Source: Klebsormidium nitens
Taxonomy: Eukaryota; Plantae; Klebsormidiophyceae
Reading direction: 5' to 3'
Length of the DNA: 64,000 nt
Assembly (NCBI GenBank): GCA_000708835.1
Contig: DF236953.1
Location: 1-64,000, forward strand
Below the pieces are notes generated by a model. The model did no database searches. It had not been told where the DNA came from and saw only the letters and a list, made by a program, of their open reading frames with translations. Shown piece by piece: positions 1 to 64,000 of the stretch. How positions within the stretch are numbered: position 1 is the first letter of the stretch; the number at the start of each line of letters is the position of its first letter. A program made the position numbers and the translations under genes.

Positions 1-260
1 ACCGAGTATCCATATTTCTTGTTCAATGAACCTCGTGTGGTCTCTTGTATGAGGACAACTACCCTCTGTGGGAGCGAAATCTTCTTCCCCTGGCACTTTT
101 GAGTCCGAAACAGTTGAGATCCTGCTCGGGCCTCTGCTTGACAGACGCGCCCCTTCTTTGCGTCGATTTCAAGTCGCGTATCCTTCTACAGAGCAAAGGC
201 ATCATTCCCCTTTGCATCATAGGCAGCAATCACTCGAAAGCTTCGTTTCGTGGATTCCAT
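1..260 (-). pseudogene. MC1-like (NCLDV/virophage-type) small basic DNA-binding protein, interrupted by TAG at 188-186, runs off the window start
   Basis: Hand translation of the minus strand from ATG at 260 (absent from the ORF track): MESTKRSFRVIAAYDAKGNDAFAL*KDTRLEIDAKKGRVCQAEARAGSQLFRTQKCQGKKISLPQRVVVLIQETTRGSLNKKYGYS. The KRSFxV...AxxAGSQLFR...IQETTRGSxxKxYxY pattern resembles viral MC1-domain proteins as I recall them. Confidence 0.55.
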
Positions 261-444
261 ATCGGATGGCCTGGTGCACTTCTATGATAGGTTTGTAGAA
301 AATAAGCCCGCCCCCTAATGCATCTCTGACTATGCGGATTCAACAATCTCGGCTGCAAGCAATAATATACAGTGCATATGGTATGAAGCGCACGTGGAGA
401 GACAGTGAAAAAGTGTCAAGTCCCTTTTAAATATCTAGTTATTC

Positions 445-472
445 TGTTGAAAAATCTCGAGATTTGTCAACA
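445..472. other. 28-bp near-perfect palindrome TGTTGAAAAAT-CTCGAG-ATTTGTCAACA in the divergent intergenic region of the viral-like module
   Basis: Read directly. The two 11-bp arms are reverse complements with one mismatch, around a self-complementary 6-bp core. Function unknown. Confidence 0.85.
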
Positions 473-626
473 ATTTTCGGCCCCCCGCACGCAGTTTTAA
501 GAAAATAAGCGTTTAAGAGAGGTTTCGATGTCATTTTATTGCGACCGACCTTTTTGAAATAACTTGTTGCAAAATGGGAGACGTTATAAAATTATTTTCT
601 TGCATCATTGTAGGCGGGTGATAAGT

Positions 627-1505
627 ATGGATGCTCTACGGAAGGTCTTAGCTGATGGGATCAGGACCGAGAGTTCCACAGAGCAGTATCTCAAAGGGAT
701 TCAGCTTCTATGGAACATGGTTTTCGATGATAAAATGCCCGAGGACCCTTCTTGGATAAAGAACAAGGCTCAGAAGATTGTTGCAGCTGTTCTCGAGCGA
801 TATGATAATCCCGGAAGCAGGCGTACTCGCTTAGCCCCTTTTCTTGCTGTTTGTCGCAAACTCGGTCATGCGGAGGCTTATCAAACCTACTATGAGCCGT
901 TTCGGAAGGAAAATAAGGCTCTGAAGGAATCTGCTCAACGAAAAATTGAAACCAAAACCTCGGACGCCACATCAGAGATGACCGTTGAAGAGGTCGAAAC
1001 ATTCGGAAAGAAGCTTGCACGCAAGGTTAGACAGTTGAGTCTCGAAGACATGAATCGAGATCTCACTCCTAAGGAGGTGAAGATCTGTATGTGGCATCTC
1101 GTCCTCGAATGGCATATGCTTCTGAGTAAGGAGCATCGTCGTCGTGTAAAAGTGCACGAGCTTCCAATCTTACAAAAGGGGCAACAGATCGAGGGTGCGA
1201 GCTATTTGCTGCAGACCTCACGACGCAAGGGAGATTACAAACTCGTTCTTGAAGACGGAGTTCGAATCCCTCTAACGAAGATGCTGAGCAAGTATCTTCA
1301 TCGAACCCTTCAATTGATACCTCGAGATTACTTTTTGACTTCGATCACTCAGCCGCAGACGGCTATGACTGCTAGCAATTGGTCGATGTTTATGAATAAG
1401 ATCCAGTATAACGGAAAGCGCTTCAATCCAGATCGACTTTAAGACGTCCGTATCTTACGAAAAATATCTATGAAGAGTAGTAGCAACGAGGCAATTTTGC
1501 GGTGA
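627..1505 (+). pseudogene. Tyrosine-recombinase-like paralog lacking the catalytic Lys loop and the C-terminal His/Tyr; in-frame TAA at 1440-1442
   Basis: Colinear with the downstream YR: SSTEQYLKGI/STVSVYIRQL, WHLVL/DHLIL, EDGVRIPL/KDGVRCLEV, LHRTLQLIPRDYFL/ILRSFNLIPRKHLI. Reading through the TAA gives DVRILRKISMKSSSNEAILR* (ILRKIS ~ LLRHIS), ending at TGA 1503-1505, which overlaps the next ATG. Confidence 0.7.
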
Positions 1506-2548
1506 TGGATTTCAACTTCGAAGCAGAGATACGCAGAAAACTGAAGGTGCAGTCTCCCGAGAAGGTTCTTTGTGGAGCTCCGCCAAACCGATCAGATTCT
1601 ACGGTGTCTGTTTACATTAGACAACTAAAAACCGTGTATTCGGCTGGAGACTTTGGGCCGGACGTGATGAACAGTCTCGACTGGATTGAGGACCATGAAC
1701 ATGTGATTTCAACCATAGAGAGTCTTACATCTCGTGATGGCAAGCTTCTTAAACCTCTGACAAAGAGTAATTATGCGGCCCATTTTGCTATTCTTGCTTC
1801 TGGAGAGACGCAATCAGCGTATTCGAAGTATATGCAGAGGATGAAGCCAACCGAGGAGGAGCTCGATCGTTCTATGCAGAGAAAGACGCCGAAAGAGGTC
1901 GACAATTGGATTCCTTGGTCCGAGCTCTTAGAAAAAGGATCGGAACTCGACGATCAGATCAACCGCTATGTTGTGCCAAAGTTTCACAAGAAGGAACGCT
2001 TGGATCGCCATGATAAGCAGTTGGTTATGGACCATCTCATTCTTGCACTCTATACGATGCCCTTGGGACCTTTGCGGAATGAGTACGCAGAATGCATCTT
2101 TTTCATGAAGGACCACGAAAACGATTGCATTGCGATCAAACCGGGTGACATCAACGTCGTCGAGTTGAACGAAGATCCCAATAAGTGTTTCTTTCACATT
2201 GGTCGACATAAGACCCTCGAAAAAGATGGCGTTCGTTGCCTTGAGGTTCCTGAGGATCTCGTAAAAGTCATACTTAGATCCTTTAATCTGATTCCTCGAA
2301 AACATTTGATCCTTAAGAGGCATTATCTCGTCTGGAAAGATGAACCGATATCGAATTTTACCGTAGTTCTTAACGACCTTGGTCAGCGCCATTTCGGTAG
2401 GAATCTTAGCTGCACTTTGCTTCGACACATCTCACATACTGAACAGAGTCCGAAGCTGATGTCCCGTGGTGAAGTGAGAGCAAAGGCACAATACATGGGC
2501 CATAGCATGAGGACTGCGGATGAGCTCTATAGTAGACGATTTGAATAA
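1505..2548 (+). CDS. Tyrosine recombinase / phage-integrase-family protein, intact, 347 aa, intronless
   Basis: N-terminal core-binding-like helices (SDSTVSVYIRQL), then ordered catalytic motifs PLRNEY (R), GRHKT (K), CTLLRHI (R; the usual HxxR His is replaced), YMGHS (H) and ELYSR (Y nucleophile). Confidence 0.85.
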   Translation: MDFNFEAEIRRKLKVQSPEKVLCGAPPNRSDSTVSVYIRQLKTVYSAGDFGPDVMNSLDWIEDHEHVISTIESLTSRDGKLLKPLTKSNYAAHFAILASGETQSAYSKYMQRMKPTEEELDRSMQRKTPKEVDNWIPWSELLEKGSELDDQINRYVVPKFHKKERLDRHDKQLVMDHLILALYTMPLGPLRNEYAECIFFMKDHENDCIAIKPGDINVVELNEDPNKCFFHIGRHKTLEKDGVRCLEVPEDLVKVILRSFNLIPRKHLILKRHYLVWKDEPISNFTVVLNDLGQRHFGRNLSCTLLRHISHTEQSPKLMSRGEVRAKAQYMGHSMRTADELYSRRFE

Positions 2549-2644
2549 GTGGGCAATTCTCTTCTTTCTACACTTTGTGTGCGTTCTCTGAGAAGCACTT
2601 TTTCTATGTTAGAATTATCAGGAGGCATCAACTGCACTCCAGCC

Positions 2645-2891
2645 ATGGAATCGACGAATCACAATCATGGATCCACCGCGTGTGCTGCTTGTTTGGAAGC
2701 GAGCATCTATAAAGACGACCATCAGGCCAAGAAAAGAGAATATTCAAAGAAGTTACTATCAAGTACACAAGGACGAGATTCTCTTGAAGAAGGCTCTTAA
2801 ACGAATTGCGAAAGGAAGTAAGACAAGCAGACGGACGAGGCAGCGACTTTATGATGCACAGATTGCTCTTCCTTGGATTCGATCGTACTAA
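2645..2891 (+). pseudogene. Small basic viral-type protein (~81 aa) split by a +1 T at 2753-2754
   Basis: Removing one T from AAGAAGTTACTAT joins two ORF-track frames into MESTNHNHGSTACAACLEASIYKDDHQAKKREYSKKYYQVHKDEILLKKALKRIAKGSKTSRRTRQRLYDAQIALPWIRSY*. It has a CxxC and a REYxKKYYxxHKxEI basic helix. Confidence 0.55.
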
Positions 2892-3006
2892 TCAACACGT
2901 CTTTGCAAGCGTGGGCTCCGTCGAGTGCCGCGTTGCATGTCGAACAAATTTTCTGGGATTGAAAAATATAAGGGGGCTTCGGACCTCCTTTGGTCTGTGG
3001 AAAAGC

Positions 3007-5849
3007 ATGGCAACAAACTCGATTGTGAACATGTTAGAAGCGTATGCTCAAGAAGGACTATACGCTGTTCCGGCAAAAGTCAGAGCGACAGACAAAGGAT
3101 CGAAGGAGATTTTGGCAACGATGCCGCATACAAAAGCCAATCACGCAATACGTACAGCATCCGATTGGAGAATGGCGCGGGATCGCATCATGGAAAAGAT
3201 TGAAAAAGAATAATACAACTTCTTGGCAATAAAGACGGGAACCATTTCGGACATCTTTGTGTTTGATATAGACACACGAGACAAACCGGAGAAAGATCTC
3301 CAAGCTGGCATGCCTCTCTGGAAAAGACTGATCGCGGAACACGGGGAACCAGATACTTTAAAAGCCACTTCTGCCAGCGGAGGCCTCCATTATTACTTCT
3401 CGTACGGTGAATCACTCAAAGACGGACTCCAATCAGGAAAGTGTTTTGCTGGAGTGGACTATGAGGGCATGTATTATGGACTCGATGGGCGCGGAGATGG
3501 AGGCATCGTTCTGGCCCCGCCAGGCTCACCTGAGATTGGATTGAATTACACTTGGAGCGCACAACCCTTAAGGACAAACATCCAACCAGCTCCATCATGG
3601 TTGATCCGATTCCTCAACGATTCTGCTGGGAGATCCGCAAACAAGAGTCTCGTGTTGACTTCAAGCGATCGAATTCAAGAGTTGTTAGCAAATGGTGCTG
3701 ATTTCGAGCAGATAAGGGGGCTCGAATCAAGCACCGTCGAAGAAACAATGCGTGTGGAGGTGAATACCAATGACTCACAACGTAGACAAGCACTCGAGCA
3801 CAAGAAGATTGCTGATGCAATGATGCAGCTGTTACAAGACGCTAGACTCGACACGGATGTTCGCTTTTCTGGCAATGTGACCTACCAGGGTCCATATGGT
3901 ATGCTCTACTCATTCATCTGTCATGGTCCTCGAACCTGCATACACATGGTCATCAACACACTGGTAGCAACAATCTGACTCTCGTGAAAAGAGGATGGAC
4001 GGTATTCTATCGATGCTTTGGCTCCGAATGTACCGAGAAGCCTCTTACGGAGCTCGGCAATATCCCGATACCAGTGTCGTTGTTGGATTCGAATCCTGTA
4101 CGTCTACATCCAACTCATGACTGGAGTACCTTTCCAAATAACATCAGAACGCTGTCGCAGGATGCTGTGAAAGCACAAATGAATCTTATCCGGCGTAACG
4201 TGACGCAGCGCTATCGAGGCATGGCTGCAATCTTCTCGGCCATGTATCTCGTCGACGGACGCATCATTGCTGAGGGCAAATGCTTTCACTACTGGAACGG
4301 TCGCAGATGGATAGTCGATAACGCGTTCCATATACAGACCGTCTTCAGTAACCACATGGCTCGTATCATAACCTGGTATTCGAAATGGAGATTGAATGCT
4401 TTCAAGCAGGAGATCTGCGCACGCATGAGAGGCTCTGCAACAGAGCAGAACGTCTCATCAATGCCAGAATTGGTCCTTTCAGATTGGGCATTGAACCCAA
4501 CAAATGAAGAAGAAAGAAAAGCATGTAGCATTGCATGGAGGGTGGTCAACAAAACGTATCCGTTTCCAACAAAGAGAGATCTAGTGGATCTGACACGGGG
4601 TTCCGAGGTTCGTGTATGTCTTGAATTTGTCATGAACTCCTTGCAGGCTCCCCAATCTCTCAGCGAGATGATGGATATTGCCAATCCGTTCTTGTTTGCC
4701 TGTCAGAACGGCGTCATTAATACCGAGACCGGAGAGTTGCTCGCATTTCATCCTGCTCACCTGTGTTCGCGCGCGTCGAAAGCAACTTTTCGTGGAATGC
4801 CAAAGGCCGGAAGCCGATTCGAGAGGTTCCTGCTTGATTGCTTCAACGATGACAGAGAAGTACTCGAATGGTATCAGCTCTTCTGCGGCTATTGTATGAT
4901 GGCAGATACGAGTAAACAATTGTTCCTTGTCAAGCAAGGCAATGGAGCTAATGGAAAATCGTTGACAAAGCTGGCAAATCTCGAAGTTCTAGGCAGTTAC
5001 GCTGTCGTTATGTCAGAAGACTGCATCATTGAGGCTGGTAAACGGTCGGCTGGCGCGGCTTCGAGCCACATCATGGCTCTTCGGGGCGGGCGGCTTGCTG
5101 AGACCGACGAGTCGGGAGAGAAAGCAGTTCTGAATGAGGCCGCAATGAAAGCCCTATCAAGCGGGGGGACGACTACAGGGCGCGAGCTGCATAGCAGACA
5201 AAAAACATTTGAGCTCACCGTGAAAATCGTCCTCAACACGAACTACAAACCTATTCTTCAGAACGTATCCTACTGTGTCACTCGACGCTTGGCACTACTC
5301 CCGATGTTGGTCACTTTCTTACCTCCTGAAAAACTTGATTTTAGCAAACCACGCCAAAAGCTTATCGATACTACTCTTGAAGCATACCTGAAAAGCGACC
5401 AAGGTCGAGATGAAGGTCTATCATGGTACACACAAGGAGCAAAGTGCTATCGTGAACTCAAGCGAACGAATCCCAACACGCTACCACTAATGCGTAGACC
5501 TCGTGTCATGGAAGAAGCTGTTAGAGCATACATCAACGACTCGGACATTGCTAGGCGATGGATCGTCGATTGTCTCGAATTCGAAGATATTCAACCCGAA
5601 GAAAGAGCGACATGGCACTTGGCCGTTGGCGAACGGCTCGGAGAGGTGTTTCGAGCTTGGTTGAAAGAAGAAGACTTGACTAGCTCTCTGTCGGCGACGG
5701 CGCTGAAAAAGCGCATCTTGGAGTATGCTGAAGGCAAAAATCGGGTGGTTGCAGACGGCCGATTCACTGATAGCCAAGTTCAGTCCCAAGGACAGTTTAA
5801 AGGCCTTTTGGGGGTTCGACTGAAATCCGGCTATGAATCTCATGTGTAA
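3007..5849 (+). pseudogene. Primase-helicase fusion: Prim-Pol (AEP) + PrimPol/UL52-type Zn finger + D5_N + SF3 (D5/P4-like) helicase; nonsense at 3211-3213 and frameshift at ~3945
   Basis: ATG 3007 (MATNSIVN) is in frame across the TAA with YNFLAIKTGTISDIFVFDID...TSASGGLHYYF...DGRGDGGIVLAPP (Prim-Pol motifs). After a 1-nt frameshift comes RTCIH/GHQHTGSNN...FYRCFGSEC (Zn finger), then FHYWNGRRW (D5_N), GNGANGKS (Walker A), LAETDE (Walker B) and LNTNYKP (motif C). Confidence 0.85.
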
Positions 5850-5951
5850 GAGTAGGTGAAGACGATTCAAGCAAGCGCTTACATGCAGAGGGGAGCTATA
5901 GACTTTGCAAGCTGATTGCTTGGTAAGATATATTTTCCAGGATTAAGTTCC

Positions 5952-6202
5952 GGGCTTCTGGTCTGCAGACCAAAAGTCTATAAGACCACGATTTCAAGAG
6001 TTTCCAATTTCAGAATTCTCTAGGCACCATGATTGCTATAATTGAAAAGATTTGGAATCCGCGTCTTCTGGGCTTCTGGTGTGCAGACCAAAAGTCTATA
6101 AGACCACGATTTCAAGAGTTTTTGATTTCATAATTCTCTAGGCACCATGATTGCTATATCTGAAAAGATTTGGAATCTGCGTCTTCTGGGCTTCTGGTCT
6201 GC
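5952..6202. repeat. 118-bp tandem repeat, ~2.1 copies
   Basis: GGGCTTCTGGT(C/G)TGC starts at 5952, 6070 and 6188. The two full units differ by only a few substitutions. Confidence 0.95.
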
Positions 6203-6393
6203 GGCCCCATCTAGGCACGGTTATGCCACTGGCACAAGTACCTTTCTCGTTTGCACCAAAGTGATATAGCTTCTTATGATGATAACGACCACACATTATG
6301 CACATCGATGCTGTTGGAACATGCATGCAGCATATGATCAAACGTACAAGTCATGGTAACTTTTCGATTGGTGTCTTTGCTTCATTAGGGTGT

Positions 6394-9300
6394 TTAGTAC
6401 ATCAAGAGTCGTTGCCGTACAGCCGGACTCCACGTGTCCGCTCTGCCCGCAATGCGCAGCTTTGGTTCGTCAACCCGTGCTAGATCGCTATTCCTTTCGC
6501 TGACTAGATTAGCGAGGATGACCATGAACGCTACGAGGCTGCTATACCACGCTTGCGTCTTGAAGGTGACGAGGAACGCGTTGCACGACTCCACTGCCGA
6601 CGTATTGACCCATCGCACAGAGTCGTAGTAGTCTGCACGTAATACGGGGATTGAATTAGTTCATCATAGGAAAGCCTTGAGACATGGCGTTGTAGAAGAA
6701 TGCTGCATAGACATGCACTCTTAGAAGGCAGTCAAAAGTTGCCTCCCTCTTTTTTATAGAAGAGCGAGGGCGTTTTTTACTGAGGCACTTCAAACCCGTT
6801 TTTCTGCAAACGCTATGACTTGGCGCCTTCTTCGACTCAAGAATTGGTACCATCTTACAAATATATCAGGGTCTTACCCGGATTGTAAGAAGGGCCGCAT
6901 TTGTGCGCCTCCGCAGAAGTGCGTTGGAAGTGGAATCTGCAAAAGATGAAGCATGGATTGATAAATAAAAAGGTACAAAGAGTTCACAATTGAAGTGACT
7001 TGCGACGCTTGCATGGCAACAGCGCAGAGGATCATAAAAACTGTATTCAACAAGAGCCGCCACTTGGCTTGCATGATTCTTCACTCACCGATCAACCAAA
7101 AAACGGACTTCTGCAAAGAACGCTGGCTCTCTCCGCATCGCGTAGGCACGCAGCTTGCAGGCGTTGTCGTAGACCAGGTATGAGGGGAGATCTTTCCGAT
7201 TGAGGCGAGTGTACAGAACGGTGAAGGGGTCTCGCGGCGACTCCCCGCGGAGCATGACGTGGAAGCCATAGATGACACAATGAGGGCACGAAAAGACAAA
7301 GCCGCCCTTTGTGTGCCGTTGCAGGCTCTTGTTCTTCTTGATCCCGCTTTCCAGAGCGACCTTGGCATCGAATTCCCCGACGGTAAGCCCGCTCCGACAC
7401 CGATGCTCCTCATCGCGCTCGCGAGACCTACCGAGGTCGTCTTCGAACGGTTCGTATTGCGGAAGGGCGCGTTTCTGCTCCCATCCTGGAATTGGATAGC
7501 AGCCAAGCTCTCGTTGCTCGCGGCAGTAAGGATGGTCCTGGGGAAGAGAGCCGCGCTCCGATCCGTCCGCCTCGAGACCGAGCCTGTCGTTCAACAAGAT
7601 CCGTTCTGGCGGAAGAAGGGCGTACTCGTGCAGTGCTGGAGGGGAAAGGCTTTCGACTCCGGGGAGAAGAGCATTCGCCCGGGCCGCCCAGAAGTCGAAG
7701 GCTTGCTGTTGCTCGAAGTTCAGGGGTTTTGGCTCCCGCTCCAGCCAGACGCAGACATCGAGGCCTTCGATCGCCGACAACGCCCATCCCGCCCGTCCAA
7801 TTCCAAGCCCCATCGCTCCGCGCGCAAACAGTGTCAAACGGTAAAGGTGGTGTAGCACGGGATGGAAGTACCGGGGAAAGCGGTCACCGAAATGGTCTAG
7901 CAGCAGACGCAGGATAGGGGAATGCTCGGCCAGCACGACCCTGTTCTCATCGTTTGCGGCTCCTCCAAGGAGCAGCTTACGGACCACCCCCAAGGCTTTC
8001 CCGTGTTGGATGAGATTCGAGTCGTCTGAGACCGAATATGGGGCACCTAGAGTGTAGAGCAGTTCCGCCCATCTGCCTGGGCAGCGGGGAGGCCATTGGG
8101 GCGCGTCTTGCATCGCTTCTCTCTCGATGCCGTCAAGCAGCTCGAGCACGTCTTTGTTCTTCGACCGAACCTGGCCGACCTGATGAGCCGGAATCTGCCG
8201 GCGCCAGTGCAAGAGCACCGGGTCTGCATCGGCATCGGCTGGATCCTGGGCAAAGCCCGTGACGACTTGCACATCGTCCCTAGCGAGCGCGACCTGCACA
8301 AAGACGCTAGATCAGGTCAGCTGCTCGAAGCGAGCATGCATGAGCACTGCAAATCTTTCTTCCGGATCTAACAAACTGAAATACTACAGTCAAAAGTCGC
8401 CTCCATTCCTCTAGAATATGATGGGCGACTTTTGACTGAACCCGTTTACCAGAGGGATGTGTTGCAACGCGCTGACAATCCGAACAAGGTTGCCGGAGGA
8501 AAAGACCATGCTTGCAACTCGATCAAAGTCGTAGCAGAGCGCTGGCATGTAGCCCTTCCGGCAAATCCTTAGGTAGAAGTATTGCCTTTTGGCAAACATC
8601 CGGCCACCGCAGTCAGAACGGCCCTCCTTCTCTCTATAAAATGAGGGGCGCCTTTTAACTGGCCTCTCTCTAAAATCCGGCCTGCCGCAGCTGAGAGTGG
8701 GCCGGAGTCAAAACGGTCCTTCTTTCTTCTAAGAAATCATTATGGGCGCCTTTTGACCTCTCTCAAATATCCGGCCTACCGCAAGCAAAAAACGGGCCGG
8801 AGTCGAAACGTACCAGAAGCTCCTTGTATTCTCGTGTACTCAGCGTCTTCCCTAGCTTTGGGTCAGCAGCATGGTGTCCGCTGAACTGCGCTAGAAGCGT
8901 CCGAAGCTCGGGTTGATGCAGGAGACGCTTTTTCAGCCCCCCTCCCGAAAGAGACGCCGCCAGGTAGTTACTTCCGGCCTCCATGACTCTCTGTACGTTG
9001 ACTTTATCGGAGCCTTGACTTGGCGCCGTGAAGGGCCGAAGCAGGGCGGCATCGGTTCCGGCAAGCCCGCCCTTCTGACGCGTGCCGTCGGCGCAAGCAA
9101 GCCTCGCAATGCCGTCGCATAGAAGCACCTTCACAAGAAAGATGATCCAGTGCTCTTGAAAGAATGAACTTCATAAATCTTAGGTGCCCACGCTCTAATG
9201 ACGTCAGCAATAAGCGACCGCAAAAAGTTGGTGCCAGAGCTTGGACATTTTGGACACTTGGACACGGCGGCAGGATTGACTCGGGATGTGATGACGTCAT

Positions 9301-12300
9301 CAAAGGTGCCCAAAAATTTCAATGGTGGTTGGAAGAATCAAGTGCCTTCATGGATTGTGGACAAGGGACTTAAGTGATGCAAAACGCACCTCTGGATGTG
9401 GTCCGCAGAGGCTACAACACTCCATGATCTGCCGCCCGCACAGCTTGAAGAAGCCAAGGCTCGCCTTACGCCAACACTCTTCCGACAAGAGGGTCGCGCT
9501 GGGATTGTATTGACGCCGTACCGCACTCCCAGCTGCAATGAGCGGGCTGAAAGCAGCTCCCGATTTCTGAACGTCTCGTAGCAGTATCTGACAAGCGACC
9601 TGCGTGACGACCACCGCGCGTGTCCACGCGTATAGACCGAGCGCCTCTCCATTGAAGTGAACGGTATGCTTCTCAGGGCAGGCGCAGCAATAGATCCGGA
9701 GCTTGACCTGCACAGTAATTGGGTCCAAATGGTGCCCATTATTTACTGACAGCTTTGATTCGAACTGGGTATGTTGCAATCATGTTAGAGTATCAGAAAG
9801 TAGCCTGAAACATTGCACGACTCTTTACACAAATCGTCTGCTTTTGTCTGGTTGAGTATTCTTTATATCAATACTAACTTTACAAATCATTCTGTATGCC
9901 AACGCTCCTATCTTATCAGCCTCTGCAAGAAAGACATAGACTGTAGAGCTATACGCAATGGTCTTTACCTCTTGCGCGACCAATACAAGTCGTGTATTTG
10001 TGCACTCTGCCACAACCCCGACCATCGGGTCCTGCAAGGGGGTGGGCCTCGCGGGCACGGGGCCGAGAGACATTCCGCAGCGCTCAACTCTTCGAAATCC
10101 CGGGCCGTGAGCTCGCTGACTCGAACTGGCCTTTGCAGCAGCAGCACCTCGGGGTCGTGAACCTGCCAGGAGTCCGTGGGGCGAACGAGCTTGGGCACCT
10201 CCAGCTGCACGCCCTCAGCTTCCATGGGCAACACCGTCGCAATCCCGTGGGAGGCACCGTGCGTGCACACATTCGAGGGGCACACGCAGATATTACACAC
10301 CGGAATCGAGAACGCGTTCCGATCCTCGACCTGGAGGGCACTTTCCGTTCCCCGCCCCCTCTCCTCAGCTGCATCCGACTCAGCTTCCCCCGTGCTGCCC
10401 GTTGCAGCATCCGGCTCCTCCGTTTCTGTGCCTTCTGCCGTCCAAAATGATTTGGTTCTCCGTTTGCCCGATCTCGCGCTCGCCTCCCCAATGCCACCGG
10501 AGCTTTCTCCTTGCTCCGATCGAGCTCGCTTTCCGTTCGTTTGTGCAGACGTGCAGCACCTCACTGCGCAGAGCTCCACGTCCACTTCAGCGCCGCCAAA
10601 CACCCTCGGATGCTGCTTGCAGAAGCAGCTCGGCCCTTCGCATGCAGCCCTTTCGTGGCTGCCGACGACTAGCTCCGCGAGTACCCGTCCACGTCAGCGT
10701 CTGGCGCACACTGCCCGCTATGCGCCACGCCGTCACCGCCCCGGCTATCACCTAGCCCGTCCTTCAAAGACGTTTTTGCGAGCTCGAGCTGCCCCTCCGA
10801 AAATGAACTCTTGCTCAATTTGTCCACACCGCTCGGTCCACTCAAAGCTCGCTTCACCCCTTGAATGTGCGAGCAGTCAGCAGTCTTGCTGCATCCGCTC
10901 TTCCTCCCCTCGCAATACCAGCCCATCCGCGCCCCCTCTCCATAGTGGACCATTGTCCTCTGAGGTGATGGCGAACCAACGTTCCAGTACACCCCAAAAA
11001 CCCGCTCCCCGGTCCTGTCGCATGGTATCTCCATCACCCGCGTCCCAATCTGCAGCGATATGGCGCTCGCTAGCCTTGGCGGCTCCAACGTCTGAAGCGC
11101 AAGCTTGTGCACGCAGGGGGCCCGAGCGTACAACCGGCCCCGGTCGCAGGTGCAGCTCAGGTTTCCCAAGGTGTCCCGATGCACCGTCTCGAGCAACGCG
11201 CGCACTTTGCTAGGGCGCCCGAGAGGTTTGGGCCTGGCGGCGTTGTGATTCCCGGTGCTAGCCAGATAGACCGTACTAGCAGAGCCCTGTTCGCCGACAT
11301 TGTACAGAGCGCACTCTCCTGATCGGAGGCCATCGAGATACATCACAGCTTGGTCGACAATGGTCCGACAATCGTCTGCGCTCGACGCTTCGCCACTCCT
11401 TGCGTGAAGTTGCCCCTGCATCCACATCGGAAACGTAGTTAGACATGCTATAAGTAAGCGCTATACAGACATCCAACAATGCTCTTAGAACAAGTTTGGA
11501 ACATCAGCCTGATATGTTCGACCTCTGTTAATGACTTGCTGTTGGTGAAAGACAAAGGCTCCACAATGCTCCGAACCGCGGTGTTATCCATCAGCATAAG
11601 ATCTTTGACTTGTTTTCTGTTACTGTATGGCTTTTCTTGTTGTGCTGACTTGGATCAAACACACATCAATTTTCATGGTGTAAAAAAGCATATGGATAGT
11701 GCTCAATCAAACATTCACAAGCAGATGCAGAGGCTCTTAGGGTTTGAAGATCTGCATTCCTGCTCACCTCCACTTGCGCGCTAGATCTTGCTGTTTCCCC
11801 CGCTTTTCGACCCCGGTTCACTGCTGCTTGCGCTGCAGTCGTTTTGCGGCGCCCGCCCGGCCGTTCCTCCTCTGCCTTCTCCCGCAGGTTGCCAACCTCT
11901 TCGCCCGACAACTTCTTCAGTTGTCTCCATTCCGCCCCTAGTGACTTGCGCTGAAACCAGACCTCAACTGAACCCGCCGAGCCTCGGTTGGTTCTTCCTA
12001 CGGTGATTGTCAGATTGTCAGCACACTGAGTGACAGGACCGAAATGCCGCTTTACGCACTCCAGACAAACAGGCTGGCGCTTTCTCTGACCCGTGGCAAC
12101 TGATTTGGGTGAGGTGATTGCAAAGCCCTTCAGTGCGGCTTAGCTTTTCCGGAATGTGAGTTGGTAGTCTTTTGTCACTAGTGTTTGTCTGCAAAGCGGG
12201 CACTTGGTAGCTAGTGAGTTAGCGGGAATATTTCCGTAGGCATTTGGATCTACAATAATGTTGCCACAGCTAACCTCCCTCTGACTCGCCGGGTGCAAGC

Positions 12301-12352
12301 TATAAGTCGAGGTGTTTGGTCGGGCCACACTGAACCCTGGGGTTGATTGCAT
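6394..12352 (-). mobile_element. KDZ (Kyakuja-Dileera-Zisupton) transposase gene with SWIM and CxC zinc domains; multi-exon and damaged
   Basis: Exons by GT-AG sites: 12352-11768, 11415-9969, 9707-9390, 9128-8814, 8293-7089, 6936-6878, 6632-6394. Motifs: two SWIM-like (CTC...CVH, YCE...CSH), CCACPEKH..FNGE, CSLCGPHPE|VLLCDG (D), FSCPHCVIYGF..GESPRD, YDNACKL (D), VDRFHF...HKC...YNP, NTSAVESCN (E). Lesions: TAA at 12142-12140, frameshift ~10690, and a phase mismatch at the 9969/9707 junction. Termini not found. Confidence 0.85.
8598..8810. repeat. Degenerate tandem repeat (units ~77-94 bp) inside a KDZ intron
   Basis: ATCCGGCC..CCGCA at 8598, 8675 and 8769, with recurring GGGCGCCTTTT and GGCCGGAGTC.AAACG blocks. 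Confidence 0.7.
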
Positions 12353-12540
12353 GTTCCCCGAGCTTCTTCAAGATGGCAGAGGGATGGCCGGATTGCTTGC
12401 TGGTTAGCGCATAGATGTGGTTCTGAGGGTGCGAGATTGGTTGAAACTCGACTCGGATGCGTAGAAGGTCCAGTTGGATATGAAAAAACTGAGAGAATAT
12501 TTGACCTTTTATACTCTGACTTCCGGGCCGACTGGACCAG

Positions 12541-12645
12541 TTTCGGACGCCGTGCAGCCTGCTTACGTGGCCGGTCGCTCCGTTGGCAGGCCTTTTCGGA
12601 CGCCCTATAGCCTGCTTACGTGGTCGGTCGCTCTATTGGCAGGCT
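12541..12645. repeat. 53-bp tandem duplication upstream of the KDZ ATG; each unit has a GCCTGC...GCAGGC hairpin
   Basis: TTTCGGACGCC starts at 12541 and 12594. The units are about 85% identical by eye. Confidence 0.85.
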
Positions 12646-12928
12646 TCTAGAACGGTCCAATATTCGGTTGGCGGTCCGCCGGGTTTCTGTCCTGAGATGG
12701 GTCAGGCTGTTAACCTCCTCGACCGTAAATCGACGCTCGCGGCACCCGGACCGATTCGCTTCCGCGCTCTATATCCAGCAGGGGGTCCCGACCCGAAATT
12801 CCTCTCCGGTACACGATTCGAAATACCGTCATATTGACGGTTTCTTCCGCTAGGGAGACGCGCCGGCCGCTATCGACGCCGTTGATACGCCATCTGGCAC
12901 GCGCGCGCGATCTGGGCCGTAAAATTAA

Positions 12929-13677
12929 GGTGGTAGGACGGTAATTCAGCCAGAAAAGAGGGTTTCTAGGGTTTGAAGGGGCGTAACTTGGTCATAACGT
13001 GGTCAAATCGAGTCCCGTCTTTTGCATCTTTCGGGGGGGACCAAGGAGGCCCCCTCGAGCACTCTGGGACCACCTCGAACTCACTGACGACTTGTCGAGG
13101 AAAGTCTGAAGTTGAGGAAGTTTGAACATTTACCCCCCTACATGAACCCTTGGCCGTCAGAAAAACGAAATGATAGAATTCTCATTGACCCCCCTAAAAC
13201 TGAATCGGGGCAAGCTGGGATGTCTATCGAACGGTTAAATCACAATATTGACGAAAATGTGCACCGTTAATGGTCAAAACTCCCAGCTTATATGCTCAAA
13301 ATGGTTTTTTCTCAGGTTGTTGACCAGGTATGTTCCCCTGGCGGTGCACATTTCCGTCAGATTTTTTTTGGAAAAATGTTTTTGACATCCCAGCTTGCCC
13401 CGAAGGTGATTTCCTCTTGTTCGAAGGAAATTTATCGTGGCAGTTGACAGGCAGAAAATCCAATGGAAATACCCCTTTGAACCAGGTTGTTTGGAGTTGG
13501 CAGGGTTTCTCAGACTGACCCAAACTACTTCGAGGTGGTTAGAGGAGCTTCGAGAGGACCCCGAGGGTGTCTCGAAGCCATTGGAGAAGACGAAACCTGA
13601 TTTGGTTTAGTTTTGAACATTCTATGAACCAGAACGTAAACCAGGGTCAATCCAACCTGAATTACCGTCCTACCACC
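12929..13677. mobile_element. 749-bp non-autonomous DNA transposon (MITE) with perfect 21-bp TIRs and TTAA TSD (Kolobok- or piggyBac-type target)
   Basis: TTAA|GGTGGTAGGACGGTAATTCAG (12929-12949) and CTGAATTACCGTCCTACCACC|TTAA (13657-13677), plus subterminal inverted ACCACCTCGAA/TTCGAGGTGGT. No coding capacity. Confidence 0.92.
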
Positions 13678-14819
13678 TTAATGCCATTCAACAGATGGTG
13701 AACCCGTGTCCATGGCGCCATCTTGATTGTCCGTACAGCTTGGACGTAGTGCGAAGCGGCAGTACGGTCGAAGTGACCATAGGCGATCAGCAAACAACGG
13801 GTATATATCGAGGAAGGTAACCGGCAGGTACATATTCTACCAACACCGTAATAAGATCATCGAAGTTTGAAACCTACAATTTAAGATGGTAAATATTCGG
13901 ACGTTGTGATACATACTTGCATGAGCATTGGCTTATACGATGTCCGGCATAGGCAGGCGGTGTCCGGTACTTTGTCGTCGTGTTATGATACTGAATAGCT
14001 CTACAACGCGCCATCTGGCTGCGACACAGCGGCGATACAGCAGCCGGTCGAGGCGCGCCGGGCTCCGGATCGTACCCGGAAGACTGCTGACCTCATACCT
14101 ATTACGGCGTCGGTAGTCATCATGAAAATTGACGGTAGCTACCATGAGGGACATTTGAGAACTAGGGTTGGGACTTGCATGCAGGTGACTGGCCCGGCGG
14201 ACCGCCCAGCGGGCCTGGCCGCGCGCGCGCCCCTTCACTTCTAGTTCGTCCGGCGCAAGGTTTGTGCAGCCTGCACTCAGGCAGCCGCGGGGACAGAGCT
14301 AGGAGTCGGACTCGGGATCCTGGGCGAAGAACACACGAAGAAAGAAAAGAGAGAGATGAAGAAAAGCGGGATGCTGCATGTGTTAAAACTTCTGTCTTGG
14401 CAAGTCCAGTCTGTTCCCTGTCTGTTCCAGTATTTGATTATGGGTACATGGGCAAATTTGACGGGTTGTCAGCTGAGGCACCAGCAGTCTTTCCCAGCCC
14501 TATCTAAATTGCCTTGTTCGACAGCTTTCAGCTAGTGGAGGTTCGGATTTCAGATACTGCTCAGAAAATTGATTTTCCCCAGTCTTTTTCTTAGCTACCG
14601 GCCTATGTCCATGTTCCGCAAAATGTAGTCAACCTTAGACGGCCTATAGTGGACTATCTCATCGCACCCTCCAGAGCCTGCCCGTCTGGGTTAGTTCAGC
14701 GCCCTGTTGCAAGCAGCAATTAGAGCCTGCAAGAGCTTTGACGACTGTATGAAAACCCCAGTCATAGAAAGCAGGTCGTTATGGCTTTCTTTCGCCCTCA
14801 GCGCGCCGCAGATTGTGCG

Positions 14820-17800
14820 ATGCACAAGTTGCAGGAGCTGTGCCTGTACAAGATCGTGGACAACCTGGACATGCTGGGGTGAGCTGCTAATTTTTATGTA
14901 TAAATCAGAAGCTTTGAAGTCTCAGACAGTGATCGGGCCTTGACCTCAACTGTTTCCCGCATGACCGATCATGGCACAGTTTACCACCACCAACCGCAAG
15001 TGATAAAAATGCACATCAGCTTTTCTCAAAACCCTTCAATGCAAAAGCAGTCGGGGAATGAGTACTAGCGTTGAATCAGTCCTATCGGACATGAAAGACG
15101 AGCCTCGATTGGTCGGCCAACTACTGGTTGAAGTCTGTTGACTTTGCGATTAGGTAAACCCAGGACGAGCCCCAGCATAGTGGTGTGGCCACCATGATTG
15201 CTTATTGTATCTTTGATACATACCGGCATGGTGCACTTGTAGGACGATGCCGAACTCAATCAATGTGGTCGTTGACAAGTTTTTCCATTATGTTTTGTTC
15301 TGATGCTGGGTGTATAGGGCCTTCTTTTGCAAGTCTTCTGAAGCATTTAGTGTCTTCGTCTTTTCACGATAGAAGCTTTCATGGCGGTCTTCTGTCCATC
15401 TTGCAGTTTGACAGCTTGTCTGCACAACCGATTCCTTGCACCATGTCACCTGTTTCGGAAGTAACCTTCTAGAATGCATCAAAGGCGCAAATAAGCATGA
15501 ACTGGCATAAATGCGCAGACAAGCCGAGACGAGCTGTCTACCAGCTTTGAGCGCTTTCTTTGGCAACTCGGACAGAAGGCTTTTGTTCAGATCATTTGGC
15601 AAGTAAAGTGTGGCGCCTTGGGCTTGGCACTTGTTCCTCCTAGTTTCCCTTGTTGGGACCCTCATTCCTTAGCGAAAATGAGACCAGATTTTGTGTGAGC
15701 GTTTCAACAAGGGAATAGGCAGTCAGACCGTCTTATCAGAGCATTTCATGACAACCAGCAGAACTGCGGCCGTTACAATCTGAGGCAAATAATCGGGAGA
15801 ACTCAGGACCGGTGAGGCTGGAACCTGGAGGCGATAGCCTACTCATTGTAAACAGTGTAAATGCTGTCTCAAATCCCGCTATATTGCTGCGATGCAGAGA
15901 CGTTGGGGACACGCCTGCCATCTTCCTTGAGAGGATACTTGCCCACTGCACTTTAGACCAGCTGAAAAGAATCGAGGACGCCTCCAAGGTACTACTTGTG
16001 TCCCTCATCACAAGAAACCCCCTCGAGAGAGAAGCAAGTTGGAAGGAGACTCAGCAACGGGAGATCTAGATGCAGAGCTTTGCGATCTGCTGCGGTCTGT
16101 GCGGTACAAACCTGTCTACTGGGATTTAAACTTGTGCTGCGAGGTTAAATTAGCTCGGAGGTTTTTCCGTTTCAGAGGAGGTCAAGGAGCTAATATTTAA
16201 TTGTCGTCCCGCAGAAAGCAGGAAGTCGGGCCTGATGCCGCACATATTCGTTGACACCTTCAATTCGGGTGACGTGTGGGGGCTTGTTATTTCGCCGGTG
16301 GACAGGAGTCGCTTGACTGTCTCAGCCCTTCTTCCCACTCCGTTAGAAAAATGGCAGCTTGCTGACTGCAAGCTTTCGTCATCCTCCAGGGACGGGACCT
16401 GGAGAGCATCACCAACGAGTTCTGGCACCGCTTCTATCAGAAGAAGTGGGGCGCGGAGGCCACCGGGATCATCGAGAACCGCGTTCAGAAGAAGGGCCTG
16501 CCTCTTCGCTGGCGAGCGCTCTACGACGTGAGCTTTGTGATTGCAGTCTCCTAGATTGTTGGAAAGAGGGTTAGTGGTTACCAAGGAACATTCTCAGGTT
16601 GCTGTGGATTGGTCGAGGCTGTAATTCAAGTCGTATTGTGTCACAGATTCTATCAATACTGGGGATGAGACACGTCAGATATCAGAGTGGCAATAGGTGA
16701 TCTGGATTCGTCGACTACGATTAACAATTGCGGGCTGGTGTAGCTCTTTTGAAAAGCATCATTCCGTTCTTCGTTGAGTCTCGATGGGATGGTCGGGCGT
16801 ATTTCCCTGGTGGCACAAGGCCGCCCTGCACATTGCATCAGCTTATCGCCCAGTCAACTCAAACGTTGTAGTGTGACGTGAGGGTGCTTGGTGTATTGTT
16901 TGATCGAACAAATAAAAGCCTCCTTCTTGACACACCTGAAACCACTTGAGGACGGAGCTAGAGAGAGTATTGCTTGTAGAAGATGCTCAGCTGTCCGCTG
17001 ATACCTCGCACTGTCACTCTAGAAGCTTGAACCAATGCACAAACGGCAGGCTAGGATGCTCAACTCTGCTTCAACCTGGAAGTACAGACTATGATCTTCT
17101 GGAAAGCCCCAACAGACTTCGCCCTTTGTGTGGCATCGGTCCGTGCTGTATCCTTCGAGACTGGTCCCGCCTTCCGTGACGAGGCACGTGAGGCTCGAAT
17201 CAGTACTGACTTCTGGTGGCCTTACTTCCTCATAATTTCGGACGCTTTGGGCACTTTATAAATGTCATTTTTTATTGTCCGCGCAGCACAAAGTGAAGCA
17301 GGAGGAGCAGATCCAGGCCAAGTGCGTCAGCCGGCTGCGGGAGCTCTTCATCAAGGAGAAGAACGGTGAGTCGGTCAGCCGCCTACGGTCAAACCTCCCG
17401 GGTTCAAGCTCTTGGCGGTCGACTTGTGCGTTTGGCTCGACGGGGAGAGTATCTCTATATTTGAAGTCTTTCATTCCGGAGGCTTAAGTAGCCCGTGGAG
17501 TCGTCGAGCGTTTTGCAAAGTCTTGAGTACCGTGAAGCCGGTCCAGAGTCTCCGACGCTTCACCTGGCCGATCGTCAGCCGGCGTGCAGTGATACTTCTC
17601 GATTTCATGTTGACTAAGGGCATGTTGACTAAGGACTGTGCTCGGGGGAAAAACAAAACTAAAAACCTAAACCGGAGAAATGACACGCTCCGCACCCGTA
17701 CCCACCCTAACCCCCAAACCAACAATACCCGTCCCCGGGGCCTTTCCTTAGTCAACATGGCCCTTAGTCATCATGAAATCGAGACAACTCCTGCAGTGTG

Positions 17801-20222
17801 GTCTTTCGAGCGTGTGTTTCGCATGGCTAAGTTTTGCCTTGGCTGGTCCGCAAACTTTGTCAGACAGGTCAAAGCTGGTCAAAATAGCATGCAGACGATT
17901 CGCTCGATCGTCCGGCACTAATGGTAATGTGTCGTCCGAGCCACACCTCGTGTCAGCTGCAAGAATGCTGTCGCTCAAAGTGCCCATGAAGTGCTGGATG
18001 CATAGATACCATAAGCGGCCGCACAAGCGCTTGGGCGCTGCAGTCGGTCTTTGCTACAGTGTCAAAGATCCTCTGAGGCAACTCCTGCGTATTGGGTCGT
18101 CGTAACAAGCCAGAATGCGGCACCTTGGATCCGCAAGCCGTACGTATGCACGCTGGGTTTATAAAAGCACTCTGAAAACCACAAGCTTTACCCCCCGTAA
18201 ATTCTTTGAACCCTGGACTGAAAACCGGACGTCCGCCTGACGCTGCAGAGAAGCTGGCACGCACAGTCCAAGTATGTGCCCGGCGCCCGGAGGTCAAGAA
18301 GAGAGCGGTGGGGCCGCAGAGTCCCGGCGGAGTGCAGCGCGGGCGGCTGCTGGCAAAGGCAAAGAAAGATTACGTGGGCAGGTGCGACGGTTCCTCTTGG
18401 GTGTGTTATGAGCTTTCTAGCACGCTCAGACTCTGTGTGTCGGCGCGTCGCTTTGTTTTGGTCCTTTCCTGGCCTCTGGCTTTTTGCGTCCTTTCCCTAT
18501 CCAAGGATCGTTCTTCTCCGAGCCCCCGGGCCGGATCCAGCGAATGAGCGTTCGAAGCAGATCCGTACCGTTTACGTATATAGAGCGAAATTGAGGAGGA
18601 GATCTTGCGCACTGTGCCTTCCGCCCCCGTCTCACATCATTCTTTGCGACACGCTTCGTCAGCAGTGTTATCCATTCCTTGCTCGACTTCGCTTTATCAT
18701 GCACTATGCGTTTGCTTGGTGTGCATAATTGCTTCAAAATTTCATGGCGTTTTACCACGTGCACTGTAGAGCGAAAAGTTTCCAGAGCAAAGGATATTGA
18801 AGGCTCACACTAACAACAAACGTCAAATTCTTTCTAGATGAGGGGATTAATGTGCTAAAATTGTCGGGCTCTTCAGTTTCTCCTGAAACGACGCACCTTT
18901 CTTTCGAGGATTCTAGCAATCTGTTCTCAATGGAAAGGGTACTACGAGCTTGTCGTGGTTTTGGCGGCGAGTTGGCAGCTATTGCTGGCACAAAATCTTG
19001 ATTTGGCGTTCGGAAATAGGGAAAAGAATTGAAAATGGGAAAAGAAAGGGACTCAATAAGCTCATACCCTGCTTGAGGCTCGTATATCTGGAGTCAGCCC
19101 ATCGACTCTGCACCACTGAGGCGCCGGGTTCAATCGGAATTTTGGATTGGGGGTGCTTCAAAACCTGGTCGTTTGATTCTGGTGCAACTTCAAATAATAA
19201 CTAGGACGCTGGACAATCCGATCGTCGTTGTAAAACCTCAGTTCTGGGTTTGACTTCCACATACCGAGTCTTTGATCCTGACTGAAGCGGACTGCAACAT
19301 TCTTTGCAGCTTTGATGCGCAGCGCCGGAAGTCCTTGCTGCAGCGCCAACCGAGCAGCGGCCCGAGCGTTCTCGGCAAACGGCCCTCTCCCTCGCTGACG
19401 TCATCGCCGGGCCCCGTCCAGAAACGACCCGCACCGAGCAGTCCCCAAAACCAGGGACTCCTGCGGCGCACGGAGCCGCCAACAAGGCCTCGAGAGCAGG
19501 GGCCAAGCAAAACCGTCCTTGGGAAAAGGCCTTCGGAACTGAGCGGTAGCTCTGCGCAGAAACGGCTCGCACTCGGCGAGCCTCAGATCGAGGCTGGGTA
19601 TTCCAGGGGGGCACCAGGAAAGAGTTTAACCACTGGCGCTGGGGGGGCGGCGGGAAGGCTAGGGGTAGGGGATCCCTCTGGGGCAAATTCTATTAGACAT
19701 GGCCGGCCGAAGGTTTGGTCGGGAGTGGGCTACCCGGAAGAAACAAAAGGAAGCATAGGAGCACGGGAGGATGTCGCGGAAAGAACTGGAAGAGGAAGGG
19801 AGGCGGTGCAGGGAGCTGGAAGATATTCGGACAACTCAGGGTCGGACGATAGAAGGAGAAGTTTGTCCGTCGAGAAAGGGTCACGTGTCGTGAGGGCAAA
19901 CGGCGCAAGTCAAGAGGAGCAAACGAAGAGAACTGAAGGGGGTCGGTTAAATAGTGACAGGGTCAAGGAATTGGCTGCAGGCGCGGCTGAAAGGCGAGCA
20001 GGTATGTCGAGCGTAAGCAAGAGCACGAGTGGTGAGTCAACGAGACTTTCCCGAGAAGACGGAAAAAGGAGAAGAGATCAGCCTGACATAGGTAGTCCAG
20101 AGCGTAGGCCGCAGAAGAGAGGTATGGTCAGCCAGTCCGGGTCTGAAAGCCTCCTGAAGAGCCAAGAGCAGGGAAAGGTAAGCATACTGACCGATGACGA
20201 GGTGCTTTGGGACGACGCCTAA
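14820..20222 (+). CDS. Elongin A-like protein (RNA Pol II transcription factor SIII subunit A), 6 coding exons
   Basis: Exons 14820-14878, 15898-15988, 16390-16527, 17287-17365, 18249-18381 and 19310-20222 splice in phase to MHKLQELCLYKIVDNLDMLGDVGDTPAIFLERILAHCTLDQLKRIEDASKGRDLESITNEFWHRFYQKKWG...WRALYD. This is a BC-box/Elongin A pattern followed by a long low-complexity tail. Confidence 0.85.
17597..17784. mobile_element. Foldback MITE-like element, copy A, in the Elongin A-like gene intron
   Basis: ~39-bp inverted arms TCTCGATTTCATGTTGACTAAGGGCATGTTGACTAAGGA / TCCTTAGTCAACATGGCCCTTAGTCATCATGAAATCGAGA around the core CGCTCCGCACCCGTACCCACCCTAACCCCCAAACC...ACCCGTCCCC. Confidence 0.8.
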
Positions 20223-22171
20223 AGTTGGCGACCTCCATGTGCGCGCGCAGTGCTCACAGCACAATTCGCTTTTCAGGCTGTCCGGCCATTCATGCATCCG
20301 ATCGCGTACAGTACATCCACATATGTGTGCCTCAATGTCACGCATTGAGCTGTTCATGCGCGGCGGCCATCATTCAATGTAATAAAACAGTGCTTGCCGG
20401 AATGACACCTGACATGTCATGATACGGATGCAAAATCTGCATATGTATGCAATTTACCTGGCCGGCCTGCATTTGCAATCGCTCATGCAGCGAAGGCAAG
20501 GCTCAGAAGGCTTCTAAGTTCGTCACTGGTATGTACCATCCATGCCATCCCCGGATACCTTGCCGGATGTGTGCCAGCTGAAGCTATTTGCATATTGAGT
20601 CTAGATTTAGCTAGCTAGGAGCTGCGCCCCCCGGCCGGATATGCCATTCGATGGGCCATGCTGGACGGATCGCATTAAAAATTTAACAATTGCGGCTACC
20701 GTCTTGATAATCCATACATGCTGAGTCAGCTGGCACATGAAGACGTGATCGATCATCATAGCTCATGTCTTGCATGGAAGATGATGCAGTGATGGGCTTC
20801 ATGACGCTGTGAGTCCACGGTTGTCCATGCATATGAGCTTACCACAAACGAAACAAAGAGCTGCTGTTGCATGAGCATGGCATGCATAGAGTAGCTGCCA
20901 AAGGACTGTACTCGGTGTGCAGATTGCTGTATCGACAGAATACAGATTTTCACGAGTATAATAACCCAAGTACCCCCAGGAGAAGCCGCAAAAGTGTATC
21001 GATTTTGGCAAAATATGGCACGTGCAAATCTTACATCATCATCGTCCTGCAAACACCTGTTGTAGAGCAAAGCCCCTCAGGTTTCAATACTGCTCGGCAA
21101 AATGAAATCGTATGTCCGAACGCGTGTGACAGAACAGAGGCAGCTAAAGAATCTGATCTTGGTCAAAGAAGCCAATGGAAGACACTCAAAACCATGAGTT
21201 AATCCCTTCAGTCTTTAAAAAGTAGAACTAGGACGTGAAGGGTCTAACACCAACTGGGGGACAAAGTTCTCGAGCAAGATGCGGCAATTGGATTATTGCC
21301 AGTGCAAATACGTTTACTTCGATGTTCAAGTCAATTTTGGGGCAGGAATAACTTTGTCACTACCAGGAAAGAAAACCATGCAGCAAAGTCTTACATCATA
21401 GTGAAACTCCTCAAACCCTGAAGGTCCTCATGTGATACAAGCAACAAATCGAACACAGAATGGTTGATCAATGGCAGGAGCAAGCAGGAAAAATGAGAGT
21501 GCAGCAATTCTAATCAAAATTGAATTGAGAGACCTAAACGAGACACGATGCCAACCCTGAAGTTTGAATAGGCCAGATGGGATTTGATTATTGGGTAGCA
21601 GAAAGCAAGCAGACCTCTTCCTCTCAGAAATCGAAGTGGCCACTTTCTCCTGAGTTCGTAATCAGGTTCCAAAATCTGGTCACTCACCCTAATCAATGTT
21701 CCTTACTGCTGAGCGCCAGTCGGCCACCCAATAATCTACAATTTGTCTGCTGTACAGTCTGCCTTCGTTGTCTGAACAATGTGATTTCCTGGCACGATGC
21801 GAGCGGGTTTACTCTGATATCGACGCAGGGAAGCTTCTTGTAAAGCAATAGCACCACTCTCGGACGCAGAGACCGAATCATTGCCAATCTGCACCAGTTG
21901 ACCAAGTTTACCTTTCCTTCTAATAGCCAACCAACCACTGTTCCAGGTGGCAGATTTGCCAACACTCAGGCGCATGTTCACTGCCGTTAGCCAGCACTAA
22001 TGCCGAACACTATTGAGGGCTTTCAAACGAGCTTCCCGCTGTGACGCCACACCCCTGTCAACCACCTGTCTGTTGCGGAAGCGCACCCAGCAGCGGGCTT
22101 TGGCTGCGCGCACTCTTATGCTCACCGTCTCGTCTTTTATGCATATGCTTCGCCCGCTTATGCCCGCCCCC

Positions 22172-22546
22172 TCAGCTCTTATGCAGCCGCAGGCACTCAT
22201 TCGTGCACCGCTTGAGGCAGACCTCGTTCCACTCGGGCACGTGGTGCGGGTTCAGGCACACCACCTTCTCGCAGGCCTCCTCGCACGCGTCCCGCGATGA
22301 CACCCCGCACACCGTCACGCACGTCCCTGCGATCGGGTCCTTCGCAAAGCTCCCCACAGCCGACAGCAACTTTTTTGTTGTGCAAACCCGCTCGCAAACC
22401 CATGTGTCCGCCTCTGTCCCGTCCTTCTTCCCGTCGTCCCGCCGCGAGAGCCACTTGTCGGACGCGTCCTCGGCGGCGCGCGCGGGGCGGGCGTGCGCGA
22501 GGGCGCCCAATCCGTGGACCACCGCCAGGGCTGCCCACCAGCCCAT
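22172..22546 (-). CDS. Small Cys-rich protein similar to Arabidopsis At5g64816 (uncharacterised), single exon
   Basis: VCERVCTTKKLLSAVGSFAKDP...CVTVCGVSSRDACEEACEKVVCLNPHHVPEWNEVCLKRCTNECLRL matches the plant At5g64816 family pattern as recalled. The N-terminus is hydrophobic. Confidence 0.8.
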   Translation of the reverse strand: MGWWAALAVVHGLGALAHARPARAAEDASDKWLSRRDDGKKDGTEADTWVCERVCTTKKLLSAVGSFAKDPIAGTCVTVCGVSSRDACEEACEKVVCLNPHHVPEWNEVCLKRCTNECLRLHKS

Positions 22547-24042
22547 GCCGCACTGGGGTCGTGGGCTCCTGCTTGCGGAGAGTCTACTCAGAGACTATGT
22601 ACACCTCTCATACAAGCAAGCAGGCAAAGTAGAAGACAGATTCCAGGCGCAATTCTGAGAAGTTCAGAATCCACCCTGGCCCTGGGCTTGAACTCGCTCC
22701 TGAGTCCTGGACTCGGAGGGCTTGCTTGTCGCATGGAGAGGGAAATTGGAATTCGCCGCGCAATGCAAGCTGGTTGCTCCCGCATTTTTCGCCGATATAG
22801 TCAATGTATGAAATTACACGTGGCTGGATTGAGCAGCATCAGTTCTGGATTAACCAACCATTACCGAAGCGTGTAATCGACAACCAAATCGCGGACATCC
22901 CACAAATTGCTGCTTCCAAGACTCCTCTGTCCACATACGGTGTTCGCCTCGGTGCATGAAATAAATATGTACCTAGACGTGCTAGGTTGTTCTAGTAATT
23001 CCCCAGCGGCGGTGAGCCCAGGCCGGCAATACCGTAGATTCCTTTCAATAGGTAGAGCAGATTGACATTCTCAATGTCTACCACAATTATGTCATGCAAT
23101 CATGTCCCGAATGTCTAAGTCAGGTTATTTTGACCAACCATGATCGACGAGCTTCAGCTAGTGCCGCACATCATTTGGGCATCGCAGGTGTGACGGAGCC
23201 TTGTTTTAGTGAGCACACGCTTCGCTTCTTCTTTCAAAAACGTTTCACATAACAGCCATGAGTCATTCATATGTCTTTAAGAAAGCGGATCGACAACAAT
23301 TGCACGCAGACAATATTGTGTCGCGCTGGAGCTAGAGCAAGTTGCATGCCGTTGGCAGCTCTGCACTCATGCACACATTGTGCATGCCCTACGTTTCAAC
23401 TGCACCAGCTTTAGGCTATATACTTACCGGTTGCAAAAGATGCGGCTCGAAGCCCCTGTGTCCATGGTGACTGATGAACTGGAACCCCCAACGCTCTGTG
23501 GCTTGAACATACGCACAAATCGACAAACATCCCGCATGGCTTCACTTCAAATGATCAAGGTTCGAAACAGCCCCGAAAGACGGATCATCCAGCATACAAT
23601 GTTGTCTAGATCGTGACACATTGCATGGCCAGAGTTCAAAGCAAACGCACGGCATAAGCTACAGATCATTACGGTCTGTTCGTTTGTACAGTCTAATTCA
23701 GAAGCTAGTCATGTCTTCTCTCCGATTTGCAGCCCATGCTCCAAGGCGTATGCTTTTATCATGGGTTTCAAAACCTGCTCGAAGCGAGATGACAAGTGTG
23801 AGACTGTAAGCAACATAAAGTTCTGACTGTTTCACACCAAGCGAGGGAGGAAGTAGACCTGAACAAGAGGGAATCGAGCCGCTCGTTCCACAACCAAGTA
23901 GGCATAATGCAAACCATCAATTACCGACCAGCGGCGCTTCTTCTCTTTGTAACATCCCTGATCTCAATCAACAATGCTGCAAGGTTGGGACAACCACGAC
24001 ATTTACTCTCCCCAAATGGGAATTGAAGCGAAAGAGACTCAC

Positions 24043-27000
24043 CGCTAGGTCTTTGTGTAGCGTCAAAAACGCGCTGCGCATTCTTTTGTGTACCTGCGCA
24101 AGCAACAGTAGAGAGCTCTTAGATCACCTTTCTTGTCATAAGGTCTGAAGTACAGGAGAGGAGGCGCCAACTGCTCATGACCTCTGGTTGCAGAAGGACA
24201 ACTGCGTATTGCTCGAGTGAAAAATTCAGCCGTCCCCCTCAGACGCATGATTTACGATGATGTCCGCACTTTTGAAGGTTGTCATGGTAAGTTGCAGTTT
24301 GTACGGTTACCCTGCCGGCGAAGGGCTAACCACCCCAAAACAAAAGAAAAAAGAAAAGAAAAAGCGTCTGTACGGTGTGTTTTCCGCCCAAGCGAGGCAG
24401 CCAGCTATGCCCACATGCACTGCTTCTTTTCCGATCTGTAATGCGTCGGTTGTAAAGATGGAATGCCTCGATTTGACAGTCCCTCATCGGCCAAGCGAAG
24501 ATCCACAGAGCACCATACAAGAAGTCGGTCATATAGCTTGCAAGCCAACCCAAGGGAATTGCTGAGCTTCTTTTAAAGCAGACCCCGTCCGATTCCGCCA
24601 CCTCTTCCCAACCAACTACGACCTTGTATGGCCCCAGGACCAATGTTCAGACGGATGACAAGGCAGGCAAAAACCGCCCACATTGCAAAAAGGCCCTACG
24701 CAACCCATAGAAAGGAGCAATCCAGAAGCCGACCCCAAACCGCTTTTACCATCCTACTGTATCAAGATCTGCGGGGAAACCTCGACCATTGGCGTCTCTT
24801 GCTCAAGCAAGGTCGAAAGCAATCGCTTGTCGGGCCGCCATCAGTACTTAGCCCACCTTTTGAACTTTGTTGTGCTTCACCCACGATCTGCTCCCACCAT
24901 CCTACTGTGTCAATCTAGACGAATAGACGACGTTTATCGTCACGCTACTGAGCGTATGATTCAACGGGGATTTATGAGCCGCGATGAAAGGGATGCCCAC
25001 CTTTTTCACTTTGTTGTACTCCACTCGCAGCAGAAGCTCCAGCTCGCGCAGCTGCTGCTCGTTGTGCGTCTTCCACGCCGCCGCCATCTTGTCGTCGTAC
25101 GCCAAAAATTGCATCCTGCCAAGGCAGTTACACCATTTGTTTTAGGAGATATCTAGTGCCTCGAGATCTAGATTCTTGACCTTCTTGCCATCAGATAGTC
25201 GTTAAATCAGAAACGATAACATATGTCGAGGATTGCACATAGCCAAGCACTGCCGCAATTACAAACCTCCAGCTTTTTGCGAGGCTTGGGTGGAGAGAGA
25301 CGGCTCACCGTTGCTCCTCAAGGGCTTGGATCAGGTACTCATAGACTGGCCACTTGGTCGAGAATTCGTCGTATGCAACGTAGTACCTGATCAAGTGATT
25401 GCTTGTTATTGGTCAACGGAGTACTTATCCAGCGGGTTCAACCAAAACGATTCGTATTCTGTTCTTATCTTCGTCGCAGTGGCATGTACTACCGAATCGA
25501 TTGAGCGGTTGCTGAGGGGTCAACAGCAGTGGTTGCTTGATAGGCATTGGCAAGATCGGTTCGTTCTAAGTTTCAGGTTCAGGGACCCCCTGAGTGGGCG
25601 ATTGAGAGGGGCCTTAGGATGCTTGCAAGGCACAAGTAACATGGAGCATATTCCAAACACAGACATTGCCATGGAGGTGGGAAGTTGTGCAGGCTGGCAG
25701 CAAAAGTATGCGAATGTCTGGGCTGTTGAAAAGGACGAAGATGTTTCCAAAGGCAGCCTGAGCAAAAGATAAAAGGATATCCCCCAAACAAGGCCCAAGA
25801 TCAGTGTCGATGTGGGATCACTATTAATATTCAACCCAGAATCGATCTGACTATCGTCCTACAGATTCTGCACATTCCTCTGCCCGACTTCAGGCTATTA
25901 CAGAGAAGCCCACACGCACCACAACCAATCAACGGACCGCCTTTCGTCCCGTGCAATCCAATAACATGCATCGTCTGCTCAAATCAAATGGACCTTGTCC
26001 GTGGCAAGTCTGGCCCAGAAGCGATACAACTCCTGATAAACGGAAATTCCTAGATGTACTCACTCTTCTCGGGAGTCAATTGACCGGTCCTCGGTTATCG
26101 GCTGCGCGTCCGCGTACTTAACCCAATCCTCCTCGATTATCCCGCTGAACCCGTTAACCCGCTTCTTCTCCTCGGGCCGCTTCATCCCGTTCTGCACCCC
26201 CGCTTTCCCGTTTACAACCTTGCCGTTCGCAGCGGCAGATTGCGACTTCTTCGGGGGCGCGCTCGGGCTTTTCTTCCGCACCCCGTTTTGTGCGGGTTTC
26301 GCTCCAGGCGCCTTGTTCGTGACGCCGTTTGCAGCCCCCCCCCGACCGTCCCCCGCCTTCTTAGGCCCCTTTACTGCCGTCCCCTCTGCCGGTTTACCAG
26401 GCGTTTTCTGCAGCGGTTTCTTGACCAGCGCGGGTTTTGACCCTTGGTTAAGCCCCGACTTAACCCCTTCCTTCGCACCGTCTGGCTTCGGCTTGGCCCC
26501 TCCGTCAGCCTTGGGTTTCCCTCCACTTTCTGGGGTCCGCTTGACCACCTTTGCAGAACCTGGCTTTGACACTGGTTCTGAAGCGGCCTCTTTTCCAACA
26601 GCTCTTCCCCCTCTCTCAACACCACCGTTTTGTGACAGCTTGGCTTTCTTTGGCGCAGGCGCCAACTCCCCTTCTTCTAGGGGGCTGTTGCCAAAGTCGT
26701 CCTTCCTCGCACTCAACCCCTTTTTACCATCCTTTGCTCCCCCACCAGGTTCCTTTGCCCCTGCACCCCCATCTTTCCTCGGCTTTTTCGTGCCCTCCGT
26801 TGCTTCCTCCCCATGCCTCCTCTTCTCCCCGCTTTTTGGCGACCCCGCTCGAGGGCCGCTTTCGCGCCCATCGTCCAGCTTTTCAATCTGCACCCTCGCA
26901 AGCGGTTCCGAGCCCTTGCCCTTCTCCATTCCCTTACTGCCGGGCACTCCCCCTGGTTTGCTCCCAGGCTGACCCTTGACCACCCCCTTGACCACCTTCG

Positions 27001-30000
27001 GAACACTCCGAGATGGCCCGCTGGGCGGCCGCTTGACTCCTTCCTTAACCCCCTCCTTAACCCCTTTTTGCCGATCCAGCGCTGTCTGGTCCGTCAACTC
27101 GATCGGGATCGCCTTACGGCTGGCCTTCCGCTCGGCAATGACGTCCTGCGCTGCTTTGTATTTCAACAGCGCACTGCTGTTCCGAACGTCATCCGAGAGG
27201 CTCGGCCCCGCAGCCGCATGCGACGCCTTGCGCTCGTTCACACCCCCCTCGTGCGCATTCTCACCCCCCTCGCGCCCATTCACACTCCCGTCCTTACTCC
27301 GGCCCGCCTCCATCGACGCCTTGGACTTCTTCTTCTCGCCCCCATCGTTTGATGCATTCGAGCCCACTTTCAACCCGCTCTTCTCCGAAGTCCTCTTCTC
27401 GCCGTCTCCCACTGCTTTCTTGCTTAGGCCCCCTCCCGGTTTCTGGTTCTCCTTCTTGGAAGCACCGCTTTCTTTCGAGACAGCTCTGGGCTTCTCGTCA
27501 CCTCTGCTCTCGGACACCAACCCCTCCTTTTCCGTCATCCGCTTCTTCGCAACCCCTTCCGGTGCATCGCTTTCCTTTCTCTTCCGGCCGGAATCACCCC
27601 CGACTTTCTGCGCCTCCGCTTTAGGCGCCCTTCCGGACTGTGCGGCTCCGTCATCTATCCGGTCGTCATCGTCAATCTTTTCCACCTCAACCGCAGGCTT
27701 GAACACAGCATCATTTCGCACCCTTGGTATGCTCTCTGCCCCCTTGCTGCCATTGTGCGCTTTCTTCTCCATCCCCGTCTCCCCTTCTTTACGATCCACT
27801 TTCGTCTTAGGCCCACCTGTCACCGCAGCCTTTGCTCCATTCTCACCCCCTCGATCGCTTCGCTCCTTTCCCCCCGTATCTGGCCGTTGCCCCGCCTCAA
27901 GTTCCACCTTACCTTTTGCTCCAGTCTCTTTCGTCGACGCTTCTTCCCCCCGTTTCGCCTCGGAGCTCTGCACCTCCCCCTTTTCAGCCCCCTCCTCTTC
28001 GGCTTCGTCCTCGCTGCTCGACGAACCGCTGCTTCCGCTGCTACTGTCGCTCTCACTCTCGCTGCCACTGTCGCTCCCACTCGACGACGACTCTTTCCCC
28101 GCATCATTCCCCTCTTTCGACTCCCTCCCGTTCTCCCCCGCTTTCGTCTCGCTCTCGTTCTCCCCCTCTTTCGTCTGCTTTCCTTGCCCCGGCCTCGATG
28201 GCCCCTTGTTTTCCTTGACACTCGCATCCAGAACCTCCTTCTCTACGTCACCCCCCCCGCTAGCACCCACTACATCACCCCCCCCTTCTCTCAGATCGCG
28301 TGCCTCCCGCGAGTCCCCCGCTTTTGCGCCTTCGTCATTTGCCGCCCCCTCTTTCGAGGAACTCTCCATCCTGGCCTCAACTTTGACTGGTCCCGAAGCC
28401 TCGGTTTCGGACTGGGGGGCCGCCGGAAGCGGGGGGGACTCTATATTGAGGGCAGGGGAGTCGGAGGCGACCGTTTCTGGGCTTGTCGAGTTCATGATGC
28501 GGCCCTCGCTGAAGGCCTTCTGTGCATCGGGGCTGAGGACCCACAACGCGGGGGACTTGAACGTGGCGACCTGAAGAAAAGAGGAGCGGGAGCAGTGTGA
28601 AGTCCACGGGTCTCCTGAAGGATATCGAGGAGTAGAGAAGCCGAAAGGGATTTCATCACTCCCCGAAAATCCGTTGCAAGACTCACCAGGAGTCCGCAAC
28701 TGAGCACAAGTCCTGAAACCCCTATGGCCTCTTAAAGGATTTGGAAGAGAACCGGTCCAACTTCTTAAACTACAAGGCGGACCGCCCCTAAGGGGCGCCG
28801 GGGCTTGCCTCTTATGCCAGTAACAGGCAGGAATTTTGATGATGTTTATAGCGATGTGCTCGAGGAAAAATAAGTTCAAACGGTATATTTCCAGACCTCA
28901 ACGATATCGTATACTAAACCAGTGCCTATACGAGGTACGTTACCAATGGTCAATCAATCAATCAATTCTGAGGTAACGTAGCCCTATAAATTCCGGGCTC
29001 TTCGACGAGAAACATCAAATATGCTCCGCTCTGCGGGGCAGTCCAAAAGCGGCGCTGTGGCTGGTATGGCCTAATTTCCAGAATCACTGTACGTTTTATT
29101 GTCGAACACGGGGCAAATCGTGACAAACTCCTCAGACTGGCCACCCTAGCAGCTGATCGCCACGTCGTACAGCCCGGATTTTACAGTAAAACTACAACTT
29201 GCCGTCTTATTACGTAAAAAAGAGGCAAGCCAATATCCGTCGCGACAAAAGCGTGCTGGTAGCTCACCGATCGCAGCAACCGATCGAACTGTTGCCTCGT
29301 GAAAGCTGCATCGTCCGGCAGCGCGTCCTGAACAGCTTTCTCAAGCGACTGCACGACAAGCATACAGATATGAACGACTCGAGAAGCAATCGGAAGCTTC
29401 GCAGCTCACGTTTCCAACTGTGGAAGACTTCCAAGGACTCTCCGAACCACTTTGGGGCAACGCATCTTTATTTGATAAGTCGGCTGAATCTGAAACAATT
29501 CTGGGCGATCTAGTTCACACTTCCACTGAGCTCAGCAGGACCAAGCAGAAGACCGGCGTCGACATTGAGCAATACCGTAAACGGAGAAAACGGACAGAAC
29601 ATTGACAACCCGGACAGCCCGTCGCTTTTCCGTCGATAGCCAGGCAATAGCCGCTTTGAATCTCAGGCCACAGATGTCGACATTCATCCACGGACGGCCA
29701 ATGCAAGCATTTGTAGAAAAATGCAACATTCGACGCAAAGTTAACCAGTATTTTCACGAATCGACTTTACACCTGCTCCTAACCAGCCCTCACCTTGGGT
29801 TTCATCGTATGCTCCGGTGCCCCTGCCAAAACCCCCACTATCGCCGCTTTCACTTCCTGGTTCGTCGCCCCCCTCTTAGGCGTGCTCTTAGCAGGGGGTG
29901 CTGTCGGCCCCTTTCCCTGACCCCCCTCTTCCGGAGGAACGCTCCCCCGACTGACCTGCTGTTCCGAAGGCCCTGTGCTGACTACGGGCGACAGGCCAGT

Positions 30001-32619
30001 GACTGGGGCTTCAGTCGGGGGAGAGCTGACGGCGAGCCGACTGGGGCCCAGGGGAGCGGGGGTGGTTGTGGGGCCCGTGACAGGGGATTGCGAGCGAGAA
30101 CGGGCTTGCTGCTGCTGTCTGGAGGGGGTGGTGACTGAAAAACACAACAAACTTGGATTACTTACAGGTTGGGAGTTTGACATACCCAGGAGATCAGATT
30201 CAGGCTTCTCGAAGAACACATTTTGAGAGAGTGGAACCGCATTTGTGGACACAATAAGGAAGGTCCGTTCTACACAGGCAGGAATGGTGACTGCTTTGCC
30301 TTGGAGAGGCCAAGCGCGATGCTTTCTGAATGATGGCCGGGAGCGGATCATACCTGTGTCGAAACTCTTCACATTTCGTGAAAGTGAGCTCGGCTTCTCC
30401 GTCATTGGCTTCCGCACGGTGGTCAGGGCTGCAACCGAAAAAGCTGTTGGTCACACTTCGCCCCCGCGTTAACGAGCATCACAAACCGCTGGCAGGTCTC
30501 TAAATGCAGTAAAAGACTCGGCTTAATGGGTCAGCAACATGGGGCGCAGCGAGCTTTTCAGTGAAGCCATTTGCAAAATCATACGAGACTTGAAAAGGGC
30601 ACATGTTCAAAGCCAGGACGTCTCACTTTTTTTCACCGTCGACACTGCTTGTTTTGCATCCAAGGTACTGTTGTGTTCCAAGACGATGGCCCTGCAAATG
30701 GCAGTGAAGGATCCACATGAACAACTGTAAGATGCTTCATTGACAAGTGATAACAGCTTCCAGGCAGATGACAAGATCCAACTCTAAGTGAAACCACGGA
30801 GTGACAAGGACGAGCCATGAAAGACAACAATTTGTAAGGAAGTATCCAACCATAGGACAGGAAGGCAACATATGTTGCGAATGACTTTGCGACTTCTATC
30901 TTTGACGAAAGGCCGCAACAAGCCCGCTCTTTCACACAACCAACCCCGAAACAGAGCACTCACAGCCAGACGTGCGGAATCCACTTGAATTCATCTCAAT
31001 GGCCTGCAAGCTTCCGGATCTTCCATCCCCTCATATCTGCCAAAAAACAGCCACAGATTTTCGAGAAGGAAATGTATCAGAGCCCTCACTTGCGAGACTT
31101 CATTTGCTTCTCGGCCGCAGCCGAGCGCTGCTTCAGTTTGTTAGCCTCCGCCGCTGTCAGGCTCCGCTGAAGGTTCAGCTTCTTGACTATCGGCCCAACC
31201 TCCACCAGGCGGCCCGCACCTTGTTCTGCGTCTCTCCGCTCGACATACGCCTCGTACACCTTGCGCTCCTCGTCATTGGATGTGAACGAGTACTCGCGCT
31301 CCCCGATCTTGAGAATCTGTTCGCAAAGTATTATTTTGTCAGATGATGTTTCTCATCCCCAATGCTCTGATGGATTTGAATAAAAGCTGGGTTGGTACTG
31401 ACTTGTTTTCGGAGACAATGAGCACCTCAATGGCGTTGATTGACACCGGTGCTGAAGCCCTATGCCTGGATGGCGTGATCTAGAGGCGAATCTGGCAGGA
31501 GCCCAAGGGGATCAAGGGTATGCTTTTGAATTTGTGGTGCAAACGAAAAAAGGGATTTACAAGCAGTTGACAATGCACGCATCTAAGATACAATGTGACA
31601 AGAGAGACATGCAGATGCAGATGCTTCCAACTTCCCAAAACACCCACTCCACATTTTATCTATTTTAGAACAGCCTTGTGACTCGGTTTGTGTTCTTCTC
31701 CACTTTCGTTTGATCTTCAGTTCTTAGAACCGAATGTGGATTCTGCTGATTTAGTTGCCCAATACATGCTTATATCCCTTGCGACGTGCGAAACCACTCG
31801 ACACAGCAGGACATGCAGAGCCCTGACATGCAGAGCCCTGTAATGCTTAACCAAACAAGCTGGTCGAAGGGGCCACTGACTTCTCTGATATGCATTCCTG
31901 GGGCCTAACAACATTGATTATGACTAAGAAAAGAAGGACTTGTGTTGCATTATTCTGAAGAAGTTATAGTGAAGCAAGGGGAGCTGCAAATCCCTGGACA
32001 GCTTGAGCACGAAGGACTAGGGTTTTGGCAAACAAGACTGGGCCTGAGCTCTAGAACACCGAAGCCTGGAGTTGCAGCCTGCTTGTCAAGCTGTGCAAAC
32101 CCACGCAATGGCAACTTCAGCTCAACATCTATGTCGGGATTTTCATCAGAAGCACGTAACAGAACCCCTGAAATCAAAAGACTGTCGACTTGATGAGCAG
32201 GGCCTCCCACTGGATGTGAAAGCTGTCAACAAACCCTTTTCGATCCAAAAGCCTCATTCGCAAAAGTCGGAAGGATCAAGACGCTGTCAAACCCGCCTCC
32301 AATCAAAAGGCAAAACCATGACATACTCTCAAGGGGCAATGCCGTCTCGTTATGAACTTACGTGATTCTGAGAATTCGCGCCAAACTTCATCTGCACGGA
32401 CAGGCCCTCCTTCTGAGCAGTCAAGAGAGCGGATTTGACCTCCTCAGAGAGCCGCATCGTCATCCCCAGAACCTTTGGGGGACTCAACCCCCCCGGCTCC
32501 AGACTGAAGCTCTCATCTGGCAATGGGGTGCCTTCTTTGGCCTTGTTCCCCACAGCAAAAGCGCCGCCTGCTCTCGCAGGAGCTCTTGCAGACCCCGTCT
32601 GCCTTGGAAGGGGCACCAT
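24043..32619 (-). CDS. ELL/occludin-domain RNA Pol II elongation factor (plant At3g21290-like), multi-exon; last exon not located
   Basis: N-terminal exons 32619-32362 (DESFSLEPG...MTMRLSEEVK...QMKF), ~31.32-31.09 kb (LVEVGPIVKKLNLQRSL...KSR) and 30691-30637 (KAIVLE). The middle contains SLEKAV.../VATFKSPALWVL. A ~2.5-kb K/E/G/S-rich exon ends at 26064. C-terminal helical exons lie at ~25.1-25.0 kb and 24093-24043 (HKRMRSAFLTLHKDLA). Internal exon set is only partly resolved. Confidence 0.75.
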
Positions 32620-32937
32620 GCTATGTGCGGGCCCCCTTGCCATACTCCGCCGCAGATCAGACATGGCTTATTCAACCAATGCAGATGCAAAAGTAACAGC
32701 AGGTGGCTGCGGGGCCATTGTGAGGCGCCCCATAACCATCAGGTCAGTGACCCTGAACAAAGGCGACACACCCCAGTGGCGAGCTAGGCTGGCGAATGCC
32801 ACATGTGCTGTTGCCACTGTTGCACCGGCAGACACGGGACTGAGAAGCGGCGCGTGCGGCCGTGGCCGCCCGAGCGGGCCGAGCCTAAGCTAGTCGCGCG
32901 CGTAGTCCGCGGACCCCGCTCTCCACACTTTCTGCTG

Positions 32938-32995
32938 TGACGTCAGGAGAATAGTGGCCTGGCTTCTCCGGAGTCCGGTCAACGTAGTGACGTAA
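32938..32995. promoter_or_regulatory. Two ACGT-core (TGACGTCA, TGACGTAA) bZIP-type motifs in the divergent ELL/RLK intergenic region
   Basis: Motifs at 32938-32945 and 32988-32995. Short motifs like these also arise by chance. Confidence 0.25.
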
Positions 32996-33437
32996 GCAGT
33001 ACGGTCGATTTTCCGATCCCTGCAGCGCAGAGTCAACAGGAGCAGCTGCGTGGCAGCTCTAGCTGAGCTAGTACTACTAGTAGGGGCCGGTCAGCTGAAC
33101 AGCGCCGGCGGCATTCCGACCAGGCTGAGGCCCAGGGGCACCATTGAAATGCCATCTGATCAGCTCACCATCTCCAGGGGCTCTCCAGCTCGACGTACGA
33201 CAGGGAGTAATAGGACGAGGAAGCTACTGGCCGGCGCTTGTAGTAATGGGCCATGATAGCTGAAGAAAAGCTACCGCCCCGGCATTCGTCTTGAAAAGTA
33301 GAGAGGCTTTCCTTATACCTATCTCATGCTAGCGATAAGTGCTCGCGTGCGCCAGCTAACTGCTAAAGGAAAATCCATTTGATAGAGGCCAATGCTGTGA
33401 AAGCCATCAAGTGGTTGTGCTACGTGCAACTTTGTGA

Positions 33438-33622
33438 AGAGTGACCGTGCGGGTATGTGGAGAGTAACCGTGCGGGTATGTACGCATTGGATAATGTAAG
33501 GAGGATGCCTCTAGGTAAGCAGTGTCTCAGTTCTCAAGCTCGACGCGTTTGTGAATCAGACTGTCTGAATATTTGTCCATGTTTATGGGGTTTTGAATAT
33601 TTGTCCATGTTTATGGGGTTTG
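33438..33622. repeat. Two short tandem duplications (23 bp x2 and 28 bp x2)
   Basis: AGAGT(G/A)ACCGTGCGGGTATGT at 33438 and 33461. TGAATATTTGTCCATGTTTATGGGGTT at 33566 and 33594. Confidence 0.85.
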
Positions 33623-34276
33623 CTATTTCTTGCATACGGAGGCGGCACCAGATAGCGCTGTAGACTCATAGCCCGAGTTTGAAATGAACAACCACCAGGA
33701 GCTGATCATGGGGATGATACTAGCAGGCAATGGAAATCCAGGTTGTGAGGATGACAAAACAATGGCCACATGTTGAAAGCTGTGGATGTGCAACCACGTC
33801 ATTGCGGAATATTGGTTTTTGCCGGTCAAAGAGCTTGAGTAGGCTGGTCTCATGACAGCTCATCGGAAGCTTCCACGAATAGTCCTAGCTGAGTGTGAAT
33901 GAAAGGGTCTGTCGCATAGAACGTGGGAAAGTGAGGGCATAGCGTCGTCACGCCAGAGCTTTGTCAAAACATAAGTTGGGTTAAAAGCAACAGAGGGGGG
34001 TAATTTGATTGATTTCTTTGTTGTCCAATCAAAACCCCCTCACAAGAATGGGCGTGTTAGCAGACTCTGGGGCCTCCTAAAGCGCCCCTTTGTGCTATCG
34101 GCCCTGCGGTCTGACTTGTGATTGATCGAAGGGGCAATGCTAGGGATGTCAGAACTTTCACAATGCAAATACATTGTGGCCTCCTTGCAGGAGCTAGAGA
34201 ACAGTGTCCGCTTCTGCCTGCAGGTAGTCAGACCTTTAGAGTTTGATGACTTGATATAGGCGTTCAAGCAGGTTCA

Positions 34277-37200
34277 ATGGCGGTTCTGATTTCACTATCC
34301 ATGGTCGTCCTGCTGGCGCTGTCGGGAAGCGCTACGGCTGCCACAGGTTCAGACGATGGTGAGTTGACAGCTCCTGCCACGTGTTGCTGCCGCTGTTGCC
34401 TGTAATTCGCAAGTTTCAGCCCAGAACAGCTCAAATATTGACCAATCACTTTACAATAAGAAGCTTTCAGCAGTGTGGAAACCATCTGGATTGAGAGTCT
34501 GCTCATTAGCAGCCATCCAGGCAATACCACCAGGGCCTCAGTGTTCATATTGATTCCGGTCTCCGCATGTTTGCTAGTCACATCGCACCACACCTTAATC
34601 CGTTCATATCTGCTGGCTGCGATCAGCTTTGGTCCGTCCCTTGTGAGACACTTTACAGCCAAGCTTGTTGTGCGTAGCGGATGAGAGACTTCCAATGATT
34701 CCCTACTGACCACCGTTCAGATCCTGTCCAGACCGAGTGCAATACAGACTGCAATAACTGCTCAGAAAGCAACCGCCAGCCTCGTTGAGAACAATCACTT
34801 CTCCTGAATGATAAGCGGCATACGAGTGCGCATGCCCCACTTATTGCGGCACTCGTTCCCCTCCAGTTGTGGCACTGCTTGGCATCAAAGCCAGCCTGGA
34901 CCAAAACCCTCTGCTCGCAAATTGGGTCATTACTGGAGATCCCTGCGCTCAGCCTTGGTATGGCGTCGTCAATTGCACCAGCGGAAGCCCGCAGCGGGTG
35001 ACCAACCTTCAACTCCAAAACTCGGGCTTGAGTGGAACCATCAGCCCTTTCCTTGGGAACTTGACGGCGCTGACCTCACTGTGAGTTACCACCACCGTCA
35101 ATTGGAAAGTCTTTCAAGTATTTTCAAACCTCTTGCTACCAAACCTGGCTGGAAGTATCCCCGCCGCCAGTTTGCAAGTGCCCCATACATGATATCCTAA
35201 ACTTGGCTGTAATAGCAACACCAACGGTGACCACAAAGACTCCCAGGGGCCTGTTTAAGATCCTTGCGAAAGGTGGTTATACGGTTGGTGTCCTTTACTT
35301 CTAGCTGGTTTCAGTCGCTCTGCTCCAAGGTGGTGTGATACTTGAACAAAGTTTGGTGGTGCTCATTGCTTGTATGTCAAATCGAAGTCGTGCTCCGCAG
35401 GCTAAAGCGTGGAGCTAATATGTATCGGGTTTGCTGTGCGTTCTTACCGGTGTAGTCTCTGTGATGGGTTTGCGGTCCACTTTTCCAGCTGCTGAACGGT
35501 ACGACCGATTAAGAAGCCTGTGATGCGCTGGTCAAATCTCTGGATTAGCGTGGATAGCTGTTAACCCGTTGCGGTTGTGTTTGAAATCGCCGAGAAGCGT
35601 CGTCTCTGTGCAGGGACATGAGCTCCAACCGCTTGACAGGCCCCATCCCCGCTACTATCGCAAACCTGGTCAACATCTCCCGCATCAATCTCCACAGCAA
35701 CAAGCTCACAGGGACGCTCCAACTGTTCAGCAAGCTGCGAACTTTAACCTACTTGAACGTGGGCGATAATCTGCTCACAGGTGAGCGCTCTCTGGTCTTG
35801 GGCGGGCAGTAATGACGAACGTGAGAACTACATTCAGGTAGCGTGCGCCAGAAAAACGACTTGCCGGTTTCGATGGGGGCACAGAACAACTTCAATCAGG
35901 ATAGAACGAAGCTCTGGCGTTTTCCCCGTGATAAGCGAAGCGGTCATGGAGAGCCCGACATTCTGCAGTTCGCTGCCAAGCTGGAATAGTCTGCAAGAAG
36001 GGACGCCGGTACATGAGCATTTCAATGGGGAACGTAGAGTGTGTAAAGGTTGCCAGAGTAGGCCCACGGCATCATTGTAATTGAGCGTTCAACCGATATC
36101 GAAACGATCCAGCCCCACTTATTGCTATCTCAAGAGCTCTGCACCTGGGTCCTTGCGCCGCTAAACGGACAGGCCCCGTTTCGTCTTCTGCTAATGGCAC
36201 CTCCCGTGCACAGGATGCGAGAGAAGCAACGCAAGTCCGCTTGAGTGGACCACTGCTTCCGGAGTCCTACCATCATCCATACGTTGCTTTCTGTCCCCTT
36301 CCTGATGCAGGTGGCGTGCCGCCAGAGTTCAACAACTTGACCCTCATGACGTACCTCAGTATCGGGATGAACCCCATCGGAGGACCAATTCCAGACCTAA
36401 GCAAGCTGACAAAGGTCATTCACATGTGAGTAACCCACCCGATGTCCTTCAAGAAGCGCTGCTTTCCGATCTATGTTAATCTGTTTATGCTGTATCTTTG
36501 TCAAAGCTTTAGCAGAAATCATACTGGATCATCTTGGCTTTGGTGACAAGCATTCTCACTTCTCACTTCTTCCTTGAGCGCGGAAAGCGAACGAGTCTGA
36601 GCGGGTGGGTGCCGTTCGAGGTTCGCTTTCCGGATGACACCACCAGGTCTCCTTCGGCGACATTGCACTTCGCCAGCCCAGATTTGCTTGCATCAAGTTT
36701 CTGGCGGTTGAGGACCCTTTTTTAGGAAACGCGTCCTGGTGTCCTGCGCCTGCGGCTTTGCACAAACACATGCCGATGAGCAAATGCACACTTCTAAGCA
36801 TCACTGAGGTCTGTTTCTGATCTTTGCTAATGACCTGCACGGAACGTGGTCCCCATGATAGCACACGTCAAATCTTAGACCGCTGTCCTGCGAGCGTGGT
36901 CTGCTATTCTCTTCATCTGGTCACGTCTCTAGACGCTTTGCCTCCTGTCCCGTTCAGCCATTTCGACAACATGAACCTGACCGGCCCCCTGCCTGCCACG
37001 CTCTCTGCACTGACCAGCATGATCCACCTTGTCGTGCAAAACAACCAACTTTCAGGTACGTGACCCAGCTTTGAGCGCTTGCGCGACATCGCTTCCTCAG
37101 AAGAAGGCTGCTCCATACTAAGTTGAATCCTGAATTCTGGCCGACGCGATCTGGCACTTATCCCTCGAGCACCTGTACTCTTCGTGTCCTCGAGGTTTTG

Positions 37201-40200
37201 TTCCTTTGCGATCCCAATGTGCCTGGGCCGAGTCCCATGCTTCTCATTTGCCTTCGCCCTTTCGCTGCTTCTTTAAAGGATTTGTTGTCCAGTTCGGAAG
37301 CTGAGTCTGGCCTCGCACATGCGGCCGTGCTTTCATGCGACTCTGCTGCATCCATGTTCGATCTCTAGCAGGCTTTGTCCCTGCCTTAAGCTCAAATCCG
37401 ACGGCTCATTTTGGTCGCGGTCTCAAGACTTTGTTCCTCTCACAGGCACTCTGCCGCCGTCCCTTTCAGCCCTCACTTCAGTCAGCCTCATCCAGCTGGA
37501 CAACAACTTCTTCACGGGCACGCTGCCAGCCTCCTACAGCAACCTGACGTCGCTCATTGACTTGTGAGTCTGGCTTGGCCGTCAGCAATACTTTGAGGGA
37601 ACAAGAAGGGGGTGCAAATACGGCACAGTGCTGTTGCATGCTTGATCTCGTCTCCGATTCTCGACAAGCAGATGTAATTTTTAGACTGGAACCGCAAGGG
37701 CTTGACTTTGTCATAAGAAGCCGTTCAGACCTTCTGTCGTGCATCCATTTCGTCCAGTGGAGACACCCTTAGAAGGTATCCGATCAATTGTTTCAAGACC
37801 TGAGTGTACCCGCTCCACCTGGGGCCGCTTTTTTGTGTCTGGTGCTTGATCTATGTCACGTTGCCTGGTGCAGTCGGGCGGTGAACAACCAGCTTTCAGG
37901 CCCGATCGATCCGTCCTGGCTTCAGCTGAAAAACCTGCGGAAGCTGTGAGTCCGCTTTCGGATGCCCGAGTCACTTTCTCATGGCCTTCTTCTTTTCCCA
38001 GTGACCGTTCTTGTTCCAGCTTGCGCAAATTTTTGGAAAAGCGCCACGGCCAATGGGCAGGGCAGGACCGCCGGGTTCAGAGGCCAAGTGAGACTGACGG
38101 TTTGATTGGAGCAAACGGAGTAATGTACAGGCATATACGACTGTTGCTTTGTTCCGGTGAAGAGCGAGACTCAGCAGCAAGGGCGCTGTTCTCAGATTTA
38201 GGACAACTTAACTCCTGCTGAAGACAAAGCCGAAGGAAAGTTTTGCTTTGGAGGACGAACGAGTGGTTTCCAGGTTGTCGGATATTCTGCTCAGCAGGTT
38301 TTGCTGCTTCTCTGACTCGCCTTTCGACTTGCATTAGGAGGGTGCAGAAGGAAACTTTGATTCTAGCTCTATGCCCCTCGCATCTTTGATACTTACCTTC
38401 GTCCATCACATGCGGTCTTGCGGCAAAGGCGCCAGCCGTTTCCGCCTACGTCCTGGAACGCGGAGGACGAGCCGAAGCAGAGTTGTTGTGAAGCCGAGGG
38501 AGCCTCTCCTGTTCATGGGGAAGTGCCCTCACCAAAATAATGTCGTTTTGCCATTGATACAGGGACCTGAGCTACAACGACTTTTCGGGCGTGGTTCCGT
38601 CAGGCATCGGAGACATGCCGAGTCTCATCGATCTGTGAGTCTCCTTTCCCCAAATCCTTTGGAACTGCGTGGAGCGGCCACGTGTCACTCCGGCTGGTGA
38701 CGATGCGGCCACGATTGACGCTTTCAACCTCGCCACGTTTTGTCTTGGAGGTTTTTGGCAAAGCCACTCTAATCTCGACAGAACCGCTGCTTTGTTTCGC
38801 CCCTGTTTACCGGTATCCTGCGTGGCAAGTTCGAAACGCTTCATCGCCCCCTCCATCAAGGCACGATGGAAAGGAGAACTCCGCTGGCCGTTCGGTCTGA
38901 TTTATGAAAACCGGTCGCAAACGATGTTTGATCCTTGCCTAAATTGGACGCCCGTATCACGTGCAGGAATTTGGAGCACAACTCTTTCAGCGGCGCCGTT
39001 CCGGCGTCTGTGTGTTACAGCCCCCGGATGACCACCCTGTGAGTGCAAGACCGGGAGTCGCTCTTGCTCACTCATCTTGTTAATACGCAGCTCTGTCGAT
39101 TGCTCGCCATGTTTCATCCCTTCATCGCAATGTTCGGGCTGAAGCAGATTTTGAAAGCTGACAGAGGAGTGAAGTGGAGTAGTGGAATGTAGAGAGAAGT
39201 TGCTCGCCCTCGCCTGATGCGCCAAGTCTGTAAGATCCTTCTGGGGGTCCCTCTCTAGACACCAACAGAGAGCATAGCAGAGTTGCGTTTGCATTTAGGC
39301 GCTCACTTAGGTTACATTTCCGTCAGCCAACCCTGCCTCTCTGCTTCCTGCTAATCTGGCTCCAGGCGCTTGAACGCCAACCTCTTTAGCGGCGCACTGC
39401 CGGCATCCTGTTACAACATGACGAGCCCTCCCTTCCAGACAGCGTGAGTGGCTATTGTGTCCTATCCACTATTTTGCTTGCGCAATGAGATGCTTGCAAG
39501 TCGCCCTTCGTCACTGTTTCCCAGTTTGCCGTCTCCTTCGTACTGAGAGGCGCCCAAATACCCATTTTTCTTTCACCCTTCTTCCGTCTTGGAAACCCCT
39601 AGAATGTCGCTCCACGTGACCCAGTTGCTGTGAAGCAACTTTTAAGCCGTGCACATTCGTCTTTCGTTTCGTCTCTCGTAGATCAACCACGCAAGCTTAG
39701 GATCCATGACTGGTAAAATTCAGAAGCATGGAGAAAAAGGCATGTTTTATTTGCAGCTGGTTCCACGACAACCAGCTCACTGGCGACATCCCTAGCAGCC
39801 CGGACGACTCAGTCGGGATCACGTAAGCCCAATAGTCCATTACCGCGTCTCTTTGTTTGGACCAATCGATTGTTGTACCTCTGTTGGTAGCAAGGTCAAC
39901 TCCGACTCCCACGTCAATTTGGTATGCTTAGCCGTACGAGTTTGCAGACTCGCTCCCATCACCTTTTCATGTATCCTTTGACTGCAAATTTGATAGTCTC
40001 GGCAATCGTTACTGCTGCCGAAAAGCAGTCTCATCTCCACTTGTCTTGCCAGCCTTGAGAAAGCATAAGAAATCAGCGATCTTAAAACTGGACGTGGATG
40101 TAACGCGCGGCTTCGTCCAACGTGAGCAAACTCCACGAAAAATCAGGTTCATTGTTCAGATCTACCAAAGTTCTACTAATCTATTTTGATGCGACGTTCC

Positions 40201-43200
40201 CAAGAGCATTGCGCTTGTCGGCCCAATACACTCTTTGCCTCAGTCCGCTTTCCACCCGTTCCCTGCTTCTCAAAAGCACTTCGGCGGCGTTCGATCCGAC
40301 ACCCTTTGGCTCAACCTCCATTTTCTTTGCCAACATTCGTCCTCCCGCCAAAACTGCTGTTTTTTCGCCTTACTTGCACTTCCATCTCAACATCCCCGGT
40401 GCTGAATCCAGTGCCCCCTGAAACGGGTAATCTTTTACGCAGAGCGTTTGGCAACTCCTGGTGCGCTGGCAATGCTCAACTCCCCGCGTGCCAGGTGCCC
40501 CCAACTCTCGCCGCTGCCCCCATCGCCCCCTCTTCAGCGGCCGCGGTCCCGGCCCCCACGTCGGCGCTGCAGCTGCCAAAAGGCTGCTCGTGCCCATCAG
40601 GTTTGCTTCTCTATGTTTCCCTCTTCTTTTGGAAGGGCTTATGGAACGTGTGATTCTTGATAATATAGGGCCAAGAATTGTTAGGTTTGGCTCTCTTTGT
40701 TTCCCCCTTTTTTTGGAGAGGTCTTATGAAACGGTGCTATTTTGGCGACGAGGGCCAAAAAGTTTTGGCATTTCTGTCGCTGCGAAACTCCTGGGGCGCC
40801 CGAGCAGAGGTTTTGGACGAGGTTGAGATCAGCGTCCGGACGTCGCTTCGGTTGCGGCCGTGTGCACGAAAGCTTCCAAAGCGTAGAATTGTGCCTTCCA
40901 AGCAGGGTCCACATCGTCCTGCGTAAATCATCTTCTGATAATGCTCATATCAGACGTCTCATAAAGAGGTTTTGACCGTCCAGCTGAAACATGCTTCCCA
41001 ACTTTTTCTCAATCGAAAGACCCCAGCCTCGTACTTGGAGCACCCCTCGGGCTCCTCCTACAAAGACTTCCCCTCGAATGCTCTAACTGTATCATCTCTT
41101 CCGGTGCGCATTCACATATGTTCTCTGGCGCTAAGTCAATGTTTGTTCCGCCCTTCTCAGGCTAAGCCCCCCAGCCGTACAGCTTATTTTTATCATCTTC
41201 TGGTTAAGCATTCTTTACAGCGCTCACTGACTGATTGTCCTGCCCTTCTCAGGCCAAGTCCTCCAGCCATACACTCTGACGTCATCATCTTCTTGTTAGG
41301 CATTCCTTACAGCGCTCTCTGCATAGTTGTCCTGTCCTTCTCAGGCCAAGTCCCCAAGCCTTTATTTTTGACTTCCAGCATTTTCTTGCTAAGCAATTCT
41401 CACAGCGCTCTTTGACACACACTCACTGTATCAACTTCTTGCTAAGCAATCCACAGCGCTCACTGAGTGTTTGTTCCGCCCTTCTCAGGCCAGGTGCCTC
41501 AGCCGTACACTCTGAGCACGCAGCTGGCCCCCAACGGCTCCGTCCCCTGCTCGTGCGTCTCCCCCTCGCAGTTCGTCATCAACCTCCCCGGCGTCAGCTT
41601 CGTCGAACTCACCCCCATCCGGTTCCAAAGGTACGCAAGGTGGCAGAATCTTTGGCACTTGACTTCTTTCGTTCTTGTCATGCGCATGCTTTCTCTCGGT
41701 TATCTGGCGGTTTAGCCGCATGACAACTTTCTTACGGTGAAGAGCTTAGTTGCAGGCTTGAACGGTCGAAGATAGGTCACGTGCCCCTGGATCAAATCAA
41801 CTTAGAGTCCAACCTTATCTGCAACTTCTTGTCCAAAGCACCCGCCCACCGCTTTCTTAGGTTAGGGATTAGAGACTCGACACAAGACCGTGTACCACTC
41901 CCAGCCCCCTGTGTGCACGCTTGCCGCTTGATGTGGCCGTGCTGACCTCTCCAATTATCCTTACTGCCAAGCAGGTCGATTGTGACACATCAAATTTTTC
42001 GGCGCCCTCTTTTCTGATCTTCCAATCGGTCCGCCCACCTGCAAGCAAGCAGGCTCGCCGCCAGCCTGACATCCGCATCAATCAGAAAAGTTTCTCGCAA
42101 CAAGATCTAACTCTAGTTTCGATACCTCAACCCGCCTGCCCCCGAACAGAGAACGTGAAGTAAAACCCATCTTGCGCTTCTTTTCCCAGGCTCGCCGCCA
42201 GTCTGGCCACCACGCTGAACCTGCTCCCCGAGCGAGTTACCCTGCAACGGATCTCACTCTCGTCTCAACTCTCTAGCAACCAGTCAGTAAGCTTATCTAC
42301 CCAAAGAATAACGCGACTGGAATGCTGAGTGCTTATAGGCTTCTTGCTTCCTGCCCCCAGGCTCGCCGCCAGTCTTGCCGCCACGCTGAACCTGCTCCCC
42401 GAGCAAGTCACCCCTGAGGGCGCATGCCGCGCCTCGGACCAGTTTTGCGGGGTAGTCTGCGACTCCCCGCTCTGCCACGGCACGAACTCGGTCTTCCAAC
42501 TTCTGCCCGGGACGGCGTGCCTCGCGTCCCGCCCCAACTGTACGTCGCTCTGCAAGTTTCCGCCGTGCACCGGAACCACCGCCGCCTTTCAGCTGCTGCC
42601 AGTCGAGGGGCAGCAGATACCCGCGAGCTATGTAAGCCTGGATTTTTGGATTCTTTCGGAATCCTTTCAAAGAAATTGGATTTTAGCAATTTGGACGTCG
42701 GTTACGTTTTAATCCTTCTACAAGTTCCCGCCATGCACCGGAACCACTGCGGCGTTTCAGCTGCTGCCGGTGGAGGGGCAGCAGATACCCGCGAGCTATG
42801 TAAGGTCGATTCTAGGGTTTATGGTTTATTCTAGGGTTTTTTGAGAATTCTTCTGGGTTTTAGAAGGTTCATTTTCGAGCCTTCTGCAAATTTTCGCTGT
42901 GCACCGGAACCACTGCCGCGTTTCAGTTGCTGCCAGTCGAGGGGCAGCAAATCCCGGCCAGCTATGTAAGTCAGGCTTTTGGAGGATTGGTCTTTTTGGA
43001 TTGTAAAGTTCAGACTTATATTGCTCCCGTTCCACTCAGGTTGCAAAGCGATTCTGCTCAGAAGCCTAATCATCATCGGGGTCAAGTATTCGTAACAAAA
43101 GGGCGTCTTTCAAGGGGAGGTACACGGAGTGTATCTTTTGAGTTGCTTGGCTGTGGCTTTCCCCCAAGCGGGCGTCTCGTGTCTCCAATTGATTCTTTCA

Positions 43201-46200
43201 TTTCTCAAAAGTTTCTTGGGTTTCTGGACCCCTCTCATTCCGTATATATCAAATCCAACGCGGAAATTCATTTGCTGCCCATAGAGGGGCCGTGGACACC
43301 CGCGAGCTGCGTGAGCCGGCTACGAAACACCGATCGGTTTTCTGCTTCACACATTCAGATTGGGTTCGGAAGCTACCGTGCAAATTCATGGTCTGAGCAG
43401 TGGATAGCTCCACATCGTGTTTCTCCTCTATGCTGATCTTGTGGCATTCGCAATAAGTTCATGCCTCTTGAAAAGAATAGTCGAGTCGAATCTCTTCTCA
43501 AGAAGGCTTCTTTACAGGAAGCAGCTTCTCATTTTTTGCCCCTGCGCATCCACGGCCGATAACCCCCCTCGTGGCGAACGCCGCTGGCAGGAGTCAAAGC
43601 CTTCCGGATACCCAAGTATTTGGAAGGACACAATTTCTGTGACCCCGTTTCCGAACCTCTTTCTGCATGATGAGGACTTGCACTGGCGGCTTGCGGTTGG
43701 CGCCGCCAGGTTTTGACTTTGCCCAACTAGAATGTGGCTCCCCGTTTTTGTACACGGATCCAGAGCCTGGAGACGCGCCTCACGGTCGCCGGCGCCGACT
43801 CGTGGTTTCCCACCAAAAGCGACGAACTTGTTTGGGTCCTAGAAGATTTCTCACGCTTTACGCAGCTTGGCTAACTTGTGGCTCCCCGTTTTTGTATACA
43901 GATCCAGAGCTTGGAAACGCGACTTACGGTTATGGGCGCCAACTCGTGGTTCTCCAACAAGATCGACGACGACTTTGTTCCGTACACGCTCGTCATTGCG
44001 CAGCCGCCCACCACAATCATCATACAGACCAAGACGTCGACGTCAACGATCGTCATTGCGGTCATCGGCGCGGTGGTCGGGATGGGCGTTCTTCTCGCGA
44101 TCTGCGCGGGGCTGGGCTTGGGTTTGTGGTGGCACCGCAGGTGTGTTTCTTCAAACGGGTACCAAGTTCATATTGAATCTGATATCAAGTTTAATCTCGT
44201 TGGAAGAACAAAATGATTGTTTGGCCTGCCGGCATCTTCAAAGAATGTCAAACGTTTGAATATAAGATTGATTATCTGGCCTGCCAGCATAAATAAGGAG
44301 AGTCAAACGGCGGTAACGGACGATGGTCTTGCTTTTTGGGGGCTTAAATTGGGTCTGCCGAACTTCTCGGAAGTTTCATGTATAGATGTTTGGCGTAACC
44401 GTCGAGAAAGAACGCTGGCACAGTAGTAAGCTTTGGGTGTACTTTGCTTGTGACCCAACTCGAGTATTTAACCCTCAATTGACCTGCTCCGCATTTGTAA
44501 ACACTCTAGGTCATTCATCAATTCCTCACCCGTCCCGTTGCCGAGCTTTCTACTATCTAGTTTTGACGATCGCTACTCGAAAAAGAACAAAGTACTGAAG
44601 CTCTCTACCGCAGGCGGCGTCAGAGGCTCGATGCAAACCCGTGGTTGCGCGCGGAGAAGAGCCGGTGGAGCACGGCGCGGCCGCTCCGGGAGGGGTCCGG
44701 CGTTCCGCTCACGCAGGAGGCGAGCGGATCGTCCGGGTGGCACCCAACAGCGGACACAAGTGAGTAATCACACAGACAGCTGAAAACTCATACACAGAAG
44801 CGATAAAGGTCACGCACAAGTGATTAGTGACAAACAACAGTGAGTAAACACACACACAAGTGAGTTTTCTCACGCACAAGTTAGTTTTCTTATTGGGCGG
44901 ATTCCTTGCCGGGGCGTGGGCTCCTGGCGCTTTACGGCTTCAATTTCGCCAGATTCTTGACTTGCGCAGAATAGACGAGTGGGTCGTCCGGCCGGGTGCC
45001 GCCCACTGCAGACACAGGTGACTTTTGCATCAAAGGTTTCGTGTCCTTTCCTTACTCCAAACGCCTTTTGTGAAGAGGGTTTGTGGCTGAGCCCCGGCGC
45101 TCGTCTCGTGTTCGTGTGGCGCCCCGCAGCTGGCACACGTGAGTTTTGATTTAGAGGGTTTCTAAATTCTGTTCCTTCGCTTTTCGAGCCAAGATCTTCC
45201 CGATGTCGGGTGAGGCCTGGCGGGGGCGTAGCCTTCTGATCCCGCTCTACGCCTTTTCGTCCACCCCGTCCTCAGCTCCGTACGGGCAATCTGGCCCGCT
45301 ACTCGAAATGATATTCCTAGATCACCCGGGAAGATCTGCAGTCAGATTGTCTCAACAGAAATCCTGGGCAATCCTTGAAACCCATGATTCTTCTATACCG
45401 GAAAAGTGATCTTGCTCTAAACCGTAGTGATTAACTCACGTCCTAAACCTTTGGTTATCTTCAGCGAGCCCATGGTCGGGGCCCCGATCCGCCACCGCGG
45501 AGCCGTTCCTCAACACCGAGCTGCGCACGTACAGCTTCGCGGAGCTCGAGGCCGCGACCGACGACTTCTCAACGGAGCGCGCCATCGGGTCCGGCGGTTT
45601 TGGGACAGTGTATCGGGCCACCTTTCCGGACGATTCCGAGGTAAGTCTTCATGGTTTCTTGGAGTCCCAGGACATGAGCCCGGGCAGTGACCAACCGCTT
45701 TCTAGAATGATTTCAAATTGGATGGCGAAGGCGTCTCTACGGTCGTTAAAAGTTCGCTCAGCAATTATGTTCTCGTGTTCTCTGCAATGAGCATCGTCAT
45801 ACGTCCAAGAACCCTCTCTTTCGCTTTGATTGTATCGCATCATGCGATGAAACCAGCTCCAGATTCAAGGAAAAAGAATTTGTATCATAGTGCTTCCCAC
45901 CGGTTGGCGTGCCTGGGCAAGCAACCGTAGAGAAGGGCGGTCTTTGGATGGTTCTACGGTCTACCCCTTAATTAATCCAGACCAAAAGTTTGGCTGACCC
46001 TGCCTCCCGCGAGCCTCCTCAAAATCTTTAACCCCCTTCTTAACCCAGGTCGCGGTTAAGCGGCTAAGCCTGGAGAGCAAGCAGGGTGAGCCGGAGTTCC
46101 TGGCGGAGATTGGCGCCATATCGCAGCGGCTGAAGCACCCTAATCTGCTGAGACTCATGGGCTACTGTTCGCACGGGCGGGACAGGCTGCTGGTGTATGA

Positions 46201-49200
46201 GCTCATGCGGCGCGGGGATCTCAGGTATGGTCATCAAGTTCCAAACTTCAGGGTTGTATCGTTTTAAGAAACGCCAAAGCTTCGGCTGCGGTTGGTCATA
46301 GCCCGCAAACCATCTTCGAACATAGGGGTAAGAGTAGGGTTGTTTATATGTGAGCTTCGCTCACGGTCGAAGCCAAAGAGCGCTGACTTTGAAATCCAAA
46401 CCCCAAGGGTTCAATGCTTGACGGCTCGTCCGCTATGACAGCAATCTCTGGCTTTCCGGTCTCCTTCTTGGTATTTCTTCCCGCTTGCCTCGTCCAATTC
46501 GCTCGACTTACAAGCAGCGCGCCTCGTCCGATGCGTCCCGGCTTGTAACTTGGGTCTCCCGTATCCCGCAGAGGTTATCTGCGAGATGGGCGGAAGGAGC
46601 CAATGGCATTTCTGGACTGGGAAACGCGGCTCAACATAGCCTGCGACTCCACAGCAGGATTGCAGGTAAGATCGACGCTCCGCGAAAAAGAAATTGCTAA
46701 CGCAGGATGTTGCTCACGATTACAATTGTACCCTGCAACTCGAATGAACGAAGTGTCATTATGATCACACCTGCTTCTGCAAGGTCCTAGTCGCACTCCG
46801 GTTCTCATTGTGCTGTCTAGGTACCCGGCTCTGCTGGTAAGCAGAGCCGCTCCTAAAAGACGCGTGTCTCCTTGCAGTATCTGCACGAGGGGTTCCGGCC
46901 TCCAGTGGTAAGTGCCACCACTTTCTTAAGTGTGTAGATAGCGCAAGTCCTCTGTCAGGCTTTCGAGAGTTTAGCTCTGCCGCCTTCAAACCGTCTCCTA
47001 TGATGTCGGGTCATTTGCAACGGGTTTGCGCAGCATCTGATCTGATGTGCGATGCACTTTTGAAGACAGTGTGATATTCTGACTAGAAGTGCTTGAGAAT
47101 TCTCGGTATTGGGGCTGTTTGGAGGCCATAAAGCACATTAATAAGCGCCCTGTCCTACATACACTTTAGAAGTTTATTCCTCACGGGATCTGTGACAGTG
47201 TGCGTAATGGGTGTGGAAAATTGGGCGAGTTGCTGTTGATTTTTCCTTTCCTGTCAGCATATATTGACCAGTTTGGCCGGAATAGCTCTTGCTTGTCCTT
47301 CGAAACGCAGGTGCATCGGGACATCAAGACGTCGAACATCCTCTTGGATGATGACTTCCGGGCAAAGGTGAGCGGCTGAATGCTCTCTTGGCCTTTAATG
47401 TATCGCGCTTCTGATTTTCTTGTAAGCCTTCGGCAAAGTCCGGTTCTTATATAAGGGCACTGTTCGTTCTTCTTTCTGTTGCTGCACTCACTGAGACGGC
47501 AAGGACCTGCGCGTGCTAGCTTCTAATGAAGACGTTCGTTGTTCTCCTTCTTGAATCGAATTTGAAGGCCTTCACCGCCTTCACGTGCACTCGTCAGGCC
47601 CCTCTGTTTGGCAATCTGTCTCCGATCTTGAAACCGAGATTACGTTCATTCGTACGGGCCCCGCAAATATTCTTCGGGGCGGGGGGACCTCCTCACTCTA
47701 TCTTGGCCAGCTTGGCAAAACCCCGGGCCCGCGATACGCGGAGGCAACGAATGTACGGCAACGCCAGCGTTTCGCCAGTCACTTACCATGAAGTCCAAGC
47801 GGGGATATTTAGTTTGTTCTTTTCTCTGCAGATCTCCGACTTCGGGCTGGCCAAACTGTACCCTGAGGATGATGCCACGCACATCACCACCAAAGTGCAG
47901 GGGTGAGCTCGGCCGCACGTCGAAGCGCAAACACTTTCGTGTCTGTAAGAGGCATGATTCAAAATACTTTTCTAGAATACTTATAGTAAGCTCAAGTTAT
48001 TGTAAGAACGAAGCTACCACTGAAAACCTGAACCCAAAATGTCACCCGCTCCGCAGCCGTCCCCACCCTAACCCCCATACTAATCCTACCCGTCCCAGTA
48101 CTATACCTTGAGCTTACTATACCTAGTCTGGGGAATGATTGGTTCACAGGCGATCTGTCGTCGTGGCAAAGTTACGTTGCTAGCACCGAAGTTTGATACT
48201 TCCTAGACTTTCAAGTGCTCTCGGCCTATTCGCTCCAGTCGTTCTGCCTTATCAAAGCAAACTTCTAACCGAGCCAGTAACTTTCTTTGCAGGACGTACG
48301 GTTACTTGGCGCCTGACTATGCCACTACCGGGCTTCTCAACACCAAAAGCGACGTCTACAGGTAAGGAACAGGAGTATGAAAGCACGCAAAAAGTCCAAT
48401 CAAGATGGTCGCCATTTGCAAGTATCCTACGTTGGTAGGATAGCATCTGCTTGCCTATGGTCATAATTGAGTCGTCTCCTTGCGACAAGTGCATGATCGA
48501 TGACCTGGGTATCACTGAAGAACGGTCTCAGCGTCAGAGTACTTCAATCTTGCCTGGGCCGTCGTGAGCGAAGTCGATTGCACAATCTGGTCGAGTCTGA
48601 GATACTCTAGTAATAATCCGCTGGAGAACTCAAGACACTAGCATCTCTGAGTAATCCGCCGGAGAACTCAAGATACTAGAGCAATAGCCATGACCTACAC
48701 CTTGAACAACCACGGTTTTTGACTCACTCTTGCCTCTTGCACTGCATTTTTCGACTTTATAACTTATGGCTCTGCTTTCTTTCAGAAAAAGATATCTTCT
48801 AGCAAAACAAAACGCCCTCCTCCTTGGCAGCATGGGCGTGGTCTTCCTGGAGCTCTTTGCGGGCGTCGTCGCGGTATCCGCGACCACCCTCAACTCTGAC
48901 GTCAACAGCTTCTTGGTGCCCTGGGTGAGTCCGCAAACTCTTCCTCAAGCGCTGACGTCAACAGCTTCTTGGTTCCCTGGGTGAGTCTGCATACGCTCTC
49001 TCACGCGCTGACGCTCGTGCACCGAGCTACCGGGGTGCGGTACGTCAGCAAGGGAAGCCCGCTGAGATGTCCGCAGACGGTGGCGAGGGCTCTGGCTCCC
49101 GTCGGGCTTCTTGTTGCACGTACGTGGATTGCGATCGTGCGCTCATGTACGGTCACTCTGTGAGATGCCTTCTGGTGTCACCTACGCCCTTCGGAACTGA

Positions 49201-50189
49201 CCCATGCTGTTTGACCGAAGTCTGACTTAGCACGGCGTGTCTGAACTACAAGAGCGCCCCTGTTTTGTACGGGTTTCGCTGATAGTCCACCCTGCGTCAT
49301 CGGATGGTTGGGGGTTGCACTCCGCTGCACGAAGGCAGCAATGAGTGTCAGAAGTCCAGTCCGTGCCTAGATCACTCCGTTTCCGTCCGTTCTTGCAGGC
49401 CCGGCGGAACAGCGGCAAGGCGGGGTTCTGGAAGGAGGTGATGGACCCTGCTCTGGAGGGGCAGTGCCCGCCCAAAGCTGCCAAAATCTTCGCGGCACTG
49501 GCGGTCGGCATGAGCTCGCACGTAAGCGACATCGTGTTTCAAGATGTGCTTCGCTTGCGCGCTGGTGTTAGATAGAACGCTGTCCAGTACGTTTGACCTG
49601 GATTAAAAACAGTTCCGTGATCTGAAACTGCATTCAGCAGCACTTGCTGAGGTGTCGTCAATGTCTTGAGCCTCCGTACCAAGATCCCGGCATCCCCTTC
49701 TTCGTTGGGAGCCTTTGAGAGCTGGCCCGGGCCTTTCGACACCGCATAAAACGCCAGAGCCCCAAGATCAAGGTCGCCAGGTGCAGTTCGTCAAGTCTTC
49801 CTTCTTTCCCCGTTCAGGATCCCAATGCTCGCCCGACAATGAGCCAAGTGGCTTACACATTGGAAATGGTGAAGAAGGAATGCGCCGCCAACCAGGGCCA
49901 ACCGTCCCTCCCACGGACGGCCGGTTCTAATGGTGTCGTCGGCACGACGTCAGCGAGTGGTAGTGGATCACGTGCTCGGAAGGGTGATAGCTATCGGCCG
50001 TTCGAGCCCCAGTCTGGCACGTGGGCTGAAGATAGTCTTACGGGGGGGTCTAGTAGGACGACCGGCTCGGAGGGAACATGGGTGCAAATGAGTGAGTCGG
50101 AGAGCCTGCCGGAGCATTCAACGCTCTTGCGGCATGGTCAAGGCGTCACTGTTGTACGACCGGAAGTCTTTCAAGGTAACGGCCGATAG
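34277..50189 (+). CDS. LRR receptor-like Ser/Thr kinase (RLK/Pelle), ~22 exons
   Basis: Signal peptide (34277-34358), LRRNT (ANW..GDPC...WYGVVNC), plant-type LRR exons 35.6-39.4 kb, CSCVSP juxtamembrane domain (41489-41630) and TM (43902-44140). Kinase motifs: GSGGFGTVY, VAVKRL, HPNLLRLMGYC, VHRDIKTSNILL, DFGLAK, GTYGYLAPDY, KSDVYS, RPTMSQV. Exon phases are consistent. Confidence 0.92.
41141..41520 (+). repeat. Three intronic echoes of the acceptor plus exon start of RLK exon 41489
   Basis: CCTTCTCAG|GC.AG..C..CAGCC.TAC with AG ending at 41160, 41252, 41344 and 41488 (live exon). Confidence 0.85.
42190..43312 (+). repeat. Duplicated exon start (42190 vs 42361) and 3 downstream echoes of the exon end plus donor
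   Basis: CAG|GCTCGCCGCCAGTCT occurs twice. ...GAGGGGCAGCA.AT.CC.GC.AGCTAT|GTAAG ends at 42631, 42799 and 42965, with a degenerate copy at ~43.3 kb. Confidence 0.9.
43735..43985 (+). repeat. 144-bp-offset duplication of the acceptor and start of the TM exon; the upstream copy has AG>GG
   Basis: TGTGGCTCCCCGTTTTTGTACACGG|ATCCAGAGC (43758) vs TGTGGCTCCCCGTTTTTGTATACAG|ATCCAGAGC (43902). Confidence 0.9.
44752..44885 (+). repeat. ~20-bp minisatellite built on the donor site CACAA|GTGAGT
   Basis: Donor-like GT at 44760 (live), 44820, 44840, 44860 and 44880. Confidence 0.8.
47982..48121. mobile_element. Foldback MITE-like element, copy B, in an RLK intron
   Basis: Arms TATAGTAAGCTCAAG / CTTGAGCTTACTATA around the shared core CGCTCCGCAGCCGTCCCCACCCTAACCCCCA...ACCCGTCCC. 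Confidence 0.8.
48896..48990 (+). repeat. 56-bp tandem duplication of a kinase exon end plus donor
   Basis: CTGACGTCAACAGCTTCTTGGT(G/T)CCCTGG|GTGAGTC with GT at 48925 and 48981. Confidence 0.9.
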
Positions 50190-51359
50190 TATATAGTGTA
50201 GACACGGAGCCCAGAAGCCAAGGCCGCCAAAATGGCCAAAATCCGGATGCTTATAATTGAAGAGCCACTACACGTATATGCCTCATATAACAACTACATA
50301 CAATGATATAGTGTCCTCTGCTCTCTCATAATCGTTTGTTTGTAAAGTATTGAAGGCCGGCCTTGGTAGTTGTCAGGGTTTTTGGAACTGGAGAGACCAC
50401 CTAGCTAGCTAGGCCCTTAGTGGCAACATGTAGAAAGTCTGTGAGTTTGGATACTTGTTCAATTTTGTAGAGGCCTGTCATATAAAGCAAGCTCAAGGAT
50501 TTAGTTCTCTGACAATCAGCAAGGCAAGGTCATACAATCCGTAGCATGCAGCTATCACTGGAGTGATTAAAGATATTACATACGATTGTCACTACGCATT
50601 CTGCCTTGTTCGATCAGATTTACCTACAATGATCATGATATGGAAGCGTTGCATGATCATTCATCAGTACCTGCATGATATATCCGGCGATTCGACACGT
50701 TCACTTGATATACCTACCGTACCCATATTCAGTCATATAAGCGGCGGTTATTAACCGCGATCCATGTACGGTTGATGAAATCCTCAACATCATCAACACA
50801 TTTGGGTTGCAGTTGCATGCCTGGCATCATGGCATGGCCCATGTGAAAGATGAAGTTGGGCGCGGCAGGCTCCAAACGTGGATCCCCCGGGATCTCAAAT
50901 TTTCATGTCATGATGATGTAATTCAAGTTTGAATGCTTCGGTGCGGCCGACGACACCAGCAAGTTCCCGCCAATTCTGTGCAAACGTGGCACTCGAACCG
51001 TGGCCTCCCATGGCGTCCTCGATATCCGGAGCCAATCAAATGATGGAACATCGCCACCTGGACTTTGAGGTCAATTGAAAATGGCATGACGTACGCCGCT
51101 TGCCGCCATTGCCATGATGGCCCATTCAAGTTTGATTGAGTTGGCATTGCCAGTGCATGCCAGGGAAGCCCGAGGCGGCCAGATGATTTCAAATTCTCAG
51201 CAATTTGAATTTGAGTCTTCAGCCGCCTCCTGCTGAGCTGCAAGAACAGGATGGAGGTGCTATGACCACTTGACCAGTTTACTGTCCACCTGTCACACCT
51301 TTTTGTTAGAGTCGCCTTCCCTCGAGCGATAAGTGCGGCAAGGTGGCCGGTGCTGCAAG

Positions 51360-54300
51360 ATGGCGGGATCGGCGCCATGTGCATGCTTTCCTGCTTCTTT
51401 TCAAGCTCAATGGAGCCACATTGCCACCTATGGACGCACACTGAGGCTGGATCTGCCAGCCACAGCACTCGCGATTACCAGACCAAGCCCGCACTTGGGC
51501 CTCCATAACCCAGGCAGCAGGGGTGGGCGCTGGATCGTCAATGCGTCTATTGCAGGGACAGGGGAGGTTTGCAATGGGAGTGCGAATGGGGTTCACTCAA
51601 AAGGTAGCGAGGCAGTGCCAGTGGCTAGGCACTGGCAAGAAAGGGCAGTGTCGTGGGTAGCTCAGCCTGCCGCACCAGGGGCCCTTAGGGACGCCACCGA
51701 CTACTGTGACGTTCCTTTGAACTACTACCAGGTGCGGGTCTTCAAACACTCTCCTAGACAGTTACACTTACCGGTTTATCTAGTGGCCACAAAAGTCTTC
51801 TCAATTCTATGCTGATTCTCACATGTGCCTTGCGTCGCGCTTGTCCTGTCAAGTCATGTCGAGTCTGCAGTCGCGTCTTGCAGTCAAGCATGTATTGCAA
51901 CTTAGGTGGTCCGCTTTTAGCATCAATTCCAAACGGTTTGGGAGCTCCCTCGCTGAACCCATTGCGCGGTAACTGCAGCTAGCTAGGCCCCAGGGAAGAG
52001 ACACAGGGTGGTGAGTGTGAACCGGGGTTGTGTTGGCATCATTGACGGCACATGTTGAAGATACACATTGTTTTGCTGTAGATTCTGGGACTCCGAGAGT
52101 CGGCCACACAAGATGAAGTCTGGCATGCGCACCAGTGCGCTCTCAAGGCATCCCTGGCAGAGGAGGGCTACTCCCAGCTGGCCATCAGTGCTCGTAAAGT
52201 AAGGACGCAAGAAGCCCTCTGAAGGGTGATTGTCACGAGTAAAAACTAAATTACTTGCACCCATGATTAGTTCAGGATTGCCAGTCAACTGGGTGCCTTA
52301 GAGTGTTTCAAAGTATATGCGCTTAGTAAGGCCTTGCTCTGGTGCCTTTCAGATCTCGGTGTCAAGAGAAGCTACCTGAAAATGCAAGAAATTCTATGTG
52401 AAGTGTTCCCCTGTGACAGAGTCAGCTCCATCTTTTTGTGGTCGACTGTATCCAAGAAAGGCTGCCAGCGTGAGCGTCTCATGGTGATTGGGCACAGCCC
52501 TTCTCTCCATTCTAAGTCTCCCAACACTCCCTAGGCGACTGAGTGATGCGATGCGACCACCGGCTTACCGCAGGTTTCCACTTGTGTTGCCAGGAGCTTT
52601 AATACCATGCTAGCATGAGAGTTGAGACTTGTGATCCTCACTCCACCATTTCAGGAGATCCTGGATGCCGCTTATTCGGTTCTTGGCAAGGACACGCAAC
52701 GGAGGGAGTACACAGCACACGTGCGGCGCAGCAGGAACGGCGTCCTCTCAGTCCCCTGGGAGTGGGTGCCGGGACTGCTTATTCTGGCACAGCAGGTGAG
52801 GGGCAGGTCCTTTCACTTTGGGGCCACATACGTCAGTTGCTCCTTACCACTAAACAGACTTGCTTAAGAACTACCTTGTCCATGTTTTTTCCAGGAGACA
52901 TAGAGAGAGACACAAGTCCATAGTCTCAATAAACGACAAACTTGTCTTCAGTTGCACCTTACCAGACTCGCCTGAGTACTACTTTTTCCTGTTGTTCTGG
53001 AGAGCGACACTTGAATCAGAGAGACGAATTCATGTTCTGTTTTACAAACCTCTCAAGGGGGGAGAGTTGGGTGGGGGTATTAAGGTGGCCATGCACAGGT
53101 TGCAACACCCACGGCCAAGTGCTTTCGTAAGTATGAGGACTGTTGCGGTTCACTGACTAAATGTGCTGGGCTGCTCAGAAGTTATGCGTACGATCTGGCC
53201 CAGTCATTGTGGCATCAGCCCAATTGCCCCGATACATATGAGTGGAAAGTAGCAGAAATCTGTATGTACAGACAAAAACGGGTGGAAGGCAGGAGGATTG
53301 AGCTTGTTTTCATCTGCAGGCAGGGGACGCGACCCTTGTTCTCAGTTGCGGGGAACAAGCGCTCCAGCGGACGACCCTTAACCCCCTGAAGGGGGACGTA
53401 GTGCTTGCGATGGCGCTCGCACAAGTAAGTGAAAGAGTGGCCACTTTTCAAAAAAGTGAAGAAACACGCAGTATCTGTAGTCCTTTAAGAGATACGTCCA
53501 GCTTGTCCATGTTGGAAACACTTCCGCTAAGGAATTTGATCACCTTCTACGACTCAAACTGCCGTCATGTGGCTGAGTTCGATAAAAAAACCTCTCTCGC
53601 CAAGATCCGTCATAATTGGTTTCTTGTTTCTGTCTCTGCATAGTGACCGGAGTTCACAGGACTCCCAAGAAGATGCTCAATACTGAGCACCTTGATCACG
53701 GTCTTTCGCCATCGTATTCCTCCAAGTCGGATCGAGACTCGTATGCACTGTCTGTGGGTGAAAGGAACAGCTGCTAACTATCCCCCCCCACCAACTCTCC
53801 AGTGTTCCTTGGCTCGCGACGACTTCGAAGCGGACAGCGTGTGTTCTGCGTGTGCCCATCTCCGGACGGCGCTGGAGCTGCTTCAGCAAGGGGGGGACCT
53901 GCCCCTCCGGCCAGACTTGCAGGCACAGGTGAGGGATTTGCACAGTCAACTCCACAATAGTCGCGAACAGACTCGGAGCGAGACCGCAAACTTTACGAGC
54001 TCGGAAGTTGTGTCAATGATAAGGGGCTAATTCCTACCAGCAGTGGCAGACGAGGAGGCGAAGTGGATGAACGAGATGCAAGCGTAAAACCTAGAGCAGT
54101 CACGAAAACAATCTCCTCCGCAAATGGCAACGTAATAAAGTTCGAAAAACCCAGCGACGTTTCTCGGCTCTTTTTCCCTCCAATCTTCCTAGTAGCGACT
54201 TTCGCTCGGGAGCTTGCGAACCAAGGCTAATCGAGGGTAACCAAAGCGAGCTAATTGGGCCCTCTCCATGAGCCAGATTGAGCACACCGTGACCGCATGC

Positions 54301-57300
54301 GGTTCCGCGGCCTTTCTCGAACAGCTCGCCCAACCTGAAGGCAAGATTTCCCTCAGGGGTTGACTAACCAAGGTTAACTGAAAGCTGACTAACCCCAATC
54401 TCTCTGTCTGGGAGATCGAGCACACCTTGACCGAGTGCGGTCCCGCCGCCACCCTGGAGCAGCCAAGTTTGCCAAGGAGCCGACTGACCATAATCAACCG
54501 AACCTAACCCACGTTGAATAAAGCTGGCTAACCGTTCCTTCTCTCCGTGCCCAGATTGAGCGCACCTTGACCGAGTGCGGTCCCGCCGCCATCCTCGAGC
54601 ACCTCGCCCAGCCTGCCACCCCGGGTAACCTCACCGCCCGCTCCGCCGCAGTCCGCCAGTCCTTGGAGCTAGTCCAGGCTGCACTCACGCATGCCCCCCG
54701 GGGAGATCAACTGGGAACCAGAGTGGGCTGGTTTTTGGCCGCGGCGCAGGAGAGCATGGGGGCGGACGAGGGTGTGAATGGGCTCCCCTGGGAGGCGATT
54801 TCCAAGGCCTATCGGGGGGGCGAAGTCGATACCCCGGTGATGCTTCGCGGGGCGATGGCGCACTGTGCGCTGGGGTTTCGGAACCGGGAGCCGAAAATGG
54901 TGAGGCATTGGGCTTCGAGACAAGCGTGTTTGCGGGTTGTTGTTCCTTTCCAGCAAGCATGGCGTTTCTGCTGAGGCGTGCATGAGATGGACCTATAGAT
55001 TGGCGAGCTTGCGACGTCTGCATGACGTTGACAGGCTCTTGCTGGCGGCTTCAGCCGAACAAACGCCCCGGTAGCTCTCATGCTTGGGTACCGTCTTTCT
55101 TCCGAAATCCGTCGCTTTCTTTCAGGTGGGCAGGTCTCAGGTGTAACGATTTTCTTCTACCTGTCTTCGCATTTGGCCTGTCTGTTGTTTGCATCATTCG
55201 CAATCAAACCAGGTGCGACTCACCTGATGTTGCAATCGTTCGACGTCCAGCCTTCCAATGACGTCAGTATGTGACGTCACTCTCTCTTCTCCGCAGGTGG
55301 AGCAGTGCGGTGAGCTGTTGGGGTTGGTGGTGGACCGCGAGGGCGAGCGCGCCAGCGTGCACGCGGAGATGGCCGTCGTGGCGCTGCTCCTGGGCCTGGT
55401 AAGCCTCACATGATTCCTGAGATTCGAATTCTGAGTATAGGACTTTTTTGGCTCCAATTTTTCACTCTCAAAGTTCCACTTCTTGCAAGAGCCTTTGCTG
55501 CCAAGTGTCGAAACCTCGTCTGAGCTCTCCAAAGTCTCAAGAACGAAGTGTTCTGGGGCTTCGCATTCCAGAGGATTGGACCCGTTTGTTTCCAATTCGA
55601 CTACCGCCTCTTTGTTGCTACGTAGCAATCTGGCTCGGCTGGTAAGCCAAGCGTTATTTGTGAAAGGCTGCCGTTTCGAAAGACTGCTCTTATCATACTA
55701 CTGTCGTTGCTTCTCGCTTGCACGTGCCCTGAAGATACGTGATTGCGGACGTTTCGCATCTCTCGCCCCAGGTGGATACGGCTCTTGACTGGCTGAGTGA
55801 CGTTACCCCCCCTCCGCCGGGCAAGGTGCCGGTGGCCGGGTCAGTGGAAGAGGCGTTGCGAGCGCTGACCGAGGAAACTGAGAACGGCAACAAGGACGGG
55901 GTTATGCACAACCTCTGCCTGTTCACGGTGAGAAAACCGAGCGGAAAGTGAGCCCTATTGGTGTACCAATTGGGAGCATCTGTTCAAATCAGCACTGAAT
56001 CTGGACAAATGGCACTGATTGAGACGGTGTCGTCTTTGCAGCGTACTTTCTGACGGCTGCTCCATCAACCTTCTAACTCGTATTATCGAGCCTCAGTCGC
56101 ACTGTTGATCAGGACCTTGAAGCAGCCTTTGTCGATAGTCACTACAATGCCTACGTGCTATTTAGAGCCTCTCGAAGATGACAACCCAGTCCAGTATGAT
56201 TGATTCTTACCCCGTCCGACTGGTTTGTGTTCCCGTATGAAACCTCACTTTCTTCAAACTTCTGAAGACTCGAGTTGCTCCTATGGAGAATCCCGCATTC
56301 TCCCGAAATTGACAACACAGTCCATCGCAATCATCGCATTCCCCGTCCGACTCGTTTCTTTGCCCATGTTCGACCTCTATTCCGCCAACGTTCTGAAGCC
56401 ACCAGACTTTTACTAGGGGCTTTGATCAAGCATAGGAGAACGATACGGCTCTACTTTCAGGAGCGTTTCCTCCACACCCGCATCCTCGCCTCCTTTTGGG
56501 ACACCCGCCGCAGCAGCCCCCCCCTCTCCACCTACCTCGAGGACAAGCGCGTGGAGCACTACTGGCAGTCCGCAGCAGGGGGATCCCCCCGCACTGCTCT
56601 GCTCGCCTACGCACGTGCCACAGCAGAGGCCATTCACACCGTCGTCGAAAAAACCAAGTGGGCGGTCCAGCACGCGCGCTCAAAGCTACGGGAGGTGAAG
56701 CGGCCGCCGACAATCGCTCCCACCCGCGCCGTTTTGCCGTTCGCCACCCCCCCCTGAAGAGACGGCGAGCGTCCCCACCCCCCCAGAAAGTGAACCCACC
56801 GTTGCGGAGCAAACAGCGGCGGCACTCCTGAGAGACCGACGCCATGTTCAATCACTCGCCACCACCCGGGAAGAAAAGGCGAGCGTTCCCGACCCCCTGG
56901 AAAATGAAGTCAACGTTGTGGAGCGCACGGCGGCTGCGCTTCTGAGCGACCGGCGGAACGGCGGCGCGGTGCGACCGAAGCTGCCCCCCCTTGCTTCTCC
57001 CGTCGTTCCACCCCCCCAAAGCGAGGGGGGCATCGCCCCCCCCCTGCCAACAGCCGCTCTCCCTGCCATTGAGATTTACCCCCCTGAACGTCGAAGACCC
57101 CGCAGCCGGTCTCCTTCCCCGGAACGACCAGCTTTACCCCCCGTCGAAAAAAGGCTGGAAGCGCAGAGGCAGGGTGCGCAGCGGCGGTCACGGGTTGGAA
57201 AGAAATCTTCGCTTCGGGGGGGCGACATGACGGGCTTGGCGGGGGGGTTGCTGCTGGCGGGGGTCACGCTTCTGGTGGGGCTCGTAGGGCGGGAGAAGCT

Positions 57301-58327
57301 TTTCCGCCGGACGCCCGAAACGCCCCACGTGACGTCCGCTCGTCCGTCCGCAAAAGCGCCGCCGCTGGTTGTGAAACCCCCCCGAGTCCCACTCGCCGAC
57401 ACCCCCCCTCCGTCCACCTCCGGGGGGGTCATCCCCGAGGGGGTACGCCTGCCGGACACGGTTCCCCCCGCAACGGAATGGAAGCGGTCCGAGCCCCCCG
57501 CCGCGATTGCGCTGCCGGCGATGAGCAGCCGGGAAGCGGAGGCGCTCGTCCGAAAATGGCACGCGGCGAAAGCGGACGCGCTCGGGCCCCAACATGCGAA
57601 GGGGCGGCTGAGCGACGTCGCGCTCCCCCCCTTGAAAATGCACTGGGCGAAAATTGCGGAGGATGCGCGGCGGGGGGGGCGGTATTGGAACTACAAGTTG
57701 CTAGACGTTGCGGTGGACTCGGCGAAAGTGTGGCGGTCTCAGCGGGGGAGTGAGGAGGAGGCGAGCCTGGAAGTGACGATCGAGGAGGCGGCGGAGCTGG
57801 TGGACACACGTGACGTCAGCGACAACGCGGTCTACTACAGGTGAGCTGACGTCACGCCGCGTCGCCCGCAACTGATTCCCTGGAGGCAATTGCGATGGTT
57901 AGTATATTGCAAGCCGTGACTCGCTGCAAGTCTGCTAGTAACATAACGACAGATCGTGTTGTAGGGTCACCGAAAAATATTGCTTTGCTGTGCTCTGAGA
58001 GGGGGTGCTTTACGGGTCCATTTACGGAAAAATGAGGATGCTTTTTGCTAGCGGTTGTTGTACAATACTCTTCTTCGAATGCTTGACGACAGACAACGGT
58101 TTAGCGTGGTTCAGAATCCTGTGTAGGTGGAAACCTCCAAAAGTGCTTGAAGTACTATATAAAGATTGGGAGGCGTATTTCTTGGGGTTGCTTTCCGTTG
58201 CAAAGATGCCGAAGACTTCCGCGGCATTGACGATCTCGATATTTTTTCCAGCACCTATCGTGCAAGATACTCGTTGAGGCGAGTCGATGGCGATTGGAAG
58301 TTCTGTGAAGGTGGGAAAACAAGGTAG
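51360..58327 (+). CDS. PARC6: Plastid division protein PARC6/CDP1 (ARC6 paralog); apparent +1 frameshift in a C8 run at 56747-56754
   Basis: Exons 51360-51731, 52082-52198, 52655-52795, 53320-53424, 53803-53928, 54555-54899, 55297-55398, 55772-55927, 56461-57840 and 58252-58327. Features: transit-like N-terminus, VPLNYYQILG, AEEGYS, VPWEWVPGLL, AMALAQCSLARDDFE, DTRRSSPPL, a TM segment, and a C-terminal IMS domain KADALGPQH...EEAAELVD...YYSTYRARY...DGDWKFC. These fit PARC6 better than ARC6 as recalled. Confidence 0.85.
54275..54610 (+). repeat. Two intronic echoes of the acceptor plus exon start of PARC6 exon 54555
   Basis: CAGATTGAGCACACCGTGACCGCATGCGG (~54275), GAGATCGAGCACACCTTGACCGAGTGCGG (~54412) and the live CAG|ATTGAGCGCACCTTGACCGAGTGCGG (54555). 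Confidence 0.88.
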
Positions 58328-59732
58328 CAGCTTGAGAGCTCATCACATGGTAATCTAGAGAATTGACAACTCACTTATGTGTAGATCATGCGAGCATCGA
58401 CTGGTATTGATATTCTTGTTCATCTGGATGGTGGCTCAGGTGCAACTAGAGTAGAGCGTGACAAGTAGAAGTGCTTATAACCCGTCAAAAGGTCCGAAGT
58501 CATGATCTTTGTCTGTTGAATACATGTTCTTACTTTGTCGTTGGTCAGCTAGCCACGCAGGCAGGTCAGTGTACCTTTGCGCACTTGAATGGAGTTTGCA
58601 AACCGAAATGCGAAATGCGTACCTCTTCCAACTTAAGTGTAGAGAGCTATGCATGCACATGCTCGCGTAGAGAGAGCATCATCCGTTCAAATACTCGTCC
58701 TCTGGGATAGTAGAGTAATTCGAAAACAGGCGAGCGAGGTTGAAGCATTTCAAACGTATTGTGATGCGTCCACAGTGGGAAGCAGTCCCCGGGATACCGA
58801 TGTTGTGGTCTGTTAACGATGTCAAACGTCTGAATCCTTGCTTATTCAATTGGAGGTTTTGTCGTGGACGGTCAGTGGACCCATTCCAAACGACTGGATC
58901 CTTGCTCATTTATTGGAAGTCGGCACTCAATCTGCTATAGCAGTCTACGCATCTACACAACATGACTTCAAGGTCCATGCCTGCTGCAAGTAGTGTGACT
59001 GCATTAGAATTGGTTGTTTACCTTTTCAAGCATCAGGTCGATCGAGGACCGCTTCGTGCATAGCCTGCTAATTTTTCGAGTATCAAGGAGAAAAGTCTTT
59101 GCATGCACGATGCTAGCCCACGAAAACAGTTTCTTACTTTGCCATGCCAAGGTGATGTAAGGCGTGTGACCACTTTTTGCACGTTTCAAGCAGAAGCATC
59201 GCACGATCGATCTGAATCATGTTTATATATAATTCACCATGATATTCACCTCGAGGGGCCGTCGCCTTCAGCGGCCGGCCTCTCTTGTGATGTACATCAT
59301 GCATCGCATGCAGTGGTATGGGCTACTGAGGCGGCCGGCATGAGGCCGGCATGTACTGCTTACAATCTAGCAAGTCATGCAGTCAGATTTAGATGCACAA
59401 GGCTCAAGCTCCTGCCGCCCTGACGCTAACAGTTAACCCTCACAATCACCCTGTTCCGTGGTGCTCATGATGCGCACGCAAACTCACCCTAAACCAAGCG
59501 AGCTTTCTCTCTGCAGTGCCTGCACCCGTCCCTAGCTGAGGCTAATCTGTACATCCAAAGTTCAAACCTTTCAGCGCCTGCTTAGAATCGCATTGTTGAC
59601 GTGGCCGCCCGTCGCCTGCCGGCGGCCAAGCCCCTCTGTCCGCCCGGCCCCTGTATTTAAACGTGACCTGTTGTTCAATAATTTCTTCCAGCCGGGGAGC
59701 CCCCGGGGAGCGTGTGCAGTGTGCACTGTGGC

Positions 59733-59938
59733 CTTGAGCCTCCTCGGGCTAGCTCAGTTGGTTGAGTGTCGTGCTTAACCTAGCACACTAAAAGGGGTTG
59801 GACCGAAAGGTCGTGTGTTCGATTCTCGAACCCGGCCATCCGCTGCGGAAGGGGCGAGGATTCCCCTTTCGTTTGTCGGTGTGCTAGTCCCGGTGCTGCA
59901 GCTGATCAGCCCGGTGTGCCAGACTGTTCATACCTTTT
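59733..59938 (+). mobile_element. tRNA-derived SINE-like element flanked by 15-bp direct repeats
   Basis: A-box TAGCTCAGTTGG, B-box GTTCGATTC and CCCGGCCA end, but poor acceptor and T stems. AGTGTGCACTGTGGC occurs at 59718-59732 and 59939-59953. There is a short T-tail. Confidence 0.65.
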
Positions 59939-59950
59939 AGTGTGCACTGT

Positions 59951-60150
59951 GGCAACTCCCTTGCATGTCTCGTATTAGGGCCAGGGGCTTGTCTCCCAAC
60001 TTGTCACAAGGTTCATAGGCCGGGGGACGGGTAGGGTTGGTTTCGTGGTTAGGGTGGGTAGGGGTGTGGAGCGCGTAAATTCTGGGTTAGGATTTTTTGT
60101 TTTGGTGCCCGGGGCTTCTGAATCAAGCCCCACGGGACACGGGAGTTGCC
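59951..60150 (-). mobile_element. Foldback MITE-like element, copy C (reverse orientation)
   Basis: The reverse complement of 60.02-60.10 kb gives CGCTCCACACCCCTACCCACCCTAACCACGAAACCAACCCTACCCGTCCCC. Arms are GGCAACTCCC/GGGAGTTGCC and GGGGCTTG/CAAGCCCC. Confidence 0.7.
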
Positions 60151-60776
60151 AGTACCCCGCGCGGGGAGAAGTTGAATTCGGAAGGTCAAGATTGTCGTCA
60201 TGCTAACTTCTAAGGCACCAGGCTGTCGTGATCAGTGTGTGATTGGCTGAGCCAGTGGAAGTAAATGCCCGAGGCCAGGCAGCCAAGTGATCAATTATGC
60301 AGGTACAGTTTTGTTGCCTGCATCTTGGATGTGCATCATTGCTCTGTCCGTGGTAGGTTGTATGGCATTAATGTATGCACTGTGCAGCCAAAGACTGATT
60401 GGTCTCTAGATACCAGAAGACGCGGTTTCGTTCCATTAGCTATATGGATAATTGAAGTCAAACGAAGCGCATTATGCACAGATCCGGCACACTGCAACTT
60501 GGGCGCAAGGGGGCGAAGCTGTGTCAACCAACATACTAGCTCGCCCTCAGCTCGCCTCCCCAGCTAGGTTGATTACTTTTTGTTTCATCAGTGGATGCGC
60601 AGCTACCAGTCCAAGCACCAGATCTCATTTCATCATATCTTCCGAAGCGAGATTTCCACAAGCAAAACGGCTGAGTTATATGCTGAAGGACGCCACTGAC
60701 AACTTTGTAGCTTTATCAACGACTTTCTGTTGGGCCCATTGACGATCTCTTTTCAGAGAAAGGGAGGCAGCTTTCG

Positions 60777-63774
60777 ATGGCGTTCAACTTCATCACCGCA
60801 GCAGCTTTGCTGCTGCTTAGCCTTGCTGGCATTGTCTCCAGCCAATCACGCCCCCAAACTGGTGAGTGGGAAGCTTTGAGCCAGCTCTGGGAAGCACGGC
60901 GCTGGAGTTGCCCATGCACTAAGAATTATCGAGTCACGAGTCTCCAAGATATTGTGTACTTTTCAAAATATTGTTCTTTGACTTTCTGCAAAATGATCTG
61001 CCGCAAGGATTTTCGGGCTTAGTGGGGCTTTGAATGTGCTGGCATGAGGTACATGAGTTTGTATTGTTGTTGTGTGCATGCTTGTTCGAACAAGCACGCA
61101 CACAATTCCTCGTCATTTCTTTGTTGTATTTACTTCTGGAGGGCTGCATTTGTCAGCTGTCAAGAACAAAACGGTTGCGCGTCGAGATTCCTCTGCAGAG
61201 TTCACAAGATTGCAACCAATTCTGAACAGGCTTGTCTCAAACAAGATTGAGGACTTGAAGCGCAAAAGGTATCATACTTCATTGATGTCATGTTTCTCAG
61301 CCCACTACAAAATAAGCGAGTCCTTCCTGACAATGTAGGAACATTGGAAAGTCCTAATTAATACCCCACTACTCTCGTGTGAGCTGGTCACCCCTGCTCA
61401 GAGAACGCGTCATGCATGATGCATCATTTCAAGAGTGCCTTCACGCCAATCTGCTTCTCTTCGGAGCAGAATCTATCAAGATGAGGGGAATCCAGCAGTT
61501 TTCCAAGGGTCGCCAAAGCCATGTCATTCTGCAAACATTTGATTTGAGTTGGTCAGCCAAAGTATATTCCCCTGACGTTTCGGAAGATGCAGATCTTACC
61601 CTGTGCATAGTACCGTTGCTGGCGTCAAAATGGGCCTTGCTGCCACTGGAGTCAGCACTCGCCCCCAGAGCTTTTGATTGGAAATGTAGATGTCGACATT
61701 CTTGTGCATCCATAATTAAGTACTCGGCTGGCTGCGGTGCGTGCAGGTTGCTTCCCCGTTGACCGGGTTGGGTCAGGCCAGATTCCGAATGTGCAACAAG
61801 CCCTCTATCAGTATAGTCAGCGTTTTAACGACTTCACCGGACACTTTCCGCCTGGAACAACTGCAGTAGTATTTTGTCAAACTGGTACGTGGGACCCTAA
61901 TTTCCCTCTGGGAACGGGGCGGTCATCTCTGGTGTGCCGTCAAAACGGTGACACATACGATTGGGGATTACCTATTGTATGCGTACGTAAGTCGCAGTCA
62001 CCTTGGGAGTTGCCGATTCCTGCTTTTGATGCAATACGGGTCTGCTGACTTTTTGTAAAATGTTGAGCTAAAATGTTCCTACCCTCTTGCCCCTTTGTAT
62101 TGGGGGTTTACAACTAAGGAGATCACAGCAGCACTGGTTTTCAGATTGATTGAACAAACACGCTGGGACGTCACTTATTCAAGGCTTGTGGGTTGGTGGC
62201 AAAAATGGATGCTGCGAGCATTTCAATGTTTGGGGGATTGGGCTTATCTGCCTATCTGCTGCAGTTTATGGCCGCGTGCATTATGCAAATCTGATGCGGC
62301 CTCACCTCATATCATCGTAGCTTTTCCACCTTGCAGAAAGCGCCTGTGGTAGCATTATTAATAAGGGTTCCGAACGCGTCTTCTATGACGGCAAGCGCGG
62401 TGAGAGGGGCTCCTCAGGCTTCTCAGGCGGTGTGATCGCCACTTGCGGGGTTGACCCTTCGATAAGTGCTGTTTGTACCGGGCAAGGCTGGATTCCAAAC
62501 AGCATTCAGTGTGGTAAGTGACTCAATAGTCGACCCGGCTCTCTTAATCGAGAACAGTCGGACCAAAGTTGACGGTTCTCTTTTGTCGGATCGGTATTTC
62601 AAATCAGTTGGCTTTGAAATGTCAATGCAGATCACTCGGGTCAGGCAGAAAAGCTTTGATGATGTGCTAAGATCTGTCTGGATAACTTGCAATTGGGAAT
62701 GCCACTCCCTTTGCTCACTAGCGTACTTTTCACCTCTGAGGTTCGTCTAAATTAGGGAGAGCGATTGTTGATTGGTCTCTATGTACGGTAGCTCTGTACC
62801 ACTAACCACCTACCTGACCCACCCTAGGCCCCAGTCGGTTACCTGAACATTGCCAGCTTATGGTGGTCTCTCTTGACCCCAAATCCTGTACTTCCTCAGG
62901 ACCCATACACTACCATGGATGCCTGCCGCCCGCAAGGGGAGGCGACGGCGGGCCTCTCTGGCAGTACAACCACGACTTTGACGCAACCACGGGCCGTTAC
63001 CCCATAGGGACAGCTCTGTCCGCCACGTGCTTGACCGGATACACAATTTCGGACCGCGAAGCACGCGGCGCTTGTAAATTCGACACGTTACAGTGGACGG
63101 GGACGGCGACGAAAGTGGAATGCAGTAAGCCACCTAGACCGGCTCGTCTTGATCGGAGTCTTCACGAGTCGGACCCCTCCAAAGGTCGCAACTAGTGTGC
63201 TTTGTCAATCTTCGACCCTGAATTCCTTTTCACATTTTGAGTCGCGAGAGAGGCCAGCGATATGAAGTTGAAGTACTGAAGTCCAGTGCCATGTGCAGCC
63301 TTAAAGTAGAGAAGCGTTGAGTTGTTGCAGCCTCGCATGCTCCAGCTTTATGATGGCCTCCCACATTACTTCGAAGCTCGAACCAAACGTGCTACTTACC
63401 CTCAACAATCAGTAATACAACGGAAAAAGAATAAGCAGATCGCTTTGCACTTTTGCATTTTGAAGCTTGTTTTTGAAAATGGAGTGATCTAGCGAAAGGC
63501 TGCATGCTGCCCCTTGGGGAGAAGTCTCAATGCCCAAAGCCTTTTGAGAACTTGAAAGCGTCGACTCTAAAACTTGCGGAGGAGTTCTCCACTGCAGTTC
63601 CTGGCTGCCCGTCTATCAGGGTCAACGGAGCAGGCAGAGTGTTTTACTCGGGCACTCTGGGCAGTAACTCCCGCTACTCGGGCGGTACGAAGGTTACGTG
63701 CGGGAGCAACCCGGCAAACACTGCCACTTGCTCGACCAACGGCAACTTTTGGACCCCGTCGTCAATAGACTGCG
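60777..63774 (+). CDS. Secreted protein with tandem Sushi/CCP-like modules, 3'-incomplete
   Basis: Signal-peptide exon 60777-60861, then exons 61747-61986, 62900-63124 and 63598-63774. Each is a multiple of 3, phase 1-1, with a 4-Cys C..(F/Y)..G....C..G....C...W....C pattern. No stop codon before the window end. Confidence 0.65.
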
Positions 63775-63796
63775 GTAAGCTAGACGTCTTTTCAAC

Positions 63797-63941
63797 TTAG
63801 CATTAGTAAGCTCTAGCAATAGTAAGCTCCTGCGCTAACGCTAAAAATCCAACCCACAAAACCACCCCCTCCGCACTTGAACCCACCCTGACCCCCAAAC
63901 TAACCCCACCCGTCCCAGGCTGGTTACCTTACTATTGCTTA
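63797..63941. mobile_element. Foldback MITE-like element, copy D
   Basis: Left arm 2x TAGCA(T/A)TAGTAAGCTC, right arm CTTACTATTGCTTA, core CTCCGCACTTGAACCCACCCTGACCCCCAAACTAACCCCACCCGTCCC. Confidence 0.75.
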
Positions 63942-64000
63942 AAAATGGATTTTTGTAAGCGAGGGCGATAGAATGCTGAACGCAGACCTAGGTCAGCTTG

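What the first reader, a model, noticed from the sequence alone, without database searches (positions are those of the whole stretch)
1..6202. Compact virus-like integrative-replicative element (2x YR + primase-helicase + MC1-like) in an alga/plant nuclear genome
Seen: five tightly packed intronless ORFs beside intron-rich host genes, covering integration (YR), replication (Prim-Pol-ZnF-D5 helicase) and probable genome packaging (MC1-like). Known: YR plus D5-like primase-helicase is typical of Polinton-like viruses and virophages such as Sputnik, and of prokaryotic satellites. Inference: this is an endogenised PLV/virophage-like or capsid-less self-replicating element. I do not recognise the exact gene set (dead + live YR pair, AEP Prim-Pol rather than pPolB/TVpol) as a named element in streptophytes.
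Basis: partly seen in the sequence, partly recalled or inferred. Interest (0 to 1): 0.88.

Follow-up and report, generated by a model that had tools for sequence, protein, structure and literature searches.

The report
Transposon carrying its own replication genes
The flagged region is the left half of a decayed copy of a repeated mobile element of at least 13.7 kb in Klebsormidium-type green algae that joins a cut-and-paste (KDZ) transposase gene to a recombinase and a DNA primase-helicase; it has no capsid genes, so it is not an endogenous virus, and I found no published description of it.

Summary
The ORFs are real, but both the boundary and the label are wrong. Window 1-6202 holds a truncated recombinase paralogue, a tyrosine recombinase (YR) and a PrimPol-Zn-D5_N-SF3 primase-helicase. 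It also holds the cut-off start of a small basic protein gene, for which no test gave a likeness to MC1.

The unit does not end at 6202. It runs to a conserved terminal motif at 13705. The "intron-rich host genes" at about 6403-12352 are its own KDZ (Kyakuja-Dileera-Zisupton) transposase gene.

The order YR, primase-helicase, repeat array, KDZ tail-to-tail recurs in every fetched locus that reaches far enough: the window plus 8 distinct loci, 4 of them Klebsormidium nitens scaffolds. One K. nitens copy keeps that order at only 23-47% protein identity. dN/dS between copies is 0.10-0.20 for all four genes.

The window copy is decayed. The primase-helicase has 4 frameshifting indels and 1 stop, and the KDZ gene and two small ORFs are also broken.

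I found no capsid or packaging gene. An intact relative has a host resistance-type (TIR-NB-ARC-LRR) gene about 2.3 kb beyond its left shared border.

Best reading: a composite transposon-replicon, a new variant of cargo-carrying KDZ transposons. The left end and the mobilising enzyme are unresolved.

The parts
1..260 (-). The gene is cut by the window start and contains 1 premature stop.
   Evidence: Homologues sit at the same position in L001, L003, L005, L010 and L012. The predicted fold is mostly beta, followed by a Lys-rich tail. There is no MC1 hit.
627..1442 (+). ORF1, 271 aa, uninterrupted. It is a paralogue of the recombinase that ends before the RH..H..Y catalytic C-terminus.
   Evidence: hhalign of ORF1 alignment A7 against ORF2 alignment A1: probability 94.9%, E 4.5e-8, 230 columns. 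No breaks against L001. dN/dS 0.13-0.19.
1505..2548 (+). ORF2, tyrosine recombinase, uninterrupted from the Met that relatives P0094 and P0095 use.
   Evidence: Alignment A1 conserves Arg (GPLRNE), Lys (HKT), LLRH and MGHS..Y. The top 40 Foldseek PDB hits are all tyrosine recombinases; the best is XerA 5hxy at probability 0.98, E 5e-3, on a low-confidence model. dN/dS 0.10.
2606..2891 (+). Small ORF, 94 aa in the intact relative, function unknown. Broken here by 1 frameshift.
   Evidence: Only a weak PHROG 'DNA binding protein' hit, E 0.008.
2937..5849 (+). Primase-helicase gene (PrimPol, Cys/His cluster, D5_N, SF3 helicase with Walker A). Broken here by 4 frameshifting indels and 1 premature stop.
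   Evidence: Pfam and PHROGs. NCBIfam on P0001 shows P4-family primase_Cterm. The 968-aa intact relative P0001 is 93% identical.
5948..6202 (.). 118-nt tandem repeat, 2.2 copies, containing a short palindrome. Candidate cis-acting site.
   Evidence: Copy number varies among relatives: about 1 in L001, 3 in L010, 2 in L012, 2 in K. nitens L013.
6403..12352 (-). Multi-exon KDZ (Kyakuja-Dileera-Zisupton) transposase gene with a Cys cluster. Broken here: across its three long ORF pieces there are 3 premature stops and 10 frameshifting indels. Nine of those indels fall in one piece that may include intron or linker sequence.
   Evidence: 61 homologues, 12 of them K. nitens proteins. PF18758 KDZ scores 33.3 bits in P0155 against a cut-off of 26.6; CxC4 is weak in P0130. 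K. nitens gene models map to window blocks within 6403-10423. Conserved exon-like blocks appear. Break counts are. dN/dS 0.11-0.14.
12929..13677 (.). Nested 749-bp insertion with perfect 21-nt terminal inverted repeats and TTAA on both sides. It is absent from the L001 copy and is not part of the element proper.
13681..13705 (+). Conserved 25-nt right terminal motif. The element ends at 13705, and the flanks differ between copies beyond it.
   Evidence: Identical in L001 at 17545-17569 and 20 of 25 identical in L003 at 19894-19918; the sequence after it is unrelated in each copy.

Best explanation
Window 1-13705 is a decayed copy, truncated on the left by the window edge, of a composite mobile element family of Klebsormidium-type algae.

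Conserved core, in order:
- a small basic protein gene on the minus strand;
- a truncated recombinase paralogue;
- a tyrosine recombinase;
- a small ORF;
- a PrimPol-Zn-D5_N-SF3 primase-helicase;
- a 118-nt repeat array;
- tail-to-tail, an intron-bearing KDZ transposase gene;
- a conserved terminal motif.

Shown here: the gene set, its order, its multi-copy state with different flanks, purifying selection on all four large genes, and the decay of this copy.

Inferred mechanism:
- The KDZ DDE-type transposase cuts and pastes the whole unit in the chromosome.
- The intronless, lower-GC module is a captured plasmid- or virus-like replicon.
- Its primase-helicase starts replication of an excised copy, perhaps at the repeat array.
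- The recombinase, with its inactive paralogue as a partner, circularises, resolves or re-integrates that copy.
For: Synteny:
- The order YR, primase-helicase, KDZ on the opposite strand is found in the window and in L001, L002, L003/L004, L006, L010/L011 (primase mostly deleted), L012, L013 and L014. That is every fetched locus that extends far enough.
- K. nitens copy L014 keeps the order at 47% (KDZ), about 30% (primase-helicase) and 23% (YR) protein identity.

Different flanks:
- Sequence after the right terminal motif is unrelated in the window, L001 and L003.
- A host TIR-NB-ARC-LRR gene lies left of L001. Host FHA and S6PP genes lie beside L014.

Selection: dN/dS is 0.10-0.20 for ORF1, YR, primase-helicase and KDZ.

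Identities:
- KDZ by Pfam.
- YR by conserved residues and fold.
- Primase-helicase.

Composition: GC is 46.6% in 1-6202, 54.1% in 6203-13705 and 52.6% in the rest of the window.

Precedent: KDZ transposons are known to carry extra genes (PMC12730594).
Against: - The left terminus was not found.
- No terminal inverted repeat pairs with the right end, and no target-site duplication was seen. The hallmarks expected of a Zisupton-type KDZ transposon are therefore unconfirmed.
- Pfam does not hit the window's own KDZ exons. The assignment goes through homologues, only one of which passes the curated cut-off.
- The YR model is low confidence (pLDDT 58), and the His of the HxxR motif is replaced by Thr or Ser.
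- Nothing here shows which enzyme moves the element, that an extrachromosomal form exists, or that any copy is active today.
- Some copies carry further upstream genes, including a UL9-like helicase, whose membership of the unit is unclear.
Confidence: 0.6

Rival explanations
1. The tyrosine recombinase, not the KDZ transposase, moves the unit. On this reading the element is Crypton-like or like an integrative plasmid: it excises as a circle, is replicated by its primase-helicase and re-integrates by site-specific recombination. The KDZ gene is then a long-standing passenger or a second, redundant mobility system.
For: - No terminal inverted repeats or target-site duplication were found, as expected for YR-mediated integration.
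- YR and its paralogue are the only large genes still uninterrupted in the decayed window copy.
- YR plus primase-helicase is the classic pairing of integrative plasmids and satellites (general knowledge).
- About 25 nt beyond the right end is loosely similar between the window and L010.
Against: - The KDZ gene is under the same purifying selection as the others (dN/dS 0.11-0.14) and is retained in all lineages, including the most divergent. That is hard to explain for a mere passenger.
- Right flanks of the window, L001 and L003 share no attachment-like site.
- No tRNA gene lies in the window.
Confidence: 0.2
2. One reading: an endogenised Polinton-like virus or virophage whose capsid module lies outside the window, or a capsid-less derivative of one.
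For: - YR plus a D5-type primase-helicase occurs in PLVs and virophages (PMC4642659, PMC8547959).
- The module is intronless and lower in GC.
- Extended copies carry a UL9-like SF2 helicase and several ORFs without any match. I could not fold these.
Against: - No capsid, penton, packaging ATPase or protease hit in any copy.
- In intact L001, no unassigned ORF of capsid size lies between the leftmost border shared with other copies and the right terminus. A host TIR-NB-ARC-LRR gene lies about 2.3 kb beyond that left border.
- No relative was found in IMG/VR.
- The nearest relatives of the primase-helicase outside the family are bacterial and phage P4-type primases at 22-32% identity.
- The conserved partner gene is a transposase.
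Confidence: 0.07
3. Chance adjacency: a YR/primase element once landed beside a KDZ transposon, and the pair was later spread by segmental duplication rather than by moving as an element.
For: - The two halves differ in GC and in intron content.
- A KDZ fragment occurs without the module in L015.
Against: - Order and orientation are kept at 23-47% protein identity.
- Flanks differ sharply at a conserved terminal motif.
- All four genes are under purifying selection.
- Many copies sit on different scaffolds.
Confidence: 0.08

Closest known systems
KDZ (Kyakuja-Dileera-Zisupton) DNA transposons, including the cargo-carrying fungal ones with TET/JBP genes
   Same: Same transposase superfamily (PF18758, with a CxC-type Cys cluster). 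Passenger genes travelling with a KDZ transposase are documented in fungi (PMC12730594). Kyakuja elements exist in green algae: Tcr1 of Chlamydomonas (PMC9940879).
   Different: The cargo here is a recombination and replication module (YR, YR paralogue, primase-helicase). I found no report of that for KDZ elements. The inverted repeats and 8-bp duplications known for Zisupton were not found.
Teratorn of medaka (piggyBac transposon fused with a herpesvirus); cited from my own knowledge, not from a tool
   Same: A cut-and-paste transposase permanently joined to a virus-like replication gene set and propagated as one unit.
   Different: Teratorn is about 180 kb, keeps capsid and packaging genes, and uses a piggyBac transposase. 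This element is about 13-20 kb, has no capsid genes, and has a KDZ transposase plus a YR.
Giant repeats of Amoebidium with tyrosine-recombinase genes flanked by a Plavaka transposase (PMC11244446)
   Same: Intron-poor YR genes are associated with a transposase of the type first described alongside KDZ elements. They are repetitive and look foreign.
   Different: A different transposase group (Plavaka), tandem gene clusters of up to 50 kb, and no primase-helicase reported in the passage I read.
Polinton-like viruses and virophages
   Same: An integrase (YR in some) plus a D5-type primase-helicase; integration into protist and algal genomes (PMC4642659, PMC8547959, PMC10120064).
   Different: No capsid, penton, packaging ATPase or protease. 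A DDE-type transposase gene with introns is present. No relative in IMG/VR.
Cryptons (YR-only eukaryotic DNA transposons)
   Same: A eukaryotic DNA element encoding a tyrosine recombinase without reverse transcriptase; no inverted repeats seen.
   Different: Cryptons encode only the YR (general knowledge). This unit also has a primase-helicase and a KDZ transposase. The YR hits no Pfam family, so no family link was shown.
Prokaryotic integrative plasmids and satellites with a YR integrase plus a P4-type primase-helicase
   Same: The same two-gene logic. The helicase half is most similar to P4-family phage and plasmid primases (TIGR01613, E 5e-31; phrog_1156; phage hits at 22-28% identity).
   Different: The host is a eukaryotic nucleus, identity is low, and the module is joined to a eukaryotic transposase.

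Membership tests
KDZ transposon | KDZ transposase domain (PF18758) | tested here: met
   P0155 is 71% identical to the L001 exon and maps to window 7627-6989. It scores 33.3 bits against a cut-off of 26.6. P0114, P0131 and P0142 score below the cut-off. The window's own exons give no Pfam hit, so membership rests on homologues.
KDZ transposon | CxC-type cysteine cluster upstream of the catalytic domain | tested here: inconclusive
   CxC4 (PF18717) in P0130 scores 21.4 bits, below the 26.9 cut-off. That region maps to window exons within 9387-10423. A CxC..CxH pattern is visible in the L001 529-aa piece.
KDZ transposon | Terminal inverted repeats and target-site duplication (8 bp in Zisupton, PMC12730594) | tested here: inconclusive
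   The right end is defined at 13705. The left end is unresolved and lies off the window. No inverted partner and no duplicated flank were found in L001 or L003.
Tyrosine recombinase | Catalytic residues R, K, HxxR, H/W, Y in order | tested here: met
   Alignment A1 conserves R (GPLRNE), K (HKT), R-H (LLRH), H (MGHS) and Y. The His of HxxR is Thr or Ser. That is five of six residues.
Tyrosine recombinase | Two-domain YR fold | tested here: inconclusive
   The top 40 Foldseek PDB hits are all YRs (XerA, XerH, Cre, integrases; probability up to 0.98). However, the best E-value is 5e-3, TM-scores are 0.3-0.4 and the model pLDDT is 58. No Pfam or PDB sequence hit.
AEP primase - D5/SF3 helicase | Prim-Pol, D5_N and an SF3 NTPase with Walker A | tested here: met
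   PF09250 E 1.5e-13 and PF08706 E 1.8e-11. TIGR01613 E 5.1e-31. Walker A and a conserved Cys/His cluster in alignment A2.
Polinton-like virus / virophage | Double-jelly-roll major capsid protein and penton | tested here: not met
   No capsid family hit in any copy. In intact L001, all ORFs of 250 aa or more inside the unit are accounted for as YR-type genes, primase-helicase or KDZ. Caveat: sequence profiles can miss PLV capsids, and the unknown ORFs of extended copies could not be folded.
Polinton-like virus / virophage | A32/FtsK-type packaging ATPase and maturation protease | tested here: not met
   None found by Pfam, PHROGs or NCBIfam.
Crypton | YR is the only enzyme of the element | tested here: not met
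   A primase-helicase and a KDZ transposase are conserved partners.
MC1 chromatin protein (the protein meant is Methanosarcina MC1) | MC1 sequence family or fold | tested here: not met
   No Pfam hit at E up to 0.1. A profile of 5 homologues finds nothing relevant in PDB sequences. Model m807cadf97555 (pLDDT 60, mostly beta) has no PDB match better than E 0.3. The low model confidence limits the fold test.

The most novel reading that the evidence does not exclude
This is a previously undescribed lineage of eukaryotic 'transposon-replicons'. A DDE (KDZ) transposon has for a long time carried its own replication initiator (primase-helicase, plus a UL9-like origin-binding helicase in some copies) and a tyrosine recombinase pair. 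It would then alternate between a chromosomal state and a self-replicating circular state without any capsid, as a nuclear plasmid-transposon hybrid in a close algal relative of land plants.
Probability: 0.3. Interest if true: 0.8.

Novelty: new variant of a known kind. Interest (0 to 1): 0.6.

Why it matters
Eukaryotic cut-and-paste transposons are normally thought to rely on host replication, and self-replicating elements such as Polintons and PLVs are virus-derived. This would be a KDZ transposon lineage that has kept a primase-helicase and a recombinase under purifying selection across deep divergence. If confirmed, it is a new example of a transposon fused with a plasmid- or virus-like replicon, comparable in logic to Teratorn. 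It occurs in Klebsormidium, a streptophyte alga used to study plant terrestrialisation.

It also has a practical bearing. Such units can be mistaken for endogenous viruses or for host genes. The K. nitens annotation calls their products hypothetical proteins.

Tried and rejected
1. Direct sequence assignment of ORF1, ORF2 and the small proteins with Pfam, PHROGs, NCBIfam and PDB sequences gave nothing.
2. The metagenome scan with the primase alignment returned only three distant loci. They were not used further.
3. The IMG/VR scan found no relative.
I did not resend those sequences. I searched the longer uninterrupted window piece instead and folded the relatives that search returned.
5. The search for the left terminus failed on three counts. 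No inverted copy of the right end was found. No duplicated right-flank word was found. Alignment of left regions shows only an array of degenerate repeats.
6. The look-up of the window's own ORF1, to recover upstream DNA and the source record, found nothing on record.
7. There are no tRNA genes in the window and no Rfam family in 1-14000.
8. NCLDV origin is rejected. Gallot-Lavallee and Blanc list no D5 gene among the giant-virus-like genes of K. flaccidum (PMC5294986), and the nearest outside relatives are P4-type primases.
9. A joined (spliced) model of the KDZ gene was not built. Exons and ORF pieces were searched one by one by reference.

- I used them in no call and for no conclusion.
- My first notebook entry lists the bounds of ORF pieces of the broken primase gene, which bracket breaks. 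Some call references to pieces do the same.

Full report
**1. What is in the window**

The + strand of window 560-5849 is filled with closely packed ORFs.
- Pfam finds Prim-Pol (E 1.5e-13) and D5_N (E 1.8e-11).
- PHROGs finds phage DNA-primase families (best E 7.9e-41).
- A 118-nt tandem repeat of 2.2 copies lies at 5948-6202.
- GC is 46.6% in 1-6202, 54.1% in 6203-13705 and 52.6% in the rest of the window.

They are not all whole, and 6202 is not an end.

**2. Relatives and the true extent**

A search with the helicase part found eight close relatives. They include an intact 968-aa protein, P0001 (93% identity, from a JGI metagenome), and Klebsormidium nitens KFL_011090010 (67%).

The contig of P0001 (L001) is collinear with the window from window 1 to 13705 at 84-91% nucleotide identity. 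That is far beyond 6202.

The same arrangement recurs in these loci:
- K. nitens scaffolds DF238058.1 (L002), DF237433.1 (L013) and DF237177.1 (L014);
- metagenome contigs L003/L004, L006, L010/L011 and L012.

In every fetched locus that reaches far enough, the primase-helicase gene is followed, tail to tail, by the same minus-strand gene. L005 ends too early to tell. L015 holds a fragment of that gene alone.

**3. The neighbouring 'host genes' are a KDZ transposase**

- The minus-strand gene shows exon-like conserved blocks.
- It has 61 homologues, 12 of them K. nitens proteins.
- One homologue passes the Pfam cut-off for the Kyakuja-Dileera-Zisupton transposase domain (P0155, 33.3 against 26.6 bits). 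Three more score just below it. One shows the KDZ-associated CxC4 cluster weakly.
- K. nitens gene models map these regions to window blocks within 6403-10423. The KDZ domain falls at about 7627-6989. Further 5' ORF pieces reach 12352.
- The window's own exons give no Pfam hit, so the assignment rests on homologues.
- I did not build a joined spliced model. Pieces were searched apart.

**4. The right end**

A 25-nt motif ending at window 13705 is identical in L001 and 20 of 25 identical in the divergent L003. After it the three sequences are unrelated. Just before it, the window copy carries a nested 749-bp insertion (12929-13677) with 21-nt inverted repeats and TTAA on both sides. L001 lacks this insertion.

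**5. The left end is not resolved**

- The window begins inside the leftmost conserved gene.
- Across copies, similarity starts at the stop-codon end of that gene, at about L001 4742.
- L001 and L012 share a further array of degenerate repeats of about 200 bp. Each unit carries a 17-nt motif.
- Left of that array, L001 has a host TIR-NB-ARC-LRR gene.
- In L003, L006 and L010 the space to the left holds a UL9-like (Herpes_ori_bp) SF2 helicase spread over several ORFs, plus unassigned ORFs. Whether these belong to a longer form of the element is open.
- No inverted repeat pairing with the right end and no target duplication was found.

**6. The recombinase pair**

ORF2 belongs to a narrow family of 17 proteins with no Pfam domain.
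- Its alignment conserves Arg, Lys, Arg-His, His and Tyr in the order of tyrosine recombinases. Thr or Ser stands in place of the first His of HxxR.
- A low-confidence AlphaFold model (pLDDT 58) finds only tyrosine recombinases among its top 40 PDB matches. The best is XerA at probability 0.98, E 5e-3.
- I accept it as a YR, with moderate support.

ORF1 aligns to ORF2 over 230 columns (hhalign 94.9%, E 4.5e-8). It ends before the region that holds Arg-His, His and Tyr. It is conserved in all copies at dN/dS 0.13-0.19. 'Dead plus live YR pair' is therefore a fair description.

**7. The 'MC1-like' protein**

- It is a 165-aa protein in relatives, encoded on the minus strand. Only its first 86 codons lie in the window.
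- There is no MC1 hit in Pfam.
- A profile of five homologues finds nothing relevant in PDB sequences.
- A model built from relatives returned by a search of the window piece is mostly beta with a Lys-rich tail. It has no PDB match better than E 0.3.
- A small basic, possibly DNA-binding protein is a reasonable guess. MC1 is not supported.

**8. State of this copy**

Breaks are counted against the intact L001 copy.

| Gene | State in the window |
|---|---|
| ORF1 | no breaks |
| ORF2 (YR) | uninterrupted from the Met that other relatives use |
| Small ORF | 1 frameshift |
| Primase-helicase | 4 frameshifting indels, 1 premature stop |
| KDZ 413-aa piece | 1 frameshifting indel, 1 stop |
| KDZ 529-aa piece | 9 frameshifting indels (this piece may include intron or linker sequence) |
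| KDZ 252-aa piece | 2 stops |
| Small basic protein gene | 1 stop, and cut by the window edge |

Between copies, dN/dS is 0.10-0.20 for ORF1, YR, primase-helicase and KDZ. The family evolved under protein-level constraint, and the decay of this copy is recent.

**9. Why one element and not two**

K. nitens copy L014 keeps KDZ, then primase-helicase and YR on the other strand, at 47%, about 30% and 23% protein identity to the window-type proteins. It sits beside ordinary host genes. Chance adjacency or segmental duplication does not explain that. Nor does it explain the sharp, motif-marked right border with unrelated flanks.

**10. Why not a PLV or virophage**

- No capsid, penton, packaging ATPase or protease was detected in any copy.
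- In L001 no unassigned ORF of capsid size lies inside the unit.
- IMG/VR holds no relative.
- The nearest relatives of the primase-helicase outside the family are bacterial and phage P4-type primases at 22-32% identity.
- Caveat: profile searches can miss PLV capsids, and I could not fold the unknown ORFs of the extended copies.

**11. Mechanism (inferred)**

- The KDZ transposase moves the whole unit.
- The intronless, lower-GC module is a captured replicon.
- Its primase-helicase, perhaps acting at the conserved repeat array of variable copy number, would replicate an excised copy.
- Its YR pair would circularise, resolve or re-integrate that copy.
- The main rival is that the YR is the mobilising enzyme. 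I cannot decide between the two without the left end.

**12. Literature**

I found no description of a KDZ element with a YR and a primase-helicase, nor of this element in Klebsormidium. Related facts:
- KDZ transposons carry TET/JBP cargo in fungi, and Zisupton makes 8-bp duplications (PMC12730594).
- Tcr1 of Chlamydomonas is a Kyakuja element (PMC9940879).
- Amoebidium has giant repeats of YR genes flanked by a Plavaka transposase (PMC11244446).
- Giant-virus-like genes reported for K. flaccidum do not include D5 (PMC5294986).

**13. Host**

The closest named proteins are all from K. nitens. The window also holds an ARC6-like plastid-division domain ORF. The window's own ORF1 is not on record in the contig index, so the exact species is unknown.

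**14. Slips and refusals**

Noticed in passing
window 12929-13677: Nested 749-bp non-coding insertion with perfect 21-nt terminal inverted repeats and TTAA on both sides. It is absent from the otherwise collinear L001 copy and looks like a small non-autonomous DNA transposon.
   Followed up: partly
window 6730-6746 and 8388-8404 (minus strand); L001 3628, 4256, 4437, 4661 (plus strand): A 17-nt motif, often preceded by a TATA-like box and in L001 and L012 by a TGACGTGG box, is repeated in the left-end region. It recurs inverted inside introns of the KDZ gene. It is far too frequent for chance and is confined to the element. Its role is unknown; it could be a promoter unit or a protein-binding site.
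   Followed up: partly
window 5948-6202; L010 11885-12226; L012 5119-5327; L013 3289-3610: The 118-nt repeat after the primase-helicase gene varies from about 1 to 3 copies between element copies. It contains a short palindrome and is recognisable even in K. nitens copies whose coding DNA is only about 70% identical.
   Followed up: partly
L003 2447-4680, L006 912-3017, L010 5254-5916: Three copies carry a UL9-like (Herpes_ori_bp, PF02399) SF2 helicase 3-4 kb left of the core, spread over several ORFs, plus unassigned ORFs. It may be a second replication gene of a longer form of the element. L001 and L012 lack it.
   Followed up: partly
L010 10897-10904 and 18627-18708: This copy has an internal deletion of about 2.6 kb that removes the end of the YR gene, the small ORF and most of the primase-helicase. 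An inverted 82-nt copy of the right terminus abuts its truncated KDZ gene.
   Followed up: no
L013 11827-12898: On K. nitens scaffold DF237433.1, a second gene model with Prim-Pol and D5_N domains (1101 aa) starts about 2 kb beyond the first copy. This suggests clustered or nested copies.
   Followed up: no
L001 1-2421: The left neighbour of the intact relative is a TIR-NB-ARC-LRR gene, that is, a plant-type immune-receptor architecture in a Klebsormidium-like genome.
   Followed up: no
window 26060-28879 (minus strand): A 939-aa open frame rich in Lys, Glu, Gly and Ser lies in a stretch with strong strand skews (GC skew down to -0.40, AT skew -0.43). It has no Pfam hit and is probably a low-complexity nuclear protein exon.
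   Followed up: no
window 56918-57844: This ORF carries an ARC6-like IMS domain (E 7e-18), a plastid-division protein type. It fits a green-lineage nuclear genome.
   Followed up: no
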